This document shows, piece after piece, positions 1 to 63,017 of a stretch of 63,017 bases of DNA. The translations under genes were made by a program, and so were the position numbers. A model generated the notes under the pieces. The model did no database searches. It had not been told where the DNA came from and saw nothing but the letters and a program-made list of their open reading frames with translations. Source of the DNA: an uncultured Peptococcaceae bacterium (GTDB taxonomy: Bacteria > Bacillota > Dehalobacteriia > UBA4068); the NCBI GenBank assembly GCA_949289995.1, contig CASEQE010000046.1:1-63017 (forward strand), written 5' to 3'. How positions within the stretch are numbered: position 1 is the first letter of the stretch; each line of letters begins with the position of its first letter.

Positions 1-186
1 GTTATGGAAAATTTCTTTGGCTTACTCAAAAGTGAGTTGCTGTATCTGCAAGAATTTGAATCCATGGAACACTTCAAGCTGGAACTAACTGCCTATCTGG
101 CTTACTACAACAACCACCGCATCAAGGCAAAGCTAAAGGGCTTGCCGCCTGCAAGTCACAGACAACAAGCCCTTTCGGCTGCTTAA
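1..186 (+). CDS. IS3-family transposase, integrase-core C-terminus (5'-partial)
   Basis: ENFFGLLKSE...YLAYYNNHRIKAKLKGLPP matches the E-x-F-F-x-x-L-K-x-E / YN-x-x-R-x-x-x-x-L pattern of IS3 OrfB. Confidence 0.9.
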   Translation, partial: VMENFFGLLKSELLYLQEFESMEHFKLELTAYLAYYNNHRIKAKLKGLPPASHRQQALSAA

Positions 187-232
187 TCAATTTCTGCTCT
201 TAAATATTGTCTAACTTTTGGGGGTCACTTCA
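1..232 (+). mobile_element. Right end of an IS3-family (IS150-like) insertion sequence; the rest lies outside the window
   Basis: Transposase C-terminus followed by a typical IS3 right terminal repeat, TGTCTAACTTTTGGGGGTCACTTCA (208-232), ending in CA. Confidence 0.85.
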
Positions 233-308
233 CAATCGGATTTGACAAAGCTATGGATATAGCCGTTGGATGTATCCGGCTATACGAAGAAGGGAAAAAA
301 GCAAAATA

Positions 309-350
309 AAAATAAGCAGGAGGAAAACCTTGATTCCTCCTGCTTATTTT
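309..350. terminator. Bidirectional intrinsic terminator
   Basis: AAAATAAGCAGGAGGAA-8 nt loop-TTCCTCCTGCTTATTTT, a perfect inverted repeat with A/T tails. Confidence 0.8.
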
Positions 351-452
351 CGTTATTCATCCGTGGTTTGCTCTCCGTAGCGGGCCGTCGGTGGCTCGCC
401 GTTGGTGGCTCGCCGTCCGCGGTAACCCCGCGTCCCCGTCATGGGCTGGCGA

Positions 453-1139
453 TTAAAAAATACTCTCTTCTTCGCCGGCGGATTCTTCCCGGGCGCTATG
501 CAAATCCAAAACCGTGGCGTATTGCAGGCGTAGGATCTCCCCCTGTTTCACCGCCACCGGACGTTGAAACAAGGGACCGTCCAAAACGAAAGTATGATAT
601 TCCCCATTTTCACCACAAACATCCAGGCCCAAATCTTCCAGACGCTGCATAATAGAGGAATCCAAAGTTTTCCCCAACAAATCCACAGGCGTCACATCGT
701 TTTGTACGCATTTGATCACCGCTTTATAGCCCAGACGCAAAAACGTTTCCACACATTCCCGCCGCTCCTTTTGCCACAAGGGATGTAGTGGCCGTAGGCC
801 TACGGCCTGGCAACGCTGGCAATTCCATTGCCAATGCCGCTGAATATCGATATCCCCAAAAGCGCAGGCCTCCGCGCCCATGGCCTTGGCCTGGCGCAAA
901 CCGTTTTCCAGCACTTCCTCATAGGAATCGTCTCCGCTTTCGCAAAAGATCAGCGGCAAATTTAAAGATTCCGACACGTCTACCCAAATGGGCATTTCGA
1001 TCCCATGAAACCAGGAACGTTTTTGTTGCCGGTTCATCATCACCAACAGAGCCACAGGCTCGTCGCCGGCGGCTTTCAACTGATGCAAGGCCAATACGCT
1101 ATCCTTGCCGCCGCTGTAAGATATTACAAATTTTACCAT
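453..1139 (-). CDS. Dph6/MJ0570-like PP-loop ATP pyrophosphatase (DUF71, diphthine-ammonia ligase family)
   Basis: N-terminal SYSGGKDS PP-loop, FGDI, and DVCGENGEYHTFVLDGPLF family motif. Confidence 0.88.
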   Translation of the reverse strand: MVKFVISYSGGKDSVLALHQLKAAGDEPVALLVMMNRQQKRSWFHGIEMPIWVDVSESLNLPLIFCESGDDSYEEVLENGLRQAKAMGAEACAFGDIDIQRHWQWNCQRCQAVGLRPLHPLWQKERRECVETFLRLGYKAVIKCVQNDVTPVDLLGKTLDSSIMQRLEDLGLDVCGENGEYHTFVLDGPLFQRPVAVKQGEILRLQYATVLDLHSAREESAGEEESIF

Positions 1140-1206
1140 ATATCCTCCTAAAAATCTTTACCGCGGCCAGTATCGTCCCCCCTCGACGAACCTTCCGCCC
1201 TCCTTT

Positions 1207-2061
1207 TTACGCCCGATTGTTGCTGCCGAAAACGCGAATCTTTTGCCGTATGATTTCCGTGGCCGCTTCCCGTGCCGGCGCCAGCATTTTTCGCGGATCC
1301 AAAAGATCCGGCTGCTCCGCCAGGGCCGCTTTGGCCGCCGCCATAAACGCTTCCCGAATATTGGTATCGATATTAATCTTGCGCACGCCGTTGGCTATTG
1401 CTTCCCGCAGCGTATCGTCGGGTACGCCGGAACTGCCATGCAATACGATAGGTACGTCCACCCGGCTGTGAATTTCCCGCAGCCGTTCCATATCCAGTTT
1501 TGGCTCCCCTTTATATTGGCCATGGGCAGTACCGATGGCAATAGCCAAAGCGTCTAACTGGGCTTTTTCTACAAAATAGCAGGCTTCGTCCGGATCGGTA
1601 TACAAAGCTTCTTTATCTGAAACGTATATATCATCCTCCGTACCGGTAATTTTTCCCAGCTCTCCTTCCACGGAAACGCCGCAAGGCCGGGCTACCGCGG
1701 CCACCTGATTGACCAAAGCGATATTTTCTTCCAAAGGATATTTGGAGCCGTCCACCATCACCCCGGTAAAACCGGCGTGAATACATTTCACCGCCTGCTC
1801 AAAGCTGGTGCCATGATCCAAATGCATTGCCACCGGCACCGGCGCTTTGTCCGCCGCCAATTTGGTTAAAGCGGCGATATATTCCAAACCGGCATATTTA
1901 ATCGCCCCCTGCGAAGCCTGAATGATCACCGGTGATTTTTCCAATGTGGCGGCGTTGATAATCGCCTGGACAATTTCCATATTGTTACAATTAAACGCGC
2001 CTACCGCATAGCGTCCTTTCTCGGCATCCGCCAATAAATCCCGTAAAGCTACAAGCGCCAT
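1207..2061 (-). CDS. fba: Class II fructose-1,6-bisphosphate aldolase
   Basis: YAVGAFN, HLDHG, VEGELG, AIGTAHG, LHGSSG, KINIDT motifs; start placed at MALVAL. Confidence 0.93.
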   Translation of the reverse strand: MALVALRDLLADAEKGRYAVGAFNCNNMEIVQAIINAATLEKSPVIIQASQGAIKYAGLEYIAALTKLAADKAPVPVAMHLDHGTSFEQAVKCIHAGFTGVMVDGSKYPLEENIALVNQVAAVARPCGVSVEGELGKITGTEDDIYVSDKEALYTDPDEACYFVEKAQLDALAIAIGTAHGQYKGEPKLDMERLREIHSRVDVPIVLHGSSGVPDDTLREAIANGVRKINIDTNIREAFMAAAKAALAEQPDLLDPRKMLAPAREAATEIIRQKIRVFGSNNRA

Positions 2062-2274
2062 AGTGCAAGCCCCCTTATCGATAATCAATAATATATAAAG
2101 ATATAAACGAAAAGCATTTTTATGTATATGCGGCGATTGCCATGGCCATACGCCGCGCCCTCCGGCCCAAGCCTATGATCTAAATCCATAATACCAGGCA
2201 AAAAGGCTGTGACTTTACATAAATTTATGATCTTAGAAATATAAAAAGGATAGTTTTTTCTTATATACCCATGG

Positions 2275-4200
2275 TTATGATTGGAATTTTGCCAATTCTT
2301 CGGCTGTTTCCTCCCAACGGCTGTAATATTCGCTAAGCTGTTCTTCCATACCTGCAATGATTTGGCTAATTTCCGTCAAACGTTGATAGTCGGCGGCGAT
2401 ATTAGGATCGGCTAAGCTTTGCTTATGCCTTTGCAAGGTTTGTTCCGCCTGGGCGATTTGTTCTTCTAGGCGCTGGGCGGCGGTTTCCAATTTGCGGCGG
2501 CGGGATTGTTCTTCTTTTCGCCGCAAATAATCGGCTTTTTGGCCGCCTTCGCCGGCCGCCGGTTTTTTTGCACTGGCAATAGCCGCTTGACCGGCATGGA
2601 AAAGCCTTTTTTCTAAATAATAATCGTAATTTCCCGGATACAAAGTCAAACCGTCGGCAGTCATATAATAAATTTTGCTGGCCAAACGATTGATTAAATA
2701 GCGATCATGAGAAACCACCAGCATGGTGCCTTCATAGTTTAGCAGGGCTTTCTCCACCGCCTCCCGGGAAGCGACGTCCAAATGGTTGCTAGGTTCGTCC
2801 AAAAGCAAAAAATTAGCCGGCCGCAGCATCAATTTCAACAGCTCCAACCTGGCCCGTTCGCCGCCGGATAATCCCGCCGCCGGTTTCAACGCCTGTTCCC
2901 CAGGAAAAAGAAAACAGGCCAAAGCGGTGCGCAATTGGGTTTGGCTCATCCGCGGAAAACAATCGTACAACTCCTGCAAAACCGTTTTTTCACTGGTAGA
3001 CGGGGCCTGTATTTGATCATAATAGCCCATATGTACGTTAATTCCCGGCTTAACCATTCCCTCATCCGCCGGATACAGGCCAAGAATGATTTTTAGCAGC
3101 GTGGTTTTGCCGCAGCCGTTGGCGCCCAGCAAAAAAACCCGCTCCCCTTTATCGATTTCCATATCCACGCCGGAAAAAAGCGTTTTGCCGCCGAAACTTT
3201 TCTTCACCTGATGCAGGCGCAGCACTTCGTTACCCCCGGGAAGCGGCGCTTGAAAGCGAAAATGTAAAGCCGCCTCTTCTTCCTCCGGAATCGTCAAATT
3301 CTCCTTCAGCTTGGCCAATTGTTTTTCTTTGCTGGCAATGGTAACGTAATTATGGGCCTGATTAAAACGGCGTTGTTGGGCGATCATTTCTTCCAGACGG
3401 CGGATTTCCTTACATTGGTTTTGATAGGCATGGCGCAAGGTTTGTTCCTCCGCCGCTTTTTTTCGCTTGAATTCGCTATAATTGCCCTTATAGCATTGCA
3501 AGCGGCCATGGGAAAAATGCCAAGTTTCGTTGGTGGTTTTATCCAAAAAATAACGGTCGTGGGAAATTAACAGAAACGCCCCACGATAGGCCGATAGAAA
3601 ATTTTCCAACCATTCGATAGCCGCGATATCCAAGTGGTTGGTAGGCTCGTCCAATAACAACAACGGAGATTCGCTTAACAGCATACGAGCCAACAAAGCC
3701 TTGGAACGCTGGCCGCCGGACAAAGTCCCCACCGGTTTTTCCAATTCTTCCGCGGCAAATCCCAATCCCAACAAAGCAGAACGGGCCCGGGAACGACAGG
3801 TATATCCACCCCGCCGCTGATATTCCTCCTGTAGGCGCTGTTGTTCATCGATTAACGCTGCCGAAGGCTGCTTTTCCAAAATTTCGCTCAGCTGCGCCAA
3901 ACGCCGTTCCATGGCGAACAACGGGGCGAAAACCGTTTCCACCGCCTGCAACAAAGAAATATGTTGCTCCACGCTAAGTATTTGTTCCATATACGCGGGT
4001 TTTACGCCTTTGGCAAAGGTAATCTGCCCCTGATCGGCGGCAACTTGCCCACAAATGATACGAAACAAAGTAGTTTTGCCGCAACCATTAACGCCGGTTA
4101 AACCCACATGGGCGTTTTCCTCCACGGTAAAACGAAGCGGGCCGAACAATTCTTCCCCGGCAAAAGATTTATACAGTTTGTCGCCGGCGCAGATGATCAT
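2275..4200 (-). CDS. ABC-F family ribosome-associated ATPase with C-terminal coiled coil
   Basis: Two NBDs (GVNGCGKT/LSGGQ/LDEPTNHLD and GANGCGKT/LSGGE/LDEPSNHLD), YKGNYS linker, no transmembrane segments. Confidence 0.92.
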   Translation of the reverse strand: MIICAGDKLYKSFAGEELFGPLRFTVEENAHVGLTGVNGCGKTTLFRIICGQVAADQGQITFAKGVKPAYMEQILSVEQHISLLQAVETVFAPLFAMERRLAQLSEILEKQPSAALIDEQQRLQEEYQRRGGYTCRSRARSALLGLGFAAEELEKPVGTLSGGQRSKALLARMLLSESPLLLLDEPTNHLDIAAIEWLENFLSAYRGAFLLISHDRYFLDKTTNETWHFSHGRLQCYKGNYSEFKRKKAAEEQTLRHAYQNQCKEIRRLEEMIAQQRRFNQAHNYVTIASKEKQLAKLKENLTIPEEEEAALHFRFQAPLPGGNEVLRLHQVKKSFGGKTLFSGVDMEIDKGERVFLLGANGCGKTTLLKIILGLYPADEGMVKPGINVHMGYYDQIQAPSTSEKTVLQELYDCFPRMSQTQLRTALACFLFPGEQALKPAAGLSGGERARLELLKLMLRPANFLLLDEPSNHLDVASREAVEKALLNYEGTMLVVSHDRYLINRLASKIYYMTADGLTLYPGNYDYYLEKRLFHAGQAAIASAKKPAAGEGGQKADYLRRKEEQSRRRKLETAAQRLEEQIAQAEQTLQRHKQSLADPNIAADYQRLTEISQIIAGMEEQLSEYYSRWEETAEELAKFQS

Positions 4201-4916
4201 CGCCGCAAATCCTCAGATTGGTTTTGGCCGTTCCTTTCCTGGGGCAAAGGATGGAACAACGGATCGGCAGCCTGGCTTTCCTCCGTATGCGCCGCCTGGT
4301 CATGATAGGCTGCGGCATATACCGAACGGCGGTCGATTTTAAACGCCTGAGCCTGGCTTTCCCCGGCAGCCGCCGAAGATTGGCCGGTGATTTTTTCCCG
4401 GGGATATTGCCGGGTAAGCTGCAAATCTTCCTCGTCTATATCCGCCCCTAGGCCACCGTTTTCCATGGCGTAGCCGGAGCGGCTTGCCCGGCTTTGCGGC
4501 CGCGGGTATTCTCCCTGGGCTTCTTTTTCATATTCTCTCTGGGCTTCTCTTTGCGCCATCAACCGCTGTTTTTCCGCGATAATTTGCCGCTTGGTTTCCA
4601 TCATCGTCCGCCGTTTCAAACCCTTGGTTATACGCACCAAAAAATAAAATAGCAAACTAATCAAAAAGCCCGCTAAGCCGCAGATCATCCACACTTGTTG
4701 CACCGGTTCGGTGACGGAAATAAACTCGCCCAAAGGCAATAAATTTACATCTAAAGCACAATATAAAAACATCAGCAAAAAAGCCAAAGGCATCAACAAG
4801 CCTGGCCAAAATGAACGGCGCAAGCAGAAAAACAATTGAATCAAAAGCATAATAACCAGATAAAGAATAAATAAAATAATCCATCCTATAGGTTGAGAAA
4901 GTAGATCCAATAGCAT
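4197..4916 (-). CDS. Hypothetical membrane protein: about 3 N-terminal TM helices and a charged cytoplasmic tail
   Basis: Hydrophobic N-terminal ~95 aa; GGAGG RBS before ATG 4916; stop overlaps the ABC-F start (ATGA). Confidence 0.7.
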   Translation of the reverse strand: MLLDLLSQPIGWIILFILYLVIMLLIQLFFCLRRSFWPGLLMPLAFLLMFLYCALDVNLLPLGEFISVTEPVQQVWMICGLAGFLISLLFYFLVRITKGLKRRTMMETKRQIIAEKQRLMAQREAQREYEKEAQGEYPRPQSRASRSGYAMENGGLGADIDEEDLQLTRQYPREKITGQSSAAAGESQAQAFKIDRRSVYAAAYHDQAAHTEESQAADPLFHPLPQERNGQNQSEDLRR

Positions 4917-5020
4917 AAAGCAAACCCTCCCCGTTTTTGCCGCCATAAACGGCCAAAACGGCAAATTTGATTTCTATTCCTTTACCGGTAAACTTGCTTA
5001 GCCGGTAAACCAGGTTGATT

Positions 5021-6085
5021 TTATTCCTCTTTCAAACGTTGGGCCTGGTCGGAAGTGATCAAAGCGTCGATAATCTCGTCCAATTCTCCTTCCAAAATCC
5101 ATTCCAATTTATGCAAAGTCAAACCGATACGATGATCGGTAACCCGTCTTTCGGGAAAATTATAGGTGCGGATCCGCTCCGACCGATCGCCGGAACCCAC
5201 CTGGCTTTTGCGGGCGGAGGCTTCGCTGGCGGCGGCCTCTTCCTGCATTTTTTCCATCACCCGGGCCCGCAAAACCCGCATACCTTTGGCTTTGTTTTTA
5301 ATCTGGCTTTTTTCATCCTGGCAGGATACCACGATACCGGTGGGAATATGGGTAATGCGCACCGCGCTTTGGGTGGTATTGACGCATTGACCGCCGGGGC
5401 CGGTGGCGCAAAATAAATCAATACGGATATCGTTGGGAGAAATATCTACTTCCACTTCCTCCGCTTCCGGCAATACCGCTACCGTTGCCGCGCTGGTATG
5501 AATACGGCCGCTAGATTCCGTGGCCGGTACCCGCTGCACCCGATGGACGCCGCTTTCAAATTTTAAACGGCTATATGCGCCTTTGCCTTCGATCAATAAA
5601 ATAATCTCTTTCAAACCGCCGATATCGGTAAAATTGGCATCCATAATTTCCATATGCCAGCGATGTTTTTCCGCATAGCGGCTATACATTTTATATAAAT
5701 CATTGGCAAACAAAGCCGCTTCGTCGCCGCCAGTACCGGCGCGAATTTCCAAAATCACGTTCTTTTCATCGTTGGGATCCTTCGGCAGCAACAACAATTT
5801 CAATTGCCGCTCCAAATCCGCCAACTTGTTCTGGTTTTCCTCAATATCCATTTTGGCCAGCTCCACCAATTCCGGATCGCTTTTTTCGCTGATGATTTGC
5901 TCCGCGCCGGCAATTTCCTCGCCCACGGCCAAATATTGACGGTAGGCCAAAACCACGTCCTCCAAATCCGCACGGGCTTTTACCAATTTCTGCCATTGGC
6001 TTTGATTGGCTATTATTTCCGGATCCCCTACTTGTTGGGTAAGAGCATCGTATTTTTCAGCTAATGCAGCCAATTTTTCAATCAT
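5021..6085 (-). CDS. prfA: Peptide chain release factor 1
   Basis: [17 protein letters not shown] (PxT anticodon-mimic of RF1), [15 protein letters not shown]; alternative start at 6106. Confidence 0.96.
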
Positions 6086-6158
6086 TCCTGATGTTCCTTC
6101 AATCATTCTTGCTATTTCCTTCCTCTTGTTTGATTTTTAGGCAATTCTGCCATTTGCA

Positions 6159-9113
6159 TTACGCCTTATCTGTGGAAGATTTATTGCCCTGAGATTTATT
6201 GCCCTGAGATTTATTGCCCTGAGATTTATTGCCCTGAGATTTGTTGCCCTGAGATTTGTTGCCCTGAGATTTGTTGCCCTGGGGTTTGTTGTTTTGGGGT
6301 TTTTTATTTTGCGATTTATTACCCTGGGATTTATTGCCATGGGATTTATTGCCCTGGGATTTATTGCCCTGGGATTTATTGCCCTGGGATTTGTTGCCCT
6401 GGGATTTGTTGCCCTGGGATTTGTTGCCCTGGGATTTGTTGCCCTGGGATTTGTTGCCCTGGGATTTGTTGCCCTGGGATTTATTGCTTTTGGGCTTGCC
6501 GCCGGTTTTAGATTGGGCTGCCGGCTTTGCGGCAGTTTGCGGCTGGCCGGTAGGTGCGGAAAAACGTTCGATCGCTTGCGAGATAGCGATTTCTTTTTCC
6601 CTCTCCTTTTCCTGAAAATTCCTTTCTATGCCTTGCAAACGTTGGAACAGCTGTTCTTTTTCCGCGGATAATTTTTCCGCCTCTTTAGGATCAAACAACG
6701 GTTTCTCCGGCGGGCGATATTGGGCTTCCATTTCCCGGGTTTCCCGCCATTGTTCCTCTTCCCCGCTCCATATAGAGACGGATGTCGCTGCCGTAGTCGC
6801 AGAAGATTTTTGCCATTGTTTCTGTTGATTTGGTTGTTTCTGCTGCTGCCGTTGTTTTTGCTGATTTGGTTGTTTCTGCTGCTGCCGTTGTTTTTGCTGA
6901 TTTGGTTGTTTCTGCTGCCGCCGTTGTTTTTGCTGATTTGGTTGTTTCTGCTGCTGCCGTTGTTTTCCTTGACTTGGTTGGTTATTCTCCTTTTCGCCCG
7001 TGCCGCTTTGACCGTTTTGCCGTTCTTTTTCCCCGCTATGCTGAAGATCTTGCCATTTTTCCTGCGACTGCTTTTCTACATCCATTTGCTCCACAGTGGC
7101 GGCGGATTTTAACGATGGCAAAGCGGATTGGCTCTGCTCCGCAGAGGCAGCGCCAACGGCTGCTTTTTCATCGCTAACGGATGCGCCGCCGTGGTTACGG
7201 CCGGCGTTCGCCGTCTGGATACGGCTTTTTCCCTCATACCAGGTCTTTTTTAACCATGCTTTGCTCTTAGCGCCGGCAACTTTACAGGTTTCCCCCGCTT
7301 TCATCAACCGGGGACCGGCCAAAGCCGCCCCGCGCCTCAGCGTTTTTGCGAAATCCCTAGCCTTACGCGCCGAAAAATCGCCGGCTATAAGCAAAACCTG
7401 GCCCGTTTTTTCAGCAGCTTTAGCCGTTGAAGCGGCGGCCCTTTTTCCCCATTGACGCAGCGTTTCGCCAAGGGCCGCGCCCTTGTCATGCAACGTTTCG
7501 CCAAGGGCCGCCCCCTTTTCATGCAACGTTTCGCCAAGGGCCGCGCCCTTTTCATGCAGCGTTTCGCCGAGGGCCGCGCCTTTGTCATGCAGCGTTTCGC
7601 CAAGGGCCGCGCCCTTTTCATGCAGCGTTTCGCCGAGGGCCGCCCCCTTGTCATGCAGCGTTTCGCCACGGGCCGCGCCCTTTTCACGCAAAGCTTCGCC
7701 AGCGGCCGCGCCCTTTTCATGCAGCGTTTCGCCGAGGGCCGCGCCCTTGTCATGCAACGTTTCTCCAAGGGCCGCCCCCTTGTCATGCAGCGTTTCGCCA
7801 AGGGCCGCCCCCTTTTCATGCAACGTTTCGCCAAGGGCCGCGCCCTTTTCATGCAGCGTTTCTCCAAGGGCCGCGCCCTTTTCATGCAACGTTTCGCCAA
7901 GGGCCGCGCCCTTTTCATGCAACGTTTCGCCGAGAGCCGCGCCCTTGTCATGCAGCGTTTCGCCGAGGGCCGCGCCTTTGTCATGCAAAGCCGTTAGCGT
8001 TTCGGCATTGGTTGCTGCAGTAAAAGAATCCGCAACCGTTTTTTCAGCGGTTGCACGTTTAGAAGATGAAAATTTACGCTGAAGCAACGGTATAAACCCA
8101 GGTTTTGCCTGTTTTTTCTCGGTTTTTTCTTGTATTGCCGCTACATTTTGGGATCGCCGTAAAATAAAAGAGGTTTTTCTTTTTTCCGCCGCCCAAGTTT
8201 TTAACTGTTCTTCCGCCCATTGCGCGCCGGTATCTCCTAGCCATTCATCCGTCTCCCCCCGTAACCGGGCGGCGGCGGCAACGGCAATTTCCATCATATC
8301 CCAATTGGGTTCCCGCACCGTAAATCTTTGCAAAAATAATCCTGGCGCCGTAAAAATTTTCCATATTAATCCGTCGTTACCTTGCCAATAGCAACGATAA
8401 ATTTCATAATTAACGCCAAAAATTAGCAAAAACAACAATATTTCAATGAATACACGGCCTAAAGCCGGCAAATATATGCAAAAAGAAGATACTACAATCA
8501 AATATAAAAAAGAACTTAGCACATAGCTGGAAGCGCAACCGCTGTGTATGGAAGAATAATCGCTAATATTCTCCCAAGCATTTTCTTCCCCCTGCTCGGC
8601 AGCTATTTGCGCATGAACCGCCTTATGCGCCGCTCCATGATAAGCCCATAAGCGTTTGACGCTTTCCGTTCGCCGCAAAGTCTGCAATAACAATAAAAAC
8701 AATGCGACTTTAATAATAAAATTCAACCATATAGCCAAAGTTTGACCAAAAAATAGTTTCACAGCGGTTACGACAACGGCAGGCAATAGCAAATAGAGAA
8801 AAAAGCATACCAAAACCGCCGAAAACAAACCGCCGATCATTTGTAGCCAACCCATATTTTCGTCTTCGCTGGCTCCGGCTTGCCGGGCGGACCATAGCAA
8901 AGCGGCAAAAAAAGCCACCGCTTCCCGGAAAAAGAAAACCAGACCTCGCGCTAGCGGCAAGGATTCCAAGCCATGGAAATTTGGATTTTTTATCCATTCC
9001 CGGCTTACGATATCGTGAAATTCATTGCGGCAGGCGATTTCTTTTTTTTGCCCACCGCTGAAGGCTACGCCCTCAATTACCGGACAGCCTCTATATTTAT
9101 CTCGTTGCGCCAT
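6159..9113 (-). CDS. DUF1385-like membrane protein with a ~690-aa low-complexity, repeat-rich C-terminal extension
   Basis: IEGV, PLARG, YHGAAHK, LQRFTVREP resemble DUF1385 motifs; position upstream of prfA is typical for the family. Confidence 0.75.
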   Translation of the reverse strand: MAQRDKYRGCPVIEGVAFSGGQKKEIACRNEFHDIVSREWIKNPNFHGLESLPLARGLVFFFREAVAFFAALLWSARQAGASEDENMGWLQMIGGLFSAVLVCFFLYLLLPAVVVTAVKLFFGQTLAIWLNFIIKVALFLLLLQTLRRTESVKRLWAYHGAAHKAVHAQIAAEQGEENAWENISDYSSIHSGCASSYVLSSFLYLIVVSSFCIYLPALGRVFIEILLFLLIFGVNYEIYRCYWQGNDGLIWKIFTAPGLFLQRFTVREPNWDMMEIAVAAAARLRGETDEWLGDTGAQWAEEQLKTWAAEKRKTSFILRRSQNVAAIQEKTEKKQAKPGFIPLLQRKFSSSKRATAEKTVADSFTAATNAETLTALHDKGAALGETLHDKGAALGETLHEKGAALGETLHEKGAALGETLHEKGAALGETLHEKGAALGETLHDKGAALGETLHDKGAALGETLHEKGAAAGEALREKGAARGETLHDKGAALGETLHEKGAALGETLHDKGAALGETLHEKGAALGETLHEKGAALGETLHDKGAALGETLRQWGKRAAASTAKAAEKTGQVLLIAGDFSARKARDFAKTLRRGAALAGPRLMKAGETCKVAGAKSKAWLKKTWYEGKSRIQTANAGRNHGGASVSDEKAAVGAASAEQSQSALPSLKSAATVEQMDVEKQSQEKWQDLQHSGEKERQNGQSGTGEKENNQPSQGKQRQQQKQPNQQKQRRQQKQPNQQKQRQQQKQPNQQKQRQQQKQPNQQKQWQKSSATTAATSVSIWSGEEEQWRETREMEAQYRPPEKPLFDPKEAEKLSAEKEQLFQRLQGIERNFQEKEREKEIAISQAIERFSAPTGQPQTAAKPAAQSKTGGKPKSNKSQGNKSQGNKSQGNKSQGNKSQGNKSQGNKSQGNKSQGNKSQGNKSHGNKSQGNKSQNKKPQNNKPQGNKSQGNKSQGNKSQGNKSQGNKSQGNKSQGNKSSTDKA
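6178..6487 (-). repeat. 15-bp tandem repeat, about 21 copies, encoding GNKSQ
   Basis: GATTT(A/G)TTGCCCTG(A/G) units read directly in the sequence. Confidence 0.95.
6817..6965 (-). repeat. 36-bp tandem repeat, 4 copies, encoding QRQQQKQPNQQK
   Basis: GATTTGGTTGTTTCTGCTGCTGCCGTTGTTTTTGCT units. Confidence 0.93.
7462..7989 (-). repeat. 33-bp tandem repeat, 16 copies, encoding LH(D/E)KGAALGET
   Basis: CGTTTCGCCAAGGGCCGCGCCCTT(G/T)TCATGCA(G/A) units, contiguous with no spacers. Confidence 0.95.
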
Positions 9114-9244
9114 TGTTCTCTCCGTTTATTTCAGCGGCGGGCCAAACCCGCCGGATTTTTTGCCAGATGCTGGTATCAGGGTATTCTATTATTATATCCG
9201 CTTTAAAAGCAAATCGCAATTCTTATACGCTACAAGCGGGATTA

Positions 9245-10051
9245 TTATTCCAAAGCCGCCAAATCCTGCCGGCATTTGCATAAGAAACGTTTTCTCTCCT
9301 CTCCGGGAGGTAAAGAGCAATCCCAAATGATTTTTCCCGGGGTTTTATCTTGTCTTAATAGATTATTCTGCACCAAAACCTTATATAAATGCTGGGAAAC
9401 GCCAAAATTTCCATCGTATATCGCAAAACAGGGATAATTTTCCTCCAACCAACGGCGCAAAAAAATATAATGGGTACAGCCCAAAACCAAAGCATCGGCC
9501 TTACCGCAATAAGGATCCAGCAAACGCCGGAGATAGGCGTAAATTTTAGCGGAACGAAAATCTTCTTCCACCATTTCCATCAACCCCGGGCAAGCCAAAG
9601 GAATAACCTGATCGTCTTTGGCCACCTGGCTTAAAAGGGCGGCGAATTTTTTTTCCCGCAGGGTTAACCGGGTAGCCATCACCAAAACCCGTTTATGCTG
9701 CAAAACCGCTGGTTTTAAAGCCGGCTCCAAACCCAATATAGGCAAAGCATATTCCTGGCGTAGCATAGCGGCAGCGGCGGAGGTAGCGGTATTGCAGGCC
9801 AAAACCAAAGCTTTGCAACCTAAGGCGCATAGTCGGCGGCAATTTTCCCGCATCAAAGCTTGGATTTGCGCCGTGCTTTTGTCGCCATAGGGAGCGTTAA
9901 CAATATCAGCAAAATAGCGAAAATCCTCCCCCGGCAATAATTTTCTCGCTTGGGCTAATACGGTAATGCCGCCGACTCCGGAATCAAATACCGTAACCGG
10001 CTGAGAAAGGTTATACCCAATTTGTGGATAAGTTGTGGATATATTCTTCAT
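9245..10051 (-). CDS. murI: Glutamate racemase
   Basis: FDSGVGG, APYGDK, LACNTAT and LGCTHY catalytic motifs. Confidence 0.95.
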   Translation of the reverse strand: MKNISTTYPQIGYNLSQPVTVFDSGVGGITVLAQARKLLPGEDFRYFADIVNAPYGDKSTAQIQALMRENCRRLCALGCKALVLACNTATSAAAAMLRQEYALPILGLEPALKPAVLQHKRVLVMATRLTLREKKFAALLSQVAKDDQVIPLACPGLMEMVEEDFRSAKIYAYLRRLLDPYCGKADALVLGCTHYIFLRRWLEENYPCFAIYDGNFGVSQHLYKVLVQNNLLRQDKTPGKIIWDCSLPPGEERKRFLCKCRQDLAALE

Positions 10052-10162
10052 ATTTGTTTATTTACCGTTCATAAAAGCAGCGAATCTTTGCTTTTCCCCT
10101 GCTAAAACCCGTGAATGAATGGGTATATTTTTTAGCAACCACGCCGCTTCTACTGTGTATAA
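10011..10162. promoter_or_regulatory. DnaA-box cluster at the recF/murI junction
   Basis: TTATACCCA 10011-10019, TGTGGATAA 10023-10031 (perfect), TGTGGATAT 10034-10042, TGTGTATAA 10154-10162 (fits TTATNCACA). Confidence 0.7.
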
Positions 10163-10195
10163 CTTGTATTTTCCATGCCGCGATAAGCTTTTGAT

Positions 10196-11287
10196 CTAGG
10201 GATTAGAGGTTAATTTTCCTTTTTCCACATGCCACTGGCGTCCTCGGGAAAAAGAAAAATGGGTGGCGGTAAGAAAGGTTTGGGTTTTGCCCATGGTCAA
10301 GCGCAAAAGATTTTTTTGCCGCTGACCGTCCAATTCGCTTAATACGTCATCTAAAAGCAAAACCGGGTATTCGCCTCGTATTTCCTTAGCGATGGCCAAT
10401 TCCGCCAATTTTAAAGCCAAAGCGGCGCTACGTTGTTGTCCCTGGGAAGCATAAGCCCGGCTGGAAACGCCGTCAATATCGATGGCCAAATCGTCCCGAT
10501 GCGGCCCGCATAAGCTTATCCCCCGGCATAATTCTCCTCGCCGCATACGCTCTACTTGCGCGGTCAATTGCCGCCTTAGGCTTTCTTCATCCATTTGTTC
10601 TTCATCTCCAGACGCCAAAGCATAACTTTGATAATGCAAAGTCAATTTTTCCCCTTGCTGCAAAGATTCCTGCACATTTTCTACAATCGGCCGTAATAAA
10701 CCAATCAATTGCAAACGTCTCTGGGTAATTTTTGCCGCCAAATCGATAAATTGATAGTCCCATAGCGGCAATACATCTTCCCTTTGTTGTTTTAAACATT
10801 GATTGCGTTGTTTTACCACTTGATTATAACGAACCAATAAAGAAAAATATTCTGGATACAATTGACTCATCTGCCGGTTGATATAGCGGCGGCGCAAAGT
10901 CGGCCCGCCTTTAATCAGCAGCAAATCCTCCGGCGCAAAGGTTACTGTATGAAAACGACCGATAATTTCGTTAAGTTTGCGACAAACCTGCTGGTCTATT
11001 CGCCATTTTCTGCGTTTCTGTTTGTTTACCGCTGCAGAAAGGGAAAAGGATTCGTTTTTACTTTCTATATGTCCTTGCAAATAAAAATAATCTTTTTCCC
11101 ATTGTATCAATTCTCCTTCGCCGCAGCCGCGAAAAGAAGAAGCCATGGATAAATAACCAATCGCTTCCAGCAAATTGGATTTTCCTTGTGCGTTTTTACC
11201 GGTAATCAGGTTCAAATTCGGATCGAATTCCGCCTGTTGCTGATGATAGTTGCGAAAATTTTCTATATACAGACGGTTAATTTGCAT
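10196..11287 (-). CDS. recF: DNA replication/repair protein RecF
   Basis: NFRNY, GKNAQGKSNLLEAI, GPHRDDL, SQGQQRS, LLLDDVLSELD; directly downstream of dnaN. Confidence 0.96.
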   Translation of the reverse strand: MQINRLYIENFRNYHQQQAEFDPNLNLITGKNAQGKSNLLEAIGYLSMASSFRGCGEGELIQWEKDYFYLQGHIESKNESFSLSAAVNKQKRRKWRIDQQVCRKLNEIIGRFHTVTFAPEDLLLIKGGPTLRRRYINRQMSQLYPEYFSLLVRYNQVVKQRNQCLKQQREDVLPLWDYQFIDLAAKITQRRLQLIGLLRPIVENVQESLQQGEKLTLHYQSYALASGDEEQMDEESLRRQLTAQVERMRRGELCRGISLCGPHRDDLAIDIDGVSSRAYASQGQQRSAALALKLAELAIAKEIRGEYPVLLLDDVLSELDGQRQKNLLRLTMGKTQTFLTATHFSFSRGRQWHVEKGKLTSNP

Positions 11288-11288
11288 T

Positions 11289-12413
11289 TTAGCGGTTCAC
11301 CCTAACCGGCAATACCAGATATAAATAATCTTTATTTTCATCGCTAGCCCCTTCGATAATTCCCGGCGTAGTAGAGCCGGTTAAGCGAAAACATACCGTT
11401 TCGTCATCGATTACCTTTAAGGCTTCCAATAGATAACGGGCATTATAATTGGCCACCAAAGTTTCGCCCTGAATTTCCGCCGCCAATTCTTCTTTAATCG
11501 TACCTTCATCCGGCACTTCCGCCGCCAAAAACAGCTTATCGCCTTCAAAAGTTAGGCGTACGATATTGCCTTTGCCCCGAGTCACATCCCGGGAAATTAA
11601 AGAAGCCCGTTCCAAAGCATTGCACAAACGATGATTATGAATCAGCGAATGACAGCAAAACAAATTATCCGCCGGTAAAACCTGTTTATAATCCGGATAT
11701 TGTCCTACGATAACCCGGGAGGTAAAGGTTAAATTGCCCAAACGGAAATAAGCCTGATTACGATTGGCGGTTAGGGTAATTTCTTCCTCTTCGTTTACCG
11801 CCAAACGGGCGATTTCCTGCAAAGTGCGGCAAGGAATAATTAGCGAAGCTTCCCCTTGTCCGTGCCAGGCGCAAACGCCTTTGGCCAAGCGATGAGTATC
11901 AGTGGCTACCATAGTAATTTTATCCCCGGAAATTTCCAATAAAATACCGGTAAACACCGGCCTTACCTCGTCGTTGGCGGCGGCTATGGACACCTGCCGC
12001 ACCAAACGGCGAAACGGTTTTACCGGTATCGTCCCGTGGATTTCCCCTTCCGGTTGAGGCAAAGCGGGAAATTCTTCCGCCAAAAAACAAGGTACGGACA
12101 TTTGCGACCGTTCGTATTCCACCAACAATTGTTCCCGGCCCATGCTTGCCAAAGATATATTGGCGGAAGGAAGCAATCGGGTTATGCCAGCAAATTTTCG
12201 TCCCGGCACCGCCACTTCTCCCTCTTCCACAATATCCCCGTTGATTACGCATTCCATAGCCATTTCCAAATCCGTGGCCCGGAAGGATAGCAAACCGTCT
12301 TTGGCGGTAATTAAAATTCCGCCTAAAACCGGCAAAGTATTTTTGTTGCTTACCGCTCTTTCTACAGCCTGCACCGCATAGAGCAAATCTTCTTTTTGTA
12401 TATTGACTTTCAT
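11289..12413 (-). CDS. dnaN: DNA polymerase III beta sliding clamp
   Basis: LPVLGGILI, ATDLE, RPVFTG, VATDTHRL, YPDYKQV, NARYLLEAL, LVLPVR; true start MKVNIQ at 12413. Confidence 0.96.
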   Translation of the reverse strand: MKVNIQKEDLLYAVQAVERAVSNKNTLPVLGGILITAKDGLLSFRATDLEMAMECVINGDIVEEGEVAVPGRKFAGITRLLPSANISLASMGREQLLVEYERSQMSVPCFLAEEFPALPQPEGEIHGTIPVKPFRRLVRQVSIAAANDEVRPVFTGILLEISGDKITMVATDTHRLAKGVCAWHGQGEASLIIPCRTLQEIARLAVNEEEEITLTANRNQAYFRLGNLTFTSRVIVGQYPDYKQVLPADNLFCCHSLIHNHRLCNALERASLISRDVTRGKGNIVRLTFEGDKLFLAAEVPDEGTIKEELAAEIQGETLVANYNARYLLEALKVIDDETVCFRLTGSTTPGIIEGASDENKDYLYLVLPVRVNR

Positions 12414-12504
12414 CTTTTCAACCCTTTCTTTGCGGATATCTTTTTTGCGCCGCCGTCGGTTTAACGGGGAAACAAGAAAAACGATTCGGATCAGGATGAG
12501 GATA

Positions 12505-12740
12505 AGGATATATATAGTAGTCATAATAAGGGGTGTGAAAAATGGGGATAAATGGAATTTGATAAAGTATAGCAGGTTTTTTGGTAAAAATATCCTGTTG
12601 ATATATTTTTGTCTTTTTCCCCATTATACAACGTAGGCAAAGTCTTGCTTTTTTATTCAACCAAAAAGCAACGACTATTTTTTTAATCTACAAAGTTTCA
12701 ACGTGGTTTTCACCGTTTATCCTCAATTTTTTGTGGATAA
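12505..12740. other. Putative oriC unwinding module: two DnaA boxes, C4 clamp, DnaA-trios, AT-rich tract, plus upstream DnaA boxes
   Basis: Minus strand reads TTATCCCCA (12543-12551), TTTTTCACA (12534-12542), CCCC, TTA TTA TGA CTA CTA, TATATAT toward dnaN; also TTATCCTCA 12717-12725 and TGTGGATAA 12732-12740. Confidence 0.75.
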
Positions 12741-12833
12741 AATTTACCCCTAGCGACAATCTATGGTTTATTATAACATAACTAAAGAAATAAAAAATGC
12801 CGTGGTAAAAAAAAATTGCCAGGAAAAAAGTTT

Positions 12834-15194
12834 TTAGCCGCTTAAAAATTTTTGTTTTGCCGTAACGGCGCTTTGTAATTCTTTGCTTATTTCTTGTTTT
12901 TGTTCTTGCAAAAATAAGGCGTCTTCCCGGGCAATTTGCAATAAATCTGCATCTTTAGCTAAATCGGCAACACGCAGTTGGGGTAAACCGTGCTGTCTTT
13001 GACCAAAAAATTCTCCCGGCCCTCTTTGGCGCAAATCCGCTTCCGCCAAGGCAAAACCGTCGCTACAGGAAACAATGGTTTTTAGTCTTTCTTTGGCAAT
13101 ACCTGCAACAGGATTATGTAACAATAAACAATACCCCTGATCTTTTCCCCGGCCGATTCTGCCTCGCAATTGATGCAATTGGGCCAGGCCGAACCGTTCC
13201 GCATCCCGAATCAACATAATCGTGGCGTTGGGAATATCCACCCCCACTTCTACCACCGTGGTAGAAACCAAAATTTGAATTTGATTTTTTTGAAAAGCTT
13301 CGGTTATGCTTTGTTTCTCTGCGTTTTTTAAACGGCCATGCAATAAACCTACCTGATATTGAGGAAAACGGTTTTGCATTTGTTGAAAGCAGCTTTCTGC
13401 TCCCGCCAAATCTAATTTTTCGCTTTCTTCAATTAAAGGACAAATTATAAAAGCCTGATGATGCTTTGCCAATTCTTTGGCGATAAAAGCATAAATCCTT
13501 TCTTCCATGCCATAATCCGCTGCATAAGTGCGCACCGGTAATCTGCCCGGCGGCGATTGATCAATAATCGACATAGCCAAATCCGCATAAACCGTCATAG
13601 CCAATGTGCGGGGAATCGGCGTCGCCGACATGACCAGCGTATCGGTTAAACTTTCCGCCAATTTAGCCCTTTGCATAACGCCGAAACGATGTTGTTCGTC
13701 GGTTATGGCCAAACCCGGCATATGCCATTGCAAATCGTCGTTTAATAAAGCATGGGTGCCAATCAGCACATTTATTTTACCGGCGGCAAAATCAGCAATA
13801 ATATGCCGTTTTTCCTTGGCTGGCAGGGAACCAATTAATATTTCTGTTGTCAAAGAAAACTGTTGAAATAACGGCGCCAGGTTTTGATAATGCTGTTCTG
13901 CAAGGATTTCCGTAGGCGCCATTAAAATCCCTTGTTTTCCCCCTAGACAGGTTTTCAAAATTGCCGCCGCCGCTACCATGGTTTTGCCGCAACCTACATC
14001 TCCTTGCACCAAACGGGCCATAGGCCGGGGCCGGTTTAAATCCTGAAAAATTTCGCCGATTACCCGCTTTTGCGCCTCCGTTAAGGAATAGGGGAGAGCG
14101 GCGGCGAAAGTTTTCAGCAAAACTTGGTCGTTTTGCCGCGGACGGTGGATTTCCGCCGGTTTTTGATTTTGTTGAAAGCCGGTAATCGCCAATTGTAAAA
14201 TCAGCAATTCTTCATAAGCCATGCGCCGGCGACATTGTTCCAAAGTTTGAAAATCTTGCGGAAAATGGAGTTGATACAGGGCTTCCCCCCGAGAAGGCCA
14301 ATTGTGTTTATTACATAATACCGGCGGTAGAATTTCTTTGATACAAGGAGCGTAGCGGCGGCAGATTTGTTCCGTTAGCTGAACCAGGGTTTTTTGATGC
14401 AATCCCTCCACCCGGCGATAAATAGGCTGGATACCACTGGTAGGCAAAGCGTCGTCCCAATAAAAATCTTCGGCAATAAATTGCTGCCGGCCAAAAGCAT
14501 TTTCCTTATGTCCCAATACACTGATTTGCCGTCCTTTGCGCATTTGTTGCGCCAGATAGCGCTGATTGAACCATATTACGGTAATTGCGCCGCTTTCATC
14601 CTCCAGCTGCGCTTTTAATAGCGTGAGTTTGCTTCTGGTAGGTTGAATTTGCCAATCGGTTAAAGCGCCGCGAATCACTCGGCTTTCCCCTATAGGCAAA
14701 CGGTTTACCGGGGTGAGGCCGCGCCAGTCTCGATAGGCCCGAGGAAAGAAAAACAGCAAATCCCCGGCGGTGTGTATATGCAATTTGGCCAAAAGCGCCG
14801 CCCGCTTGGGGCCGATGCCGGGTAAAGATACCATAGGTATATCCAGCCCCGGCAGGGAAACGGCGGATTGGTTTTTTGTCGGCGGATTGGCTTTTGCCGG
14901 CGGATTGGCTTTTGTCGGCGGATTGGTTTTTGTCGGCGGATTGGTTTTTGCCGGCGTTTGGCTTTTGTTGCTGGGTTGGTTCGCCCCTTTATCGGCGATT
15001 TGTTGCGCGATGGCCTGCAAAAGGCGAGGCCGCTCTTGAAGAGCGGCCTCCTGATAGGCATTGGCCAACGCCGCCAAAGCCTGGTTGTGTTCCAGGCTGG
15101 CCTGGGCCGCCACATAAGCGGCAAAACCTCCGAAAACAGCGCTGTCGCAATAGCCCAGTTTTCGTTCTTTTTCGATTAAATGGCGAATGTCCAT
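12834..15194 (-). CDS. recG: ATP-dependent DNA helicase RecG
   Basis: LVQGDVGCGKT, APTEILAEQH, DEQHRFGV, SATPIPRTL, LHQLRGRIGRG, RGPGEFFG. Confidence 0.96.
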   Translation of the reverse strand: MDIRHLIEKERKLGYCDSAVFGGFAAYVAAQASLEHNQALAALANAYQEAALQERPRLLQAIAQQIADKGANQPSNKSQTPAKTNPPTKTNPPTKANPPAKANPPTKNQSAVSLPGLDIPMVSLPGIGPKRAALLAKLHIHTAGDLLFFFPRAYRDWRGLTPVNRLPIGESRVIRGALTDWQIQPTRSKLTLLKAQLEDESGAITVIWFNQRYLAQQMRKGRQISVLGHKENAFGRQQFIAEDFYWDDALPTSGIQPIYRRVEGLHQKTLVQLTEQICRRYAPCIKEILPPVLCNKHNWPSRGEALYQLHFPQDFQTLEQCRRRMAYEELLILQLAITGFQQNQKPAEIHRPRQNDQVLLKTFAAALPYSLTEAQKRVIGEIFQDLNRPRPMARLVQGDVGCGKTMVAAAAILKTCLGGKQGILMAPTEILAEQHYQNLAPLFQQFSLTTEILIGSLPAKEKRHIIADFAAGKINVLIGTHALLNDDLQWHMPGLAITDEQHRFGVMQRAKLAESLTDTLVMSATPIPRTLAMTVYADLAMSIIDQSPPGRLPVRTYAADYGMEERIYAFIAKELAKHHQAFIICPLIEESEKLDLAGAESCFQQMQNRFPQYQVGLLHGRLKNAEKQSITEAFQKNQIQILVSTTVVEVGVDIPNATIMLIRDAERFGLAQLHQLRGRIGRGKDQGYCLLLHNPVAGIAKERLKTIVSCSDGFALAEADLRQRGPGEFFGQRQHGLPQLRVADLAKDADLLQIAREDALFLQEQKQEISKELQSAVTAKQKFLSG
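14862..14970 (-). repeat. 18-bp tandem repeat, about 5-6 copies, encoding (T/A)NPP(T/A)K in the RecG N-terminal linker
   Basis: GGCGGATTGG(C/T)TTTTG(T/C)C units. Confidence 0.9.
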
Positions 15195-15213
15195 ACTTTG
15201 CCTCAAGAATAAT

Positions 15214-16647
15214 TTATACGTTTAGTTCGGGATGTAAATCTTCCTGGGGATATTTGGCCAGCAGGGGATAAACTTGGGAATCGAGAAATTCCCGGGTTTG
15301 TTCCGGAGCCAAACCTACGTATAATTCCGGTTGCAACAAATCCGCCAATTCCTGGGGATCCAGGTCAAAGGCTGGGTCGGCGGCAATTCTTTGCAATAAA
15401 TCGTTGGTTTTACCCGCCAGTTTTACTTCCGCCGCCGCCGCCTGGGTATGTTGCCGCAAACGTTCGTGAAGCAATTGCCGGTGTCCGCCTTTTTCCACCG
15501 CCCGCATCATAATATTCTCCGTGGCCATAAAAGGCAGCTTTTCCATAACCCGTCGGCGAATCACCAAGGGATAAACCACCAAACCTTCGCTGATATTGAT
15601 GTAGATATTTAATATGGCGTCCACTGCCAGAAAAGCTTCGGCTACGGCGATTCTTTTATTGGCGGAATCATCCAGGGTGCGTTCAAACCATTGCTCCGCC
15701 GCGGTACAGGCCGGATTGAGGCTGTTGACCATTACATAGCGGGCCAAAGCGGTTATCCGTTCCGAACGCATGGGATTGCGTTTATAGGGCATGGCCGAAG
15801 AACCAATTTGCTCTTTTTCAAAAGGTTCCTCTATTTCTTCAAAGGATTGCAGCAGCCGGATATCGTTGGCAAATTTATGGGCGCTTTGGGCAATACCGGA
15901 CAAAACCGCCAGCATATTGGCGTCCACTTTGCGGGAATAGGTTTGTCCCGATACCGGAACCACCGAGGAAAATCCCATTTCCGCAGCAATATATTCTTCC
16001 AGCTGTTTCACTTTTTGCTGGTCGCCGTGGAACAGCTCCAAAAAGCTGGCCTGGGTGCCGGTGGCTCCTTTGGAACCCAGCAGGGACAAATGATCCAGCC
16101 GGTATTGGATATCTTGGATATCCATCATCAATTCCCATATCCACAGACAGGCTCGTTTGCCCACAGTGGTAAGCTGAGCCGGCTGCAAATGGGTGTAGGC
16201 CAGGCAGGGCAATTGCCGGTATTGTTCGGCAAAGGCGGCCAGATTTTTGACCACTTGTACCAGCTTGCCCCGAATCAGCCGGGCGGCTTTGTCGAGAATG
16301 ATAATATCGGTATTGTCTCCCACATAGCAGGAAGTAGCGCCCAAATGGATAATTGGCGCTGCTATGGGGCATTCCTTGCCGTAGGCGTATACATGGGCCA
16401 TCACATCGTGGCGCACTTCTTTTTCTCGGGCCGCCGCCGCTTGATAATCGATGCGGGGCAGGGCTTCTTCCATAGCGGCGATTTGTTGGTCGCTGATGTT
16501 CAGACCCAGTTTTTGTTCTCCTTTGGCCAAGGCGATCCATAACCGCCGCCAGGTGGTAAATTTAAATTCCGGCGAAAACAAATATTGCATTTCCTGACTG
16601 GCATAACGGCTGGAAAGGGGAGATACGTAATTTTTTTTGTCGTCCAT
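15214..16647 (-). CDS. purB: Adenylosuccinate lyase
   Basis: RHDVMAH, IHLGATS, THLQPAQ, GSSAMPYKRNPM signature. Confidence 0.96.
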   Translation of the reverse strand: MDDKKNYVSPLSSRYASQEMQYLFSPEFKFTTWRRLWIALAKGEQKLGLNISDQQIAAMEEALPRIDYQAAAAREKEVRHDVMAHVYAYGKECPIAAPIIHLGATSCYVGDNTDIIILDKAARLIRGKLVQVVKNLAAFAEQYRQLPCLAYTHLQPAQLTTVGKRACLWIWELMMDIQDIQYRLDHLSLLGSKGATGTQASFLELFHGDQQKVKQLEEYIAAEMGFSSVVPVSGQTYSRKVDANMLAVLSGIAQSAHKFANDIRLLQSFEEIEEPFEKEQIGSSAMPYKRNPMRSERITALARYVMVNSLNPACTAAEQWFERTLDDSANKRIAVAEAFLAVDAILNIYINISEGLVVYPLVIRRRVMEKLPFMATENIMMRAVEKGGHRQLLHERLRQHTQAAAAEVKLAGKTNDLLQRIAADPAFDLDPQELADLLQPELYVGLAPEQTREFLDSQVYPLLAKYPQEDLHPELNV

Positions 16648-16669
16648 AATTTTTCCTTTTATTATTTAT

Positions 16670-17362
16670 TTAATCGGCGTGGGGCTGATGTTGATCAATA
16701 TCCGCTCCGCGCAAATATTGGGGTTCTTGATTGACGATATCGATAAATTCGCCTTGCTTAAATTTTTCCCAGCCCAAAACGGCCGCGGCGGCGGCCATAA
16801 AGCGGCGCCGGTCGCCGGCAGCTTGCCGGTAGTTTTCCGCCAATATTTCCTGTAGGCAGCAGCGATATTTGCTCAGCCCGTCTCCGGAAAACACCACCGG
16901 CGCGTTTAATTGCCGTAGGCGCATAGCCAAAAGCTGTGGGTTTACCCCATCGTCGTTCCAAAGCCGTTTACCCCCTTGAAACAAAGCGGTGTAAACTTCG
17001 TCCCGGCGGGCGTCAAACAGCGGGCAGGAATAAACTGGACTATCGCCGGTAGCGGCCCAGGCCATGGCCTGGGTGCTGCTGATGCCCACCACCGGCAAAT
17101 CCAGGGCAAAAGCCCAGGCTTTTACCGTGGCAAGACCAATGCGCAAACCGGTAAAGGAACCGGGGCCTAGGGTTACCGCCAGGGCGGACAAGTCCTTTAG
17201 CTTTATACCGGAAAGGGAAAACAAAGCATCGGCCATAGGCAGCAGGGATTGGGAGTGGGTAGTGGCGTTATACAGGGAAAATTCACCGCATATCCCTTCC
17301 TCATCGGCAATGGCCAGGCTTAAACTGGATGTGGAAGTATCCACGGCCAAAATTTTGCTCAT
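16670..17362 (-). CDS. tsaB: t6A biosynthesis protein TsaB
   Basis: ILAVDTST, GPGSFTGLRIG, DARRDEVY, PQYLR; follows tsaE. Confidence 0.93.
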   Translation of the reverse strand: MSKILAVDTSTSSLSLAIADEEGICGEFSLYNATTHSQSLLPMADALFSLSGIKLKDLSALAVTLGPGSFTGLRIGLATVKAWAFALDLPVVGISSTQAMAWAATGDSPVYSCPLFDARRDEVYTALFQGGKRLWNDDGVNPQLLAMRLRQLNAPVVFSGDGLSKYRCCLQEILAENYRQAAGDRRRFMAAAAAVLGWEKFKQGEFIDIVNQEPQYLRGADIDQHQPHAD

Positions 17363-17823
17363 ACAAGTACCTCCCATAACCATTGATGTTTTTCCCGGTT
17401 AAAGTCAAATGTCAATTCCCGGCAATCCTCTTCCGCCACCCGGTTTATACCTATGTTTATCCGGTCTTGGGGTAAAAATTCCGCTACATATTGCGGCCAT
17501 TCCACAAAGGTAACGGCGCCGTTTTGAAAACATTCTTCCACACCCAATTCCACTTTATCCTCATATGTCAAAAGTTCCAGACGGTATCCATCCAGATGAT
17601 AAAAGGGGATTTTTCCCGGATAACTTTGATAATAGATGAAAGTAGGGCTGGTAATGGGTTCTTTTATACCCATACCTCGAGCGATAGCTGCGGCCAGCAG
17701 GGTTTTCCCCGCCCCCAAATCACCGTATACGGCAAAAACAACTCCTTGATTCAGCCGGCTGCCGATTTTTTCCCCCAGGGAAATGGTTTCCTGAGGGTTT
17801 TTGCTGGTATAAGAAACAATCAT
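17359..17823 (-). CDS. tsaE: t6A biosynthesis ATPase TsaE
   Basis: GDLGAGKT, ITSPTF, YHLDGYRL, VEWP. Confidence 0.94.
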   Translation of the reverse strand: MIVSYTSKNPQETISLGEKIGSRLNQGVVFAVYGDLGAGKTLLAAAIARGMGIKEPITSPTFIYYQSYPGKIPFYHLDGYRLELLTYEDKVELGVEECFQNGAVTFVEWPQYVAEFLPQDRINIGINRVAEEDCRELTFDFNREKHQWLWEVLV

Positions 17824-17841
17824 AGCGATTTTTTTCGCGGC

Positions 17842-18447
17842 TTATAAGCCGCCCTTATCCTCATTTTGTTTATAATTGGCGGAAATAATGCTATTATATT
17901 TAGTTGCAACCTGCAAAAAATCCTCCCAAACCGGTCTTTTTTTCCCTTCGTCCCGCAGCAAGGCCGCCGGGTGATAGGTAGGCAATATGGGAAATATGCC
18001 TCCCTGCCGCCATTGTCCCCGGCCTTTGCTGATGCGGAAACCGCTGTCGTTTAGCAAGGTTTGGCTGGCCAAAGCCCCTAAAGCCACAATAAGCGCCGGC
18101 CGGACGATGCGGATTTGTTCCCGCAAAAAAGGCTTACAGGCGGCGGTTTCTTCCTCGGTAGGCAGGCGGTTGCCGGGAGGCCGGCATTTGACCACGTTGC
18201 AGACGTATATATCTTCCTGGGGCAGGCCGGCGGCGGCGATGATTTTGTCCAACAACCGTCCGGCTTGGCCCACGAAAGGTATGCCCTGGGCATCTTCTTC
18301 TCTGCCGGGACCTTCTCCCACCAGCATAATCCGGGCCTGGGGATTGCCTTTGCCGAATACGATATGCCGCCGGTTTCGGCATAGGCCGCAGCGGCGGCAA
18401 CCGGCCATAGCGGCTTGCAAATCATGCAAAGCTTGTTCCGGGTTCAT
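17842..18447 (-). CDS. Family-4 (Fe-S) uracil-DNA glycosylase
   Basis: CRRCGL, VGEGPG, PFVGQAG, NVVKCRPPGNR, TYHPAALLR. Confidence 0.92.
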   Translation of the reverse strand: MNPEQALHDLQAAMAGCRRCGLCRNRRHIVFGKGNPQARIMLVGEGPGREEDAQGIPFVGQAGRLLDKIIAAAGLPQEDIYVCNVVKCRPPGNRLPTEEETAACKPFLREQIRIVRPALIVALGALASQTLLNDSGFRISKGRGQWRQGGIFPILPTYHPAALLRDEGKKRPVWEDFLQVATKYNSIISANYKQNEDKGGL

Positions 18448-19391
18448 AGGCTTTTGCCCTGGCCATTTTCCGCCGCCGGGGGAACCAATAGGGTTAAAGC
18501 TTCGGGTATGGTGCGAATGGAAAGGGGTAAAAAGCCGTAGGCTTCCCCGTCCAGATCCAATTCCGCCCGTATATCGGCGGGCGTATAAAAATCCACCTGC
18601 CGGGTTTGAAAGTAAACCAAACCGGGATCGTTTTCGATTTCTCTTTTGATCAGTTTTTCCAGCAGGTTGAAAGGGGCGGTCAAATCCCGAGGCTGTATGG
18701 GCATTTGTTTGCGTTTTAGCAGCAATACGTCTAAAAGCCCGTCATCCACTTTGGCTTTGCTCATCAAGCGGCGAATATTGCCTACGCTGGGAGAATTGCT
18801 GACGATACAGACCATAAAATCGCCGCGAATGTTTTTTTCGGCGCTGCGCATTTCCACCGGCAGGGTAGAGAACAGTTCCTGAACCTCCCGCACGCCTTGC
18901 AGATAATAGGCCATTTTTCCCAAAACGCTTTTGTTTTCCGCCGAGGTTTTATGAGCCACATCGGTAAACATGCCAAAGGCGGCTACATTGACAAAATAAT
19001 TGTCATTGGCCATGCCCAAATCCACTTTTTTATATTGCCCCGCCTGTACCATACGGCAGAAATTATCTGCATCGCAAGGCAGGCGCAGGCTATAGGCGAA
19101 ATCGTTCACCGTGCCTGCCGGCAACATAGCCAGGGGAATTCGGCAACCTCCTTTCATGATACCGTTTACCAGTTGATTCAATGTGCCGTCGCCGCCGCAG
19201 CCGATTAACAAATCGTATTCTCCAGGGCGCAGGGATTTGGCGGCCTCTTCGCCGTCTTTCCCCCCTTGGGTGGCGTATACGTCTATGCTTTCGGCGGTAC
19301 CCTGCAGCAGCAGCCGGCCGACAATGGTTTCCAAATTTTTTTGAACCACTCTTCTACCGGAATGGGGATTGTAAATGACTTTAATTCGCAT
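18444..19391 (-). CDS. Diacylglycerol/YegS-family lipid kinase
   Basis: YNPHSG, GGDGTLN, PAGTVNDFA, DDGLLDV, LDGE. Confidence 0.92.
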   Translation of the reverse strand: MRIKVIYNPHSGRRVVQKNLETIVGRLLLQGTAESIDVYATQGGKDGEEAAKSLRPGEYDLLIGCGGDGTLNQLVNGIMKGGCRIPLAMLPAGTVNDFAYSLRLPCDADNFCRMVQAGQYKKVDLGMANDNYFVNVAAFGMFTDVAHKTSAENKSVLGKMAYYLQGVREVQELFSTLPVEMRSAEKNIRGDFMVCIVSNSPSVGNIRRLMSKAKVDDGLLDVLLLKRKQMPIQPRDLTAPFNLLEKLIKREIENDPGLVYFQTRQVDFYTPADIRAELDLDGEAYGFLPLSIRTIPEALTLLVPPAAENGQGKSL

Positions 19392-19684
19392 AAAAGAAAA
19401 CTCCGTTTTTTTAAAAACGCCGGCGGCGCTTATTGAAGATTTAGGCCTGCCTGCGTCTTATAAGAATAAAAAAAAAATAAAAATAAAAAAGAATAAGAAT
19501 ATATGCTTCCTATTAAAATATTTATATATAAAATATATTGTATAGTATATATGATTTATTTCGCCGTCTCAACCGTTTTTGGAAAATTTTATCCCGGCGC
19601 AGATTGTTTTTTGAATTAAATGATGGGTTTGCTTTTACAGCCACACGCAGAGGACTTGCTGGTTTGGCAAGAATATATAGCGTT

Positions 19685-19713
19685 TTGACCCATTGCTTGG
19701 AGTATGCTATACT
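19685..19713 (+). promoter_or_regulatory. sigmaA-type promoter for the DUF116-NUDIX genes
   Basis: TTGACC-17 bp-TATACT with extended TG at 19705-19706. Confidence 0.6.
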
Positions 19714-19861
19714 AAAATAAGCGATAAAAATTTTTGTTTCAGAAAACGGTTTTTTCTGGAATAAGCAGGCTTTATCAAAAAAGTGCGTAAATTGCAGGAA
19801 TATGCAAAGTTAACTGAAAATTTTATTATAAAATATCGGGTATACGGATAGAGAGAATTGC

Positions 19862-20659
19862 ATGGAAAAAAAGCGGATATTTTTATTTTTGCTGGCTGTT
19901 TGCCTGCTGGCGCTGGCGGTTTTGGCCGTTATATTGGTATATTTATTGTTCTATCCAGGGGGCGTTTTGGCCCTGGGCCTTACGGCGGCGGCTTTGATGG
20001 CTGTGGTTGTCCTGTTGTTGTTTTGCGGCCTGGGTACGGCGGCGGTGGTGTTTACTCTTTTGTACGACCGGCCTCCGGGGAAGCTTCGCCGTATGTTTAT
20101 TCGCAGCGCCTTATCTTTGTATCCCTGGGCGATGAAAGTGGGAAAATTGTTTGGCCTCAGCTCCCGGCGAATGCAGGCTTCCTTTATTGAGTTAAACAAT
20201 CGGCTGGTATTAACCGCCAAAGGCCGGACGCCGGCGAAAAACATATTGATCCTGCTTCCCCATTGCCTGCAAAAAAGCGATTGTCCTTATAAGGTTGCCA
20301 ATGATATCCATCTGTGCCGTCAATGCGGCGGTTGCGATATCGGCGCTTTGAAAGCCCTGGCCCAAAGGCTGGGCGTAGGGATAGCCGTGGTGAACGGCGG
20401 CACTTTGGCCCGGCGTCAGGTGGCTCAGTTGCGACCTCAGGCGGTGGTGGCCGTGGCCTGCGAGCGGGATTTGTTTTCCGGTATTGTGGATATTCGTCCG
20501 GTACCGGTTTTGGGGGTAGGCAATCGCCGGCCTTGCGGCCCCTGCCACAATACCCGGGTGGATATAGGCGAGGTGGAGGCTATGGTAAATTATTTCCTCA
20601 CCGGACAAACGCCAATTTTGGCGGAAAAAAACGCCGCTATGCATAATCAGGAAAGTTAG
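19862..20659 (+). CDS. DUF116-family membrane-anchored Cys-rich protein
   Basis: Two N-terminal TM helices; LLPHCLQ, CRQCGGCDIG, GGTLAR, AVACERDL, GPCHNT. Confidence 0.85.
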   Translation: MEKKRIFLFLLAVCLLALAVLAVILVYLLFYPGGVLALGLTAAALMAVVVLLLFCGLGTAAVVFTLLYDRPPGKLRRMFIRSALSLYPWAMKVGKLFGLSSRRMQASFIELNNRLVLTAKGRTPAKNILILLPHCLQKSDCPYKVANDIHLCRQCGGCDIGALKALAQRLGVGIAVVNGGTLARRQVAQLRPQAVVAVACERDLFSGIVDIRPVPVLGVGNRRPCGPCHNTRVDIGEVEAMVNYFLTGQTPILAEKNAAMHNQES

Positions 20660-20743
20660 CTTGTTGTTGCCGCGGATTTTGTCAAAATCCGCCTTAAGCT
20701 TTTTGATCAAAACAGGTCTTCGATCAAAAGGAGGCGCCAACCT

Positions 20744-21286
20744 ATGACCCATATGGGTGAAAAATTAGCCATATTTGATGAGCATCGCCAGGCTTTGCCA
20801 GGGTGGATAGCCCGGGGAGAGGATTTCCCCGATGGGGTTTACGGCCTGTGTGTGGAAACTTGGACGGTGAATCTGCAGGGGCAAATTCTCCTAACTTTGC
20901 GCCATCCGCATAAGAAGCTTTATCCCCTAACTTGGGAATGTACCGGCGGCTTCGCCTTGGCCGGCGAAAGTAGCCGCGGCGCCGCCCGGCGGGAGCTGGC
21001 GGAAGAAACCGGGCTCAAGGCCGAAGAAGAAGATTTGACGTTGCTGGGAAGCTGCAAGGTTTGGCAGCGGTTTTTTTTTGATACCTATTTTCTGCGCCGG
21101 GACGCAAACCTGGCGGATATTCGGCTGCAAAAAGGGGAAACCATAGCCGCCTGCTGGGTAACTTTTCCCCAATTGATTCAGCGGATAGAGGAGGGAAGAG
21201 TGGCCGAGGCCATTGGACATCGTTTTTGCCTCTATTATCACCGTTTCGCCGCTTTGTTGGCAGAGAACGAGACAAAAAACCGTTGA
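20744..21286 (+). CDS. NUDIX hydrolase
   Basis: Nudix box GGFALAGESSRGAARRELAEETGL. Confidence 0.9.
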   Translation: MTHMGEKLAIFDEHRQALPGWIARGEDFPDGVYGLCVETWTVNLQGQILLTLRHPHKKLYPLTWECTGGFALAGESSRGAARRELAEETGLKAEEEDLTLLGSCKVWQRFFFDTYFLRRDANLADIRLQKGETIAACWVTFPQLIQRIEEGRVAEAIGHRFCLYYHRFAALLAENETKNR

Positions 21287-21311
21287 AAAAAATAAGCCGA
21301 TGTTATACAAT
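21283..21311 (+). promoter_or_regulatory. sigmaA-type promoter for leuS
   Basis: TTGAAA-17 bp-TACAAT. Confidence 0.55.
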
Positions 21312-21403
21312 AAAATGTACCGTTAAAATGCCGTAATTATACGGCGCCTTTGGGGGGCTGGAACTCCCTAAATCACGCTATCGCTTTTTCGGAGGAAAAT
21401 GGA

Positions 21404-23860
21404 ATGGAAAGTAAATACGATTTTGCCGCCATCGAAAGCAAATGGCAAAAAAATTGGCAAGATTCCGGCGTATATCAGGTAACGGAGGATAAAAATAAGG
21501 AAAAATTCTATTTGCTGGAAATGTTTCCCTATCCTTCCGGCAAATTGCATATGGGCCATGTGCGCAATTATTCCATCGGCGACGTGTTGGCCCGTTTTTA
21601 TACTATGCAGGGGAAAAACGTACTCCACCCTATGGGTTGGGACGCTTTTGGCCTGCCGGCGGAAAACGCCGCCATCAAACACGGGGTTCATCCCGACCCC
21701 TGGACCCGGGAAAATATCGACAATATGCGGCGGCAGCTGAAAACCTTGGGGTTGAGCTATGATTGGACCCGGGAAGAAGGCACTTGCCTGCCGGAATATT
21801 ATAAATGGACCCAATGGCTGTTTTGTCAATTGTACAAGGCCGGCTTGGCCTATAAGAAAAAAGCGGCGGTGAATTGGTGCCCTTCCTGCGCCACGGTGTT
21901 GGCCAATGAACAGGTAATCGACGGCCGCTGCGAACGCTGCGACAGTTTGGTGGAAAAAAAGGATTTGGAGCAGTGGTTCTTTAAAATTACCGCCTATGCC
22001 CAAAGATTATTGGACGATTTGGTAAAATTGCCCGGTTGGCCGGACAAGGTTAAAACCATGCAGGAAAACTGGATTGGCCGCAGCGAAGGTATGCAATTGG
22101 AATTTACCACCGCCGCCGGAGACAAAGTGCCGGTGTTTACCACCCGTCACGATACGGTGTTCGGCGTTACCTATCTGGTATTGGCTCCGGAACATCCTTT
22201 GGTGGAAAAATTGACCAAAGGCACCGAGTATGAAGAAGCGGTACGGGCCTTTGTCCGCAAAACCGGCCAACTTTCCGCCATCGACCGTACCAGCTCCGAT
22301 TTGGAAAAAGAAGGCATGTTTATTGGCGCCTATGCCGTCAACCCTATGACCGGGGAACAAGTGCCGATTTGGATTACCAATTACGTATTATACGAATACG
22401 GTACCGGCGCGGTGATGGGCGTGCCCGCCCATGACCAGCGGGATTTTGATTTCGCCAAAAAATACGGCCACAAAATCCAGCCGGTTATCGCCCCGCCGGA
22501 TTGGGACGGCCAGCCTTTTACCCAGGCCTATGAAGGATACGAGGGAAAGGCCATCCATTCCGGGGCTTTCGACGGCCTTTCCACCCCGGAGGCCAAGGAA
22601 AAAATGGCCGACTATATGGAAGCCCAGGGCATTGGCAAGCGGGTGGTTAATTTCCGCCTGCGGGATTGGCTGATTTCCCGGCAGCGCTATTGGGGCGCGC
22701 CGATTCCGGTGGTCTATTGCCCTAAATGCGGCCAGGTTTTGGTTCCCGAAGAACAATTGCCGGTGTTGTTGCCTACGGATGTGGAGTTTAAACCCACCGG
22801 CGAAAGCCCTTTGAAAACCAGCCCCACCTTTGCCCAAACCCTTTGCCCGGTTTGCGGCGGTCCCGCCACTCGGGAAATGGATACCATGGATACTTTCGTT
22901 TGTTCCTCCTGGTATTTCTTGCGCTATTGCGACGCCCACGATCCGAAACAGGCTTTTGCCCGGGATAAAGTGGATTATTGGATGCCGGTGGATCAATACG
23001 TAGGCGGGGTGGAACATGCCATTTTGCATTTGATGTACGCCCGTTTCTTTACCAAAGCTTTGTACGATTTAGGATTGGTAGGGGTGGATGAGCCTTTTAC
23101 CAATTTGCTTACCCAGGGTATGGTGTTGAAAGACGGTAGCAAAATGAGCAAAACCAAAGGCAATGTGGTCAGCCCGGAGGAAATTATCCAAAAATACGGC
23201 GCCGATACCGCCCGTCTGTTTATCCTGTTTGCCGCGCCGCCGGAACGGGATTTGGAGTGGAACGATACGGCGGTAGAAGGTTGCTATCGTTTTCTGAACC
23301 GTCTGTGGCGTTTGGTAACCGGCATTGCCGCTATGCCTGCCGTCGCCTATCCCCAAACTTTTAACGACCGGGATAAAAAATTGCGGCGCATTGCCCATGG
23401 CTCTGTTAAAAAAGTTACCGAAGATATCGGCCAACGTTTTCAGTTTAATACTGCCATTTCCTCCATTATGGAAATGGTCAACGCTATGTACGAATATATG
23501 GACGCCCCGGAAGCCAACGCCGCTTTGCTTAAGCAAACCGCCGTGCAGCTGGTGCTGTTGATTGCGCCTTTCGCCCCCCATATCGCCGAGGAATTATGGC
23601 AGCAGTTGCAGGGCGAGGGCAGCGTACATCAGCAAAATTGGCCTGATTATGACGCCCAGGCTTTGGTTTTGGACAGCGTGGAAATTGCCGTGCAGGTCAA
23701 TGGTAAAATCAAAGCCCGTCTGCAGGCCCCGGCGGATTTGGATGCCCCGGCTTTAAGCCAATTGATTCGGCAACATGGGGATTATGCCGCTTGGACCGGG
23801 GGCAAGGAACCCAAAAAAATCGTTGCCATTCCCGGACGCTTGGTCAATATTGTGGTATAA
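21404..23860 (+). CDS. leuS: Leucine-tRNA ligase
   Basis: [25 protein letters not shown] editing motif, SRQRYWG, KMSKT; GGAGG RBS before MESKY. Confidence 0.97.
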
Positions 23861-23878
23861 ACGATACGGTTGTGTTCT

Positions 23879-23909
23879 GGCCCGCCTTGATTGGCGGGCC
23901 TGTTTTTTT
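23879..23909 (+). terminator. leuS intrinsic terminator
   Basis: GGCCCGCC-TTGATT-GGCGGGCC followed by TGTTTTTTT. Confidence 0.85.
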
Positions 23910-23912
23910 GCC

Positions 23913-24058
23913 AAAAAAAAATAAACGGCGGGATCGCGTACTCCTGGCAAAGAACGCGTCCGCCGTCTATCCAGCCTCATAGGCTAAAATAAGAGGAGAG
24001 TTATGAAGAGTAGACTAGAAAGAAACGTGCTGTCGGTTGATGTCTCGCTCCTGACTAC
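23913..24058 (-). ncRNA. Candidate ~145-nt trans-acting sRNA with csRNA-like architecture
   Basis: 5' hairpin, unpaired CUCUUCAUAACUCUCCUCUU (anti-AUG/anti-SD), small hairpin, terminator stem with U-run; -10 CATAAT at 24065-24070. Confidence 0.55.
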
Positions 24059-24064
24059 GGTTTT

Positions 24065-24107
24065 ATTATGCCGGATGTATATGAAAAGCCTATGGGCAAA
24101 GTCTGAA
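24065..24107 (-). promoter_or_regulatory. Promoter with three hexamer direct repeats at 11-bp period (OmpR-family-type box)
   Basis: Minus strand: TTCAGA (24102-24107), CCCATA (24091-24096), TTCATA (24080-24085), then CATAAT. Confidence 0.45.
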
Positions 24108-24201
24108 AGAAAAGAAAAAGCAAAATGAAAATTAGCTGAAAAAAAGCCCTTGGCCGCGGTTTGATTTTATTAGAGCAGGGGAGACGGCCCAGGGCTATGT
24201 T

Positions 24202-25104
24202 TTAAAATTGTTCATTGGGTAGTAAAGCGTCTAATATTCTTTGCAAATCGTCTGGATTATGATATTCCAAAATCACTTTACCTTTTTCTGTGCCGCCGTT
24301 AAAAGTGGTTTTTACCATCAGTTTTTCGCTGATGCGTCGGGCGGCCTGTTGGGTAAAGGAAAAAGCCGGTTCCGCTGGGGCGGCGGCAGGTTCTTTGTTT
24401 TCCTTTTGTGGGCGGCAGATTTTGGCATATTCTTCCGCCTGTCGTACCGACCAGCCGTTTTCCACGATTTGCCGGCACAATTCCCGACGTCTTTCCGGGT
24501 CCCGCACTGCCAGCAGGGCACGGGCATGGCCGGGGGTGATTCGTCCGGCAGTCAACAGAGCTTGTTCCCGGGCGTTCAATTGTAGCAGGCGCAGGGTATT
24601 GGCAATATGAGGACGGCTTTTGCCCAGACGTTCGGCCAATTGTTCCTGGGTATAGCCATAGCCATCCATCAGCGCCTGATAGGCGCCGGCTTCTTCCAAA
24701 GGCTGCAAATCTTCCCGTTGGATGTTTTCAATCAGGGAGATTTCCGCCAATTGGCTGTCGTTGAACTCTTTGATGATACAGGGAACCTGGCGCAAACCAG
24801 CGATTTGGCAGGCGCGAAAACGTCTTTCCCCGGCGGCGATCATATATTGGGCTCCACCGGGCAAACCTTCCCGCCGGGTCAATAGCAGCGGCTGCATAAC
24901 CCCGTGGCGTTGGATGGACTGAGCCAGTTCGGCTAAGCTTTCTTCATTAAAAGAACGCCGGGGTTGGCGAGGATTGGCGGCGATTTTGTCCAGGTCCAAA
25001 TGAACCACTTGTTCTTTTTCTTCTTCCTCTTCCATAAAGACCGGTTTATCGCCGATCAAGGCGGACAGACCTTTTCCCAGGCCTTTGTTTTTCGTCGCGC
25101 TCAT
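24202..25104 (-). CDS. parB: Chromosome partitioning protein ParB/Spo0J
   Basis: GLGKGLSALI, NPRQPRR, AGERRFRA, IENIQREDL, HTH GKSRPHIANTLRLL. Confidence 0.95.
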   Translation of the reverse strand: MSATKNKGLGKGLSALIGDKPVFMEEEEEKEQVVHLDLDKIAANPRQPRRSFNEESLAELAQSIQRHGVMQPLLLTRREGLPGGAQYMIAAGERRFRACQIAGLRQVPCIIKEFNDSQLAEISLIENIQREDLQPLEEAGAYQALMDGYGYTQEQLAERLGKSRPHIANTLRLLQLNAREQALLTAGRITPGHARALLAVRDPERRRELCRQIVENGWSVRQAEEYAKICRPQKENKEPAAAPAEPAFSFTQQAARRISEKLMVKTTFNGGTEKGKVILEYHNPDDLQRILDALLPNEQF

Positions 25105-25886
25105 ATGTTTCCGCTCCTTTGATCTTGATTGGCGGCCAAAAATTCTTCACCCAGACGGATATATTCCGCTGCTCCCCGGCTTTTGGGGTCGTAATAAATC
25201 CCCGGCACGCCATGGCTGGGCGCCTCGGACAGGCGGACGCTGCGGGGAATTACCGCTTGATACACCCGTTTACCAAAAAAGGAGCGGGCTTCTTCCGCCA
25301 CCTGTTGCGACAGGTTGGTACGGCCGTCGTACATGGTCAACAGCACCCCTTCCAGGCGCAAATGGGGGTTGAGATTATCCCGCACCAATTCGAAGGTTCG
25401 GGTGAGCTGGCTTAAGCCTTCCAGGGCATAATATTCGCATTGCAAAGGAATCAACATGCTGTAGGCGGCGGTAAGGGCGTTTACCGTCAGCAGCCCCAAA
25501 GAAGGCGGGCAATCGATAAAAATATAATCGTATTTGTCTTTTACCGTGCGCAAGGCTCTTTTCAGTTTGGTTTCCCGGGAGACGGCGGATACCAATTCCA
25601 CCTCCGCCCCGGCCAATTGCAAAGTGGCGGGCAAAACCTGTAGACGATCATAGGCGCTGTCCATAATCACCGCTTCCGCCGGGGCGTTGTTGATCAGCAC
25701 GTCGTATAGGCAATGCTGCACCTGTTTTCTTTCGATACCCACGCCGGAGGTGGCGTTACCCTGGGGGTCCATATCCAGCAGCAGAGTATGGCGGCCGGTC
25801 CCCGCCACATAGGCGCTTAAATTTACTGCGGTGGTGGTTTTGGCCACCCCGCCTTTTTGATTGACGATGGCAATGATTTTAACCAT
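25101..25886 (-). CDS. parA: Chromosome partitioning ATPase ParA/Soj
   Basis: NQKGGVAKTTT, DMDPQGNAT, IDCPPSLG, QCEYYALEG, LSEAPSHG; start MVKIIA at 25886. Confidence 0.95.
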   Translation of the reverse strand: MVKIIAIVNQKGGVAKTTTAVNLSAYVAGTGRHTLLLDMDPQGNATSGVGIERKQVQHCLYDVLINNAPAEAVIMDSAYDRLQVLPATLQLAGAEVELVSAVSRETKLKRALRTVKDKYDYIFIDCPPSLGLLTVNALTAAYSMLIPLQCEYYALEGLSQLTRTFELVRDNLNPHLRLEGVLLTMYDGRTNLSQQVAEEARSFFGKRVYQAVIPRSVRLSEAPSHGVPGIYYDPKSRGAAEYIRLGEEFLAANQDQRSGNI

Positions 25887-25993
25887 ATTTTCCTCGTATT
25901 TAGCGGTTATTTCATGATCTTGCGGCAAACGCTTATGGAAAATATTCGGCGCCAAGCGGCGATATCCTGCGTTTGTTCCGGCCATGCCGGCGG

Positions 25994-27604
25994 TTAACCC
26001 CCTTGGTTGGTTTGCGCCAAAGCCGCTTGCGCCAAGCCCAGGAACAGGGGATGGGGCCGGTTGGGTCGGCTTTTGAATTCCGGATGGAATTGTACGCCGA
26101 TATAAAAAGGATGATTTGTCGCTTCCACCGCTTCCACAATAAAATTGTCGGGGGAAACGCCGCAAATTTTCAGTCCGTTTTCCACAAAAGCTTGGCGGTA
26201 TTGATTGTTAAATTCGTAGCGATGGCGATGTCGCTCCTGAATTTGCTCTTGACCGTAAGTTGCCGCCAGTTGGCTATGGGGCAGGATATGGCAGGGGTAG
26301 GCGCCTAAGCGCATGGTTCCTCCTTTGTCCAGCTCATCGCTTTGGCCGGGCATAAAGTCGATTACCTTATGGGCGCTTTCCGGGGCGAATTCTCGGGAAT
26401 GGGCGTCGGCCCAGGCCAATTTATGGCGGGCAAATTCGATTACGGCGATTTGCATACCTAGACAAATGCCCAAAAAGGGCAAATTATGGGTTCTGGCATA
26501 GTGGGCGGCGCAAATCATCCCTTCGATCCCCCGTTTGCCAAAGCCGCCGGGAATCAGCATCCCTTGGCAATCCGCCAGGGCCGCTTCCACCGTATCCGGG
26601 GTTATGGTTTCCGAATCGATCCATTTTATTTGTACTTGGCAGCCTAGGGCATATCCGGCATGTTGCAGGGCCTCGTGTACCGATAGATAGGCGTCGTGCA
26701 TTTGTACATATTTACCCACCAAAGCGATTTGCGTTTGTTTCTGGCGGCGATTGATTTTTTCGCATAAAGCCGTCCATTCTTGCAGATCCGGCGGGGGCAG
26801 ACAAAGGTTCAATTTGCGGCAGACGATATCGGAAAAATGCTGTTTTTCTAACATCAAAGGCACTTGATACAGTACGGGAATGGTAATATTCTCGATGACG
26901 CAATCCTTTTGCACATTGCAAAACAAGGAAATTTTCCGATGGATTTCCGGGGAAATCTCTTCTTCCGCCCGTAGGACAATGATATCGGGAAAAATGCCCT
27001 GGCCTTGCAATTCTTTCACCGAATGTTGCGTGGGTTTGGATTTATGTTCTCCGGAACTTTTTAAGTACGGAACCAAAGTGACGTGAATGAACAAGGTATC
27101 TTCCGCCGCCTGTTCCAAAGCCACCTGACGTATGGCTTCCAAAAAAGGCAGGCTTTCCATATCTCCCACGGTGCCGCCGATTTCCGTGATAACAATATCC
27201 GCGCCGGATTCCCGGCCGACGTTATAGATAAAGCTTTTGATTTCGTCGGTAATATGGGGAATAATCTGTACCGTTCCTCCCAGATATTGCCCCTGTCTTT
27301 CCTTGCTTAGCACATTCCAAAACACTTTTCCCGAGGTAATGCTGGAATATTTGTTTAGGTTTTCGTCAATAAACCGTTCGTAATGTCCCAAATCCAAATC
27401 GGTTTCCGCCCCGTCTTCGGTGACGAACACTTCTCCATGTTGATAGGGGCTCATAGTTCCTGGATCCACATTAATATAGGGATCCATTTTCTGCGCCGCT
27501 ACTTTCAGTCCCCGTTGTTTCAGCAGTCTTCCCAAAGCCGCCGCGGTAATGCCCTTGCCCAGGCCGGATACGACGCCGCCAGTAACAAAAATATATTTGG
27601 TCAT
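25994..27604 (-). CDS. pyrG: CTP synthase
   Basis: [41 protein letters not shown]. Confidence 0.97.
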
Positions 27605-27728
27605 AAAAAATGCTTCCCCCTCGTCAAGCCTTTATCCTTGGGCCGGTTAAAAAGCTGGTTTATTCTTTGCCCGGCCGCCTCGGCCCTGCTGTGGGCGGCG
27701 GGACGTTTTATCTTTTCAACGCAAGGGA

Positions 27729-27758
27729 AAGGACTGCGCCGTATAGGCCGCAGTCCTT
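27729..27758 (-). terminator. Hairpin downstream of guaA
   Basis: AAGGACTGCG-10 nt-CGCAGTCCTT; U-tail is weak. Confidence 0.5.
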
Positions 27759-27763
27759 GCGGT

Positions 27764-28744
27764 TTATTCCCATTCGATGGTGCCGGTAGGTTTGGGCGTC
27801 AGGTCGTAGCAAACCCGATTGACGCCTTTTACTTCGCTGGTGATGCGCTTGGTGATATGCTGCAGCAGGGCAAAGGGCACGTCTTCTACAGTGGCGGTCA
27901 TGGCGTCTTGGGTATTGACGGCGCGGATAATTACCGGCCATTCATCGGACCGCTTGTTGTTGCGTACGCCAACGCTTTTAAAATCGGGGATTAGGGTGAA
28001 ATATTGCCATACCTTGCCTTCCAGGCCGTTTTTGGCAAATTCCTCTCGAAGGATCGCATCCGATTCCCGTACCGCTTCCAGGCGGTCGCGGGTGATGGCG
28101 CCTAGGCAGCGCACGCCCAGGCCGGGGCCGGGGAAGGGTTGACGGTAGACCATACCGGCCGGCAGGCCCAAAGCGTCGCCCACCACCCGAACTTCATCTT
28201 TAAACAGCAGGCGCAGAGGTTCTACCAGCTCAAACTGCAAATCTTCCGGCAGGCCGCCTACATTGTGATGGGCCTTTACGCCGCCGCTTTCCAGAATGTC
28301 GGGATAGATGGTGCCCTGCGCCAGAAAATGGATATCTTCCTGCTTGCGGGCTTCTTCTTCAAATACGCGAATGAATTCGGCGCCGATGACCTTCCGTTTT
28401 TGCTCCGGATCGCTGATCCCTTGGAGCTTGTCCAAAAAGCGATCCACCGCATCCACATAGACCAAATTCGCCTTCATCTGGTTGCGGAACACCTCCACAA
28501 CCTGTTCCGGCTCGCCCTTGCGCAGCAGGCCATGGTTCACATGAACGCATACCAGCTGTTGGCCGATGGCGCGGATCAGCAGCGCTGCCACCACAGAGCT
28601 GTCTACGCCGCCGCTGAGCGCCAAAAGTACTTTTTTATCGCCTACCTGGGCTTTGATTTCATTCACCTGTTCCTGGATGAATTGCTCCGCCAGGGCAGGT
28701 GTGACGATTCGCTCCATGTTTTCCGGGCGCTTATTGTTTGCCAT
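27764..28744 (-). CDS. guaA: GMP synthase, ATP-pyrophosphatase plus dimerisation domains only (subunit B-like)
   Basis: ALSGGVDSSV, QGTIYPD, HHNVGGLP, PFPGPGLG, PKPTGTIEWE; no N-terminal GATase domain. Confidence 0.9.
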   Translation of the reverse strand: MANNKRPENMERIVTPALAEQFIQEQVNEIKAQVGDKKVLLALSGGVDSSVVAALLIRAIGQQLVCVHVNHGLLRKGEPEQVVEVFRNQMKANLVYVDAVDRFLDKLQGISDPEQKRKVIGAEFIRVFEEEARKQEDIHFLAQGTIYPDILESGGVKAHHNVGGLPEDLQFELVEPLRLLFKDEVRVVGDALGLPAGMVYRQPFPGPGLGVRCLGAITRDRLEAVRESDAILREEFAKNGLEGKVWQYFTLIPDFKSVGVRNNKRSDEWPVIIRAVNTQDAMTATVEDVPFALLQHITKRITSEVKGVNRVCYDLTPKPTGTIEWE

Positions 28745-28823
28745 AGTCCGTTCCTCCTTTATCACGGATCGCTGTTTGTTTTGTCATATCATATGGTATA
28801 GCATTTTTTTACTGAATTTAGAC

Positions 28824-28852
28824 AATATACCACAGGGAATTTTATTTGTCAA
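28824..28852 (-). promoter_or_regulatory. sigmaA promoter for guaA
   Basis: TTGACA-17 bp-TATATT with extended TG. Confidence 0.7.
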
Positions 28853-28925
28853 CCGAAAGTCCATTTCTTCCCGCCGTTGGTTTTTGCCGCAGAAGGCCGG
28901 CGCCGGCTTTTTGGCTTTTGCCGGT

Positions 28926-28956
28926 AAAAAGGGCCCGGCCGCTAAGCGGCCGAGCC
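28926..28956 (-). terminator. Terminator after the A2M-like gene
   Basis: Minus strand GGCTCGGCCGC-TTA-GCGGCCGGGCC-CTTTTT. Confidence 0.65.
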
Positions 28957-28997
28957 GGTATAGGTACGATAGGTTGCGCGTTGCGCCGTTGCTTGCC

Positions 28998-31900
28998 TCA
29001 GCGGATGGTTACGGTTTGCTCTTGGCCGCTGCAGCGGGAAGCGGCCTGGCTATGGCGCAGGTATGGGGCTTCGGCAATAAAACTGCCGCCGCTTTGTACT
29101 CGGGCCGCATAGGATACCTGGCCGGAAAGTTCTTCTCCCGCTTCTTTATACACGGTGAAGGTCAAAACCTGCCCTTGCTTACCGCAAAACCAAAATTCTT
29201 TGCCGGCAGCGTTTTGGGTGTTAAAAATTTGCTTGATAAAATCCAATCCTGCCGGCAGATAATCGACAATTTCATAGCTGCCTGCCGGCGCTTGGGCAGG
29301 GATGTGATAGTTCAGGGTGACGGTTACCGGCTGATCGGCAGCAAGCGTTGCCGCTCCCTGGTTGTAGCTACGGCTGAGTTGCAGATTCCAGGCGTCGCTT
29401 CCGGCGTCTTCAGGATAGCCCGGTTCCCAGGAGGCCACGGTTACGCCAATTTCCCCTTCCCAGGAGAGCAGTTGCCATTGGGCCGCCTGCTGTTGGCTAA
29501 GCGTAACGCCCCATACGCCCTGCCGGGTTAGATCTACCGTGATTTCCTCGCCGTCCAGGCTGTAGCAAAAGACGGCTGCTTCGCCAGCCTGGCTGAGATG
29601 GGCTTGCAAAATCAGCAAACGTTGCAACAGGTAATATTCATCTTGCGGATGATTATCCTCCACATATTCCAGCAAGGCCTGGGCGCCAGGAAGATCATAA
29701 ATTCCCGCCAGCAGCGCCAGATTGGCCGTATCTTCTATGGATTGATTGGCGGCAAAAACCAAATTGCCGTCTTCATCGCTGTATAGGGCGAAGATTTCTT
29801 CCGCCAAAGGTTGGGCGGCAGCGCCGTCTCCCAAATCGGTTAAGGCTAGGGCCAAGTAGATTTGGCTTAGCGCATCGGTTTCCCCGCCGGCTTGTTCCAC
29901 ATGGGCGATCAGGTCGTTTAATACCGGTTGATTCAAAGCGGCCAAACCCCAATAGGCCAGGGCGGTTTGCTGATTCCAGGCTTGGCCTGTAAAGCTTTGG
30001 AAATAAGCGGCCAGCGCCTGTTGGTCAAAGCAGTCTGGCGCTACCGCGGCGGCGAGAACCGATACCAACAAATCGCTTTGGCTATAGGTAAAGGAGGATA
30101 TGCCGCCGTCTGCGCGCTGATATTGGCTAAGCAGAGCGATTTCTGCAGATTGATCCTCTTGGCCGATTACGCCCTGTTCCGGGAAAAAGGCGGCCAAATC
30201 CCGTTTGGCAACCAAAGCCGCCAAACGTTGTTCCAGCCGGGCGCCGCTTTGCTGGGAAAGATCCAACAAACCGCTGACAACCTGTTGCCGCCAGCTGGGG
30301 TAGAAATATAGGCGCAACACGTCGCTTTGCCGTTGGGGCAGAACAAAATCTTCGCTTAGAATATAATCGTCTCTTTGTTCATGGCCGGCTAAAGTATCTA
30401 CCACCTGGAAGGAATAGATGATACGGTCGGTGTGGTTGCCGTATTGGGCGGCTATTTCCAGGGTATAATCGCCGCTTTGGCTAAAGGCGGGCAGGGTGAT
30501 TTCCGTCCAAGCGCCGATATCTCCTTCCGCCGTGGTATTGATATCCAATTGGGGCAGGGAAATACGATAGGAAACTTTTTCCCCGTCTATCGTCTCCTGA
30601 GCGGCGGCCCGCAGGCCCACGTCCAATTGATCTCCCAGCCGGTATGCGTCGGCAATCCGGGCTTCGGCAAAAAAGTCCAAGCTGGCCTGGAGGGTAAGTT
30701 CTTCATAGGCGCAAACCGGTCCTTCGGCATAGCCTTGGGCGGTGACCCGCCAGCCGGTTACGTCATCGGGCAAGGTAAATTCCAGGCTGGCCCGGCCTTG
30801 AGCGTCGGCGTCCACTACCGCGAAATAGGCCATATCGGCAAAATCTTCCCGGCTGCCGCCGTCGCCGGCGCCTCCGGCCTCAGCGCTTTCAAAGGTTTGG
30901 GCGTCGCCTTTGGTTGCGTTTAAGGCAAAAATTTCATAGACAAAGGGATAGTAGTCATCTACTATGCCGGAGACAATATCGTTTTGGTTTTCCGCAATAG
31001 ACAGCAGGCTTTCGTCCACCACGCTAACGGCAATTTTTCCTGCCAGGGGCTGACCGTTTTGATCGGTGAAGCGCAGATCCAAGGTAACCCGATCCCCTGG
31101 TTGGTAAGAGGGTTGATCCGGGGTGATTTGAATATTGCCCCGGTAATCCTCTGGATCTTGGCAGGCCTGATAGGGCAGGACGTCGGTATAGGCGCCGTTT
31201 TGATACGCTACCGCGCTGATATAGATATTGGGCGTATCGGCGGCGGAAAATTGCCGCTGGTAGAGGTTTTCTTCCGTGGTTTGATAATCGATAATCTGGT
31301 TTTGGCTGGCGAAAAAGAGCATTTGATCCATTTTTTCCGCCGCCATCGCCGTACCGCCACCGTCGGTAACCTGTAGGTTGATGGTTTCGCCTTGACGGTA
31401 AAAGTGGTCTTGTTCTTTATCCTGGCTTTGCAGCAGAAAGATTTGATATTCGTTTTGCCGCCACAGATAGAACACCCGTTTCAGCGGATTGCCGGCGGCG
31501 TCTTCGCCGGTGATTTCCAGACGGTAATTGTCCTGGGGATAGGCCAGGGTTCCGCTGAAGGAGATTTCCCGGGTATCGTTCAAAGTCAGCTCAAACTGGT
31601 CTTCTGTTTCTTCATAGCTGCGGTAGACGGTATGTTCTTCCAATTGTTGGGTATAGGCGTTGTATTGGCTTTCCGTTTCCTGGCGGTAACCGTTATGGAT
31701 CAGGGTGGCGGTTAGCTTCAGCGGTTGAGCAAGGGAGGTATAGACTTGTTCTTTTAATGCTTCATCCGTTTCATAGGGCTGCAAATTGGCGATATCCACC
31801 GAGTAGCCCTGCAGGGTCAGTTGATAGCCGTCGCCTTGATTGGTCAATTCCCCTTCTACTTCCACTTGGTTGAGGAACACGTCGCAATAGCCTTCGGCAT

Positions 31901-34187
31901 AGATTTCGCCCCCTTCCGGCAAAGTGGCGCGTACAAACATTCCCGCCGGGTAGAGAATAGAATCCCAGCCCAAAACATCGCCGTGTATGGTCGTTTCCAC
32001 CGTGGCCTGGCCGTTTCTGTCGGTAACGATTTGCGCCTCCGGCTGATCCCAGAAGCTATAGGTTAGGGCTATGCCGGCGGCGGGGGTGCCGTCGAAATAG
32101 GCGGCTTCTATGGTCCAGGTTATGCTCTCTCCCACCATTGCCGCCTGGCGGTCGCAGCTTACCTGTAGCTGATAGGAAGGCAAGTCGTAGTTGGCCACCT
32201 GGAAAAATACGCTGTCCAGCACCATTTCTCCGCTGACGGCTTCCAAAGTATAATAGCCTTCCTGCAATTGGGGCAATTGGATTTCTCCTTCATAAGTTCC
32301 GTCTTGCACCGGCAAATCCCAAGTCAAACTATTTCCATCTCCAGGCAAATTGCCGCCGCTTAAACGGATTTCCACTTGGGAAATTTCTGCCGCATTTTGT
32401 TTAGCTTCGGCTACGCCAAACAGATATACCGTGTCGCCGGGACGGTACAGGGTGCGATCGCTATAGAGGTAATGCCAATAGTCAAAGCGCAGCGAGTCGG
32501 TTTCCCCCTGATTGTATTGACGGAACAAGGCCTGCATATTTATGGCTGCCGCCGCCAGGGTATGTTGGCCGTTGTCGATAATATATACGGTACGGCCTTG
32601 GTTGACGCCGTCGGGCAATGACAGAAGGGCTGTGCCTTGGTCGTCGGTTTTGGCGCTTTCCTTGGCGTCGTAGATGTGAATTTGCGCCGTAGCCGCTTCT
32701 TCGCCGTTATGCACCCAAAGCAGCGCATCGGTTTCTCCCTGGGCAATATATACGGCCAAGGGGGAGACGGTGAACAGGGCCTGTTTGGTTTGGCCGTACC
32801 AGGTTATTTCCGCCAGATAACTGCCTTCCGGCAGAGCTTGGGCCAGATTGATTTGGAATAGGGAGCTTTGCTCCGAAGATTGTACCGGAGCTATGGTAAA
32901 GCTAGCGTAGGTTTGCAGCGCCGCCGTGGCCAATTTTTGTTCGCCGGCGTTGCTGGTCCAGAAATAATTTCCATAGCGTTGGGCCAAAGCCGCCGCATAT
33001 TGTTCCGTTTGTTCATAGGCGTACAGGGTAACTTCCGCCGTGGGAATTTCCCCGTTTTTTTCTTCGCCCCAAGCGTATAACTGGAGGCAGGGGATGGTAT
33101 CCGGGGCAAAATTGCTTTCGTCGTTTTCGATTTGCCAGGATACCGCGGTTTCCTCGCCGGCTTGACGATCCGGGGCGGTTTGAAAACGATACACTTTTTC
33201 TTCGCCCAAAACGCTGCCGCTGGCGGCGCTTAGGGAAGCGTCCAAGGTGATTTCATAGACGGTTTCGCCGGCTAAGGGCTGTTGGGGAATGAAAATCAGC
33301 CGTCTGCCTTGCACCTGCCATTGGCCGGGAATTTCCGGGAAAATGCTTGCGGCTTTCGCCGCCGCATCGTCGATTTCCTGATTGAAGGTTATGGTTACGC
33401 CGCTAGATACGTCCACCCACACGCTTAAGTCTTGGGGATGAACCGTTTCCACGGCAAAGGGGCTTTCTGTTTGGAAGGCCCAGGTATGGGAGGCCCGCAA
33501 AGGCAAACCTGCCAAATACCGCTCCGGATCGAAGCTCAGGGTATAGACTTTTTCTTCGGTCAAAGGATTTTCGGGGGTGATCACCGCGGAAACGCCGCCG
33601 TTTTCCAACGACAGTTGGTATTCGGTGGCAGGGGTGATGATCAAAGCCTGTTGCACCAGTTCTTCGCTTAAGGATTGTTCGGCGGTAATGACGAAGCTTT
33701 CCACGGCGCCGGCGGCATTGGTTTGGGCGGTCACCTCTATGGCGCCGCTAAAGCTGCTGGGCAAGCCGTCGCTGCCGTGAAAATACTGCAGGACGCTGAA
33801 CACGCCGATAAACATGATCAGTGCCGCCGCCAAAGAGGCCAGCCAAGTGCGGCTGATTTTGGGAGAACGGCCGCCTTTGCCGCCTTTGCCGCCGGCTACC
33901 AGGCTGGGCCGCCGTTTGCAGGCCTTCTTATCCGCCGCCGTTTCCGTAAAGGCCGCCGTTTCCGTGGAGGCTTGGCAAGCCTGTTCCTCTGGGGTGAGAA
34001 TACCGCGCATATCCGTCAATTCCGCCCAGCGTAGTTGATCCCAGTCTGGTTTTTCTCCTTTTTCCGCCAGATAGGCGGATTGGCGTAAGACGTGCTCAAA
34101 CCAGGAAGGCGCGGTTTGTTTGGCCACATCCTCCCCGGTTTGCCGAAAATACTCGTTTAGCACATGTTCCACCCGTTGTGCTTCCAT
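28998..34187 (-). CDS. Membrane-anchored alpha-2-macroglobulin-family protein: cytoplasmic N-terminus, TM, Ig-like domains, MG domains; no thioester Cys; probable anti-sigma factor
   Basis: SDRTLYRPGDTV (MG2), YQPGDRV, VSVVDESLL, REDFADMAYF...FTLPDDVTGWRVTA (A2M domain), YQRADGG, IVDYLPAGL; single TM near residues 115-136. Confidence 0.82.
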   Translation of the reverse strand: MEAQRVEHVLNEYFRQTGEDVAKQTAPSWFEHVLRQSAYLAEKGEKPDWDQLRWAELTDMRGILTPEEQACQASTETAAFTETAADKKACKRRPSLVAGGKGGKGGRSPKISRTWLASLAAALIMFIGVFSVLQYFHGSDGLPSSFSGAIEVTAQTNAAGAVESFVITAEQSLSEELVQQALIITPATEYQLSLENGGVSAVITPENPLTEEKVYTLSFDPERYLAGLPLRASHTWAFQTESPFAVETVHPQDLSVWVDVSSGVTITFNQEIDDAAAKAASIFPEIPGQWQVQGRRLIFIPQQPLAGETVYEITLDASLSAASGSVLGEEKVYRFQTAPDRQAGEETAVSWQIENDESNFAPDTIPCLQLYAWGEEKNGEIPTAEVTLYAYEQTEQYAAALAQRYGNYFWTSNAGEQKLATAALQTYASFTIAPVQSSEQSSLFQINLAQALPEGSYLAEITWYGQTKQALFTVSPLAVYIAQGETDALLWVHNGEEAATAQIHIYDAKESAKTDDQGTALLSLPDGVNQGRTVYIIDNGQHTLAAAAINMQALFRQYNQGETDSLRFDYWHYLYSDRTLYRPGDTVYLFGVAEAKQNAAEISQVEIRLSGGNLPGDGNSLTWDLPVQDGTYEGEIQLPQLQEGYYTLEAVSGEMVLDSVFFQVANYDLPSYQLQVSCDRQAAMVGESITWTIEAAYFDGTPAAGIALTYSFWDQPEAQIVTDRNGQATVETTIHGDVLGWDSILYPAGMFVRATLPEGGEIYAEGYCDVFLNQVEVEGELTNQGDGYQLTLQGYSVDIANLQPYETDEALKEQVYTSLAQPLKLTATLIHNGYRQETESQYNAYTQQLEEHTVYRSYEETEDQFELTLNDTREISFSGTLAYPQDNYRLEITGEDAAGNPLKRVFYLWRQNEYQIFLLQSQDKEQDHFYRQGETINLQVTDGGGTAMAAEKMDQMLFFASQNQIIDYQTTEENLYQRQFSAADTPNIYISAVAYQNGAYTDVLPYQACQDPEDYRGNIQITPDQPSYQPGDRVTLDLRFTDQNGQPLAGKIAVSVVDESLLSIAENQNDIVSGIVDDYYPFVYEIFALNATKGDAQTFESAEAGGAGDGGSREDFADMAYFAVVDADAQGRASLEFTLPDDVTGWRVTAQGYAEGPVCAYEELTLQASLDFFAEARIADAYRLGDQLDVGLRAAAQETIDGEKVSYRISLPQLDINTTAEGDIGAWTEITLPAFSQSGDYTLEIAAQYGNHTDRIIYSFQVVDTLAGHEQRDDYILSEDFVLPQRQSDVLRLYFYPSWRQQVVSGLLDLSQQSGARLEQRLAALVAKRDLAAFFPEQGVIGQEDQSAEIALLSQYQRADGGISSFTYSQSDLLVSVLAAAVAPDCFDQQALAAYFQSFTGQAWNQQTALAYWGLAALNQPVLNDLIAHVEQAGGETDALSQIYLALALTDLGDGAAAQPLAEEIFALYSDEDGNLVFAANQSIEDTANLALLAGIYDLPGAQALLEYVEDNHPQDEYYLLQRLLILQAHLSQAGEAAVFCYSLDGEEITVDLTRQGVWGVTLSQQQAAQWQLLSWEGEIGVTVASWEPGYPEDAGSDAWNLQLSRSYNQGAATLAADQPVTVTLNYHIPAQAPAGSYEIVDYLPAGLDFIKQIFNTQNAAGKEFWFCGKQGQVLTFTVYKEAGEELSGQVSYAARVQSGGSFIAEAPYLRHSQAASRCSGQEQTVTIR

Positions 34188-34192
34188 AGAGC

Positions 34193-34729
34193 TTACGCTC
34201 CTTTCATCGCTTCCTTTTGCTTTTGCGCATCGTTGGCAAGCAATAGCGAACGCAATTCACCGATGGCGCGGTGCAGCCGGGATTTCACAGTGCCTTCGGG
34301 AATATTCAGCACGGCGGCGATTTCCGCATATTCGTAGTTGAGATAATAACGAAGCAGCAGCGGCTCCCGATAATGTATAGGGAGTGCGGAAACGGCTTGC
34401 CGTACTGCCAGCTGTTCCGCTTGGCTGATTTGCCCGCTTTCGCCGCAGGATAGTTCCAAAGGAGATTCCACGGGGATTTCCCGGCGTTTCTTTTCCTTCA
34501 GCCGGGTTTTGCAAATATTAATCAATACCCGTTTGCTCCAGGCGGGAAAAGCTGCTTCCTCCCGTATACCGGCGCTTTTTTCCATAATGACCACCGATAA
34601 TTGGGATACGGCATCCATACTGTCGGCTTCGTTGCCCATAAACGAATAGGCCAAACGATAGTATTGGTTGCGGTTGGCAATCACATAATCCAGAAAACGT
34701 TCGCATTGCTCTTTATTTTGAATGTCCAT
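34193..34729 (-). CDS. ECF RNA polymerase sigma factor (SigV-like)
   Basis: Region 2 YRLAYSFMGNEADSMDAV...WSKRVLINIC; region 4 EIAAVLNIPEGTVKSRLHRA. Confidence 0.93.
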   Translation of the reverse strand: MDIQNKEQCERFLDYVIANRNQYYRLAYSFMGNEADSMDAVSQLSVVIMEKSAGIREEAAFPAWSKRVLINICKTRLKEKKRREIPVESPLELSCGESGQISQAEQLAVRQAVSALPIHYREPLLLRYYLNYEYAEIAAVLNIPEGTVKSRLHRAIGELRSLLLANDAQKQKEAMKGA

Positions 34730-34814
34730 AGAGCCTCCTTAAGAGCTCCTATCAATAGGAGGTAAAATAGCCTGCGCTTTGTTCCCAAGGAAAACGATTT
34801 TTCTTAAACGTTTC

Positions 34815-37007
34815 TTAATAATTGGCTTCCGGAGCGTTGGACGCCGGTTGGTTGTCTTCCGGCGGATTCAGTAAGCCGTAACGGGTGGTGTCGTAGCGAT
34901 CCTGATCCAGATATTTTACGATGTAATACTGGTGATAATCCAATTCCATAAAACTATTATATTGGGCTACGTCGGAGACGGCGCTTTCATTAAGAATCCG
35001 CGCTATGTCTTCAGACGTATCGTAGACGGTTTCGGTTTCGTTGCCGTCATCGTCCGTTTGATAGTGGATGATACGGCGAATATCCTCCGGCCGGTCCTGC
35101 CAGATCATATTGTCGTATCCCAAATCTGCCAAAGCGGCCAAGGTTTGTTCAAAACAAGGGTACAGGGGATAGCAATAATAGACGTAGGCTTGGCTGTTTA
35201 GCTGTTCTAGATTGGCGTCGCCGTCTATATCCTGTATGTAACTGCGAAAAGACAAGGTGCCGATGGGTTGATTGCGCCGCATATATTCTGGGGTTAGGTT
35301 TTTCAATTCTGTTTCAAAAGCCGTGAGCAGAGGGGACAATTTTTCCGCCTGCCATCTTAGAAATTGGGGATCGTCTTTCCATTGGTTGTAACGATAGTCC
35401 ACAAAGGAATATATACTTTCCAGACGCACGTTTTGCGGATTTTGTTGAAATAGCAAATATTGTCCATCCAAGAAATTGCGGCTGCTATAAATTACGTCTA
35501 ATTCTTGGGCAATATCTGCCAAGGGAAGGGTGACGTTTACATATTTGCGGGCGGTTTGGCTGCCGTCTTTGAAGGTATATAGGAGATAGCAGCCGAAGAC
35601 TTGGCGATAGGCGGCTTGGTTTGCGTCTTCGTCTTGGTCTGGATCTTGGTTTTTTTGCGCTTGTTCCGCGGCCATTAGTTTTTTCTGTATGGATATGGCG
35701 GCGGCGATTTCTTCTTCCGTGGTTAGCGGGCCTTGGGCCAATTCCTTGCGAAGTTCTTCCGGGGTAGAGGAGCGCATGGAAAAATCGTCTTGGGCCACGT
35801 TGATGATATAGTCTTCGTAAACATAACTGGCCACCCCGTCGAGGCGGATTTCCACCTGGGCGGTTTGTTCCAAGGTAGGCGTAAAGCGGTTGAAACCGGC
35901 GACGTCGAAAATATTTACGCCGATGGCGGCCGCCAAACAGAGGCAGAACACGGCCAACCCCCGGAGATGCCGTTTGTAAGCTTTAAAATCTCCTTGAAGA
36001 ACGATTTCAAAGGTTTGGCAGGCCAAAACGCCGCCGATCAAACAGCCGAACAGCAGCCAACCATAGGGCAAGCCGGCCAAAGTAGCGCCGCCGGTTTCCT
36101 GCAACAACGCCGCCAGCCCCAAAGCGGCCCATAACGCCACGATATATTTTAGTAGCGGCTCCGCCCAGCGAAAGGTCACCGCCCGGCCGGCGGCTTCCGA
36201 AGGCCGGCGCAAATGTAGGGCCAAAGCGGCGGCGGCCAATAGCGCCGTGCCGGCGCCGATCCATAGATAGTCCGTAGCCAGCAGCTGATTTTCTTTAGCG
36301 GCCTGTATATAGCGGGCTAAAGGGCTGCTCCAAAAGAGAGGGGTTTGCCAATCGTATAATTCCCCGTAAAAGTTGGGATAAAAACAGGACGCCAGCTTGC
36401 GGATAATCCAGATGAAACTGGGAAAAACGCCCAGAAAAAACAGGGTTAAAGCGGTGGATATGGCCTGTATTCCTGTTAATTCCGTAGCCAGCGCCGCGGT
36501 GAAAAACAGCGCCAGGGAAAACAGCAGATGATTTGCCAAACCGGTCAGTACGGGTAAGCCCTGCATCAAGGGAGCCATGCCCATAATCCAGGCTACCAAT
36601 AAGGCCAAAAGCAAATTTAGCGCATAGGCGCTCCATAAGGAAAGCAAGGCGGCGGCGCTGCGGCTGAAAAACAGACGGCCGCGGGATATGGGCAGGGAAT
36701 GATAAAAATCCACCTGTTTTTTATCGTTGAGATAGGCGAAAAATGCCCAGGCCACCATTAAAGAACCGGCGGTGGTCACGCATAGCGTCGGTATATTGGC
36801 CAAACCAAATAATTCCTGCAAAAGCCTGGCGATTTGTTCGCTTTCCAGGACGCTTTCCGCCCCTTTTTGCCAATGGATATGGTTTTGTAGGGTCAGGGCG
36901 CAATGTACCGGCAAGGCGAAAAAATAGGCGATAAACGACCAGGCGAAAGCCCAAGGTTTTCCGCCGGCGGTGCGCAGGGTTTTACAGAAAGAGGGTTTGA
37001 AAATCAT
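34815..37007 (-). CDS. ABC transporter permease with a large C-terminal soluble domain
   Basis: About 10 hydrophobic segments; DFYHSLPISR motif; overlaps the ATPase gene. Confidence 0.8.
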   Translation of the reverse strand: MIFKPSFCKTLRTAGGKPWAFAWSFIAYFFALPVHCALTLQNHIHWQKGAESVLESEQIARLLQELFGLANIPTLCVTTAGSLMVAWAFFAYLNDKKQVDFYHSLPISRGRLFFSRSAAALLSLWSAYALNLLLALLVAWIMGMAPLMQGLPVLTGLANHLLFSLALFFTAALATELTGIQAISTALTLFFLGVFPSFIWIIRKLASCFYPNFYGELYDWQTPLFWSSPLARYIQAAKENQLLATDYLWIGAGTALLAAAALALHLRRPSEAAGRAVTFRWAEPLLKYIVALWAALGLAALLQETGGATLAGLPYGWLLFGCLIGGVLACQTFEIVLQGDFKAYKRHLRGLAVFCLCLAAAIGVNIFDVAGFNRFTPTLEQTAQVEIRLDGVASYVYEDYIINVAQDDFSMRSSTPEELRKELAQGPLTTEEEIAAAISIQKKLMAAEQAQKNQDPDQDEDANQAAYRQVFGCYLLYTFKDGSQTARKYVNVTLPLADIAQELDVIYSSRNFLDGQYLLFQQNPQNVRLESIYSFVDYRYNQWKDDPQFLRWQAEKLSPLLTAFETELKNLTPEYMRRNQPIGTLSFRSYIQDIDGDANLEQLNSQAYVYYCYPLYPCFEQTLAALADLGYDNMIWQDRPEDIRRIIHYQTDDDGNETETVYDTSEDIARILNESAVSDVAQYNSFMELDYHQYYIVKYLDQDRYDTTRYGLLNPPEDNQPASNAPEANY

Positions 37008-37881
37008 AACCGGCTACCTCCGTTTCGTAAATAAAGGCTTCTTCCAGGCTGATCGGCAACATTTCCATATAAATAGGATCTTTATCGGCGATCCGGCGGC
37101 GAATTTCTTCCTTTTGGCCGCGGAAAATCAAAGTATACATACGGCCGCTTTGTTTGAAATTGATCAATTGCATCCCGACGAAAGCACGAGGATAAACCGG
37201 GTAGGGGAAAACCGCCTGCACTTTATGGAGCCCGCTTTTTAAGTCGTCCAACTCCTGGGCCAACAACAATCCCCCTTGATACAATAGGCCGATATGATCG
37301 CAAATATCCTCCAGTTCCCGTAAATTATGGGAGGCGAGAACCGGCGTCAATCCTCGGGAGGCCACTTCTTCAGCAAGCAGGCTTTTCACTGTGCGGCGCA
37401 TAACCGGATCCAAACCGTCCATGGTTTCGTCGCAGTATAGATAAGGCACGTTGGCGCATAAGGCCAGCAATGCCGCTAATTGTTTTTTCATCCCTTTGGA
37501 GAAGGCGGCGATTTTGCGGTTGGCGTCTAAATGCAAAGCGTTTAAAAATTTGCGAAACCGTTGGCTGTCGAAAGCAGGATACATGCCCCGATAATAATCT
37601 GCCATTTCTCCCGGGGTGGCGTTGGGAAAGAAATATGGATCGTCGGCTACATAAACCAGGCGTTTTTTGACGGCTTGGTTTTCGTATACCCGGGCGCCGT
37701 CGATTTCCACAGAGCCGGAATCCGGCCGATAAACGCCGCTAAGCAGGCGCAAAAAGGTACTTTTTCCCGCGCCGTTGGTTCCTAGCAGGCCGAATACCCC
37801 GCCGGAGCGTATGTTTACCGAAACATGATCCAGCGCTTGCAGCGGCCCGAAGCTTTTGCATAAGTCTTTGGTTTCAATCAT
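36982..37881 (-). CDS. ABC transporter ATP-binding protein (YtrB-like)
   Basis: GTNGAGKST, FSKGMKKQ, DETMDGLD, SHNL, SLEEAF. Confidence 0.92.
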   Translation of the reverse strand: MIETKDLCKSFGPLQALDHVSVNIRSGGVFGLLGTNGAGKSTFLRLLSGVYRPDSGSVEIDGARVYENQAVKKRLVYVADDPYFFPNATPGEMADYYRGMYPAFDSQRFRKFLNALHLDANRKIAAFSKGMKKQLAALLALCANVPYLYCDETMDGLDPVMRRTVKSLLAEEVASRGLTPVLASHNLRELEDICDHIGLLYQGGLLLAQELDDLKSGLHKVQAVFPYPVYPRAFVGMQLINFKQSGRMYTLIFRGQKEEIRRRIADKDPIYMEMLPISLEEAFIYETEVAGYDFQTLFL

Positions 37882-38273
37882 TTTTCTTCGCCCCCTTTGG
37901 CCGCGGTTTCTTCTTCGTATGCCCGATGGCAACAGGAAATCACGTCTTCCTGAGGGATATTGAGACGGCGGGCTTCCACGGCGTCATCAAATAGCCTCTC
38001 CAGCAGCTCCAAGCGTTTTTTGCGCAGCAATTTGCCGGATTCCTGGCAGATAAACGCCCCCCTGCCCGGCAGGGTGAAAATAACCCCTCGAGATTCCAGC
38101 TCGCCATAGGCTTTCTGGATGGTGTTGGGATTGATGGAAAGCTCGCTGGCCAAAGCCCGTACCGAAGGCAAACGGCTTTCCGGAGCCAAAACGCCGCATA
38201 AAGTTAGGCGTTCTATGTTTTCTACGATTTGTTGATACAGGGGTTTGTCGCTGCGATAATCAATGCTAAACAT
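37878..38273 (-). CDS. GntR-family regulator, YtrA subfamily
   Basis: PLYQQI, LPSVRALA, INPNTIQKAY, GRGAF; short C-terminus; heads an ABC operon. Confidence 0.92.
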   Translation of the reverse strand: MFSIDYRSDKPLYQQIVENIERLTLCGVLAPESRLPSVRALASELSINPNTIQKAYGELESRGVIFTLPGRGAFICQESGKLLRKKRLELLERLFDDAVEARRLNIPQEDVISCCHRAYEEETAAKGGEEK

Positions 38274-38340
38274 GGTTCCTCCTCGTCTTCCTGAGGCGCG
38301 CTGGCGCCGGGGGAAATCCCGCTGGATTCTATCGTTTAAC

Positions 38341-38402
38341 TGTACCATGTATTATAGTGTACTAACACATGTAGTATAGCTGAGTCAAAAGCCCGTTGTC
38401 AA
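38341..38402 (-). promoter_or_regulatory. sigmaA promoter overlapped by YtrA-type operator(s)
   Basis: TTGACA (38397-38402)-18 bp-TATACT (38373-38378); palindromes TGTACTA-7-TAGTATA (38358-38378) and TGTACCA-7-TAGTGTA (38341-38361). Confidence 0.7.
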
Positions 38403-38472
38403 GTGCTTGGGCAAAAAAGTAATAAATTTTTAAGAAACGCTTTCTTTTTGTCGTAAAGCCCCAGGTTTTAGC

Positions 38473-38589
38473 GGTTGGCGGCAGGGGCGCAGCTTGGCGC
38501 AGGGGAGCAGCTTGGGCGGTAGGGGCGCAGCTGGGCGCAGGGGCGTAGCTGGGCGGTGAGGGCGCAGGGGCGTAGGTTGGCGGCAGGGG
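38473..38589 (+). repeat. G-rich degenerate intergenic tandem repeat
   Basis: GGCGCAGGGG / GCAGCTTGGG variants bounded by identical GGTTGGCGGCAGGGG at 38473-38487 and 38575-38589. Confidence 0.75.
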
Positions 38590-38929
38590 TTGCCAGGGCG
38601 AAAACCGGAGCTTATAGGCGTTTTTCTCCAGCCGCCGGCAGTGGTTTGGTCGTTTTTTGGCAAATATTCGAGAGTTTACATATCGATTTTATCGATTTTT
38701 CTTTTTTTTGATGGAATACCAGGTATAAAGTACGCTTATCGTTAAAACGAATTGATATCTTTTGTAGTTTTCGGTATCCTATATACGATAAGTTGATTCA
38801 AATTCTCTTTTGCCGCTAAGCTTGTGGATAAGAAGCGTTTTCCTGCCGGTTTTGTCTACAGCCGCGGCGGGGGATTGATGATGGTTCCGTATTCGCCAAC
38901 GAGAAGAAACGAAAGGGAGGAAAACGTCT

Positions 38930-39139
38930 ATGCAAATCAGCGCCAGAAATCAGTTTAAAGGTACGATTGTGGAAATCAAAAAAGGGGCGGTAAACGGCAT
39001 CGTTAAAATCGATATCGGCGGCGGCCATGTGGTTAGCGCCACCATTTCTTTGGACGCCATCGAGCAATTGGCTTTGCGCGTAGGCAAGGAAGCTTATGCG
39101 GTGATCAAAGCCACATCGGTGATGGTGGCTACGGATTAG
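38930..39139 (+). CDS. mop: Molbindin (Mop/TOBE) molybdate-binding protein
   Basis: SARNQFKG...AVIKATSVM signature; GGAGG RBS. Confidence 0.92.
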   Translation: MQISARNQFKGTIVEIKKGAVNGIVKIDIGGGHVVSATISLDAIEQLALRVGKEAYAVIKATSVMVATD

Positions 39140-39152
39140 CCCCGCTTGGCGC

Positions 39153-39193
39153 AAAAAGCCTTCGCCGCAATTATGCGGCGAAGGCTTTTTTTT
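39153..39193. terminator. Bidirectional intrinsic terminator
   Basis: AAAAAGCCTTCGCCGCA-ATTA-TGCGGCGAAGGCTTTTT. Confidence 0.88.
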
Positions 39194-39282
39194 ATACTCT
39201 AATAGTAGTATAGATTTTGCTATGCGTCGGCTTGCGTTTTGGCCGGACAGAGTGCGGTCTGCCGCTTGCCTACCGCTAAGGA

Positions 39283-42200
39283 TTAGCGTAAGGCGAAGGT
39301 GTACACGGCTTTGGCGCCATGGTCATCGGTTACCGTTACGTCGATATCGTCCAAATCGTCGGTATCTACGTCGATTTCATACAGATAGAAGGTGCTGGAG
39401 TAGCTTTGGCGGCGAATGGTTTTGCCGTCGTATTTGACGCTTACCGTATAATCGTCATCATCAAAGTAAACGTAGAGATACAGGGTTTTTTCATCGTTGC
39501 CGATACGGACGGAGTAGCGGTTATCTTCCGGGCGGAAATCGTTTTTGCTAATATAGGTTTCGCTTTTGCCCAACAATTTCATATCCACGTCGAAATCGCT
39601 TTGTGCATCCGAAGCGGCGTCGTTTGCATTGTATCCTTTATTGGTGTTGATATATACGGTAGCATTGCTGTATTGAATATTGAAATCAAACAGGGCCGCC
39701 AAATCCCGCAGCAAGAAATAGTTGTAGCCGTCGATATTATAGGCGGTGGGGCTGACATAGTCGCCGTTCAGGGACACGGTTTGTTTCGATACCACAGCCT
39801 TGTTGTAGAAGTTGGGTACGGTCAATTCCCCGCCGACGCTGGTATATCCATAGCCGCTGCGCAGGGAGATCAGGCGGGTGTAATCATTGTAGCTGATCGA
39901 GAATTGTTTGGCGGTGCCGTCCAGCAAATAGGCGATGGAACGCAGTTTGACAAAGTTGTTGCCGTTGATATTATAGGCGGGAATGGTGATGGTGCGGCCA
40001 TTGTTTACGGAAATGTATTGGCTGCTGGGTACGATAGAGGCCACGCTGCCATCGGTTTGCCGGTATACGTTCACATAATAATGTTTGCTGCCTACCTGGA
40101 AATCAAATTCGTTCAGGCCGTAATTCAAATTGTAGGAGGCGCTGTTGTTTTTGCTTACCGCATTGCCGCCGTCCTTGGCGATTTTCACCGTGGAAGAGGA
40201 AGAGAAGTTGAAGGTAATCGTGGAAGAGCTGGCGGATACGCTGGCGGTATAATTATAAACCGTAGAGCGGAAGCTGGGGCTCAGCGTCACTTTTACCGAA
40301 TTGACATAGGCGTTGAGGGAGCTTAAAACGCCGCTTTCTTTGCTCAAATCCACAATGTATTTTTCACTGTCTTCCCGGTTTTCCGCATAAACCGTTATGG
40401 TAACCTTGTTGTAATCATCGGGGTCAAAAGCCCAATAACTGCCGGTCATCAATTCATCGTTGACAAATATCAACATATCCCGACCTGCGTCTGCGTAGAG
40501 ATAAACGGTTTGATTGGAATTTGTATAATACAGGGTATAATCGGTTTTGGAGGAACGGAAGGCCGGGCTTAAGTCCATATCGTAGCTGGAAGACGTGCTG
40601 CGTTTGCTACGGAAGGCCAAATCGTCCAGTTCCGCCAAATCATCGTCGTTCCGGTCTGCATAGTAGAAGGTGATGGTATAATCCCGGTTGTCTACGCTAA
40701 ATTCCACGGTTTCCTGATCCCCCGCGGGAATGGAAATCACTTTATTATATTGATCATCGCTCAAAGTGACGTCGGAACCTTCATAGACGAAATCCACATA
40801 TTTGTCGCTAAAGCTTAGGCGCATATAGACTTTCATCGCCGTTCTATAATCGCTGTCATAGGGGATCAGCACGGCATAATCGGTGATATCCTTATCAAAA
40901 CGGGGATGGAGATTCAAGGCTGTAGCGGAAGAAGTTTTGTAGCTGTCGCCAATATTAACGTGGATATCTTCCAGCTCTTCGTCGCTGGTATAATCTTCGT
41001 CATAAAGATCAAAAACATAGGTTCGGCTTTCGCCGGTGCGGCGGTCTTCCGCGATTATCCGCAATATGCCCAGATCACGATAATCCACAGGGATTTCATA
41101 ATAATAGTAGCTGCTGCTATAATCGTCCCGGCGAATGGTGCGGCCGTCGTATTTTACCGTGACGTCATAATCGTCGTCGTCAAAATAAACGGTCAGTTCC
41201 AGATTTTCCACATCCCGGTTGAGATACAGATTATAGCTGGTTTTTTCATGATCGAAGCGGCTTTTGCTGAGATAGGTGTCGCCGTCGTCGCCTTTGATTT
41301 GTACGGACAGATCAAAAGGAGAGCTTTCCCGCTGCAAAGAGATGGTATAATGCATAAATGCCGTCTCGTCGTTTTGGGCGTAAACTCGAACCCTGATGTC
41401 GGACAATTGGCCGGAGCCAAGGGCGATGGTATAAGCGCCATTGGCGGCGGTTATTTCCTGATCGCCATAATACACTTTTACGGCGCAACCGGCTTTGGCG
41501 GTAGGCGTAACCGTTACACTGGTTATGTTGCTGGGGATTTGGCGGATGAATCTTTGCAGGTCTTGTGCCTGAGCCAGGGCAAAATCGTCGGAGCTGATAT
41601 AGGTTTTACCGTCGCTGCCGCTCATGGTTAAATTGGTCAGATCGGGAATGGCAACGCCCTGGCCGGTGATAGTCAGCGGGCTGGCCAAAGCCGCTTGGTC
41701 GACGATCAATTCGCCGGTTTGCCGATTATAGGTATAATCCGTGCCGGCGGTTAAGGTTTTTGTGCCGGCGGTAACGGTGATGGCGGCAGGCAAACGATAG
41801 CCGGCGGCCGCCGTCAGGGTGGCGGTATAATCTGCGTTTTTAGCAACTTTCTTCGCGTCGTTGCTGGTGGTGATGTTGGTCAATTGGTTGTTCACATTGA
41901 GCCAATCCGTAACTTTTACCGTATAAACCGCCGCGTCTTGCGCAGAGCCCGTAGTATTCAGGTAAACCGGTTTGGCAGCGTTTTTCACCTGTTCGGCGCG
42001 AATCCACAATACGAAGGTCTTTTCCCCCGTGGCCCCGGCCTGTTGCGCTTCGGTAACGTCCACCTGGGTCAATTGGTTAAAGCTGTTTCCGTCGGCGCTG
42101 TAATACAGGTTGGTAATCGGTTGATCGGTAGTGATCAACAGGCCCAACCATTTGGATTCCCCCGTTTGGCCGGGATTACTAGAGGTAAAAGCGGTCATTT

Positions 42201-42399
42201 CATCCAATACCGCTTCTACGGATATGTCTTTTTCATTGAGGCTTACTGTGGCATGCTGGGAATTGGCAAAGAATTCCCCTGTGCCCTGAGCCAGGGAAAC
42301 GTCGGTTACCGATACGCCGTCGGCCAGCGCCGCCGGTCCCCAGGCTAGAACCAATGCCAAGGCCAGGAAAAACACGAGTAACGTTTTTTTCATTTTCAT
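39283..42399 (-). CDS. Large secreted/surface protein with cadherin-like beta-sandwich repeats and a twin AYNIxG domain
   Basis: Signal peptide MKMKKT...ALA; repeated LxPxF...Y modules; AYNINGNNFVKLR and AYNIDGYNYFLLR. Confidence 0.75.
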   Translation of the reverse strand: MKMKKTLLVFFLALALVLAWGPAALADGVSVTDVSLAQGTGEFFANSQHATVSLNEKDISVEAVLDEMTAFTSSNPGQTGESKWLGLLITTDQPITNLYYSADGNSFNQLTQVDVTEAQQAGATGEKTFVLWIRAEQVKNAAKPVYLNTTGSAQDAAVYTVKVTDWLNVNNQLTNITTSNDAKKVAKNADYTATLTAAAGYRLPAAITVTAGTKTLTAGTDYTYNRQTGELIVDQAALASPLTITGQGVAIPDLTNLTMSGSDGKTYISSDDFALAQAQDLQRFIRQIPSNITSVTVTPTAKAGCAVKVYYGDQEITAANGAYTIALGSGQLSDIRVRVYAQNDETAFMHYTISLQRESSPFDLSVQIKGDDGDTYLSKSRFDHEKTSYNLYLNRDVENLELTVYFDDDDYDVTVKYDGRTIRRDDYSSSYYYYEIPVDYRDLGILRIIAEDRRTGESRTYVFDLYDEDYTSDEELEDIHVNIGDSYKTSSATALNLHPRFDKDITDYAVLIPYDSDYRTAMKVYMRLSFSDKYVDFVYEGSDVTLSDDQYNKVISIPAGDQETVEFSVDNRDYTITFYYADRNDDDLAELDDLAFRSKRSTSSSYDMDLSPAFRSSKTDYTLYYTNSNQTVYLYADAGRDMLIFVNDELMTGSYWAFDPDDYNKVTITVYAENREDSEKYIVDLSKESGVLSSLNAYVNSVKVTLSPSFRSTVYNYTASVSASSSTITFNFSSSSTVKIAKDGGNAVSKNNSASYNLNYGLNEFDFQVGSKHYYVNVYRQTDGSVASIVPSSQYISVNNGRTITIPAYNINGNNFVKLRSIAYLLDGTAKQFSISYNDYTRLISLRSGYGYTSVGGELTVPNFYNKAVVSKQTVSLNGDYVSPTAYNIDGYNYFLLRDLAALFDFNIQYSNATVYINTNKGYNANDAASDAQSDFDVDMKLLGKSETYISKNDFRPEDNRYSVRIGNDEKTLYLYVYFDDDDYTVSVKYDGKTIRRQSYSSTFYLYEIDVDTDDLDDIDVTVTDDHGAKAVYTFALR

Positions 42400-42619
42400 A
42401 GAAATCCCCTCCCTAAAAATTGAATATATTTTTATATTTTCCAATGTGCCTTTTCGCCAAATTTTCCCCCACCAGCGACGAATTGGCCCTTTCTATTAGC
42501 AAGACTGTTGGCCAAGGGTTTTTGTTCCTGTGTTGCCAATATATGGAAAATTCTTTGTCGGTGAAATTGAAATTGCCGCCGCCTTGGCCGGTTGTCTCTA
42601 GGGGTCCGCCGGCCGGGGT

Positions 42620-43090
42620 TTAGCCGCCGTATGTTTGAAGGGCTTTTTCAATGGCGTTTAAAATATTTTCATAGCCGGTACAGCGGCATAAATGGCCGGA
42701 AATCAGTTGGCGCAGCTCTTGCCGGCTATAGGGTATGCCCCGGCCGACAATTTCCACCGCGGTCATAATCAATCCTGGGGTGCAAAAGCCGCACTGTACG
42801 GCGGCCTCGTCGATAAAAGCCTGCTGCACGGGGTGCAATTCGCCGTTGGCCCCGCGCAGGCCTTCCACCGTGAGCACGCTTTTTCCCTCCGCCCATACCG
42901 CCGGATACAGGCAACTGGTAATGGCATGGCCGTCCAGCAGCACGGTGCAGGCGCCGCATTCTCCAGCTTGGCAGCCTTGTTTGACGCTGGTATAGCCCAA
43001 ACGGCGCAGCAGTTCCGCCAAGGATTCGCGAATATCCACGGAAATTTCCCGGGGTTGGCCGTTAATGGTCATGCAAACGGTTTGATACAT
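42620..43090 (-). CDS. xdhC: Xanthine dehydrogenase 2Fe-2S subunit
   Basis: GCQAGECGACTV, QCGFCTPG, LCRCTGY. Confidence 0.88.
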   Translation of the reverse strand: MYQTVCMTINGQPREISVDIRESLAELLRRLGYTSVKQGCQAGECGACTVLLDGHAITSCLYPAVWAEGKSVLTVEGLRGANGELHPVQQAFIDEAAVQCGFCTPGLIMTAVEIVGRGIPYSRQELRQLISGHLCRCTGYENILNAIEKALQTYGG

Positions 43091-43117
43091 CGGCTATCCC
43101 TCCCTGAAAATATGGTT

Positions 43118-43969
43118 TTAGCAAGCGGCTGCAAAACAACGGGCGGCGATTTCCCCGGCGATTTGCAGGCGAAATTCCCGGCTGGCCCGCCAGGAATCCC
43201 GGGGCTGAATTTCCTGCCGCACCAGGCTGGCAATGCGCCGTCGTCCCTGTTCCAGGGGCAAGCCCAGCAAAGCCTGTTCGCTTTGGGGCAGACGGATCGG
43301 CGTAGGGGCCGCCACGCCCATGGCCAGACGAATATCGGCAATCGCCCCATCTACGCTTTTCAGCCACAGGGCGCAACTGATATTGGCAATATCCATAGCC
43401 CGGCGCTGGGAATATTTATAGTAGCAGCCGCGATACCCCTGATAATCTTCTTTGGCGATGCGGATGCCGCATAGCAGTTCCCCCGCTTCCAGAGCGGTTT
43501 TTCCCGGGCCCAAATAAAATTCCGCCAGGGGTAGGGTGCGGCTTTTGCCGGCGGCGCGCAAATCCAAAACCGCGTTTAAACACAGCAAGGCCGGAGCGGT
43601 GTCGGCGGAAGGGGCGCCGTTGCAAATATTGCCGCCCACAGTGGCCAGCCGCCGCAATTGGGGTCCGCCGGCGGAGGCCGCGCCTTGGGCCAATATGGAC
43701 AGGCGGCTGCCAATCAGCGGATCCGCCGCCGCCTGGGCGAAAGTGGTCAGCGGGCGGATTTCGATACAACCCTGTTCATCCATGTGGACGCCGCTAAGTT
43801 CCGGCAGGCCGTGAATACTCAGCAGGGAGCAGCCGGCCCATTTGCCTTCACGGATTTTGATCAGCACATCGCTGCCGCCAGCGATGATTTTCCAATCCGG
43901 CCGCTCCGCCAAACGGTTTAGCGCATCCGCCAAAGAGGCGGCCGCCGTATATTCCTGAATATCAAACAT
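43118..43969 (-). CDS. xdhB: Xanthine dehydrogenase FAD-binding subunit
   Basis: IAGGSDV, ATVGGNICNGAPSAD, RRAMDIA. Confidence 0.88.
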   Translation of the reverse strand: MFDIQEYTAAASLADALNRLAERPDWKIIAGGSDVLIKIREGKWAGCSLLSIHGLPELSGVHMDEQGCIEIRPLTTFAQAAADPLIGSRLSILAQGAASAGGPQLRRLATVGGNICNGAPSADTAPALLCLNAVLDLRAAGKSRTLPLAEFYLGPGKTALEAGELLCGIRIAKEDYQGYRGCYYKYSQRRAMDIANISCALWLKSVDGAIADIRLAMGVAAPTPIRLPQSEQALLGLPLEQGRRRIASLVRQEIQPRDSWRASREFRLQIAGEIAARCFAAAC

Positions 43970-46274
43970 GATCTTCCCCTCCTTCCAGCAAACCGGCCTG
44001 GCGAAAAGCCGCCGTCAGCCGTTGGGGTTCCAGAGGCAATTGGTTGATTTTGACGCCGGTGGCATGTAGCAAAGCGTTGCGTAGGGCCGGCGCCAGGCTT
44101 AATGCCGGCGGTTCTCCTAGGGCTTTGTTGCCGAAGGGGCCGGTGGGATCCTGGGTTTCCACAAACGCCGCCTGCAAATCCGGGGTGTCCAAGGCGGTGG
44201 CCAATTTATAATCTAAAAAATTGCCGTTGAGCATTTTGCCGCTTTGGGGGTGAAAAATCAATCTTTCGCTAAGGCCGTAGCCTAAAGCCATGCTCATTCC
44301 GCCATGCACTTGGGCTTTGGCCAGGGCGGGATTGATCAATTTGCCGCTGTCGTGCAGATTAACGGCCTGCAGTACTTGTATTTGCCCCAAAGGCATATCC
44401 ACTTCGATTTCCACGAAAGAACAGCCGAAAGCAAAGGTATTGCTGCGGCAGTGATTGGTGGTTTGGGCGCTGATATGCTCGCTGTTTTCCAGGCTGTAAA
44501 AAGCCTCTTCCGCTAAAGCCGCCAGGGAAATCACCGGCTGGCCGTCGTCCTGTTTTACCACGTCCCGGCCTTGTATGCGCAAATCTCCGGCAGCTATGCC
44601 GCTAAGGTCGGCGGCATAGGCAAGGATTTTTTCCGACAACAGCCGGGCGGTTTTTTGAATGGCCATGCCGGTTACATACGTTTGCCGGGAGGCATATGCG
44701 CCGGAATCATAGGGCGCCACGTCGGTGTCCTGAAAGCTGACCACGTGTATATCAGCGGTATCCATGCCGCAGGCTTCCGCGGCCATCTGGGCGAAAACCG
44801 TGTCTCCGCCTTGGCCAATTTCCGTGGCGCCTAAATGCAATTGTATGCTGCCGTCTTGGTTCAGAGTCATGCGGGCGGAAGAAGTTTCCAAAGACAGTGG
44901 GTATACCCCGGTTTTGTAGCAGAACAACGCCATGCCCACCCCCCGCCGCCGGGGACCGGTTTGCCCCACATAAGCTTGCCGCTTGCTTTGCCAGTCGATG
45001 ATGGCGGCGCCTTGGCGCAAACATTCTTTTAAACCGCTGCTATGACAGGTTATGCCGGTAACCGGATCCTGAAAACCCGGTTCCATCATATTTTTCAGCC
45101 GCAAGTCGATAGGATCCATGCCCAAAGCCAAAGCCAAATCGTCCATATTGGCTTCGGTGGCAAAGGTTTCCTGGGGAATGCCGTAGCCCCGCATGGCTCC
45201 CGCCGCAGGCGCATTGCAATATACGGTAATTGCCTGTTGCCGCAGGGCTTGGCTTTGCCGGTACATATCGCGAAAGGCGGTCATGCCGTTGGCGGTTACC
45301 CCATGGCCATGGGAGGCGTAGGCGCCTTGGCAGGCGACGGCGCTATAGCTACGAGCGACCAAAACCCCTTGCCTATCCGCCAGGGTTTCGATATCGATGG
45401 TCATCGGATGGCGGATGCGGGTGGCAAAAAATACTTCTTCCCGGGAAAGGCAAAGTTTAATCGTCCGCCCCGGCAGTTTTTGGGCCAGCCAGGCGTTGAG
45501 GGGTTCGGTAAGCACGTCTTGTTTATTGCCGAAACCGCCGCCGATATAAGGTTTGATTACCCGTATTTTTCCCCAGGGCAGGCCCAATGCCTGGCCCACC
45601 ACCCGGCGCACGATATGGGGGATTTGCGTCGAGGAAACCAGGGTAATTTTATCTCCTTCCTGCCAGGCAAAGGAGACGGCGCTTTCCAAATGGCAATGTT
45701 GCACACCCTGACAGACATACCGGCCTTTGGCGGCGATTAGCCCCTTTGTAGAGCAGGGCCATTCTCCTTCCTGATATTGGCTGCGCCCCAAAATATTGTC
45801 GGCAAATTGTTCATGCAAGGGCGACGCGCCGGCGGCGGCCATATCCATGGCCTGTTCCGGCGTAAGGGCGGCAGGTTCTTCTTCATATTCTACCTGGATA
45901 GCCCGGAGTCCCCTGGCGGCGGCAATTTCGTCTACCGCCACCACCACGGCGATATCGTCGCCGTAAAAACGTACCCGCCGGTTGAGCAGCAGCCGGTCGG
46001 CCACGTCTCGATGGCCGGGATCGGTGGACCAGGGATGGCCGGCGGTGGCGAAAGGCAATTGCGGTACGTCCATGCAGGTAAACACCGCCACCACCCCGGC
46101 AACGGCCAGGGCTTTTTCAATATCGATTCGTTTTACCCAACCGTTGGCCACGGTGGCGTGATAGATTTTCGCCGTTAGGGCGTAGGCCGGGCATAAATCT
46201 TCCGTATATTTCGCCGTGCCGCAGACTTTATCTTTGGCATCCAGGCGCGGTATGGAACGACCGATTTCTCCCAT
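43962..46274 (-). CDS. xdhA: Xanthine dehydrogenase molybdopterin-binding subunit
   Basis: IGGGFGNKQD, AMRGYGIPQ, EIGQG, YASRQ, QVHGG, KALGEPP; start MGEIGR after GGAG. Confidence 0.88.
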   Translation of the reverse strand: MGEIGRSIPRLDAKDKVCGTAKYTEDLCPAYALTAKIYHATVANGWVKRIDIEKALAVAGVVAVFTCMDVPQLPFATAGHPWSTDPGHRDVADRLLLNRRVRFYGDDIAVVVAVDEIAAARGLRAIQVEYEEEPAALTPEQAMDMAAAGASPLHEQFADNILGRSQYQEGEWPCSTKGLIAAKGRYVCQGVQHCHLESAVSFAWQEGDKITLVSSTQIPHIVRRVVGQALGLPWGKIRVIKPYIGGGFGNKQDVLTEPLNAWLAQKLPGRTIKLCLSREEVFFATRIRHPMTIDIETLADRQGVLVARSYSAVACQGAYASHGHGVTANGMTAFRDMYRQSQALRQQAITVYCNAPAAGAMRGYGIPQETFATEANMDDLALALGMDPIDLRLKNMMEPGFQDPVTGITCHSSGLKECLRQGAAIIDWQSKRQAYVGQTGPRRRGVGMALFCYKTGVYPLSLETSSARMTLNQDGSIQLHLGATEIGQGGDTVFAQMAAEACGMDTADIHVVSFQDTDVAPYDSGAYASRQTYVTGMAIQKTARLLSEKILAYAADLSGIAAGDLRIQGRDVVKQDDGQPVISLAALAEEAFYSLENSEHISAQTTNHCRSNTFAFGCSFVEIEVDMPLGQIQVLQAVNLHDSGKLINPALAKAQVHGGMSMALGYGLSERLIFHPQSGKMLNGNFLDYKLATALDTPDLQAAFVETQDPTGPFGNKALGEPPALSLAPALRNALLHATGVKINQLPLEPQRLTAAFRQAGLLEGGEDHV

Positions 46275-46388
46275 AGATATCACACTCCTTTGCATAACGG
46301 TAATCCTTTTCACGGGTGGTTGTCTTTTTTGTATGGCGGCCATAAGCCCCAAGCAACGGCAAGGCTTTGCTTTTGTCTGAACCGGGGT

Positions 46389-47531
46389 TTATACGAATTC
46401 TACAAAAACCCGATTGGCTAGGAACAAACCCCGTCGGGTCAAACGCAACCAAGAGCCTTCCTCTTGCAGCAGGCCGTTTTTTTTCAGCTTTTCCAGGGCC
46501 GGGCCATAGTATTGATCCGGCCGTATGCCGTAGCGTTGGGCGAAAGCTTGTTGATCGATACCCTGGATTAGCCGCAGGCCCAGGAACATCGCTTCCCCCA
46601 GCACTTGTTGCGGGGACAAATATTCCTCTTCCGCCAGGGGTAAGCGGCCTTGCTTCACGGCCTGCCAGTAATCGGCCAGACTTTGGTGATTGGCAAAACG
46701 GCGGTTGCCGGCGCAGGAGCAGGCCGCCGCCCCCAGACCCAGATAGTTTTCCCGCCGCCAGTAGACCTGGTTGTGGCGGCTTTCCCGGCCCGGTTGGGCA
46801 AAATTGGCGATTTCGTATTGTTTGAGGCCGGCTTTTTCCAGGGCATCTATCGCGTAGGCCAACATGGCGGCGGCTTGGTCTTCTTCCGCCGGCGCCAAAC
46901 GGCCCTGGGCTGCCAATCGTCCCCAAGGGGTTTCCGGGGATAAGCTTAGGCCGTATAGGGAAAGATGCTGCGGCTGCAAAGCCAGGGCCTGAGCCAAATC
47001 TGCTTGCCAACCGGCCAGGGTTTGTCCGGGCAGGCCGTAGATCAAATCCAAACCCAGATTATCAAAACCGGCCTGCCGTGCCGCGGCCACTGCCTGTTGG
47101 GTTTGCTTTCCGTCATGCCCCCGGCCCATGGCTTGCAACAGGCCGCGGTTGAAGCTTTGCGCTCCTAGGGATAGACGGTTTATCCCCCCTTGCCGCCAGC
47201 GGAATAGTTTTTCCTCCGTCACGGTTTCCGGATTGGCCTCCAGGGTGATTTCCGCCGCCGGCGGTAAGAATTGCAACAAGCGGCTGATTTCCGCCGCCGG
47301 CAACAGGGAAGGGGTGCCGCCGCCAATATATATGCTGTGGCAGCGGCTAAAATCCCCTTGCCGCTGCCAGAGCCGCCATTCCGCCAACAGGGAATCGATA
47401 TATGGATGAAACAACGGTGAATCCGCCGTGGCGGGATAGGAAACAAAATCGCAGTAATTGCATTTGCGCAGGCAAAAAGGTATATGTATATAGATTGCCG
47501 CAAAATGATCCGCGTCTTGTTTGATGAACAT
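46389..47531 (-). CDS. hemW: Radical-SAM heme chaperone HemW
   Basis: YIHIPFCLRKCNYCDF, GGGTPS, EANP, HNQVYW (HNxxYW); start MFIKQ at 47531. Confidence 0.88.
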   Translation of the reverse strand: MFIKQDADHFAAIYIHIPFCLRKCNYCDFVSYPATADSPLFHPYIDSLLAEWRLWQRQGDFSRCHSIYIGGGTPSLLPAAEISRLLQFLPPAAEITLEANPETVTEEKLFRWRQGGINRLSLGAQSFNRGLLQAMGRGHDGKQTQQAVAAARQAGFDNLGLDLIYGLPGQTLAGWQADLAQALALQPQHLSLYGLSLSPETPWGRLAAQGRLAPAEEDQAAAMLAYAIDALEKAGLKQYEIANFAQPGRESRHNQVYWRRENYLGLGAAACSCAGNRRFANHQSLADYWQAVKQGRLPLAEEEYLSPQQVLGEAMFLGLRLIQGIDQQAFAQRYGIRPDQYYGPALEKLKKNGLLQEEGSWLRLTRRGLFLANRVFVEFV

Positions 47532-47702
47532 TGTCTTTGGAACATCTCCCTTTTGGGAAATTGCCGGCGGCTTACGCCGCCTTATACTTGCATATTTCGC
47601 CGCCGGAGAGCGTTTTCCCCTTGGCCGGCAAAAGAAATCCCCGTAGCGGGATGTATAAATTTCCGGGGACGGTTTTTTTTGCCGGCTTCTTGGTTTTCCC
47701 CC

Positions 47703-47731
47703 TTGCTTTTTTGCTTTGCCCATAGTATAAT
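47703..47731 (+). promoter_or_regulatory. sigmaA promoter for the aro leader/operon
   Basis: TTGCTT-17 bp-TATAAT. Confidence 0.72.
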
Positions 47732-47765
47732 ACAAGATATTCGTGGATAAGGAGGGCGGAATTTT

Positions 47766-47930
47766 ATGAATAAAAACAGTAGTTTCATGCAGACGGCGTT
47801 TTCCGCCCATACTTTCAACTTTTATTACTTTACCGGCGTGGTTCGCTTTTTTGCGTACCGCTTTTTTGCGCATGGCTTGGCTTGCCGTTCTTTCCGTTTG
47901 CATAGGATTCCGCCGCCGGTATCGTGTTAA
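47766..47930 (+). CDS. Phe/Tyr-rich leader peptide, 54 aa (below the ORF-track cutoff)
   Basis: AAGGAGG RBS at 47749-47755; MNKNSSFMQTAFSAHTFNFYYFTGVVRFFAYRFFAHGLACRSFRLHRIPPPVSC. Confidence 0.72.
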   Translation: MNKNSSFMQTAFSAHTFNFYYFTGVVRFFAYRFFAHGLACRSFRLHRIPPPVSC

Positions 47931-47944
47931 CCTATAGGCATGAT

Positions 47945-47978
47945 ATAGGGGTTCCTCAAACGGGAACCCCTATTTTTT
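47945..47978 (+). terminator. Attenuator terminator upstream of pheA
   Basis: ATAGGGGTTCC-TCAAACG-GGAACCCCTAT-TTTTT between the leader ORF and pheA. Confidence 0.85.
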
Positions 47979-48031
47979 ATTGTCTCTTGCCCTGAGAAAA
48001 AGAAAATTATAGAATAGAGAGGTAAAGGAAT

Positions 48032-49120
48032 ATGAACGAATTGGAAAAAGCACGGCTGGAAATCGACGAAATCGACGGACAAATGGCCAAATTGTTTGAA
48101 CGCCGTATGCAGGCCGGGGAACAGGTGGCCCGTTATAAAACAGAGCATGCCCTGCCGGTTTTGGATCAGGTGCGGGAAAAAGAGATTCTGGACGGCCGTC
48201 CGGCGCTGATTGGCGACAGCGTGCTGCGGGAATATTATACCCAATTCTTACGGGAAACCATGCGCCTTTCCCGGGAATATCAGTCCCGGCTGGTGCAGGG
48301 AATGAAAATAGCCTATAGCGGCGTGGAAGGGGCTTTCGGACATATTGCCGCCAAAAAGCTGTTTCCCGGCGCCCAATGCACGCCTTGCGGCGATTTTGCC
48401 GACGCCTATCAGGCGGTGGAGAAGGGGGATTTCGATTGCGCCGTGTTGCCGGTGGAAAATAGTTATGCCGGGGAAGTGGGCGTGGTGATGGATTTGATTT
48501 TCTCCGGCTCTTTGTATATTAACCAAATGATCCTTTTGGATATCGTTCACAATTTGCTGGCCAATCCCGGCGCCACTTTGGACGGAATCAAAACCGTGGT
48601 CAGCCATCCCCAGGCGCTGGCGCAATGCGATGCATTTATCAAAGCCCACGGCTGGGATACCATTGCCTATGCCAATACCGCTTTGGCCGCCAAATATGTA
48701 CGGGAAAGCGGCGATCCAACCGTGGCGGCCATTGCTTCGGATGAAACCGCCCATATTTTTGGCCTGCATGTTTTGGAAAGCCATATTAACGCCAGCAAAA
48801 GCAATGCCACCCGCTTTGCCGTGTTTTCCCGGGCTCACAACTTGCCGTCGCCTTCCAGCAAAAACGAGAACGAGCATTTTATTTTGGTGTTCACCGTGCG
48901 CAACGAAGCCGGCGCTTTGGCAAAAACTTTGAATATCATCGGCGCCCACAATTTCAATATGCGGGCTTTGCGTAGCCGGCCGATGAAAGGATTGCTGTGG
49001 AATTATTATTTCTATATAGAAGCGGAAGGTAATATTAGCAGCCAAAACGGCCAGGATATGCTGCGGGAATTATCCGCTGTCTGCGCCCGTTTGCGTTTGG
49101 TGGGTACTTATCGTTATTAA
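48032..49120 (+). CDS. pheA: Bifunctional chorismate mutase/prephenate dehydratase
   Basis: AroQ-type CM (RLEIDEID...R...K...D..RE); PVENS, SHPQALAQC, NATRF; ACT domain. Confidence 0.93.
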   Translation: MNELEKARLEIDEIDGQMAKLFERRMQAGEQVARYKTEHALPVLDQVREKEILDGRPALIGDSVLREYYTQFLRETMRLSREYQSRLVQGMKIAYSGVEGAFGHIAAKKLFPGAQCTPCGDFADAYQAVEKGDFDCAVLPVENSYAGEVGVVMDLIFSGSLYINQMILLDIVHNLLANPGATLDGIKTVVSHPQALAQCDAFIKAHGWDTIAYANTALAAKYVRESGDPTVAAIASDETAHIFGLHVLESHINASKSNATRFAVFSRAHNLPSPSSKNENEHFILVFTVRNEAGALAKTLNIIGAHNFNMRALRSRPMKGLLWNYYFYIEAEGNISSQNGQDMLRELSAVCARLRLVGTYRY

Positions 49121-49206
49121 GGGAATCCTAATCAAGCAAAAATATCCGTTGCCGGCTGGGGAGTAGCCGGGAAAAGTCGGGGAAAGTCGGGGAAAGGAAG
49201 ACGCCA

Positions 49207-50217
49207 ATGAAGATTCGGGTAGATTTGGGCCGGGACGGCTATGATATTCTGTTGCAACCGGGAATTTTGTCCCAGGCCGGCCAGTACTTACAGCTGCAAC
49301 GCAAGGTTTTGTTGGTAACCGATGACGGCGTTCCGCCCGCCTATGTGGAGCAGGTTGCCGCCTGTTGCCGGGAGCCGGCGGTGGTTACCCTGCCCCAGGG
49401 GGAGGCCAGCAAAAGCATGGAATCCTATCAGCGGCTGCTGGCTGTGCTGTTGGAAAAAGGTTTTGGCCGGGGGGATTGCGTGACGGCGGTAGGCGGCGGC
49501 ATGGTAGGGGATTTAAGTGGTTTTGCCGCGGCTACCTATATGCGAGGCGTGGATTTCTACAATATTCCCACCACATTTTTATCCCAGGTGGATTCTTCTA
49601 TCGGCGGCAAAACCGCCGTGGATTTTCAAGGGGTAAAAAATGCCGTAGGCGCTTTCCATCAGCCGAAAAAAGTGTTGATTGACCCGGAAGTTTTGCAAAC
49701 CTTGGACAAAAGACAATTTCACGCCGGGGTAGCCGAATCCATCAAAATGGCATTGACTTTTGATGCGGATTTGTTTCGCCTGTTATGCGACGGTAAAGAG
49801 GATTGGGGCCGCTGGCAGGAAATCATCGGCCGTTCTTTGCTGGTGAAAAAAAAGGTGGTGGAAAGCGATCCTCAGGAAAAAGGTTTGCGGCGGGCGTTGA
49901 ATTTTGGCCATACTGTAGGGCACGCCATAGAAAGCCATGCCCAGGGTAAATTGCTTCATGGGGAATGTGTGGCTTTGGGTATGACGCTGATGTGCGGGCC
50001 GGCGGTTTTGCCCCAATTGGAAAAAGCATTGGCAAAATATGCTTTGCCCCGGCATATTCAGGCTACGGCGGCGGATTTGATGCCGTATTTGCTGCATGAT
50101 AAAAAAATGGATGCCGGCGGCTATGTGACCGGCGTATATGTGGAACAAATCGGCCAGTTTTCTTTTGTACGTTGGTCCGCCCAACAATGGCAAGCTTATT
50201 TGGAGGAACGGTTATGA
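49207..50217 (+). CDS. aroB: 3-dehydroquinate synthase
   Basis: GEASK, GGGMVGDLSGF, PTT..SQVDSSIGGK, LNFGHT, HGECV. Confidence 0.95.
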   Translation: MKIRVDLGRDGYDILLQPGILSQAGQYLQLQRKVLLVTDDGVPPAYVEQVAACCREPAVVTLPQGEASKSMESYQRLLAVLLEKGFGRGDCVTAVGGGMVGDLSGFAAATYMRGVDFYNIPTTFLSQVDSSIGGKTAVDFQGVKNAVGAFHQPKKVLIDPEVLQTLDKRQFHAGVAESIKMALTFDADLFRLLCDGKEDWGRWQEIIGRSLLVKKKVVESDPQEKGLRRALNFGHTVGHAIESHAQGKLLHGECVALGMTLMCGPAVLPQLEKALAKYALPRHIQATAADLMPYLLHDKKMDAGGYVTGVYVEQIGQFSFVRWSAQQWQAYLEERL

Positions 50218-51329
50218 AAAATACCTTTGGCCATAGCGTTTCTTTGACGCTTTTCGGTGAAAGCCACGGCCCGGCTATCGGCGGGGTGATTGATGGTCTG
50301 GCTCCGGGCATACCCGTAGACCCGCAGGCGATTCGCCGCCTGCTGGACCGGCGGCGGCCATCTACCGCTTTGGATACCTCCCGGCGGGAGGCGGATGATT
50401 TTCGTATACTTAGCGGCGTGTTTCAGGACAAAACCACCGGCACCCCTTTGTGTATTGTTTTGCCCAATCAGGATCAACGCAGCGGGGATTATGAAAAAAA
50501 CCGGGGGTTGGCCCGTCCTTCTCATGGGGATTACGCCGGGTTTTGCAAGTATCACGGCTATGAGGATTATCGGGGCGGCGGCCATTTTTCCGGCCGGGTT
50601 ACCGCGGCGTTGACGGCGTTGGGCGCAATACTACTAAGCGCTTTGTCCGGAATCGGCGTGAGCCTAGGCACCCATATTTTGCGTTGCGGCGGCGTGGAAG
50701 ACCGGGATTTCGTTGATCTAAAGCAGGATATCGCCTGGCTAAATCAGGCTTTTTTCCCGGTGTTGGAGGAAAGCCGCGGGGAACAAATGGCCGCGGCGAT
50801 TCTTGCCGCCAAAGAGGCGGGGGATAGCGTTGGCGGCGTGGTACAAACCGGGGTGATCGGTCTGCCGCCGGGTTTGGGAGAGCCTTGGTTTGACAGCGTA
50901 GAAGGTTTGCTTTCCCATGCCTTGTTCAGTATTGGCGGGATCAAGGGCGTGTCCTTTGGCGCCGGCTTCCAATTGGCTGAATGCCGAGGCAGCCAGGGCA
51001 ACGACGCCATGCGTATGGAGCAAGGCCGGGTGATTACCCTTACCAACCGCAACGGCGGCGTCAACGGCGGCATTACCAACGGTATGCCCGTGCTGTTTCA
51101 ATGCGCGGTAAAGCCCACGCCTTCCATTGCCCGGGAACAGCAGACGGTGAATTTTCTCACCGGGGAAAATGCAATTTTGCGCATTGGCGGCCGGCATGAT
51201 CCGGCGATTATCCGCCGCATTTGTCCGGTGGTGGACAGCGTTACCGCTTTGGTGCTTTGCGATTTGTTGGCGCAGCGTTTTGGCACGGACGTGTTTACGA
51301 AGGGGATAGCGGTATGCAATATGGATTGA
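50214..51329 (+). CDS. aroC: Chorismate synthase
   Basis: FGESHG, RPSHGD, GGGHFSGR, GDSVGG, KPTPSI, GRHDP. Confidence 0.95.
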   Translation: MKNTFGHSVSLTLFGESHGPAIGGVIDGLAPGIPVDPQAIRRLLDRRRPSTALDTSRREADDFRILSGVFQDKTTGTPLCIVLPNQDQRSGDYEKNRGLARPSHGDYAGFCKYHGYEDYRGGGHFSGRVTAALTALGAILLSALSGIGVSLGTHILRCGGVEDRDFVDLKQDIAWLNQAFFPVLEESRGEQMAAAILAAKEAGDSVGGVVQTGVIGLPPGLGEPWFDSVEGLLSHALFSIGGIKGVSFGAGFQLAECRGSQGNDAMRMEQGRVITLTNRNGGVNGGITNGMPVLFQCAVKPTPSIAREQQTVNFLTGENAILRIGGRHDPAIIRRICPVVDSVTALVLCDLLAQRFGTDVFTKGIAVCNMD

Positions 51330-52555
51330 TCGGCAAACGCCTGGGGCATAGTTTTTCCCAGGAAATACATGAAAGCATAGGCGATTATGGCTATCAATTG
51401 CAGGAATTGGCGCCGGAACAGCTGGCGGATTTTTTGCAACGGCGGCAATTTTGCGGGATTAACGTAACCATTCCCTATAAGGAACAGGTGATTCCTTTTT
51501 TGGACGTCCTTTCCCCTGCCGCCGCCCGCATCGGCGCTGTCAATACCATAGTCAACCGGGATGGAAAATTGTGGGGCTATAATACGGATTATGCGGGAGC
51601 TTTGGCCTGGATTCGCCGCCGGCAGGTAAATTGGCAGGGACAAAAGTTGTTGTTGTTGGGCAGCGGCGGCACCGCCAAAACCATGACCGCCGTAGGCGAG
51701 GCATTAGGGGCGGAGCCGATTCTTATCGTTTCCCGCAGCGGCCGGCAGGGAACGGTCACCTATGCGCAGGCGGCGGCGGAACATGGCGACGCCAAGGGGC
51801 TGATTAACGCCACCCCGGCGGGGATGTTTCCCGACAGCGAAGGGATGGCGGTGAATATAGCTTATTTTCCGCATCTTACGGCGGTATTTGATGCGGTATA
51901 TAATCCGCTGCGTACCAATTTGATCCTTGCCGCCGGGCAGCGGGGCCTGACGGCCTGCGGCGGTTTGTATATGCTGGCGGCCCAGGCGGTTTATGCCTCC
52001 CGGCTGTTTTTAGGCCAAGAGGAAGCGCCGTCGGCGGAATATATTGAAGAAGTATATCGCGGCGTACGCCGGGCCAAAGAAAATATAGTGCTGATCGGTA
52101 TGCCCTCCAGCGGTAAAACTTTGGTGGGAGGATTGCTGGCGGAAAAAACCGGCCGTCCCTTTTTCGACGCCGACGTTCAGTTGCAGCAACGGCAAGGGGA
52201 AACAGCGGATCAAATCATTCGTCGCCAGGGAGAAGCGGCGTTCCGGCAAATGGAAAAAGAAATCCTTCGCCAGCTGTCGGAAAAAACCGGTTGCATAATC
52301 GCTACCGGTGGCGGCGCGGTATTGGATGGGGAAAACATGGGGCGTCTGCGCCGCAACGGCCGGCTGTATTTTCTGGATCGGCCTTTGGCTCTATTGACCC
52401 CTACCGCCGACCGGCCCCTTTCCGCCGACCGCCAGGCCATGGAGGAACGTTATCGGCAGCGCTATCCTTTGTATTGCGCCGCCGCCGATGTGCGTATCCC
52501 CGCCGGCGAAGACGGGGAAAGGGTATGCAGGAAGATTTTGGAGGATTTTGCATAA
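51314..52555 (+). CDS. aroE: Fused shikimate dehydrogenase-shikimate kinase (AroE-AroK)
   Basis: HSFS..IH, NVTIPYK, GAVNT, NTDY, then GMPSSGKT, GEAAFR..E, ATGGG, RP. Confidence 0.92.
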   Translation: MQYGLIGKRLGHSFSQEIHESIGDYGYQLQELAPEQLADFLQRRQFCGINVTIPYKEQVIPFLDVLSPAAARIGAVNTIVNRDGKLWGYNTDYAGALAWIRRRQVNWQGQKLLLLGSGGTAKTMTAVGEALGAEPILIVSRSGRQGTVTYAQAAAEHGDAKGLINATPAGMFPDSEGMAVNIAYFPHLTAVFDAVYNPLRTNLILAAGQRGLTACGGLYMLAAQAVYASRLFLGQEEAPSAEYIEEVYRGVRRAKENIVLIGMPSSGKTLVGGLLAEKTGRPFFDADVQLQQRQGETADQIIRRQGEAAFRQMEKEILRQLSEKTGCIIATGGGAVLDGENMGRLRRNGRLYFLDRPLALLTPTADRPLSADRQAMEERYRQRYPLYCAAADVRIPAGEDGERVCRKILEDFA

Positions 52556-53013
52556 TGCGGATATTGGTAATCAACGGGCCCAATTTGAATTTATTGGGTA
52601 TACGGGAACCGGATATTTACGGCAAAGAAGATTATAATAGCCTGCTGCGGCAAATTGCCGCTTATGCCGAGGAAATCGGCGTGGATGTGCAATTTTTTCA
52701 GTCCAATCATGAAGGGGCGATTGTCGACGCCATTCAAGACGCTTATTTTCAGGGAATAGACGGTATTGTTATCAATCCTGCCGCCTATACGCATACCAGC
52801 GTCGCTATTGCCGACGCTTTAAAGGCGGTGTCTCTGCCCGGGGTGGAAGTGCATATTTCCCCGGTGGAAAAACGGGAGTCCTTTCGCCAAATCAGTTATG
52901 TGCGGGATTGGGCTTTGGCCACGGTTTCCGGCAGGGGATTTGCCGGCTATTTGCAGGCTTTGGATATTTTAAAAGCGCATTTGGAGGGCAAAGCATATGC
53001 AAGTGGAGATTAA
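52555..53013 (+). CDS. aroQ: Type II 3-dehydroquinate dehydratase
   Basis: INGPNLNLLGIREP.IYG, QSNHEG, NPAAYTHTS, EVHIS; TAATG coupling to the upstream gene. Confidence 0.95.
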   Translation: MRILVINGPNLNLLGIREPDIYGKEDYNSLLRQIAAYAEEIGVDVQFFQSNHEGAIVDAIQDAYFQGIDGIVINPAAYTHTSVAIADALKAVSLPGVEVHISPVEKRESFRQISYVRDWALATVSGRGFAGYLQALDILKAHLEGKAYASGD

Positions 53014-54205
53014 AGCGGGCCATCCCCGGGGGACGGTGGCGGCGCCGCCTTCCAAAAGCTATGCCCATCGTTTGTTGATCGGCGCAGCTTTGGCGGCAGG
53101 GGAAAGCGCATTGCAGGGGATAGCCATGAGCCAGGATGTGGAAGCGACTTTGCGCTGTTTGGCGGCGCTGGGCGCCGGTTACCGGCTGGAAGGCGATGCA
53201 TTGTATGTTTTGGGCTGCGGCGGCAAGCCGGCGGCCAAGGAACCGTTGCTTTGCGGCGAAAGCGGCAGCACCCTGCGATTTCTTTTGCCAGTGGCCTTGC
53301 TGGGCGGCGGGGAAATCCGCTTTTGCGGTACGGAAAGGTTGATGGCGCGCGGCGTCGGCGTGTATCAGGAAATTTTCGCTCCCCAAGGGGTTGATTTTTG
53401 TCAGAAAAGCGATACACTGCAAGTGCGAGGCGCTTTGAAATCAGGGGTTTACCGGCCCCGCGGGGATGTGAGTAGTCAATTTATCTCCGGTTTGTTGTTT
53501 GCTTTGCCACTATTGGCGGAGGATAGCCGGGTAGAAATGCAGCCGCCGGTAGAAAGCCGGGCTTATATCGGCCTGACTTTGGACGTATTGCGGCGTTGCG
53601 GCATATCCATCCTGCCCCAGGGGGAAAACGCTTTCGCCGTTGCCGGCGGACAGCATTATCAGGGCGGATGTTTTTCGGTGGAAGGGGATTGGTCCAACGC
53701 CGCTTTTTTCTACGCGCTGAACGCTTTAGGCGGGGAAGTGCAGGTGACCGGTTTAAATCCCCATAGTTTGCAAGGAGATCGGCTATGCGTGGAAATGCTG
53801 GCGGCTTTGGAAAAACCCGGCGCGGAGTTGGATTTATCCAATTGCCCTGATTTGGGCCCGGTGCTTTTTGCCGTGGCCGCCGCCAAACATGGCGCGGGTT
53901 TTTATGGCACCAAACGTTTGGCGATCAAAGAAAGCGACCGGGTGCAGGCGATGATGGAGGAGTTGGCTAAATTTGGCGTGGACGGGGTAATCGGCGAAAA
54001 TAGCGTGGAAATCAGCGGCGGGAAATTTTCCCCACCTTGCCAGCCTTTGCAGGGACATAACGATCATCGTATCGTTATGGCTTTGTCGGTGTTGGCCGCC
54101 TTTACCGGCGGCATAATCCAAGGGGCGGAGGCGGTGAACAAAAGTTTCGGCGGTTTTTTCCAGGCTCTGAGCCAACTGGGATTGGAGGTGTGCTATGGAG
54201 ATTGA
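52997..54205 (+). CDS. aroA: EPSP synthase
   Basis: PPSKS..HR, ESGSTLRF, SSQFISGLL, EGDWS, KESDR, DHRIVM. Confidence 0.95.
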   Translation: MQVEIKAGHPRGTVAAPPSKSYAHRLLIGAALAAGESALQGIAMSQDVEATLRCLAALGAGYRLEGDALYVLGCGGKPAAKEPLLCGESGSTLRFLLPVALLGGGEIRFCGTERLMARGVGVYQEIFAPQGVDFCQKSDTLQVRGALKSGVYRPRGDVSSQFISGLLFALPLLAEDSRVEMQPPVESRAYIGLTLDVLRRCGISILPQGENAFAVAGGQHYQGGCFSVEGDWSNAAFFYALNALGGEVQVTGLNPHSLQGDRLCVEMLAALEKPGAELDLSNCPDLGPVLFAVAAAKHGAGFYGTKRLAIKESDRVQAMMEELAKFGVDGVIGENSVEISGGKFSPPCQPLQGHNDHRIVMALSVLAAFTGGIIQGAEAVNKSFGGFFQALSQLGLEVCYGD

Positions 54206-55049
54206 TAAAAGCCAAAAAATACTGGTGGTGGGGCTGGGCTTGATCGGCGGCAGCTATGCCCAGGCCCTAAGCGACCAAGGCTATGAAGTGGGCGCCATCA
54301 CCAAGGAAGCGTCGGATTTGCAATTTGCTTTATCCCGGGGAATGATCCGCCATGGCCATACCCAGGTGGATGGGGATTATGTAGGCGGTTTCGACGTGGT
54401 GATTTTTGCCCTTTATCCCCATGTGTTTTTGCAATGGCTAAAAGACTATCAACATTTGTTGAAGCCCGGCGCTTTGCTAACCGACGTCACCGGCGTAAAA
54501 GTGCCGGTGGTCTACCCGGTGCAGCAAATGCTACGGCCGGATGTGGAATTTATCGCCGCCCATCCCATGGCCGGCCGGGAATGTTGCGGCGTGGTCAATG
54601 CCGACAAAGCCATTTTTAACGACGCCAATTATATTGTCGTCCCAACGGCGGCCAATCGCCAGGAGGCTGTGGAGTGGTGCAAGTCTTTAGGCCGGGTATT
54701 GGGGTTTAAGCGTATTTCCGTTCTTTCTGCGGAAGAACATGACCAGATGATCGCTTTTCTTTCCCAACTGACCCATTGTATTGCCATTTCCCTGATGACT
54801 TGCAACAATTCTCACCATCTGAAGGATTATACCGGCGATTCTTTTCGCGATTTAACCCGCATTGCCAAAATCAACGAAGAAATGTGGAGCGAATTGTTTC
54901 TTTTGAACAAAGAGGAACTTTTGCGGCAAATGGATATTTTTATCGACAAGTTTATGCTGTTGCGCAATGATTTGGCAGCGGAAAATGTAACGGAAATAAA
55001 GAATATGATGCGGCAATCTACCGCCAATCGAGCATATTTTGATCAATAA
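54195..55049 (+). CDS. tyrA: Prephenate dehydrogenase
   Basis: GLGLIGGS, DVTGVK, HPMAG, HDQ..A..SQLTH, FRDLTRIA. Confidence 0.93.
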   Translation: MEIDKSQKILVVGLGLIGGSYAQALSDQGYEVGAITKEASDLQFALSRGMIRHGHTQVDGDYVGGFDVVIFALYPHVFLQWLKDYQHLLKPGALLTDVTGVKVPVVYPVQQMLRPDVEFIAAHPMAGRECCGVVNADKAIFNDANYIVVPTAANRQEAVEWCKSLGRVLGFKRISVLSAEEHDQMIAFLSQLTHCIAISLMTCNNSHHLKDYTGDSFRDLTRIAKINEEMWSELFLLNKEELLRQMDIFIDKFMLLRNDLAAENVTEIKNMMRQSTANRAYFDQ

Positions 55050-55064
55050 AGGAGCGTTATCGCG

Positions 55065-56096
55065 ATGATTAATATGGAATTCAAACGCAAATTGCCCACT
55101 CCCCAGGAAATTATCAGTATGTATCCATTATCGGAAAGCCTGGCCCGGCAAAAAGAAAAAAATGATGAAGAAATACAAAAAGTGTTCCGTGGAGAAAGCG
55201 ACAAACTGATTTTGATCATCGGCCCTTGTTCCGCCGACCGGGAAGATTCGGTTTTGGACTATATATCCCGTTTGCGGGGGGTACAGGAGCAGGTGAAGGA
55301 TAAAATCCTCATTATTCCTCGGATTTATACCAATAAACCCCGCACCACCGGCGCCGGTTATAAGGGTATGTTGCACCAAACCGACCCCAACGGTTCCCCG
55401 GATATGCTCAAAGGGCTGATTGCCATTCGCAAACTGCATATCAAATCCTTGGAACAAACCGGGTTTTCCGGGGCGGATGAAATGCTCTATCCGGAAAATC
55501 ACCGCTATTTGGCGGATATTTTGTCCTATGTGGCGGTAGGCGCCCGTTCGGTGGAAAACCAGCAGCACCGGCTTACCGCCAGCGGCTTGGATTTGCCGGT
55601 GGGTATGAAAAACCCCACCAGCGGCGATTTGTCGGTGATGATCAACGCCATCAATGCGGCGCAACACGGCCATACCTTTGAATATGGCGGCTGGGAAGTG
55701 GCCAGCAAAGGCAATGCTTTGGCCCATGCGGTGCTTCGGGGATATGTGAATCAACACGGGCAATCCCATCCCAATTATCATTATGAGGATTTGATTTTGC
55801 TTTGTCAGGCCTACAGCGACAGTGGGCTGAAAAACCCGGCGGTGATTGTAGATGTAAATCATGCCAATTCCGGCAAAAAATGGTGGGAACAAACCCGCAT
55901 TGCCAAAGAAATTCTGCATAGTATGCGCCATTCGCCGGATGTAAACCGTTTGGTGAAAGGCTTAATGATCGAATCCTATATCGAAGACGGCTGCCAAAAG
56001 GCGGAAGAGGGGATTTACGGCAAATCCATCACCGATCCCTGCTTGGGCTGGGAAAAAACTCGACGGCTGATTCTGGATATTGCCGATTTGCGTTAA
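55065..56096 (+). CDS. DAHP synthase, class I-alpha
   Basis: IIGPCS, KPRTT..GYKG, VGARS, KNPTSG, HANSGK, MIES, SITDPC. Confidence 0.93.
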   Translation: MINMEFKRKLPTPQEIISMYPLSESLARQKEKNDEEIQKVFRGESDKLILIIGPCSADREDSVLDYISRLRGVQEQVKDKILIIPRIYTNKPRTTGAGYKGMLHQTDPNGSPDMLKGLIAIRKLHIKSLEQTGFSGADEMLYPENHRYLADILSYVAVGARSVENQQHRLTASGLDLPVGMKNPTSGDLSVMINAINAAQHGHTFEYGGWEVASKGNALAHAVLRGYVNQHGQSHPNYHYEDLILLCQAYSDSGLKNPAVIVDVNHANSGKKWWEQTRIAKEILHSMRHSPDVNRLVKGLMIESYIEDGCQKAEEGIYGKSITDPCLGWEKTRRLILDIADLR

Positions 56097-56201
56097 AACC
56101 AAAGGGACTCTCCCCTTGCGGACAAAAAGCCGGCGGCGGATACCAGGGATAAGCCGGCAAAACCATCCCTGCATACCCGGCGCAGGATATATCTTGCAAC
56201 A

Positions 56202-56233
56202 AAAAGGGCGCCCCTTTTCGGGGGCGCCCTTTT
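56202..56233. terminator. Bidirectional terminator between convergent genes
   Basis: AAAAGGGCGCCCC-loop-GGGGCGCCCTTTT. Confidence 0.87.
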
Positions 56234-56252
56234 GATCGTTTTTTCGATTCGT

Positions 56253-59200
56253 TTATTTTACGATATTTTGGCAAAAATGCATGAGTATTTGCGCCGCTTG
56301 GGCCCGGGTGGCATAGCCTTGGGGATTGAGTGTGCCGTCGCCCATACCGCTGATCAACCCGGCGTTTACCGCCCAGGCCATGCTTTCCACAGCCCAGGAG
56401 GAAATGGCTTCATAGTCGGCAAATTCCCGGATCGCCATGCCGCCTTGGCTGACGTCATAGGCCTTATACTGGGCGTAGCGGTAAAGGATAGCCGCCAGCT
56501 GCTCCCGGGTGATGGAATCCCCAGGGCCGAACAGGCCGCCGCCATAGCCTTCCACGATATGGTTTTGGTTAGCCCAGATGATGGCAGGTTGATAATAGCT
56601 GCCCTGGGCCACGTCGGTAAAGGGGCAGGCGGCGGTGATACCCGGCTGGCCTTCCAGGCGATAGAGAATGGTAACGATCATCCCCCGGCTGATGGCCAGA
56701 TTCGGGCTAAAGCTGGCGTTGCCGGTGCCGTTCATCAGGCCGTTTTCATAGACGAAGCGAACCGCCGGGGCATACCAGGCGTTTTCCGCCACGTCGGCAA
56801 AGGGTGAAGCGTTTTCAGCGGCTGTCGGGACGAAGCCCGCTTTGACGGTGGCTTGGCCGTCGGGCATACGGAAGGTATATACGCCGTCGCCTTGGTTGCT
56901 GAGTTTTAGCTCGTCGCCGTTTTTATCGCAAACGGATATTTCTTCCAGAGCATAGCCTTGGTCGGCTTTAACGGTCAGGGTAATGGTTTCACCGGCTTCC
57001 GCCCGTTGGGGAGAGGCGGTGATTTTACCGTGTTCCATATGGGTTACCCAGACGATATCTCCCCGGTAGTCGCTGGAAGAATCGTCCCTTTGAGGCGGCA
57101 CATAGGTGTTCAGATCGCTAGGGCGCATGCTGGGTTGGGTGTAATATTCATCGCTACCGCTGGTTAAATCCCGTATTTCATCGGGGATTTGCGTTTGGTT
57201 GGGCTGACCACCGCCCCAATAGTTTTTGGCAACGTTCACGGGGCTGATACCGGAAACAATTTCCAAATAGCTGTCCGGAGAAATATTGTTTTGGGAAAAT
57301 ACTTGCGGTGCGTCATAGAATTTGATACGGCTGCCTTGGCTAAACGTATTGCCGGAGATGGTTTGCGTGGGATGCATGATGTTTAGCTTACCGCCGCTGA
57401 CAGTGTTTTCGGTAAATTCCGTATGTTGCGGATAGAGAATGGCTACATAGTTGCAACCGCTAAATTGGCACTGGGAAACAATCAGATTTTCCAGTTTGGA
57501 TTTGCCGCCGCTGTTGGCGATAGGCTCGCTGCCGATGGCGTATTGACAATTTTCAAATTGGCAATCGTAGATGGAGACGGTTTCCTCCTCGTTGTCGCTG
57601 CCGCCGGCGAAAATGCCGTAGCTCACATGGTTGCTGCCGATGATTTTTACATGGACAAAGCGGTCGCCGCCGGCGGCGTTAAAGGCACGGAACCCTTGGG
57701 CGGCGGATTCTTTGTCGATAGCCGACAAATCCACGATTAGATTTTGGAACAAATTGTCGCCGTTGGAATGGAATACGGCGTCATGGTTTTCCTTGCTTTC
57801 AATGGCGTTTACTTTCAGGGTATGGTTTTTGCCGTCCAGGACGATGCCTTGTACGTTCCAAATCATTTGCCATACGTCCGCCTCCACGTCGTTGAGCATG
57901 ATCACGGTTTGTCCCGGTTGGGCGGTTTTCACCGCGGTGGCCAGGGAGGCGTATTTTTGATCCTCCAGTTGCCCTTGCCAAGCCGGGGTATTGTCTTGAA
58001 TATGGTTTTTCCCTTGCGTAGCGGCGTTATGATAAACGTACAAATCTTTGCAGGAACCGTTGACGGAAATGTTTTCCCAGCGGGTGGAGGATACGTTGTT
58101 AAAAATGGTAATGTCATGCTGGGGAATATCGCCGATCGCGGTTTCGGTAAATTGCAGATTGCCGGCGATACCGGCGGCGAAAGTGGCGCCGGAAATGGCG
58201 GCGGCGGCGTTTTCATTGCCGGTAACCATAATGGCGTTATAAACGGTGCCGATGATGCCGCCGCCGTCGTTGCCGCCTTGGATAGCGCCTAGATTGCGGT
58301 TATTGGACACTTGGATGATTTCTTTGCGGGGATAGTCGCTTTCGCTGCCGCTATAGCGTACCCAGCCGACGATGCCGCCGGTGCCGTAGGCGTTGGAATC
58401 GTTGACGATATCGGCCTGGTTTTCACAATCGGTTATGCTGCCGACGTTTTGTTGTTCGCCGGCAATACCGCCGACGCTAAAACCCGCGCCTTTCACGGCG
58501 GCGCTGTTTAGGCATTGGCTGACATCGGCTGCGGATAGACCGACGATGCCGCCTACTACCGTTACGCCGAGGATTTCGCCATGGTTTTCGCAGCCGCTGA
58601 TACGCATATCCGCGCCGTTTTCGCTATAATAGGCGGCGCCGACAATACCGCCTACATTGCCGCTGGCGCTGGTGCCGGTAATCTTGGCTTCGTTGATACA
58701 ATCGATGATGGCGCCGTCGGCGATCAGCCGGCCGGCGATGCCGCCGTTGCCCCGGGCGGCGGAAATGGCGCCGGAAACGGAAATGGCGTTGGCCTGGGCG
58801 CCGTTGACCATCAAGCCGATGGCGCCGCCTACGCATTGGCCGTTAGCTACTTGGATGTTTACCTGGGATAGATGAAGATTTTTCACCGCGCCCCCGTCTA
58901 CCACGCCGAAAAGGCCGATGGCGTCGTTGACGTTGGCCGCGTCGGCGGTAATGGTTAGCTGGGATATGGTTTGGTTATTGCCGTCGAACGTCCCTTGGAA
59001 AGCGGCGCCGCTATAGGTTTTGCCGTTGCGGGCTCCGTCGCCGATCGGCGTCCATTCCTGGCCGGAAAGGTTATAGTCCGCCGCTTCCAGCCGGATATGT
59101 AGGCCGGCATAGGTTACGCCTCGATTGACGCTATCCCGGAAAGCCGCCAATTGCGTCACATCGGCAATACGATAGGGATCGTTGGCGCTACCGCTGCCGC

Positions 59201-60443
59201 CGGCGAAAAACGACGTATCCGCCGCCACCGTGTAGCCGCCTTCGCCGTCCGCTACGGGAACGAAACCAGGGGCGCAATATGCTGCCAGAATGGCTTGGGC
59301 AAAATGACCGCCTTTGATACCGGTAACCGCCGGTTGGGGCAGGCCGTCAGCCACTGCTTCCGCCGTATCCCGGCCGTTCCAATAGTTGTATTCCAAAGAA
59401 ACGGTGGGGTTGCCGTTTATCGCTCCCGCTTTGATCAATTGGCCTTCATCGTCGCCGGAATCGAGGATGATATTATTCTCGATCACCAGGGAATCCATTT
59501 CCGTATCCCCCAGGCGAATCGCCCGGTCCTCGGCGTTTTCGATGATGTTTTCGCCAATATATACGTCGCCGCTTAGGGGATTGCTCCGGCTGCTTTGCAA
59601 GGCGATGGCATTATGGGTGGTGCCTTGGAATAGGCAGCCGCTAATGGAGGGATCCACGGCGCCCTGGATGTATATCCCTTGGAAATAGTTGGTAAAGGTG
59701 CAGCCGCTGAAACGGATGTTGGCAAACGTTTTTTCGTCGGCCTTCATTCCTACGGCGCAAAAAGTGGAGTCCTGTATACGGTTTACATCGCCTAAAAAGC
59801 GGCAATCCACAAAAAGAATATCCTGGGTAGAGGCGTTTACGCTGTAATCATTGATAGATATGCCGCCGGCGATTTGCAATCCCTGGAAAACAATCTTTTC
59901 CAGCTGGGAGCTGGCATAATAGCTGTGGTTGGTGCTTTCGGTAGAGGTTTCCCGCACATAATCCACGGCAGGATCATCTGTTGCGCCGTACATATGGCCG
60001 GACGAGGCGGTAAAGCCGGGCAAAACCACCCCTTCTTCGGCGATGAAAACCACGCCTTTTACCTGCCGCAGGTATTGATAAATAGCCGTATCCTGTAGCT
60101 GGTTATATGCGATTTCCTTCGTCCAGTTGTTGGAAAAATATTGGCTGTTGCTGCCGGAAAATTTGTTAACCCTGCCCAGGATCAGCTGTTCCGTATACTC
60201 TCCTCGGGCAAAGCAAATGGTTTTGCCGTTGATGGAGCCGTAAGCCCCGTCCAAAGTATATTGGGCGTTTTCCGGCGTAACCGTCCATACGTCGCCGGCT
60301 TTTTCCGGCTCCTGAGGCAAGGTTTCGTCAAAATAGCCCCTGGTATCCCGGGTATCCGGGTTTACCGTTGCCAAGGCCGTTATGGACAGGCAGCACAGGG
60401 CTAGGCACAAGGCCAGGCCAATGGCTAAAAACTGTTTTTTCAT
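56253..60443 (-). CDS. Secreted surface protein: beta-helix and GLUG-like repeats, three C-terminal SLH domains
   Basis: Signal peptide; many VGGIVG/GGIAG repeats; FADV..AWY, FSPN..ISRGM, ITREQLAAILYRY, ATRAQAA SLH motifs. Confidence 0.88.
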   Translation of the reverse strand: MKKQFLAIGLALCLALCCLSITALATVNPDTRDTRGYFDETLPQEPEKAGDVWTVTPENAQYTLDGAYGSINGKTICFARGEYTEQLILGRVNKFSGSNSQYFSNNWTKEIAYNQLQDTAIYQYLRQVKGVVFIAEEGVVLPGFTASSGHMYGATDDPAVDYVRETSTESTNHSYYASSQLEKIVFQGLQIAGGISINDYSVNASTQDILFVDCRFLGDVNRIQDSTFCAVGMKADEKTFANIRFSGCTFTNYFQGIYIQGAVDPSISGCLFQGTTHNAIALQSSRSNPLSGDVYIGENIIENAEDRAIRLGDTEMDSLVIENNIILDSGDDEGQLIKAGAINGNPTVSLEYNYWNGRDTAEAVADGLPQPAVTGIKGGHFAQAILAAYCAPGFVPVADGEGGYTVAADTSFFAGGSGSANDPYRIADVTQLAAFRDSVNRGVTYAGLHIRLEAADYNLSGQEWTPIGDGARNGKTYSGAAFQGTFDGNNQTISQLTITADAANVNDAIGLFGVVDGGAVKNLHLSQVNIQVANGQCVGGAIGLMVNGAQANAISVSGAISAARGNGGIAGRLIADGAIIDCINEAKITGTSASGNVGGIVGAAYYSENGADMRISGCENHGEILGVTVVGGIVGLSAADVSQCLNSAAVKGAGFSVGGIAGEQQNVGSITDCENQADIVNDSNAYGTGGIVGWVRYSGSESDYPRKEIIQVSNNRNLGAIQGGNDGGGIIGTVYNAIMVTGNENAAAAISGATFAAGIAGNLQFTETAIGDIPQHDITIFNNVSSTRWENISVNGSCKDLYVYHNAATQGKNHIQDNTPAWQGQLEDQKYASLATAVKTAQPGQTVIMLNDVEADVWQMIWNVQGIVLDGKNHTLKVNAIESKENHDAVFHSNGDNLFQNLIVDLSAIDKESAAQGFRAFNAAGGDRFVHVKIIGSNHVSYGIFAGGSDNEEETVSIYDCQFENCQYAIGSEPIANSGGKSKLENLIVSQCQFSGCNYVAILYPQHTEFTENTVSGGKLNIMHPTQTISGNTFSQGSRIKFYDAPQVFSQNNISPDSYLEIVSGISPVNVAKNYWGGGQPNQTQIPDEIRDLTSGSDEYYTQPSMRPSDLNTYVPPQRDDSSSDYRGDIVWVTHMEHGKITASPQRAEAGETITLTVKADQGYALEEISVCDKNGDELKLSNQGDGVYTFRMPDGQATVKAGFVPTAAENASPFADVAENAWYAPAVRFVYENGLMNGTGNASFSPNLAISRGMIVTILYRLEGQPGITAACPFTDVAQGSYYQPAIIWANQNHIVEGYGGGLFGPGDSITREQLAAILYRYAQYKAYDVSQGGMAIREFADYEAISSWAVESMAWAVNAGLISGMGDGTLNPQGYATRAQAAQILMHFCQNIVK

Positions 60444-60829
60444 GCACATTTCCTCCTTTGTTGCAAAAGCGCGTTTGTCAAATTGCCGGTTTAAGCTTAT
60501 ACAAAAGCCGTTGCTGGACTAAGCGAAACCGTGAACGCAAACAAAAGCTTATGCGGATTTAGTTAAACTATATCATGAAGGCGTAATGGGTGACAATCGT
60601 TTGCGGTTAAAAAAACAGAAAAATTTAGTGAAGAAAAGTGAAAAATTGAAAAACGCATCTTATCATTAATTGCTATTATTAATATTGATTTTGTAGGCAA
60701 AATATGGTATAAATATAGATATAATACGGCGTTTTGGCGTTATAAATTTCAGTATCGCGTCAACGACCAATGCCGCCATATGATACGCTGCCTTGGAACC
60801 AAGGCGGATAAAACAGAGGAGGAATGACC

Positions 60830-63017
60830 ATGGCTTTTGGACGAAAAACTTTGCTCGGCACGGCGCTGGTTTTGGCGTTGTTGCTGACGGTATTGTCCAC
60901 GGCGGTATTTGCCGCCGACGCCAATCCCTTTTCCGATGTAAAAGAAACGGATTGGTATTATGATGCAGTGCAGTATGTAAACAATCAAGGTTTGATGCAA
61001 GGCACCGGCAGCGGCATTTTTAGCCCCAATTTGGCCACTTCCCGGGGGATGATCGTAGCCATTCTCTACCGGTTAGACGGCGCTACGGTTGCTACCGACG
61101 ATTGTCCTTTTGCCGACGTGGCGGCGGGCAGTTATTACCGGCAGGCCGTAATCTGGGCCTATCAAAACCGCATTGTGGAAGGGTATAGCAACGATGCTTT
61201 CGGTCCCGACGACGCGATTACCCGGGAACAATTGGCGGCGATTCTCTATCGCTATATGCAATATCGGGGTATGGACGCGGTTACCACCGAAGAAAACCTT
61301 TCCGGCTTTGCCGACGCCGGCGCCATTTCCCAATATGCGGTATCGGCTTTGAATTGGGCCGTGGGTCAAGGACTGATCGGCGGCATGGGCGACGGCAACC
61401 TCAATCCCCAAGGTTATGCCCTGCGGGGACAGGTAGCCTTGATTCTGCAGCGGCTGCAGGATTTGTTGCCGGAGGAAGCCGTTAGCGAATACACGGTTAT
61501 TTTTGATCTAAACTACGACGACGGCGGTATATATAAGAAAGTAACGGTGCAGGCCGGGGAAACCGTATCCGCCCCTGCCGAGCCGAAACGGGAAGATTAT
61601 AACTTCCGCGGCTGGTATACCAAAACTTCCGGCGGCGTCAAATTTGATTTCGATGACGGCATTACCGCCGATATCACCCTGTACGCCCATTGGAGCAAAA
61701 CTGGTAGTTCCGGCGGTTCCGGTAGTTCCGGCGGCCATATCCATAATTTCGTTGGCGAAGTCACCACGGAAGCCACCTGTACGGAAGACGGCGTAAGAAC
61801 CTATACCTGCTCCATTTGCGGCATATCTTATGAGCAGCCAATCCCGTCCTTGGGCCATGATTACGGCGATTTCCATTGGGACGGCGTGCAGGAAGACAGC
61901 ACCCATAGCCGCAGCTGCTCTCGCTGCGACGCGACGCAACAGCAAGCCTGCGTATTTACGGATACCCCCACCGTGATTACCGTCGACGGCGGGGAGCTTA
62001 ACGCCACCATACATACCTGCGACGTTTGCGGCTATACGTATACTACCTTAGACGATCCGCTTACCGACGTCATTGCCGTGGTGGACGGCATGGGCTATGG
62101 TAACCTGGAGGACGCCTTCACTGCGGCCGTTGCCGGCGGCAAGCTGGTTACCTTGGTTAGCGATGTGCCGGTAGGGGCGAAGCTGACGGTTCCCGCCGGT
62201 ATCACTTTGGACGGCGGCGGCTACACGCTGCAGGCGAACAATAGCTCATGGGATACCACGAACAATGGCAAACATTTGCTGTCGGTGGAAGGGGCTAGCG
62301 AAGCCACCGTGGTGAAAAACCTGGTTTTGGACAACAATAACCAGGCCCAAGGCATGTTGGCGTATGAAAGCGAAAACGTAACTTTGGAGCAGATTACCAT
62401 CAAAAATAGCAAAGGCATTGGCCTGACGGTGAACGACTCCCAGGTAACCGCCAGCGGCCTGCAAATTGCCGGCAGCCGAACCGGCAGCGTTAATGTGGAT
62501 AAAGGCGACGCCCACTTCACCCTGATCAGCGGCAATCTGGCCGATCCGCTGCAGATTTGGAGCGAATTGCAAGATTTAGATGCGGTAGAGGCGGCAGGTT
62601 ATCATGCCTATGACGTCCCGGGCTTTTATATCTGGTCCCAGGCAACCGTTGATCAGATATTGGCCCAGACCGGGCTGCCTATTACGCAACTCACCCTGTT
62701 AACCGATCAAACGGTGGATGAGGATTTGACGGTGCCGGATGGCGTGAAGTTGATTGTGGCCGACGGCGTAGAGCTGACGGTAAACGGCGATATTAGCGGT
62801 AAAATTTACGATAAAACAGATGCGCAACTGATCTTTTCCGCCGGCCAATTGCGGGAATTTGCCGCTGCAGTCAATCAAGCGGACAAATCCTATCAGGGCA
62901 AAACCGTGCGGTTGATGGCGGATATCGATTTAAGCGGCCAGGACTGGACGCCATTGAATGGTTGGGACGGCAATCTGAACCAATGGCATTTGGATGGCAA
63001 CGACCACACCATTAGCG
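60830..63017 (+). CDS. Secreted protein with three N-terminal SLH domains, an InlB-B-like repeat, Cys/His repeats and a beta-helix/GLUG-like region (3'-partial; not in the ORF track)
   Basis: GAGGAGG RBS; MAFGRKTLLGTALVLALLLTVLSTAVFAA-DANPFSDVKETDWYYDAV; PKREDYNFRGWY; ATCTEDGVRTYTCSICG; frame appears open to the window end. Confidence 0.85.
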   Translation, partial: MAFGRKTLLGTALVLALLLTVLSTAVFAADANPFSDVKETDWYYDAVQYVNNQGLMQGTGSGIFSPNLATSRGMIVAILYRLDGATVATDDCPFADVAAGSYYRQAVIWAYQNRIVEGYSNDAFGPDDAITREQLAAILYRYMQYRGMDAVTTEENLSGFADAGAISQYAVSALNWAVGQGLIGGMGDGNLNPQGYALRGQVALILQRLQDLLPEEAVSEYTVIFDLNYDDGGIYKKVTVQAGETVSAPAEPKREDYNFRGWYTKTSGGVKFDFDDGITADITLYAHWSKTGSSGGSGSSGGHIHNFVGEVTTEATCTEDGVRTYTCSICGISYEQPIPSLGHDYGDFHWDGVQEDSTHSRSCSRCDATQQQACVFTDTPTVITVDGGELNATIHTCDVCGYTYTTLDDPLTDVIAVVDGMGYGNLEDAFTAAVAGGKLVTLVSDVPVGAKLTVPAGITLDGGGYTLQANNSSWDTTNNGKHLLSVEGASEATVVKNLVLDNNNQAQGMLAYESENVTLEQITIKNSKGIGLTVNDSQVTASGLQIAGSRTGSVNVDKGDAHFTLISGNLADPLQIWSELQDLDAVEAAGYHAYDVPGFYIWSQATVDQILAQTGLPITQLTLLTDQTVDEDLTVPDGVKLIVADGVELTVNGDISGKIYDKTDAQLIFSAGQLREFAAAVNQADKSYQGKTVRLMADIDLSGQDWTPLNGWDGNLNQWHLDGNDHTIS

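Follow-up and report, generated by a model that had tools for sequence, protein, structure and literature searches.

Does a very large alpha-2-macroglobulin (A2M)-like protein, encoded directly behind an ECF sigma factor gene, act as the anti-sigma factor of its neighbor, and what would its ectodomain then sense? The question is raised by two genes in a window of 63,017 nucleotides (the whole stretch of DNA that was analyzed). The host is known from a MAG of a Gram-positive-type Bacillota. The sigma gene ends in TAA, followed by five bases and the ATG of the 1729-aa ORF, with a GGAG-type ribosome-binding site ahead of this ATG; the gene order and the 5-bp spacing reported in the preliminary description are thus correct. 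The neighbors of the two-gene locus are a GntR/ABC/DUF6449 unit and nucleotide-synthesis genes (Pfam).

34193–34729, minus strand: ECF sigma factor gene, 178 aa (ORF call, Pfam, TIGR02937)
about 34481–34678, minus strand: sigma-2 region of the ECF sigma gene (Pfam Sigma70_r2)
about 34262–34411, minus strand: sigma-4 region of the ECF sigma gene (Pfam Sigma70_r4_2)
28998–34187, minus strand: gene for the 1729-aa putative anti-sigma/A2M-like protein, beginning 5 nt past the sigma stop

The sigma factor

The 178-aa protein contains Sigma70_r2 (27.3 bits, cut-off 24) and Sigma70_r4_2 (64.1 bits, cut-off 25.7) in Pfam and matches the NCBIfam model sigma70-ECF (TIGR02937) with 68.1 bits against a cut-off of 42.9. 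It has sigma-2 and sigma-4 only and falls within the size range of about 170–200 aa of ECF (group IV) sigma-70 factors. SigV is among its best NCBIfam matches, in agreement with its initial designation as SigV-like. However, its score with the SigV equivalog NF053879 is 82.2 bits, below the cut-off of 190, so that "SigV-like" denotes resemblance and not orthology. None of the NCBIfam equivalog models reaches its own cut-off with this protein.

The ectodomain is an A2M with arginine at the thioester position

31491–33779, minus strand: all-beta N-terminal ectodomain, residues 137–899, two Big_5 Ig-like domains followed by MG-type domains (Pfam, AF2)
30999–31400, minus strand: A2M bait-region domain, residues 930–1063 (Pfam A2M_BRD)
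30852–30947, minus strand: bait-like disordered hypervariable loop, residues 1081–1112 (pLDDT, variability, dN)
30615–30824, minus strand: A2M domain, residues 1122–1191 (Pfam PF00207)
29595–30296, minus strand: helical thioester-domain-like module, residues 1298–1531 (about 12 helices in the AF2 model)
30228–30239, minus strand: R1317-L-E-Q at the place of C-x-E-Q (hhalign, Arg invariance)
29001–29573, minus strand: C-terminal beta-sandwich domains (CUB/MG8-like), residues 1539–1729 (AF2, profile match to the ECAM C-terminus)

The Ig-like and macroglobulin domains that had been read from the sequence were recovered by Pfam, all above cut-offs. They comprise Big_5 (two stretches, to residue 337), MG2 (residues 573–662; 54.2 bits), A2M_BRD (35.8 bits) and A2M (30.3 bits), that is, the MG, bait-region and A2M domains of the superfamily. 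The family profile matches ECAM, human A2M, TEP1, C5 and CD109. The AF2 model of residues 137–899 has a pLDDT of 87.0; Foldseek ranks Salmonella A2M (4u48, E 2.8e-23) and ECAM (5a42) highest for it, at low TM-scores of 0.21–0.22. The model of the 830-residue C-terminal part (pLDDT 84.4) matches ECAM 5a42 (E 1.2e-34, TMq 0.56) and also Salmonella A2M. A helical domain of the TED type lies amid CUB/MG-type beta domains in the AF2 model, consistent with the Foldseek matches; the Pfam TED model has no match in the 1729-aa protein.

At the thioester site the protein reads SGARLEQ (residues 1314–1320; 30228–30248), as first noticed. When 71 family members were compared, profile against profile, with 14 CxEQ-bearing bacterial A2Ms, hhalign placed R1317-L-E-Q onto C-x-E-Q (probability 100, E 7e-66, 820 columns). 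The Arg at the position of the thioester Cys is invariant in 71/71 sequences, namely the window's protein and 70 full-length relatives among the best 80 of 378, and CxEQ is found neither in P0001 nor in the full-length relatives P0003–P0012. The extracytoplasmic part of about 1590 residues is a complete bacterial A2M with Arg replacing the thioester Cys. The invariant Arg defines a third lineage of bacterial A2Ms, for which we know of no protease-trapping activity. A bacterial A2M lacking the thioester is not new in itself: passages of PMC5764988 describe the type II A2M MagD as trapping protease despite having no thioester.

The flexible bait-like segment (residues 1091–1112) followed by REDF (residues 1113–1116) was also present as initially described; residues 1091–1116 correspond to about 30840–30917. 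It belongs to the one long stretch that the AF2 model predicts with low confidence (model residues 182–211, protein residues 1081–1110; pLDDT 25–41), directly precedes the conserved R-x-x-F-x-D motif and differs among family members in both length and sequence (34% identity and dN 0.71 versus the closest relative). The model points to an exposed loop, positioned as the bait region of A2Ms.

Type I A2Ms (E. coli ECAM/YfhM and Salmonella A2M) are the best profile and structural matches of the family (5a42 profile E 4.8e-21). They have in common with it the MG, bait-region, A2M, TED-like helical and C-terminal beta domains as well as N-terminal membrane anchoring. By contrast, they carry CxEQ where RLEQ is found here, and a lipoprotein anchor where the present protein has a TM helix behind a predicted cytoplasmic sigma-binding segment. 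Genes of type I bacterial A2Ms are neighbored by pbpC, whereas no penicillin-binding protein is encoded next to the 1729-aa gene, which shows neither the thioester nor the lipoprotein anchor nor the pbpC neighbor of type I. Type II A2Ms (Pseudomonas aeruginosa MagD, E. coli YfaS), which belong to operons of the mag/yfaSTAPQ type, also lack the thioester while keeping the A2M fold. Yet they are remote, with YfaS/MagD-like matches covering 8–15% of the query (E 1e-9 to 1e-13). MagD is encoded in the six-gene mag operon and, in the periplasm of Gram-negative bacteria, acts together with MagA, MagB and MagF, according to passages of PMC5764988, while the Pfam-annotated neighbors of the present gene are unrelated to such a multi-gene operon.

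The N-terminus is predicted to be cytoplasmic and to bind the sigma factor

34047–34187, minus strand: predicted sigma-binding segment, residues 1–47, with A26, P27 and F30 (conservation, complex model, dN/dS)
33855–34046, minus strand: poorly conserved cytoplasmic linker, residues 48–111, K/R/G-rich near the membrane (sequence, 35% identity)
33780–33854, minus strand: single TM helix, residues 112–136, N-terminus predicted inside (hydropathy scan, charge distribution)

The 1729-aa protein had been described as starting with about 110 hydrophilic residues and one TM helix, devoid of signal peptide and lipobox. The hydropathy scan agrees: the N-terminus is hydrophilic, and the first hydrophobic 19-residue window begins at residue 110. 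Neither a lipobox Cys nor an N-terminal signal peptide is readable from the sequence. K/R-rich residues lie on the N-terminal side of the helix, and hydropathy and positive charges predict that the N-terminal domain is cytoplasmic and that one TM helix comes after it, the topology of membrane anti-sigma factors. The far-upstream start, as opposed to one near the TM helix, is upheld by selection. Within the protein, constraint is strongest over residues 1–60 (dN/dS 0.13 and 92% identity versus the closest relative, compared with 0.47 and 35% for linker residues 61–111), and nine clade-A sequences (see below) all have A26, P27 and F30. The stretch from residue 61 to the TM helix contains no ATG.

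The HMM scan proposed in the preliminary description gave a divided result: Big_5, MG2, A2M_BRD and A2M were matched, but residues 1–140 of the window's protein match no Pfam family at E ≤ 1, the anti-sigma families (zf-HC2, RskA and similar) included. Named Atlas clusters near this region are DUF4179 (0.77), RsgI_M (0.76) and zf-HC2 (0.75), weak leads that all stay below 0.9. In the table of the Casas-Pastor 2021 ECF classification (PMC7826278), ECF258 is a Firmicutes group with a DUF4179 anti-sigma and an association with ABC transporters, which is a lead only.

Structure prediction, the other approach suggested for this segment, favored binding. The complex model of the sigma factor with residues 1–60, built from our own alignments of nine rows each, scored 0.79 and the best of three controls 0.01. 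Of 80 solved complexes, 58 attain this mark, compared with 2 of 110 mismatched pairs; since solved sigma/anti-sigma complexes exist, part of the model's pass may reflect likeness to known structures. The runs share at least 87% of contacts, and the pLDDT of the partner is at least 75. Modeled contacts involve sigma residues 6–50 and 99–164, with the invariant A26, P27 and F30 touching sigma residues 17–24. The model supports the predicted binding of residues 1–60 to the sigma factor.

The sigma/A2M arrangement recurs

Of the loci of 378 relatives, the best 80 were surveyed. Ten were dropped (six at a contig end, three with a broken or short ORF and one of 1469 aa), leaving 70 full-length relatives in addition to the window. 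In 16/70 of these, a co-oriented ECF gene immediately precedes the A2M-like gene (gap −19 to +47 nt), and in all 16 the TM helix starts at or after residue 40, so that at least 40 residues precede it. In the same set (the best 80 of 378), 47 relatives have an N-terminus of the signal-peptide type, defined as a TM segment at residues 0–31 or none found, and none of them has an adjacent ECF gene. The ECF adjacency is thus conserved in homologs and goes together with the extension. In two of the ECF-linked relatives (L048 and L052), the part preceding the TM helix matches zf-HC2 (Pfam PF13490), the zinc finger of classical anti-sigma factors (29.5 and 33.5 bits, cut-off 22.2). A plausible N-terminal extension is present without an adjacent ECF gene in L018, L020 and L073, and L009, a member of clade A, has neither extension nor ECF gene, suggesting that the A2M part also works without the sigma factor.

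In a FastTree phylogeny of the 71 proteins, ECF-linked genes are found in three places. Clade A has a support of 1.0; clade B (support 1.0) lies within a clade of 46 tips (support 1.0), the other members of which are of the signal-peptide type. The sigma factors of clade A are 28–32% identical to those of B and 19–26% identical to those of C. The anti-sigma/A2M fusion arose at least twice, with three ECF types and two A2M clades at support 1.0. With this family, the range of bacterial A2Ms widens to include Gram-positive-type Bacillota and CPR bacteria.

The reverse search, for the sigma factor in 73 genomes of the same class (E ≤ 1e-25), gave matches in 12 genomes, nine at 50% identity or more (own genome included) and three at 34–37%. 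An A2M-like gene follows the sigma gene in 9/9 of the former and 0/3 of the latter; at least six of the nine records are loci of the survey above, and the reverse search is therefore not independent evidence. Taken together, the 5-nt gap, the 16 relatives and the 9/9 orthologs correspond to the co-oriented, directly downstream and conserved position of membrane anti-sigma genes.

34758–34785, minus strand: putative autoregulated promoter of the ECF type with a GGAAC −35-like element (motif in clade-A upstream regions)

GGAAC occurs once per region, 51–63 nt before the sigma start codon, in 10/10 distinct upstream regions of clade A. At the window's site a CCTCC/TCTT-like −10 element lies about 17–20 nt downstream of it. 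Judged by these motifs, the site is a candidate autoregulated promoter. A narrow pattern matches only the operon's own site in the 1.83-Mb genome; the reversed control also has one match, and the pattern, built from two sequences, is too narrow to exclude other targets.

What does the ectodomain sense?

The two genes probably encode a cognate sigma/anti-sigma pair with an A2M ectodomain as sensor or effector. They would form a two-gene operon in which the anti-sigma is a single-pass protein with its N-terminus in the cytoplasm, the first ~45 residues of which would act as a clamp between regions 2 and 4 of the sigma factor. Exogenous proteases may attack the ectodomain, with entry at the bait loop, and an A2M-type rearrangement or further degradation would expose a short juxtamembrane tether. 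The remaining stub could then be cleared by regulated intramembrane proteolysis, the candidate being an M50 site-2 protease encoded in the host genome (213 bits). The freed sigma factor would transcribe its own GGAAC-type promoter, giving new sigma and new single-use A2M, so that the consumed trap would be replaced. Site-2 proteases have a PDZ size filter, and a stub of ~950 residues is far above the substrate size that they are known to accept. Since a cut at about residue 1100 would leave such a stub, the scheme would require either another cut close to the membrane or a conformational relay. The proposal that an A2M was repurposed as an ECF-linked anti-sigma therefore stands, as far as computation allows, for the architecture (adjacency, start and modeled binding); that proteolysis of the ectodomain is the releasing signal, given the pair, has in our estimate somewhat less than an even chance. 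The complete scenario, in which a suicide protease trap was recruited at least twice with different ECF types and its consumption leads through anchor proteolysis to sigma release and trap re-synthesis, in Bacillota and Patescibacteria (CPR), is doubtful.

An appreciable possibility, although below even, is that the pair is genuine and the signal is something other than bait-loop proteolysis: the ectodomain would sense an envelope component, a ligand (through its Ig-like or TED-like modules) or a partner, and the A2M would be a stalk or platform. The Cys-to-Arg replacement, invariant across 71 members, hints at a function beyond classical trapping, and a bait cut alone yields no site-2 substrate. 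Other modular anti-sigmas, such as RsiV with lysozyme and RsgI with polysaccharides, sense by ligand binding. Moreover, a gene for a secreted Memo-like enzyme is conserved directly downstream in 22 relatives, suggesting that the biochemical role of the family may not center on proteases. This gene is, however, missing at the window's locus and in the whole 92%-complete genome, where the system is maintained without such a partner. The bait-like loop is kept, exposed in the model and fast-evolving, as in protease-trapping A2Ms, and MagD traps protease without a thioester (passages of PMC5764988).

A closed homeostatic loop, with the A2M level set by sigma titration and ordinary membrane-protein turnover as the sole input, appears improbable. 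The narrow promoter pattern, with its single match at the operon's own promoter, and the translational closeness of the two genes (5 nt) would fit it, but a pattern from two sequences is too narrow to exclude further targets, signal-free ECF systems are unusual, and the independent origin of the fusions, with sigma factors of different types, points to an advantage in sensing that was selected for. Very improbable is that the protein has no anti-sigma function, being a plain anchored or secreted A2M-like protein beside an ECF gene by chance, with its first 110 residues untranslated or a mere tail. Although the window's N-terminus has no Pfam anti-sigma match and 47/70 members (best 80 of 378) are signal-peptide types without an ECF gene, the coupling of extension and ECF gene (16/16 linked loci versus 0/47 signal-peptide types in that set), the dN/dS of 0.13 over residues 1–60, the zf-HC2 domain in two linked relatives, the complex model (0.79 versus 0.01) and the lack of any ATG from residue 61 up to the TM helix all argue for a genuine pair.

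The system is best read as an ECF/anti-sigma pair of known type with a new sensor module, the A2M. ECF signaling thereby gains a sensor of a kind known to change shape drastically when triggered by a protease, which makes the input signal directly testable, a rare situation among the many orphan anti-sigma ectodomains. It is also the first hint of A2M signaling to the cytoplasm. If trap consumption is the signal, the operon would amount to an anti-protease shield that replenishes itself, and an A2M conformational switch would for the first time be seen to be read out in transcription; if the bait loop sets specificity, loop swaps could yield a programmable extracellular protease-to-transcription switch. 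Even with another trigger, the sigma/anti-sigma architecture would stand as one that is conserved, recurs and has not been described so far.

Relation to known sigma/anti-sigma systems

Literature text searches found no paper on an A2M as anti-sigma, in line with the initial statement that no such ECF/A2M system was known to be characterized, and the main text of the ECF classification PMC7826278 has no occurrence of macroglobulin, A2M, MG2 or Big_5. Among known pairs, SigV-RsiV (ECF30; Bacillus subtilis, Clostridioides difficile, Enterococcus faecalis) shares with the present one a two-gene operon of an ECF sigma and a single-pass, N-in anti-sigma and, in the reading proposed here, an ectodomain that is itself the receptor. 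In both, the segment for sigma binding at the N-terminus is short; in L006 and L007, the closest relatives, the TM helix follows after only 40 residues. RsiV, on which Castro in 2018 and Lewerke in 2018 reportedly worked, is cleaved at site 1 and then by the site-2 protease; the same order of release is proposed here. The pairs differ in that the present sigma is not a SigV equivalog and that an A2M of ~1590 aa takes the place of the lysozyme-binding domain of ~200 aa in RsiV.

SigI-RsgI of cellulolytic clostridia and SigP-RsiP follow the same principle, a conserved sigma-binding module in the cytoplasm and one TM helix combined with interchangeable sensor modules outside it, although their sigma families and sensor domains differ from those of the present pair. 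The weak lead to RsgI_M noted above (0.76, residues 1–140) concerns the first of these. RsiP undergoes site-1 and site-2 cleavage, and the penicillin-binding protein PbpP senses beta-lactams, as described in passages of PMC8844934 and PMC8092216.

The sigma factor and A2M-like gene pair

The locus consists of two genes in the same orientation and an element upstream of them:
34193-34729, minus strand: ECF sigma factor, 178 aa
28998-34187, minus strand: A2M-like protein, putative anti-sigma factor, 1729 aa
34758-34785: putative autoregulated ECF promoter, GGAAC-type motif

As described before, the sigma gene is followed at a distance of 5 bp by the 1729-aa gene (from the TAA of the former to the ATG of the latter), and GGAG-type ribosome-binding sites are found at both starts. 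The 178-aa protein contains the Pfam domains Sigma70_r2 and Sigma70_r4_2 and scores above the general ECF model TIGR02937 (68.1 bits versus a cut-off of 42.9), but reaches no equivalog cut-off, the SigV model giving 82.2 versus 190. Thus, of the 'SigV-like ECF' of the preliminary description, the ECF assignment stands, and the likeness to SigV is a resemblance rather than orthology. The N-terminus of the 1729-aa protein is hydrophilic, with a K/R-rich stretch before a single hydrophobic segment at residues ~112-136. Beyond it, Big_5 (two stretches) and the following domains are all above Pfam cut-offs, which bears out the proposed order of a hydrophilic start, one TM helix and Ig-like and macroglobulin domains:
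residues 573-662: MG2
residues 930-1063: A2M_BRD
residues 1122-1191: A2M domain

Considering all the evidence below, we regard the two proteins as very probably a cognate ECF sigma/anti-sigma pair with an A2M ectodomain, conserved and recurrent.

Linkage to ECF genes follows the type of N-terminus

A scan with one genome per species yielded 378 relatives; the analysis covers the best 80. Dropping six loci at contig ends, three with broken or short ORFs and one of 1469 aa leaves a full-length set of 70 loci plus the window. An ECF gene lies directly upstream on the same strand in 16 of these 70 loci (gaps of -19 to +47 nt), each with a TM helix that begins no earlier than residue 40; among the same best 80 of 378, an adjacent ECF gene is lacking in all 47 loci whose N-terminus is of the signal-peptide type. 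The ECF-A2M synteny that had been suggested for a survey is thus conserved. All linked members found are from uncultured genomes. In L029 and L065 an additional sigma-like ORF is located ~4.5-4.8 kb downstream and so is not adjacent.

Seven more full-length loci have a TM start at residue 40 or later and are seemingly extended without an ECF gene. Four of them (L009, L024, L030 and L046) were rejected as longest-ORF artefacts, having an internal Met with a signal peptide immediately after it. The other three are real-looking exceptions, from two Chloroflexota and one CPR genome, with 60-100 residues before the TM helix and no adjacent ECF gene (L018:5743-10953, L020:5890-11145, L073:2503-7656). 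In L073 the extra residues seem to form a small helical domain with no relation to the anti-sigma motif.

Recurrent coupling in the A2M-like family

In a FastTree phylogeny of the 71 full-length proteins (1550 columns), linked genes occupy three places:
Clade A (support 1.0): the window plus 8 others; the unlinked L009 branches inside it
Clade B (support 1.0): L048 and L052, deeply embedded in a 46-tip clade (support 1.0) otherwise of signal-peptide type
Clade C region: CPR and Chloroflexota, poorly resolved, six linked members amid unlinked ones

Sigma factors across the linked groups are just 19-32% identical to that of the window, and the anti-sigma domain of clade B is of a different type, the classical zinc finger zf-HC2 (29.5 and 33.5 bits before the TM helix in L048 and L052, cut-off 22.2). 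From this divergence and the different domain type it follows that an anti-sigma module was joined to this A2M on at least two separate occasions. A reverse search of 73 genomes from the window's class gives a sigma match at E<=1e-25 in 12. An A2M-like gene follows in all nine matches with at least 50% identity and in none of the three at 34-37%, a result which is a consistency check rather than new evidence, because at least six of the nine genomes are already among the relatives' loci.

A Memo-like protein of ~300 aa (PF01875 in all six scanned) is encoded after the A2M-like gene, on the same strand and with a median gap of 6 nt, in 22 relatives among the best 80 of 378. These belong to clades A and C, ECF-linked or not, and include 18 other loci besides
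L003, 10794-11687
L006, 6403-7338
L012, 7420-8394
L065, 10976-12877

The Memo-like protein begins with what resembles a signal or lipoprotein peptide; its L065 version is fused to PGA_cap. The gene is absent from L001 and from window positions 27764-28997, and the 92%-complete genome of the window contains no PF01875 match.

The N-terminal segment as a candidate anti-sigma domain

The N-terminus of the window protein has no Pfam match, and a Protein Atlas search with residues 1-140 gave sub-threshold leads only. Of the models proposed for an HMM scan, the macroglobulin and Ig-like ones match the window protein, and an anti-sigma model is matched in the two clade B relatives. N-termini of clade A have in common L-x-x-[YF]-[FL] and an invariant A-P-x-x-F. 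Residues 1-60 share 92% identity with the nearest relative and have the lowest dN/dS among segments (0.13); for the linker at 61-111 the identity is 35% and the dN/dS 0.47. L087, from a third member of the genus, has the same layout as the window pair.

A structure prediction of the sigma factor in complex with residues 1-60, of the kind that had been proposed, scores 0.79, versus 0.01 for the best of three controls. Among solved complexes, 58 of 80 reach this mark, and among mismatched pairs 2 of 110; these counts apply only roughly because our own 9-row alignments were used. Contacts agree by at least 87% among runs, and the pLDDT of the partner is at least 75. The modelled segment touches both sigma-2 (residues 6-50) and sigma-4 (99-164), with the invariant A26, P27 and F30 at sigma residues 17-24. 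Since solved sigma/anti-sigma complexes exist, the model shows likeness and is no proof of binding; it supports the predicted binding of sigma by residues 1-60.

Upstream element and genome context

A single GGAAC is located 51-63 nt before the sigma start in all ten distinct clade A upstream regions, with a TC-containing element 17-20 nt after it. GGAAC-N19-TC is found in 12 of 15 rows (mean 0.065 and maximum 2 in 2000 mononucleotide shuffles), five of which duplicate earlier loci, so that 7 remain out of 10 distinct loci. The window and the two relatives closest to it account for the misses, their spacing being off by one base. Judged by its motif, the element fits an autoregulated ECF promoter. 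The narrow motif has no match beyond its own site in the 1.83-Mb, 92%-complete genome, which says nothing firm on the regulon, because the reversed control also gave one match. For a looser motif, we estimate roughly 80 matches by chance. The same genome encodes an M50 site-2 protease (213 bits) and just one A2M-domain gene.

Immediately upstream of the sigma promoter is a further group of genes:
34815-38348, minus strand: GntR regulator, ABC ATPase and 730-aa DUF6449 membrane protein

The same 730-aa protein is encoded upstream of the ECF gene in four loci (window, L001, L003 and L079). In a table of PMC7826278, the Firmicutes group ECF258 is listed as 'associated to ABC transporters'.

The ectodomain is an A2M without a thioester

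The ectodomain is a complete bacterial A2M lacking the thioester. A single-sequence phmmer search of the PDB gives no match, and matches appear only via a family profile: that of ten full-length relatives matches E. coli ECAM/YfhM (E 4.8e-21), as well as Salmonella A2M, human A2M, TEP1, C5 and CD109. Residues 900-1729, modelled with AF2 from a 71-row alignment (mean pLDDT 84.4), fold into beta domains, C-terminal beta sandwiches and a helical module at 1298-1531; Foldseek ranks ECAM (5a42, E 1.2e-34, TMq 0.56) and Salmonella A2M (4u48) highest. Residues 137-899 are modelled as all-beta (pLDDT 87.0); bacterial A2Ms are again best (4u48, E 2.8e-23), and the low TM-scores of 0.21-0.22 are what a flexible string of domains would give. 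The putative sensor is built as in ECAM or Salmonella A2M.

The preliminary description read SGARLEQ (residues 1314-1320, window 30228-30248) at the thioester site. A profile-profile alignment with 14 CxEQ-bearing bacterial A2Ms agrees, placing R1317-L-E-Q on C-x-E-Q (probability 100, E 7.2e-66, 820 columns). The Arg at the Cys position is invariant in all 71 members of the full-length set (from the best 80 of 378 relatives, plus the window). The bait-like stretch also lies where it had been placed, at residues 1091-1112 before REDF. Residues 1081-1110 are the sole long low-confidence stretch of the 900-1729 model (pLDDT 25-41) and directly precede the conserved R-x-x-F-x-D-T-A motif at the start of the A2M domain. 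Both the length and the sequence of the loop differ among family members, and identity to the closest relative is only 34%. Hence the protein has a bait-like loop, and the thioester is missing throughout the family.

The window protein belongs to neither A2M type: it fails the definition of type I, having no thioester, lipobox or PBP neighbour, and shares with type II solely the missing thioester. Loss of the Cys does not exclude trapping, since the type II protein MagD, which lacks a thioester, does trap a protease according to the account of it in PMC5764988.

Signal and mechanism

The closest analogy to the window pair is SigV-RsiV, which works by a receptor-type anti-sigma mechanism; by this analogy, the window pair may operate in the same way. 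The A2M ectodomain would be a new sensor variant within the known ECF/anti-sigma kind. Full-text searches found no paper connecting anti-sigma factors to A2M domains. In their main texts, neither the re-classification of ECF sigma factors (PMC7826278) nor the analysis of class I anti-sigma factors (PMC7406223) mentions macroglobulin or A2M, and their supplements might list such an architecture.

The computation shows the architecture of a pair, a conserved and recurrent coupling, a constrained segment predicted to bind sigma, the A2M fold, the lack of a thioester and an exposed variable loop. That this pair has no anti-sigma function is very improbable, and a homeostatic loop that needs no signal is also improbable. 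Proteolysis as the signal is a tentative but serious candidate. Proteases would attack the ectodomain, with the bait loop as the most plausible site, and an A2M-type rearrangement or further trimming would follow; a site-2 protease would then remove the anchor, and the freed sigma factor would express the operon anew. If true, such re-expression would suit a single-use inhibitor. Geometry is the weak point of bait cleavage: the bait loop is ~950 residues from the membrane and the ectodomain begins within ~5-15 residues of the TM helix, so a second, juxtamembrane event is required. A true pair responding to another signal is about equally probable. Sensing of proteases by the A2M ectodomain is an attractive and directly testable proposal.

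Other genes in the window

Two further proteins are encoded in the window:
6159-9113, minus strand: 984-aa ORF after the release-factor-1 gene
39283-42444, minus strand: 1053-aa protein with two Cadherin-like beta-sandwich domains

The 984-aa ORF has a membrane-type N-terminal part and three long tandem repeat arrays (~20 copies of an 11-residue unit, five of a Q/K-rich unit and ~25 of a 5-residue G-N-K-S-Q unit), which account for the extreme AT skew of -0.418 at 6001-8000. The 1053-aa protein, probably located at the cell surface, also has a weak copper-amine-oxidase N-terminal (stalk-type) domain.

Follow-up and report, generated by a model that had tools for sequence, protein, structure and literature searches.

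T-boxes are the usual amino-acid sensors of the Bacillota, and TRAP and riboswitches have been described as well. The locus analyzed here, which lies in a window of 63,017 nucleotides (the whole stretch of DNA that was studied) from a gut bacterium, raises the question whether a translating ribosome can serve as the sensor instead: a short open reading frame rich in Phe and Tyr codons precedes an intrinsic terminator, and the eight genes after this terminator cover the shikimate, Phe and Tyr pathways. We put the probability at roughly 85% that the region is a classical ribosome-mediated (leader-peptide) transcription attenuator of the trp/pheA type, acting on the pheA-aro-tyrA operon and containing Phe as well as Tyr codons. 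A ribosome-dependent attenuator had been put forward in a sequence-only reading of the same DNA, and the core of that proposal is borne out by comparative and folding analyses, while two of its base pairings, a pausing role for a PPP motif and the -35 box of its promoter did not hold, and the sensing of both end products by one leader is a possibility only.

Several parts that an attenuator requires are present (Table 1). A start codon with a Shine-Dalgarno site is located on the same strand as the biosynthetic operon and 5' of it, a cluster of end-product codons lies inside the leader frame, and an intrinsic terminator is situated between this frame and the first structural gene. Translation yields a 54-residue product with ten Phe, three Tyr and no Trp (Phe/Tyr 13/54), and ten of the codons 17-34 are aromatic, in agreement with the sequence-only reading, as are the ribosome-binding site and the position of the strong terminator 5' of pheA, its stem beginning 14 nt past the leader stop. 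The promoter, taken earlier for a consensus one, matches the consensus fully in the -10 box (6/6) and only partly in the -35 box (3/6); it is missing from the list of a consensus promoter scan because its -35 box falls below the scan threshold. All eight downstream genes were confirmed by Pfam. Terminator-like matches inside the operon occur at chance level (15 found, 14.1 expected). The frame of the divergent radical-SAM/HemN_C gene is open to 47903, and its true start is likely the ATG at 47531, as judged from an N-terminus compared by eye with that of the sister species L031. Contigs from RNA libraries cover the leader (three libraries, two studies) and two bridge the terminator, although such contigs give neither ends nor levels and DNA is possibly present; their lack of cover at 47420-47750 and over most of pheA is uninformative in contig-only data.

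Table 1. Features of the leader region and of the aromatic operon, numbered from the first letter of the window.
Feature	Position	Strand	Remarks
Divergent radical-SAM/HemN_C gene	46389-47531	-	Pfam domain starts at residue 138 of the 504-aa ORF
Putative leader promoter	47703-47731	+	TTGCTT (-35, 47703-08), 17-nt spacer, TATAAT (-10, 47726-31); both hexamers in L031
Leader Shine-Dalgarno site AAGGAGGG	47749-47756	+	GGAGG 10 nt 5' of ATG; conserved in L031
Leader ORF	47766-47930	+	54 codons; regulatory cluster codons 17-34 = 47814-47867; Phe/Tyr-rich homologues in relatives
Region 1 TACCGGCG, anti-antiterminator strand	47831-47838	+	Partner 47914-47921 (CGCCGGTA)
Hairpin P1 and U-tract	47838-47867	+	47838-46/47853-61, one U.U mismatch, -10.7 kcal/mol; UUUUUU at 47862-67
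Antiterminator (predicted)	47891-47966	+	By folding: -31.1 kcal/mol, z -3.83, 0/200 shuffles
Intrinsic terminator	47945-47981	+	12-bp stem 47945-56/47962-73, loop UCAAAC, then TTTTTATT; conserved in L031
Possible weak internal promoter	47987-48015	+	TTGCCC-17-TAGAAT; L031 keeps TTGCCC-17-TAAAAT
pheA, chorismate mutase + prephenate dehydratase + ACT	48032-49120	+	Pfam CM_2, PDT, ACT
aroB, 3-dehydroquinate synthase	49207-50217	+	Pfam
aroC, chorismate synthase	50172-51329	+	Pfam; ORF limits as listed, true start may be later
aroE-aroK fusion, shikimate dehydrogenase N-domain + shikimate kinase	51221-52555	+	Pfam
aroQ, type II 3-dehydroquinase	52561-53013	+	Pfam DHquinase_II, E 3.8e-54
aroA, EPSP synthase	52997-54205	+	Pfam
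tyrA, prephenate dehydrogenase	54195-55049	+	Pfam
DAHP synthase	55065-56096	+	Pfam DAHP_synth_1
Operon-end terminator-like hairpin	56202-56233	+	14 bp, 9 G-C

The terminator (-19.2 kcal/mol) faces a predicted antiterminator, which consists of the helices 47891-47900/47957-66, 47904-07/47953-56, 47912-14 plus 47916-17/47948-52, and 47919-28/47937-46. It ties up the entire 5' arm and the loop of the terminator together with 5 nt of the 3' arm, and the 5' half of the structure ends at the leader stop codon. In silico, the two structures are mutually exclusive; a ribosome stalled at the regulatory codons leaves the antiterminator strand accessible, and one that has arrived at the stop covers it. 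A simple single-duplex test against shuffles was not significant for the window (z -0.69); since the antiterminator is composed of several helices, it was tested by folding of the whole segment instead. In L031, a comparable fold is obtained as long as the 3' arm of the terminator is still missing. Region 1 and its partner are perfect 8-bp complements (duplex -13.7 kcal/mol; z -3.94, 0/200 shuffles; 6/8 bp kept in L031). Folding supports this pairing, which had been proposed earlier, as an anti-antiterminator: it overlaps the regulatory codons and is part of the MFE when the A-site is at codon 18 or earlier and the region is free of the ribosome. Among relatives, complementarity between regions 1 and 2 is significant in only 10/39 leaders. 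The pairings of ATAGGATT (47902-47909) with AACCTAT and of CCTATA with TATAGG, suggested at first as the antiterminator, amount to -4.3 kcal/mol each and appear in no computed MFE; the weak complementarity exists, and the role is rejected in favor of the larger structure. The MFE of the untranslated leader is dominated by a further long-range helix of 14 bp (-16.5 kcal/mol), in which 47755-68 at the SD site and start codon pair with 47899-47913; it is not relied upon here, because only about 6 bp survive in L031 when read by eye.

With these elements the attenuator would work as follows. Transcription would start from the promoter at about 47703-47731 and give an RNA with 54 translated leader codons and five parts, namely region 1 (47831-38), P1 (47838-61) with its U-tract, region 2 (47891-47928), region 3 (47937-66) and region 4 (47962-73). 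Given an ample supply of charged Phe- and Tyr-tRNA, the ribosome would trail the polymerase to the stop (47928-30) and cover region 2, so that regions 3 and 4 could fold into the terminator and transcription would end at the T-run 47974-78. A ribosome stalled on the Phe/Tyr codons (19-34) would mask region 1 and leave region 2 free to pair with region 3 before region 4 exists, and the polymerase would continue through all eight genes. Without translation, region 1 (or the SD/start region) would hold region 2 and the terminator would form. Anatomy, conservation, P1 covariation and energetics follow from the data; translation of the leader, its response to Phe and Tyr and the timing of these events are what we infer.

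Folding with the ribosome taken into account gave a switch in one of two models. If only the RNA 3' of the ribosome is folded at each A-site position, the terminator has a probability of 0.96 for positions up to codon 18 and of 0.50-0.69 for codons 20-31, where the antiterminator is the MFE. The drop is partial, the lowest values at Phe/Tyr codons being about 0.5. With the ribosome stalled at codons 33-34, the terminator is still favored (0.86-0.88); its probability is 0.30-0.35 at codons 36-38 and 0.96 from codon 48 to the stop. If, on the other hand, the full-length leader is folded with the ribosome footprint alone masked, there is no switch and the terminator stays at 0.86-0.97 at every position; RNA on the 5' side of the ribosome is still able to sequester region 2. 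An equilibrium switch is found in 32/63 leaders of relatives, the leaders of subfamily B giving the full three-state pattern, and is missing in 31/63 including that of L031 (minimum 0.91); the model therefore needs kinetic, i.e. co-transcriptional, control.

Hairpin P1 lies within the regulatory codons. Its UUUUUU loop forms two Phe codons, and the U-tract behind it two further ones. Across 20 aligned leaders, 94.4% of the cells are paired and 3/9 pairs show double changes, a covariation above that of all 500 shuffles, assessed across subfamilies; energies among the leaders range from -7 to -15.8 kcal/mol. When the tails are read by eye, the hairpin is followed by a U-rich one in about 17 of these 20 leaders. 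The conserved peptide core A-V-R-F-F-A/S-Y reflects this covarying RNA structure and not a conserved peptide. By analogy with the pause hairpin of the trp leader, P1 and the U-tract most likely make the polymerase pause, which would give the ribosome time to catch up. A bolder interpretation, which we hold only tentatively and consider rather unlikely, sees in it a checkpoint for translation coupling inside the leader frame, which would cause either pausing or early intrinsic termination and be melted only by an arriving ribosome. Attenuation would on this view proceed in two stages, of which the first asks whether a ribosome follows and the second whether it stalls for Phe or Tyr, and the same U-rich codons would serve as termination signal and as amino-acid sensor.

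RNA-level conservation with covariation, in P1 as in other parts, would also be expected if the switch were real and set by something other than the ribosome, i.e. by tRNA in a divergent T-box, by a small molecule in a riboswitch or by an RNA-binding protein, with the reading frame being incidental. T-boxes are indeed used elsewhere in this genome, where model RF00230 finds four sites, one of them above the cut-off. The same model finds none in the leader, Rfam searches of the window at gathering score and of 47300-48300 at E values up to 10 yielded no relevant match, the best weak matches being terminator-like sRNA models, and 20 related loci gave no match to a T-box or any other family. The reading frame itself shows signs of translation: it is open and preceded by an SD-like site in 45/50 distinct leaders, and aromatic enrichment is confined to the leader frame, in which 21.0% of the codons (549/2609 in the 50 distinct leaders) are aromatic compared with 11.4% and 14.0% in the other frames, where 133 and 116 stops occur, and with 8.6% in the long ORFs of this genome. 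Moreover, the aromatic run shifts in position and sequence between subfamilies and yet stays aromatic. Control of the switch by anything but the ribosome is accordingly very improbable.

A ribosome-mediated attenuator also accounts better for the leader than a free-standing gene for a hydrophobic peptide that has its own terminator, next to an operon transcribed from TTGCCC-17-TAGAAT. Such an arrangement would fit the promoter-like site between terminator and pheA, which is kept in L031, and other subfamilies with a long spacer and a promoter-like palindrome at this place. In the window, however, a transcript begun 5-9 nt past TAGAAT would have its 5' end at or beyond the GAGAGG ribosome-binding site of pheA, which argues against a main role for this promoter. 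Except for the core that is paired in the RNA and for the aromatic run, the peptide varies freely in length (21 to about 76 residues) and in sequence; its frame is always on the same strand, 5' of pheA or its operon; and antiterminator complementarity, significant against shuffles in 24/45 distinct leaders (p≤0.05, mean z -2.0), ties the 3' part of the frame to the terminator. We give the separate gene only a slight chance. A terminator was found within 130 nt past the stop in 67/72 distinct candidate leaders of relatives. L031, whose pheA is 86% identical, keeps promoter, SD site, frame, P1, antiterminator and terminator; the start position is kept as GTG, and codons 1-16 have diverged with no stop among them. 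The terminal PPP, for which EF-P-sensitive pausing had been suggested, is PLP in L031 and absent from all other leaders; as the motif is unconserved and its codons sit in a base-paired RNA segment, the suggestion is without comparative support and was rejected. No relative above 62% pheA identity was detected in the metagenome search, and covariation in the window's own genus therefore rests on one sister sequence.

Conservation of Phe/Tyr codons 5' of pheA, named as a check in the sequence-only reading, extends well beyond this pair. When leaders were defined by at least five F/Y/W in ten residues, a terminator within 130 nt and a location up to 1500 nt 5' of pheA, they were present at 39/78 usable species-level loci compared with 3/78 in the reverse complement, about half of the related pheA loci being without a leader by this wide definition. 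With at least six in ten, the figures are 29/78 and 1/78. Within 600 nt, leaders occur at 33/78 species-level loci (reverse complement 2/78) and at 63/79 loci on metagenome contigs (10/79), and short frames within 400 nt that hold at least seven aromatic residues in ten are found at 19/107 pheA loci, at 0/107 in the reverse complement and at 0/107 after shuffling. Four loci that pass the numeric filter and lack the features of the family (L003, L049, L077 and L106) were left out of the codon-frame (50), equilibrium-switch (63) and SD (45/50) counts and are still included in the terminator (67/72) and antiterminator (24/45) counts, the 600-nt locus counts and some subfamily tests. Although T is abundant in the region and aromatic codons reach 11-14% in the two remaining frames as well, a chance open frame beside an ordinary terminator can practically be dismissed in view of the reverse-complement and shuffle controls, conservation across dozens of species and the divergent upstream gene, which means that the terminator ends no upstream gene.

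The same genome contains a second leader of this design, a Val-rich one that is followed by a terminator and ilvBNCD. A crude genome-wide scan for leader peptides returned only this further case and no Trp, His, Thr or Leu leader, which does not imply their absence; a Leu-rich candidate on contig C14 was discarded, lying inside a long ORF. Phe/Tyr leaders precede pheA in dozens of uncultured Clostridia, which their record titles place in gut and rumen. These leaders supply genomes that lack any regulatory annotation with one, suggest that classical attenuation is more widespread in the Bacillota than catalogues show, and offer a clean case in which a covarying RNA hairpin accounts for what looks like conservation of a peptide. 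For the engineering of anaerobes, the element could serve as a compact Phe/Tyr-responsive switch.

The principle of attenuation is textbook knowledge, and the Phe/Tyr leader family itself is uncatalogued: Rfam does not contain it, protein collections give it no name, and searches of the open-licence literature yielded no account of Phe/Tyr leader peptides from Clostridia. In common with a T-box (RF00230), the leader would choose between terminator and antiterminator in front of amino-acid genes; the proposed sensor differs, being the translating ribosome and not direct binding of tRNA. In the account of Naville and Gautheret (2010; PMC2965389), leader peptides had previously been shown only in Proteobacteria and Actinobacteria, and their presence in Firmicutes is treated as a notable finding. 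The His leader peptides predicted there 5' of hisS/hisZ paralogues in bacilli, where they replace T-boxes, are likewise "regular" Firmicutes leader peptides; they are known as predictions only and concern another amino acid, other genes and another lineage. The Leu/phe leader RF01743 also comes from the Bacillota and is a candidate for a leader peptide that acts on Phe (or Leu) genes; it is listed by Weinberg et al. (2010; PMC2864571) only for Lactococcus lactis, and neither the window nor the 20 related loci match it. The aroR leader of Corynebacterium glutamicum, located 5' of the aroF operon (Neshat et al., 2014, as reviewed in PMC11802643), is the one analogue that has been tested. It resembles the leader described here in its mixed codons (Phe-Tyr-Phe), its shikimate-pathway operon and the ribosome stalling that is proposed for ours; going by the review's description the likeness is functional, the host is an actinobacterium, three regulatory residues stand against 13 in our leader, and aroR responds to Phe limitation only, Tyr being without effect.

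The closest parallel is pheL-pheA of E. coli (Zurawski, 1978; Gavini and Pulakat, 1991; both as cited in PMC11802643), in which a leader with a run of Phe codons, a terminator and a competing antiterminator also precede the gene for chorismate mutase/prephenate dehydratase and stalling leads to readthrough by the same logic as proposed here. The pheL genes are characterized by Gurvich et al. (2011; PMC3082878) as "short" and as occurring in gamma-proteobacteria and "only a few" others, Bacteroides and Desulfobacterium, and the Phe leader model RF01859 has no match in the window at gathering score or in 47300-48300 at E values up to 10. Compared with pheL as described in these sources, the leader studied in this work is, with 54 codons, far longer and mixes Tyr with Phe codons, it bears a conserved hairpin and U-tract inside its reading frame, it precedes eight genes of all three pathways instead of pheA alone, and its host belongs to the Clostridia-type Bacillota.

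The 54-codon reading frame in front of the pheA operon is predicted, with a probability that we put at roughly 0.85, to encode the leader peptide of a real, conserved and classical attenuator, a judgement resting on comparative and folding analyses. The peptide lacks Trp but contains 10 Phe and 3 Tyr, aromatic residues occupying 10 of codons 17-34, and 14 bases separate its stop codon from the terminator hairpin, the top terminator-like site found by the terminator scan in the leader region. The sequence-only reading had described the promoter as consensus, which is true of the perfect -10 box but not of the weak -35 box. Because the neighbouring upstream gene, a radical-SAM/HemN_C gene whose start we place at 47531 on the basis of its domain and N-terminus, is divergent, the terminator closes no upstream gene. 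The open frame of this gene (46389-47903, minus strand) continues for about 124 codons past the likely start, antisense over the leader ORF, and over-extension by an automatic gene caller could mask the leader. Pfam identifies eight genes 3' of the leader, pheA, aroB, aroC, an aroE-aroK fusion, aroQ, aroA, tyrA and a DAHP synthase gene, the fusion (51221-52555, plus strand) combining a shikimate dehydrogenase N-domain and shikimate kinase in one ORF. No convincing internal terminators were found in the operon (15 terminator-like sites versus 14.1 expected). A 191-residue ORF without Pfam match (56232-56807, plus strand) lies within the span of an opposite-strand 1398-residue ORF and is probably not a gene.

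Features of the predicted attenuator and the pheA operon in the window
Feature	Position	Strand	Energy or basis
-35 box TTGCTT, weak	17 nt upstream of -10 TATAAT	+	sequence
-10 box TATAAT, perfect	47726-31	+	sequence
Ribosome-binding site AAGGAGGG, strong	47749-56	+	sequence
Leader ORF, ATG start, 54 residues	47766-47930	+	sequence
Hairpin P1, one U.U mismatch	47838-46 with 47853-61	+	-10.7 kcal/mol
Antiterminator pairs	47891-47900 with 47957-66; 47904-07 with 47953-56; 47912-17 with 47948-52; 47919-28 with 47937-46	+	folding
Terminator hairpin, 12 bp, G+C-rich, then TTTTTATT	47945-73	+	-19.2 kcal/mol
pheA (chorismate mutase, prephenate dehydratase, ACT)	3' of leader	+	Pfam
Closing hairpin of pheA operon, strong	56202-33	+	terminator scan

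Loci containing pheA were drawn from 40 related genomes, 80 contigs of species-representative genomes and 80 metagenome contigs. Short ORFs with at least seven aromatic residues in ten occurred within 400 nt upstream of pheA on the forward strand of 19/107 loci, and in 0/107 reverse complements and 0/107 shuffled sequences; L002, a duplicate of the sister-species locus L031, and two too-short loci had been excluded from this set. When at least five aromatic residues in ten were combined with a terminator no more than 130 nt from the stop, leaders were found within 600 nt of pheA in 33 of 78 species-level loci versus two of 78 reverse complements, in 63/79 metagenome contigs, many of them near-identical, versus 10/79, and in three of 29 related genomes, including the window itself and one doubtful case. 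Within 1500 nt the species-level count was 39/78 versus 3/78 on the reverse complement, the sequence-only reading having named conservation of Phe and Tyr codons upstream of pheA in relatives as a check; with at least six aromatic residues in ten it was 29/78 versus 1/78. Removal of four doubtful cases left 50 distinct leader ORFs, in which 21.0% of in-frame codons are aromatic, against 11.4% and 14.0% in the other two, stop-rich frames; the value for long ORFs of the window's genome is 8.6%. A Shine-Dalgarno-like site precedes the in-frame start in 45 of these 50 leaders, the remaining five having GGAGG a few bases farther off.

In the sister species (pheA 86% identical) both promoter hexamers, the Shine-Dalgarno sequence, the start position (GTG replacing ATG) and an open frame of equal length are kept, and the first 16 codons are strongly diverged. 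This leader has one Trp codon (F-N-W-Y-S-F versus F-N-F-Y-Y-F in the window), so that all three aromatic amino acids are represented there. A locus from a more distant genus (L004, pheA 52% identical) combines TTGACA-17-TATAAT and a Shine-Dalgarno sequence with a 21-codon ORF containing 8 aromatic residues and a terminator of -19 kcal/mol. Several relatives carry an extra gene between leader and pheA; in L056, L057, L071, L082 and L091 a gene of about 235 residues separates the aromatic leader from pheA. In L033, L034 and L037 (pheA 64-65% identical) the gene immediately 5' of pheA encodes about 400 residues, and the upstream DNA examined for these three loci showed no leader. Contigs bearing the labels Bacteroidales, Rikenellaceae or Muribaculaceae (L087, L097-L099, L101, L103, L104, L106-L109) also contain pheA homologues, 52-55% identical to that of the window, as might result from transfer of the gene between gut Clostridia and Bacteroidales or from errors in binning; these loci have no convincing aromatic leader, since the sole one passing the thresholds, L106, is doubtful.

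The window and many relatives share a peptide core, A-V-R-F-F-A/S-Y-C/R, which, judged from the alignment, is the coding image of RNA hairpin P1. The P1 loop UUUUUU corresponds to two Phe codons, and a further UUUUUU is present at 47862-67. In a gap-free alignment of 20 leaders 94.4% of cells are paired, both partners have changed in three of the nine pairs and covariation lies above all 500 shuffles; sliding the partner as a control cuts pairing to 18-53%. Covariation links the wobble position of the Arg codon to the opening base of the Ala, Ser or Thr codon that faces it, which indicates that RNA pairing drives the conservation of the "peptide". Subfamilies B and C have a hairpin at the place of P1 in a different register, as judged by eye.

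Folding yields an antiterminator (47891-47966; -31.1 kcal/mol, z -3.83, with none of 200 shuffles equally stable) that had escaped the sequence-only reading and replaces the one proposed there. Besides the entire 5' arm and the loop of the terminator it takes in part of the 3' arm, and its 5' half stops exactly at the stop codon, so that it would be covered by a terminating ribosome. Among the pairings suggested earlier, the 8-bp pairing of 47831-38 (region 1) with 47914-21 holds as an anti-antiterminator (-13.7 kcal/mol, z -3.94, in the minimum free energy structure whenever the region is free); the two others are weak (-4.3 kcal/mol each) and absent from every computed optimum, and the idea of EF-P-sensitive pausing at the PPP motif found no support. 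In a model in which only RNA 3' of the ribosome was folded and the A-site was shifted codon by codon, terminator probability was 0.96 up to codon 18, 0.50-0.69 at codons 20-31, where the antiterminator is the optimum, 0.82-0.88 at codons 33-35, 0.30-0.35 at codons 36-38 and again 0.96 from codon 48 to the stop.

When the whole leader was folded with the footprint alone masked, no switch appeared and the terminator was favoured at every position (0.86-0.97). Segments 5' of the ribosome can hold region 2 (47891-47928); one of these, the Shine-Dalgarno/start region, has a 14-bp match with 47899-47913. In L031 an analogous antiterminator forms ahead of 3' arm synthesis (-18.6 to -22.3 kcal/mol), and at equilibrium the terminator wins over it. 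Antiterminator complementarity is significant in 24/45 leaders and that between regions 1 and 2 in 10/39; subfamily B (e.g. L055) folds into the textbook three states. Since an equilibrium switch is present in only 32 of 63 leaders, absent in 31, and lost under footprint masking, we infer that the mechanism would need co-transcriptional kinetics, like classical systems.

As a minor alternative route into pheA, transcription could start at an internal promoter between terminator and gene (TTGCCC-17-TAGAAT, 47987-48015), which is kept in the sister species; a transcript from it would, however, begin at or past the ribosome-binding site of pheA. In several subfamilies (L038, L041, L055, L059, L072, L074, L085) a spacer of 170-260 nt separates the leader terminator from pheA, and in its last 60 nt a conserved palindrome, TTATAATCA-N4-TGATTATAA, overlaps a TATAAT box, an arrangement that resembles a second promoter carrying an operator for a DNA-binding regulator; the palindrome is absent from the window. 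As to the attenuator itself, metatranscriptome contigs from three libraries of two studies span the leader and two cross the terminator into pheA; being contigs, they show neither transcript ends nor levels. Their variants include two synonymous changes in the ORF and one non-synonymous change (letters compared by eye with the model), and two changes convert a modelled Watson-Crick pair to G.U (likewise by eye).

A crude genome-wide scan pointed to another candidate leader of this design in the window's own genome, on contig C10 (locus L191, minus strand, about 10566-10676). It has a promoter (TTGACA-17-TATAGT), a Shine-Dalgarno sequence, a 36-codon ORF with a stretch of 10 residues that includes 8 Val and, 18 nt past the stop, a strong terminator, followed by ilvB, ilvN, ilvC and ilvD as assigned by Pfam.

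Rfam searches of the leader and of 20 related loci gave no match to any family, including the T-box; the T-box model matches four sites elsewhere in the window's genome. The leader peptide has an unnamed entry in the protein collection, and our literature search found no description of this Phe/Tyr leader family. Vitreschak et al. reportedly presented candidate attenuators in some low-GC Gram-positives in 2004. The window's attenuator is part of a new, uncatalogued family in Clostridia. Within the Firmicutes, earlier work describes predicted His leaders in bacilli (PMC2965389) and a predicted Leu/phe leader in Lactococcus (PMC2864571), and an account of pheL distribution names gamma-proteobacteria and a few others, Firmicutes not among them (PMC3082878). 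The mixed Phe/Tyr composition recurs in the aroR leader of C. glutamicum, for which Phe limitation alone mattered according to a review (PMC11802643). Although it does not match the E. coli pheL-pheA family RF01859, the window's leader follows the same logic as pheL-pheA.
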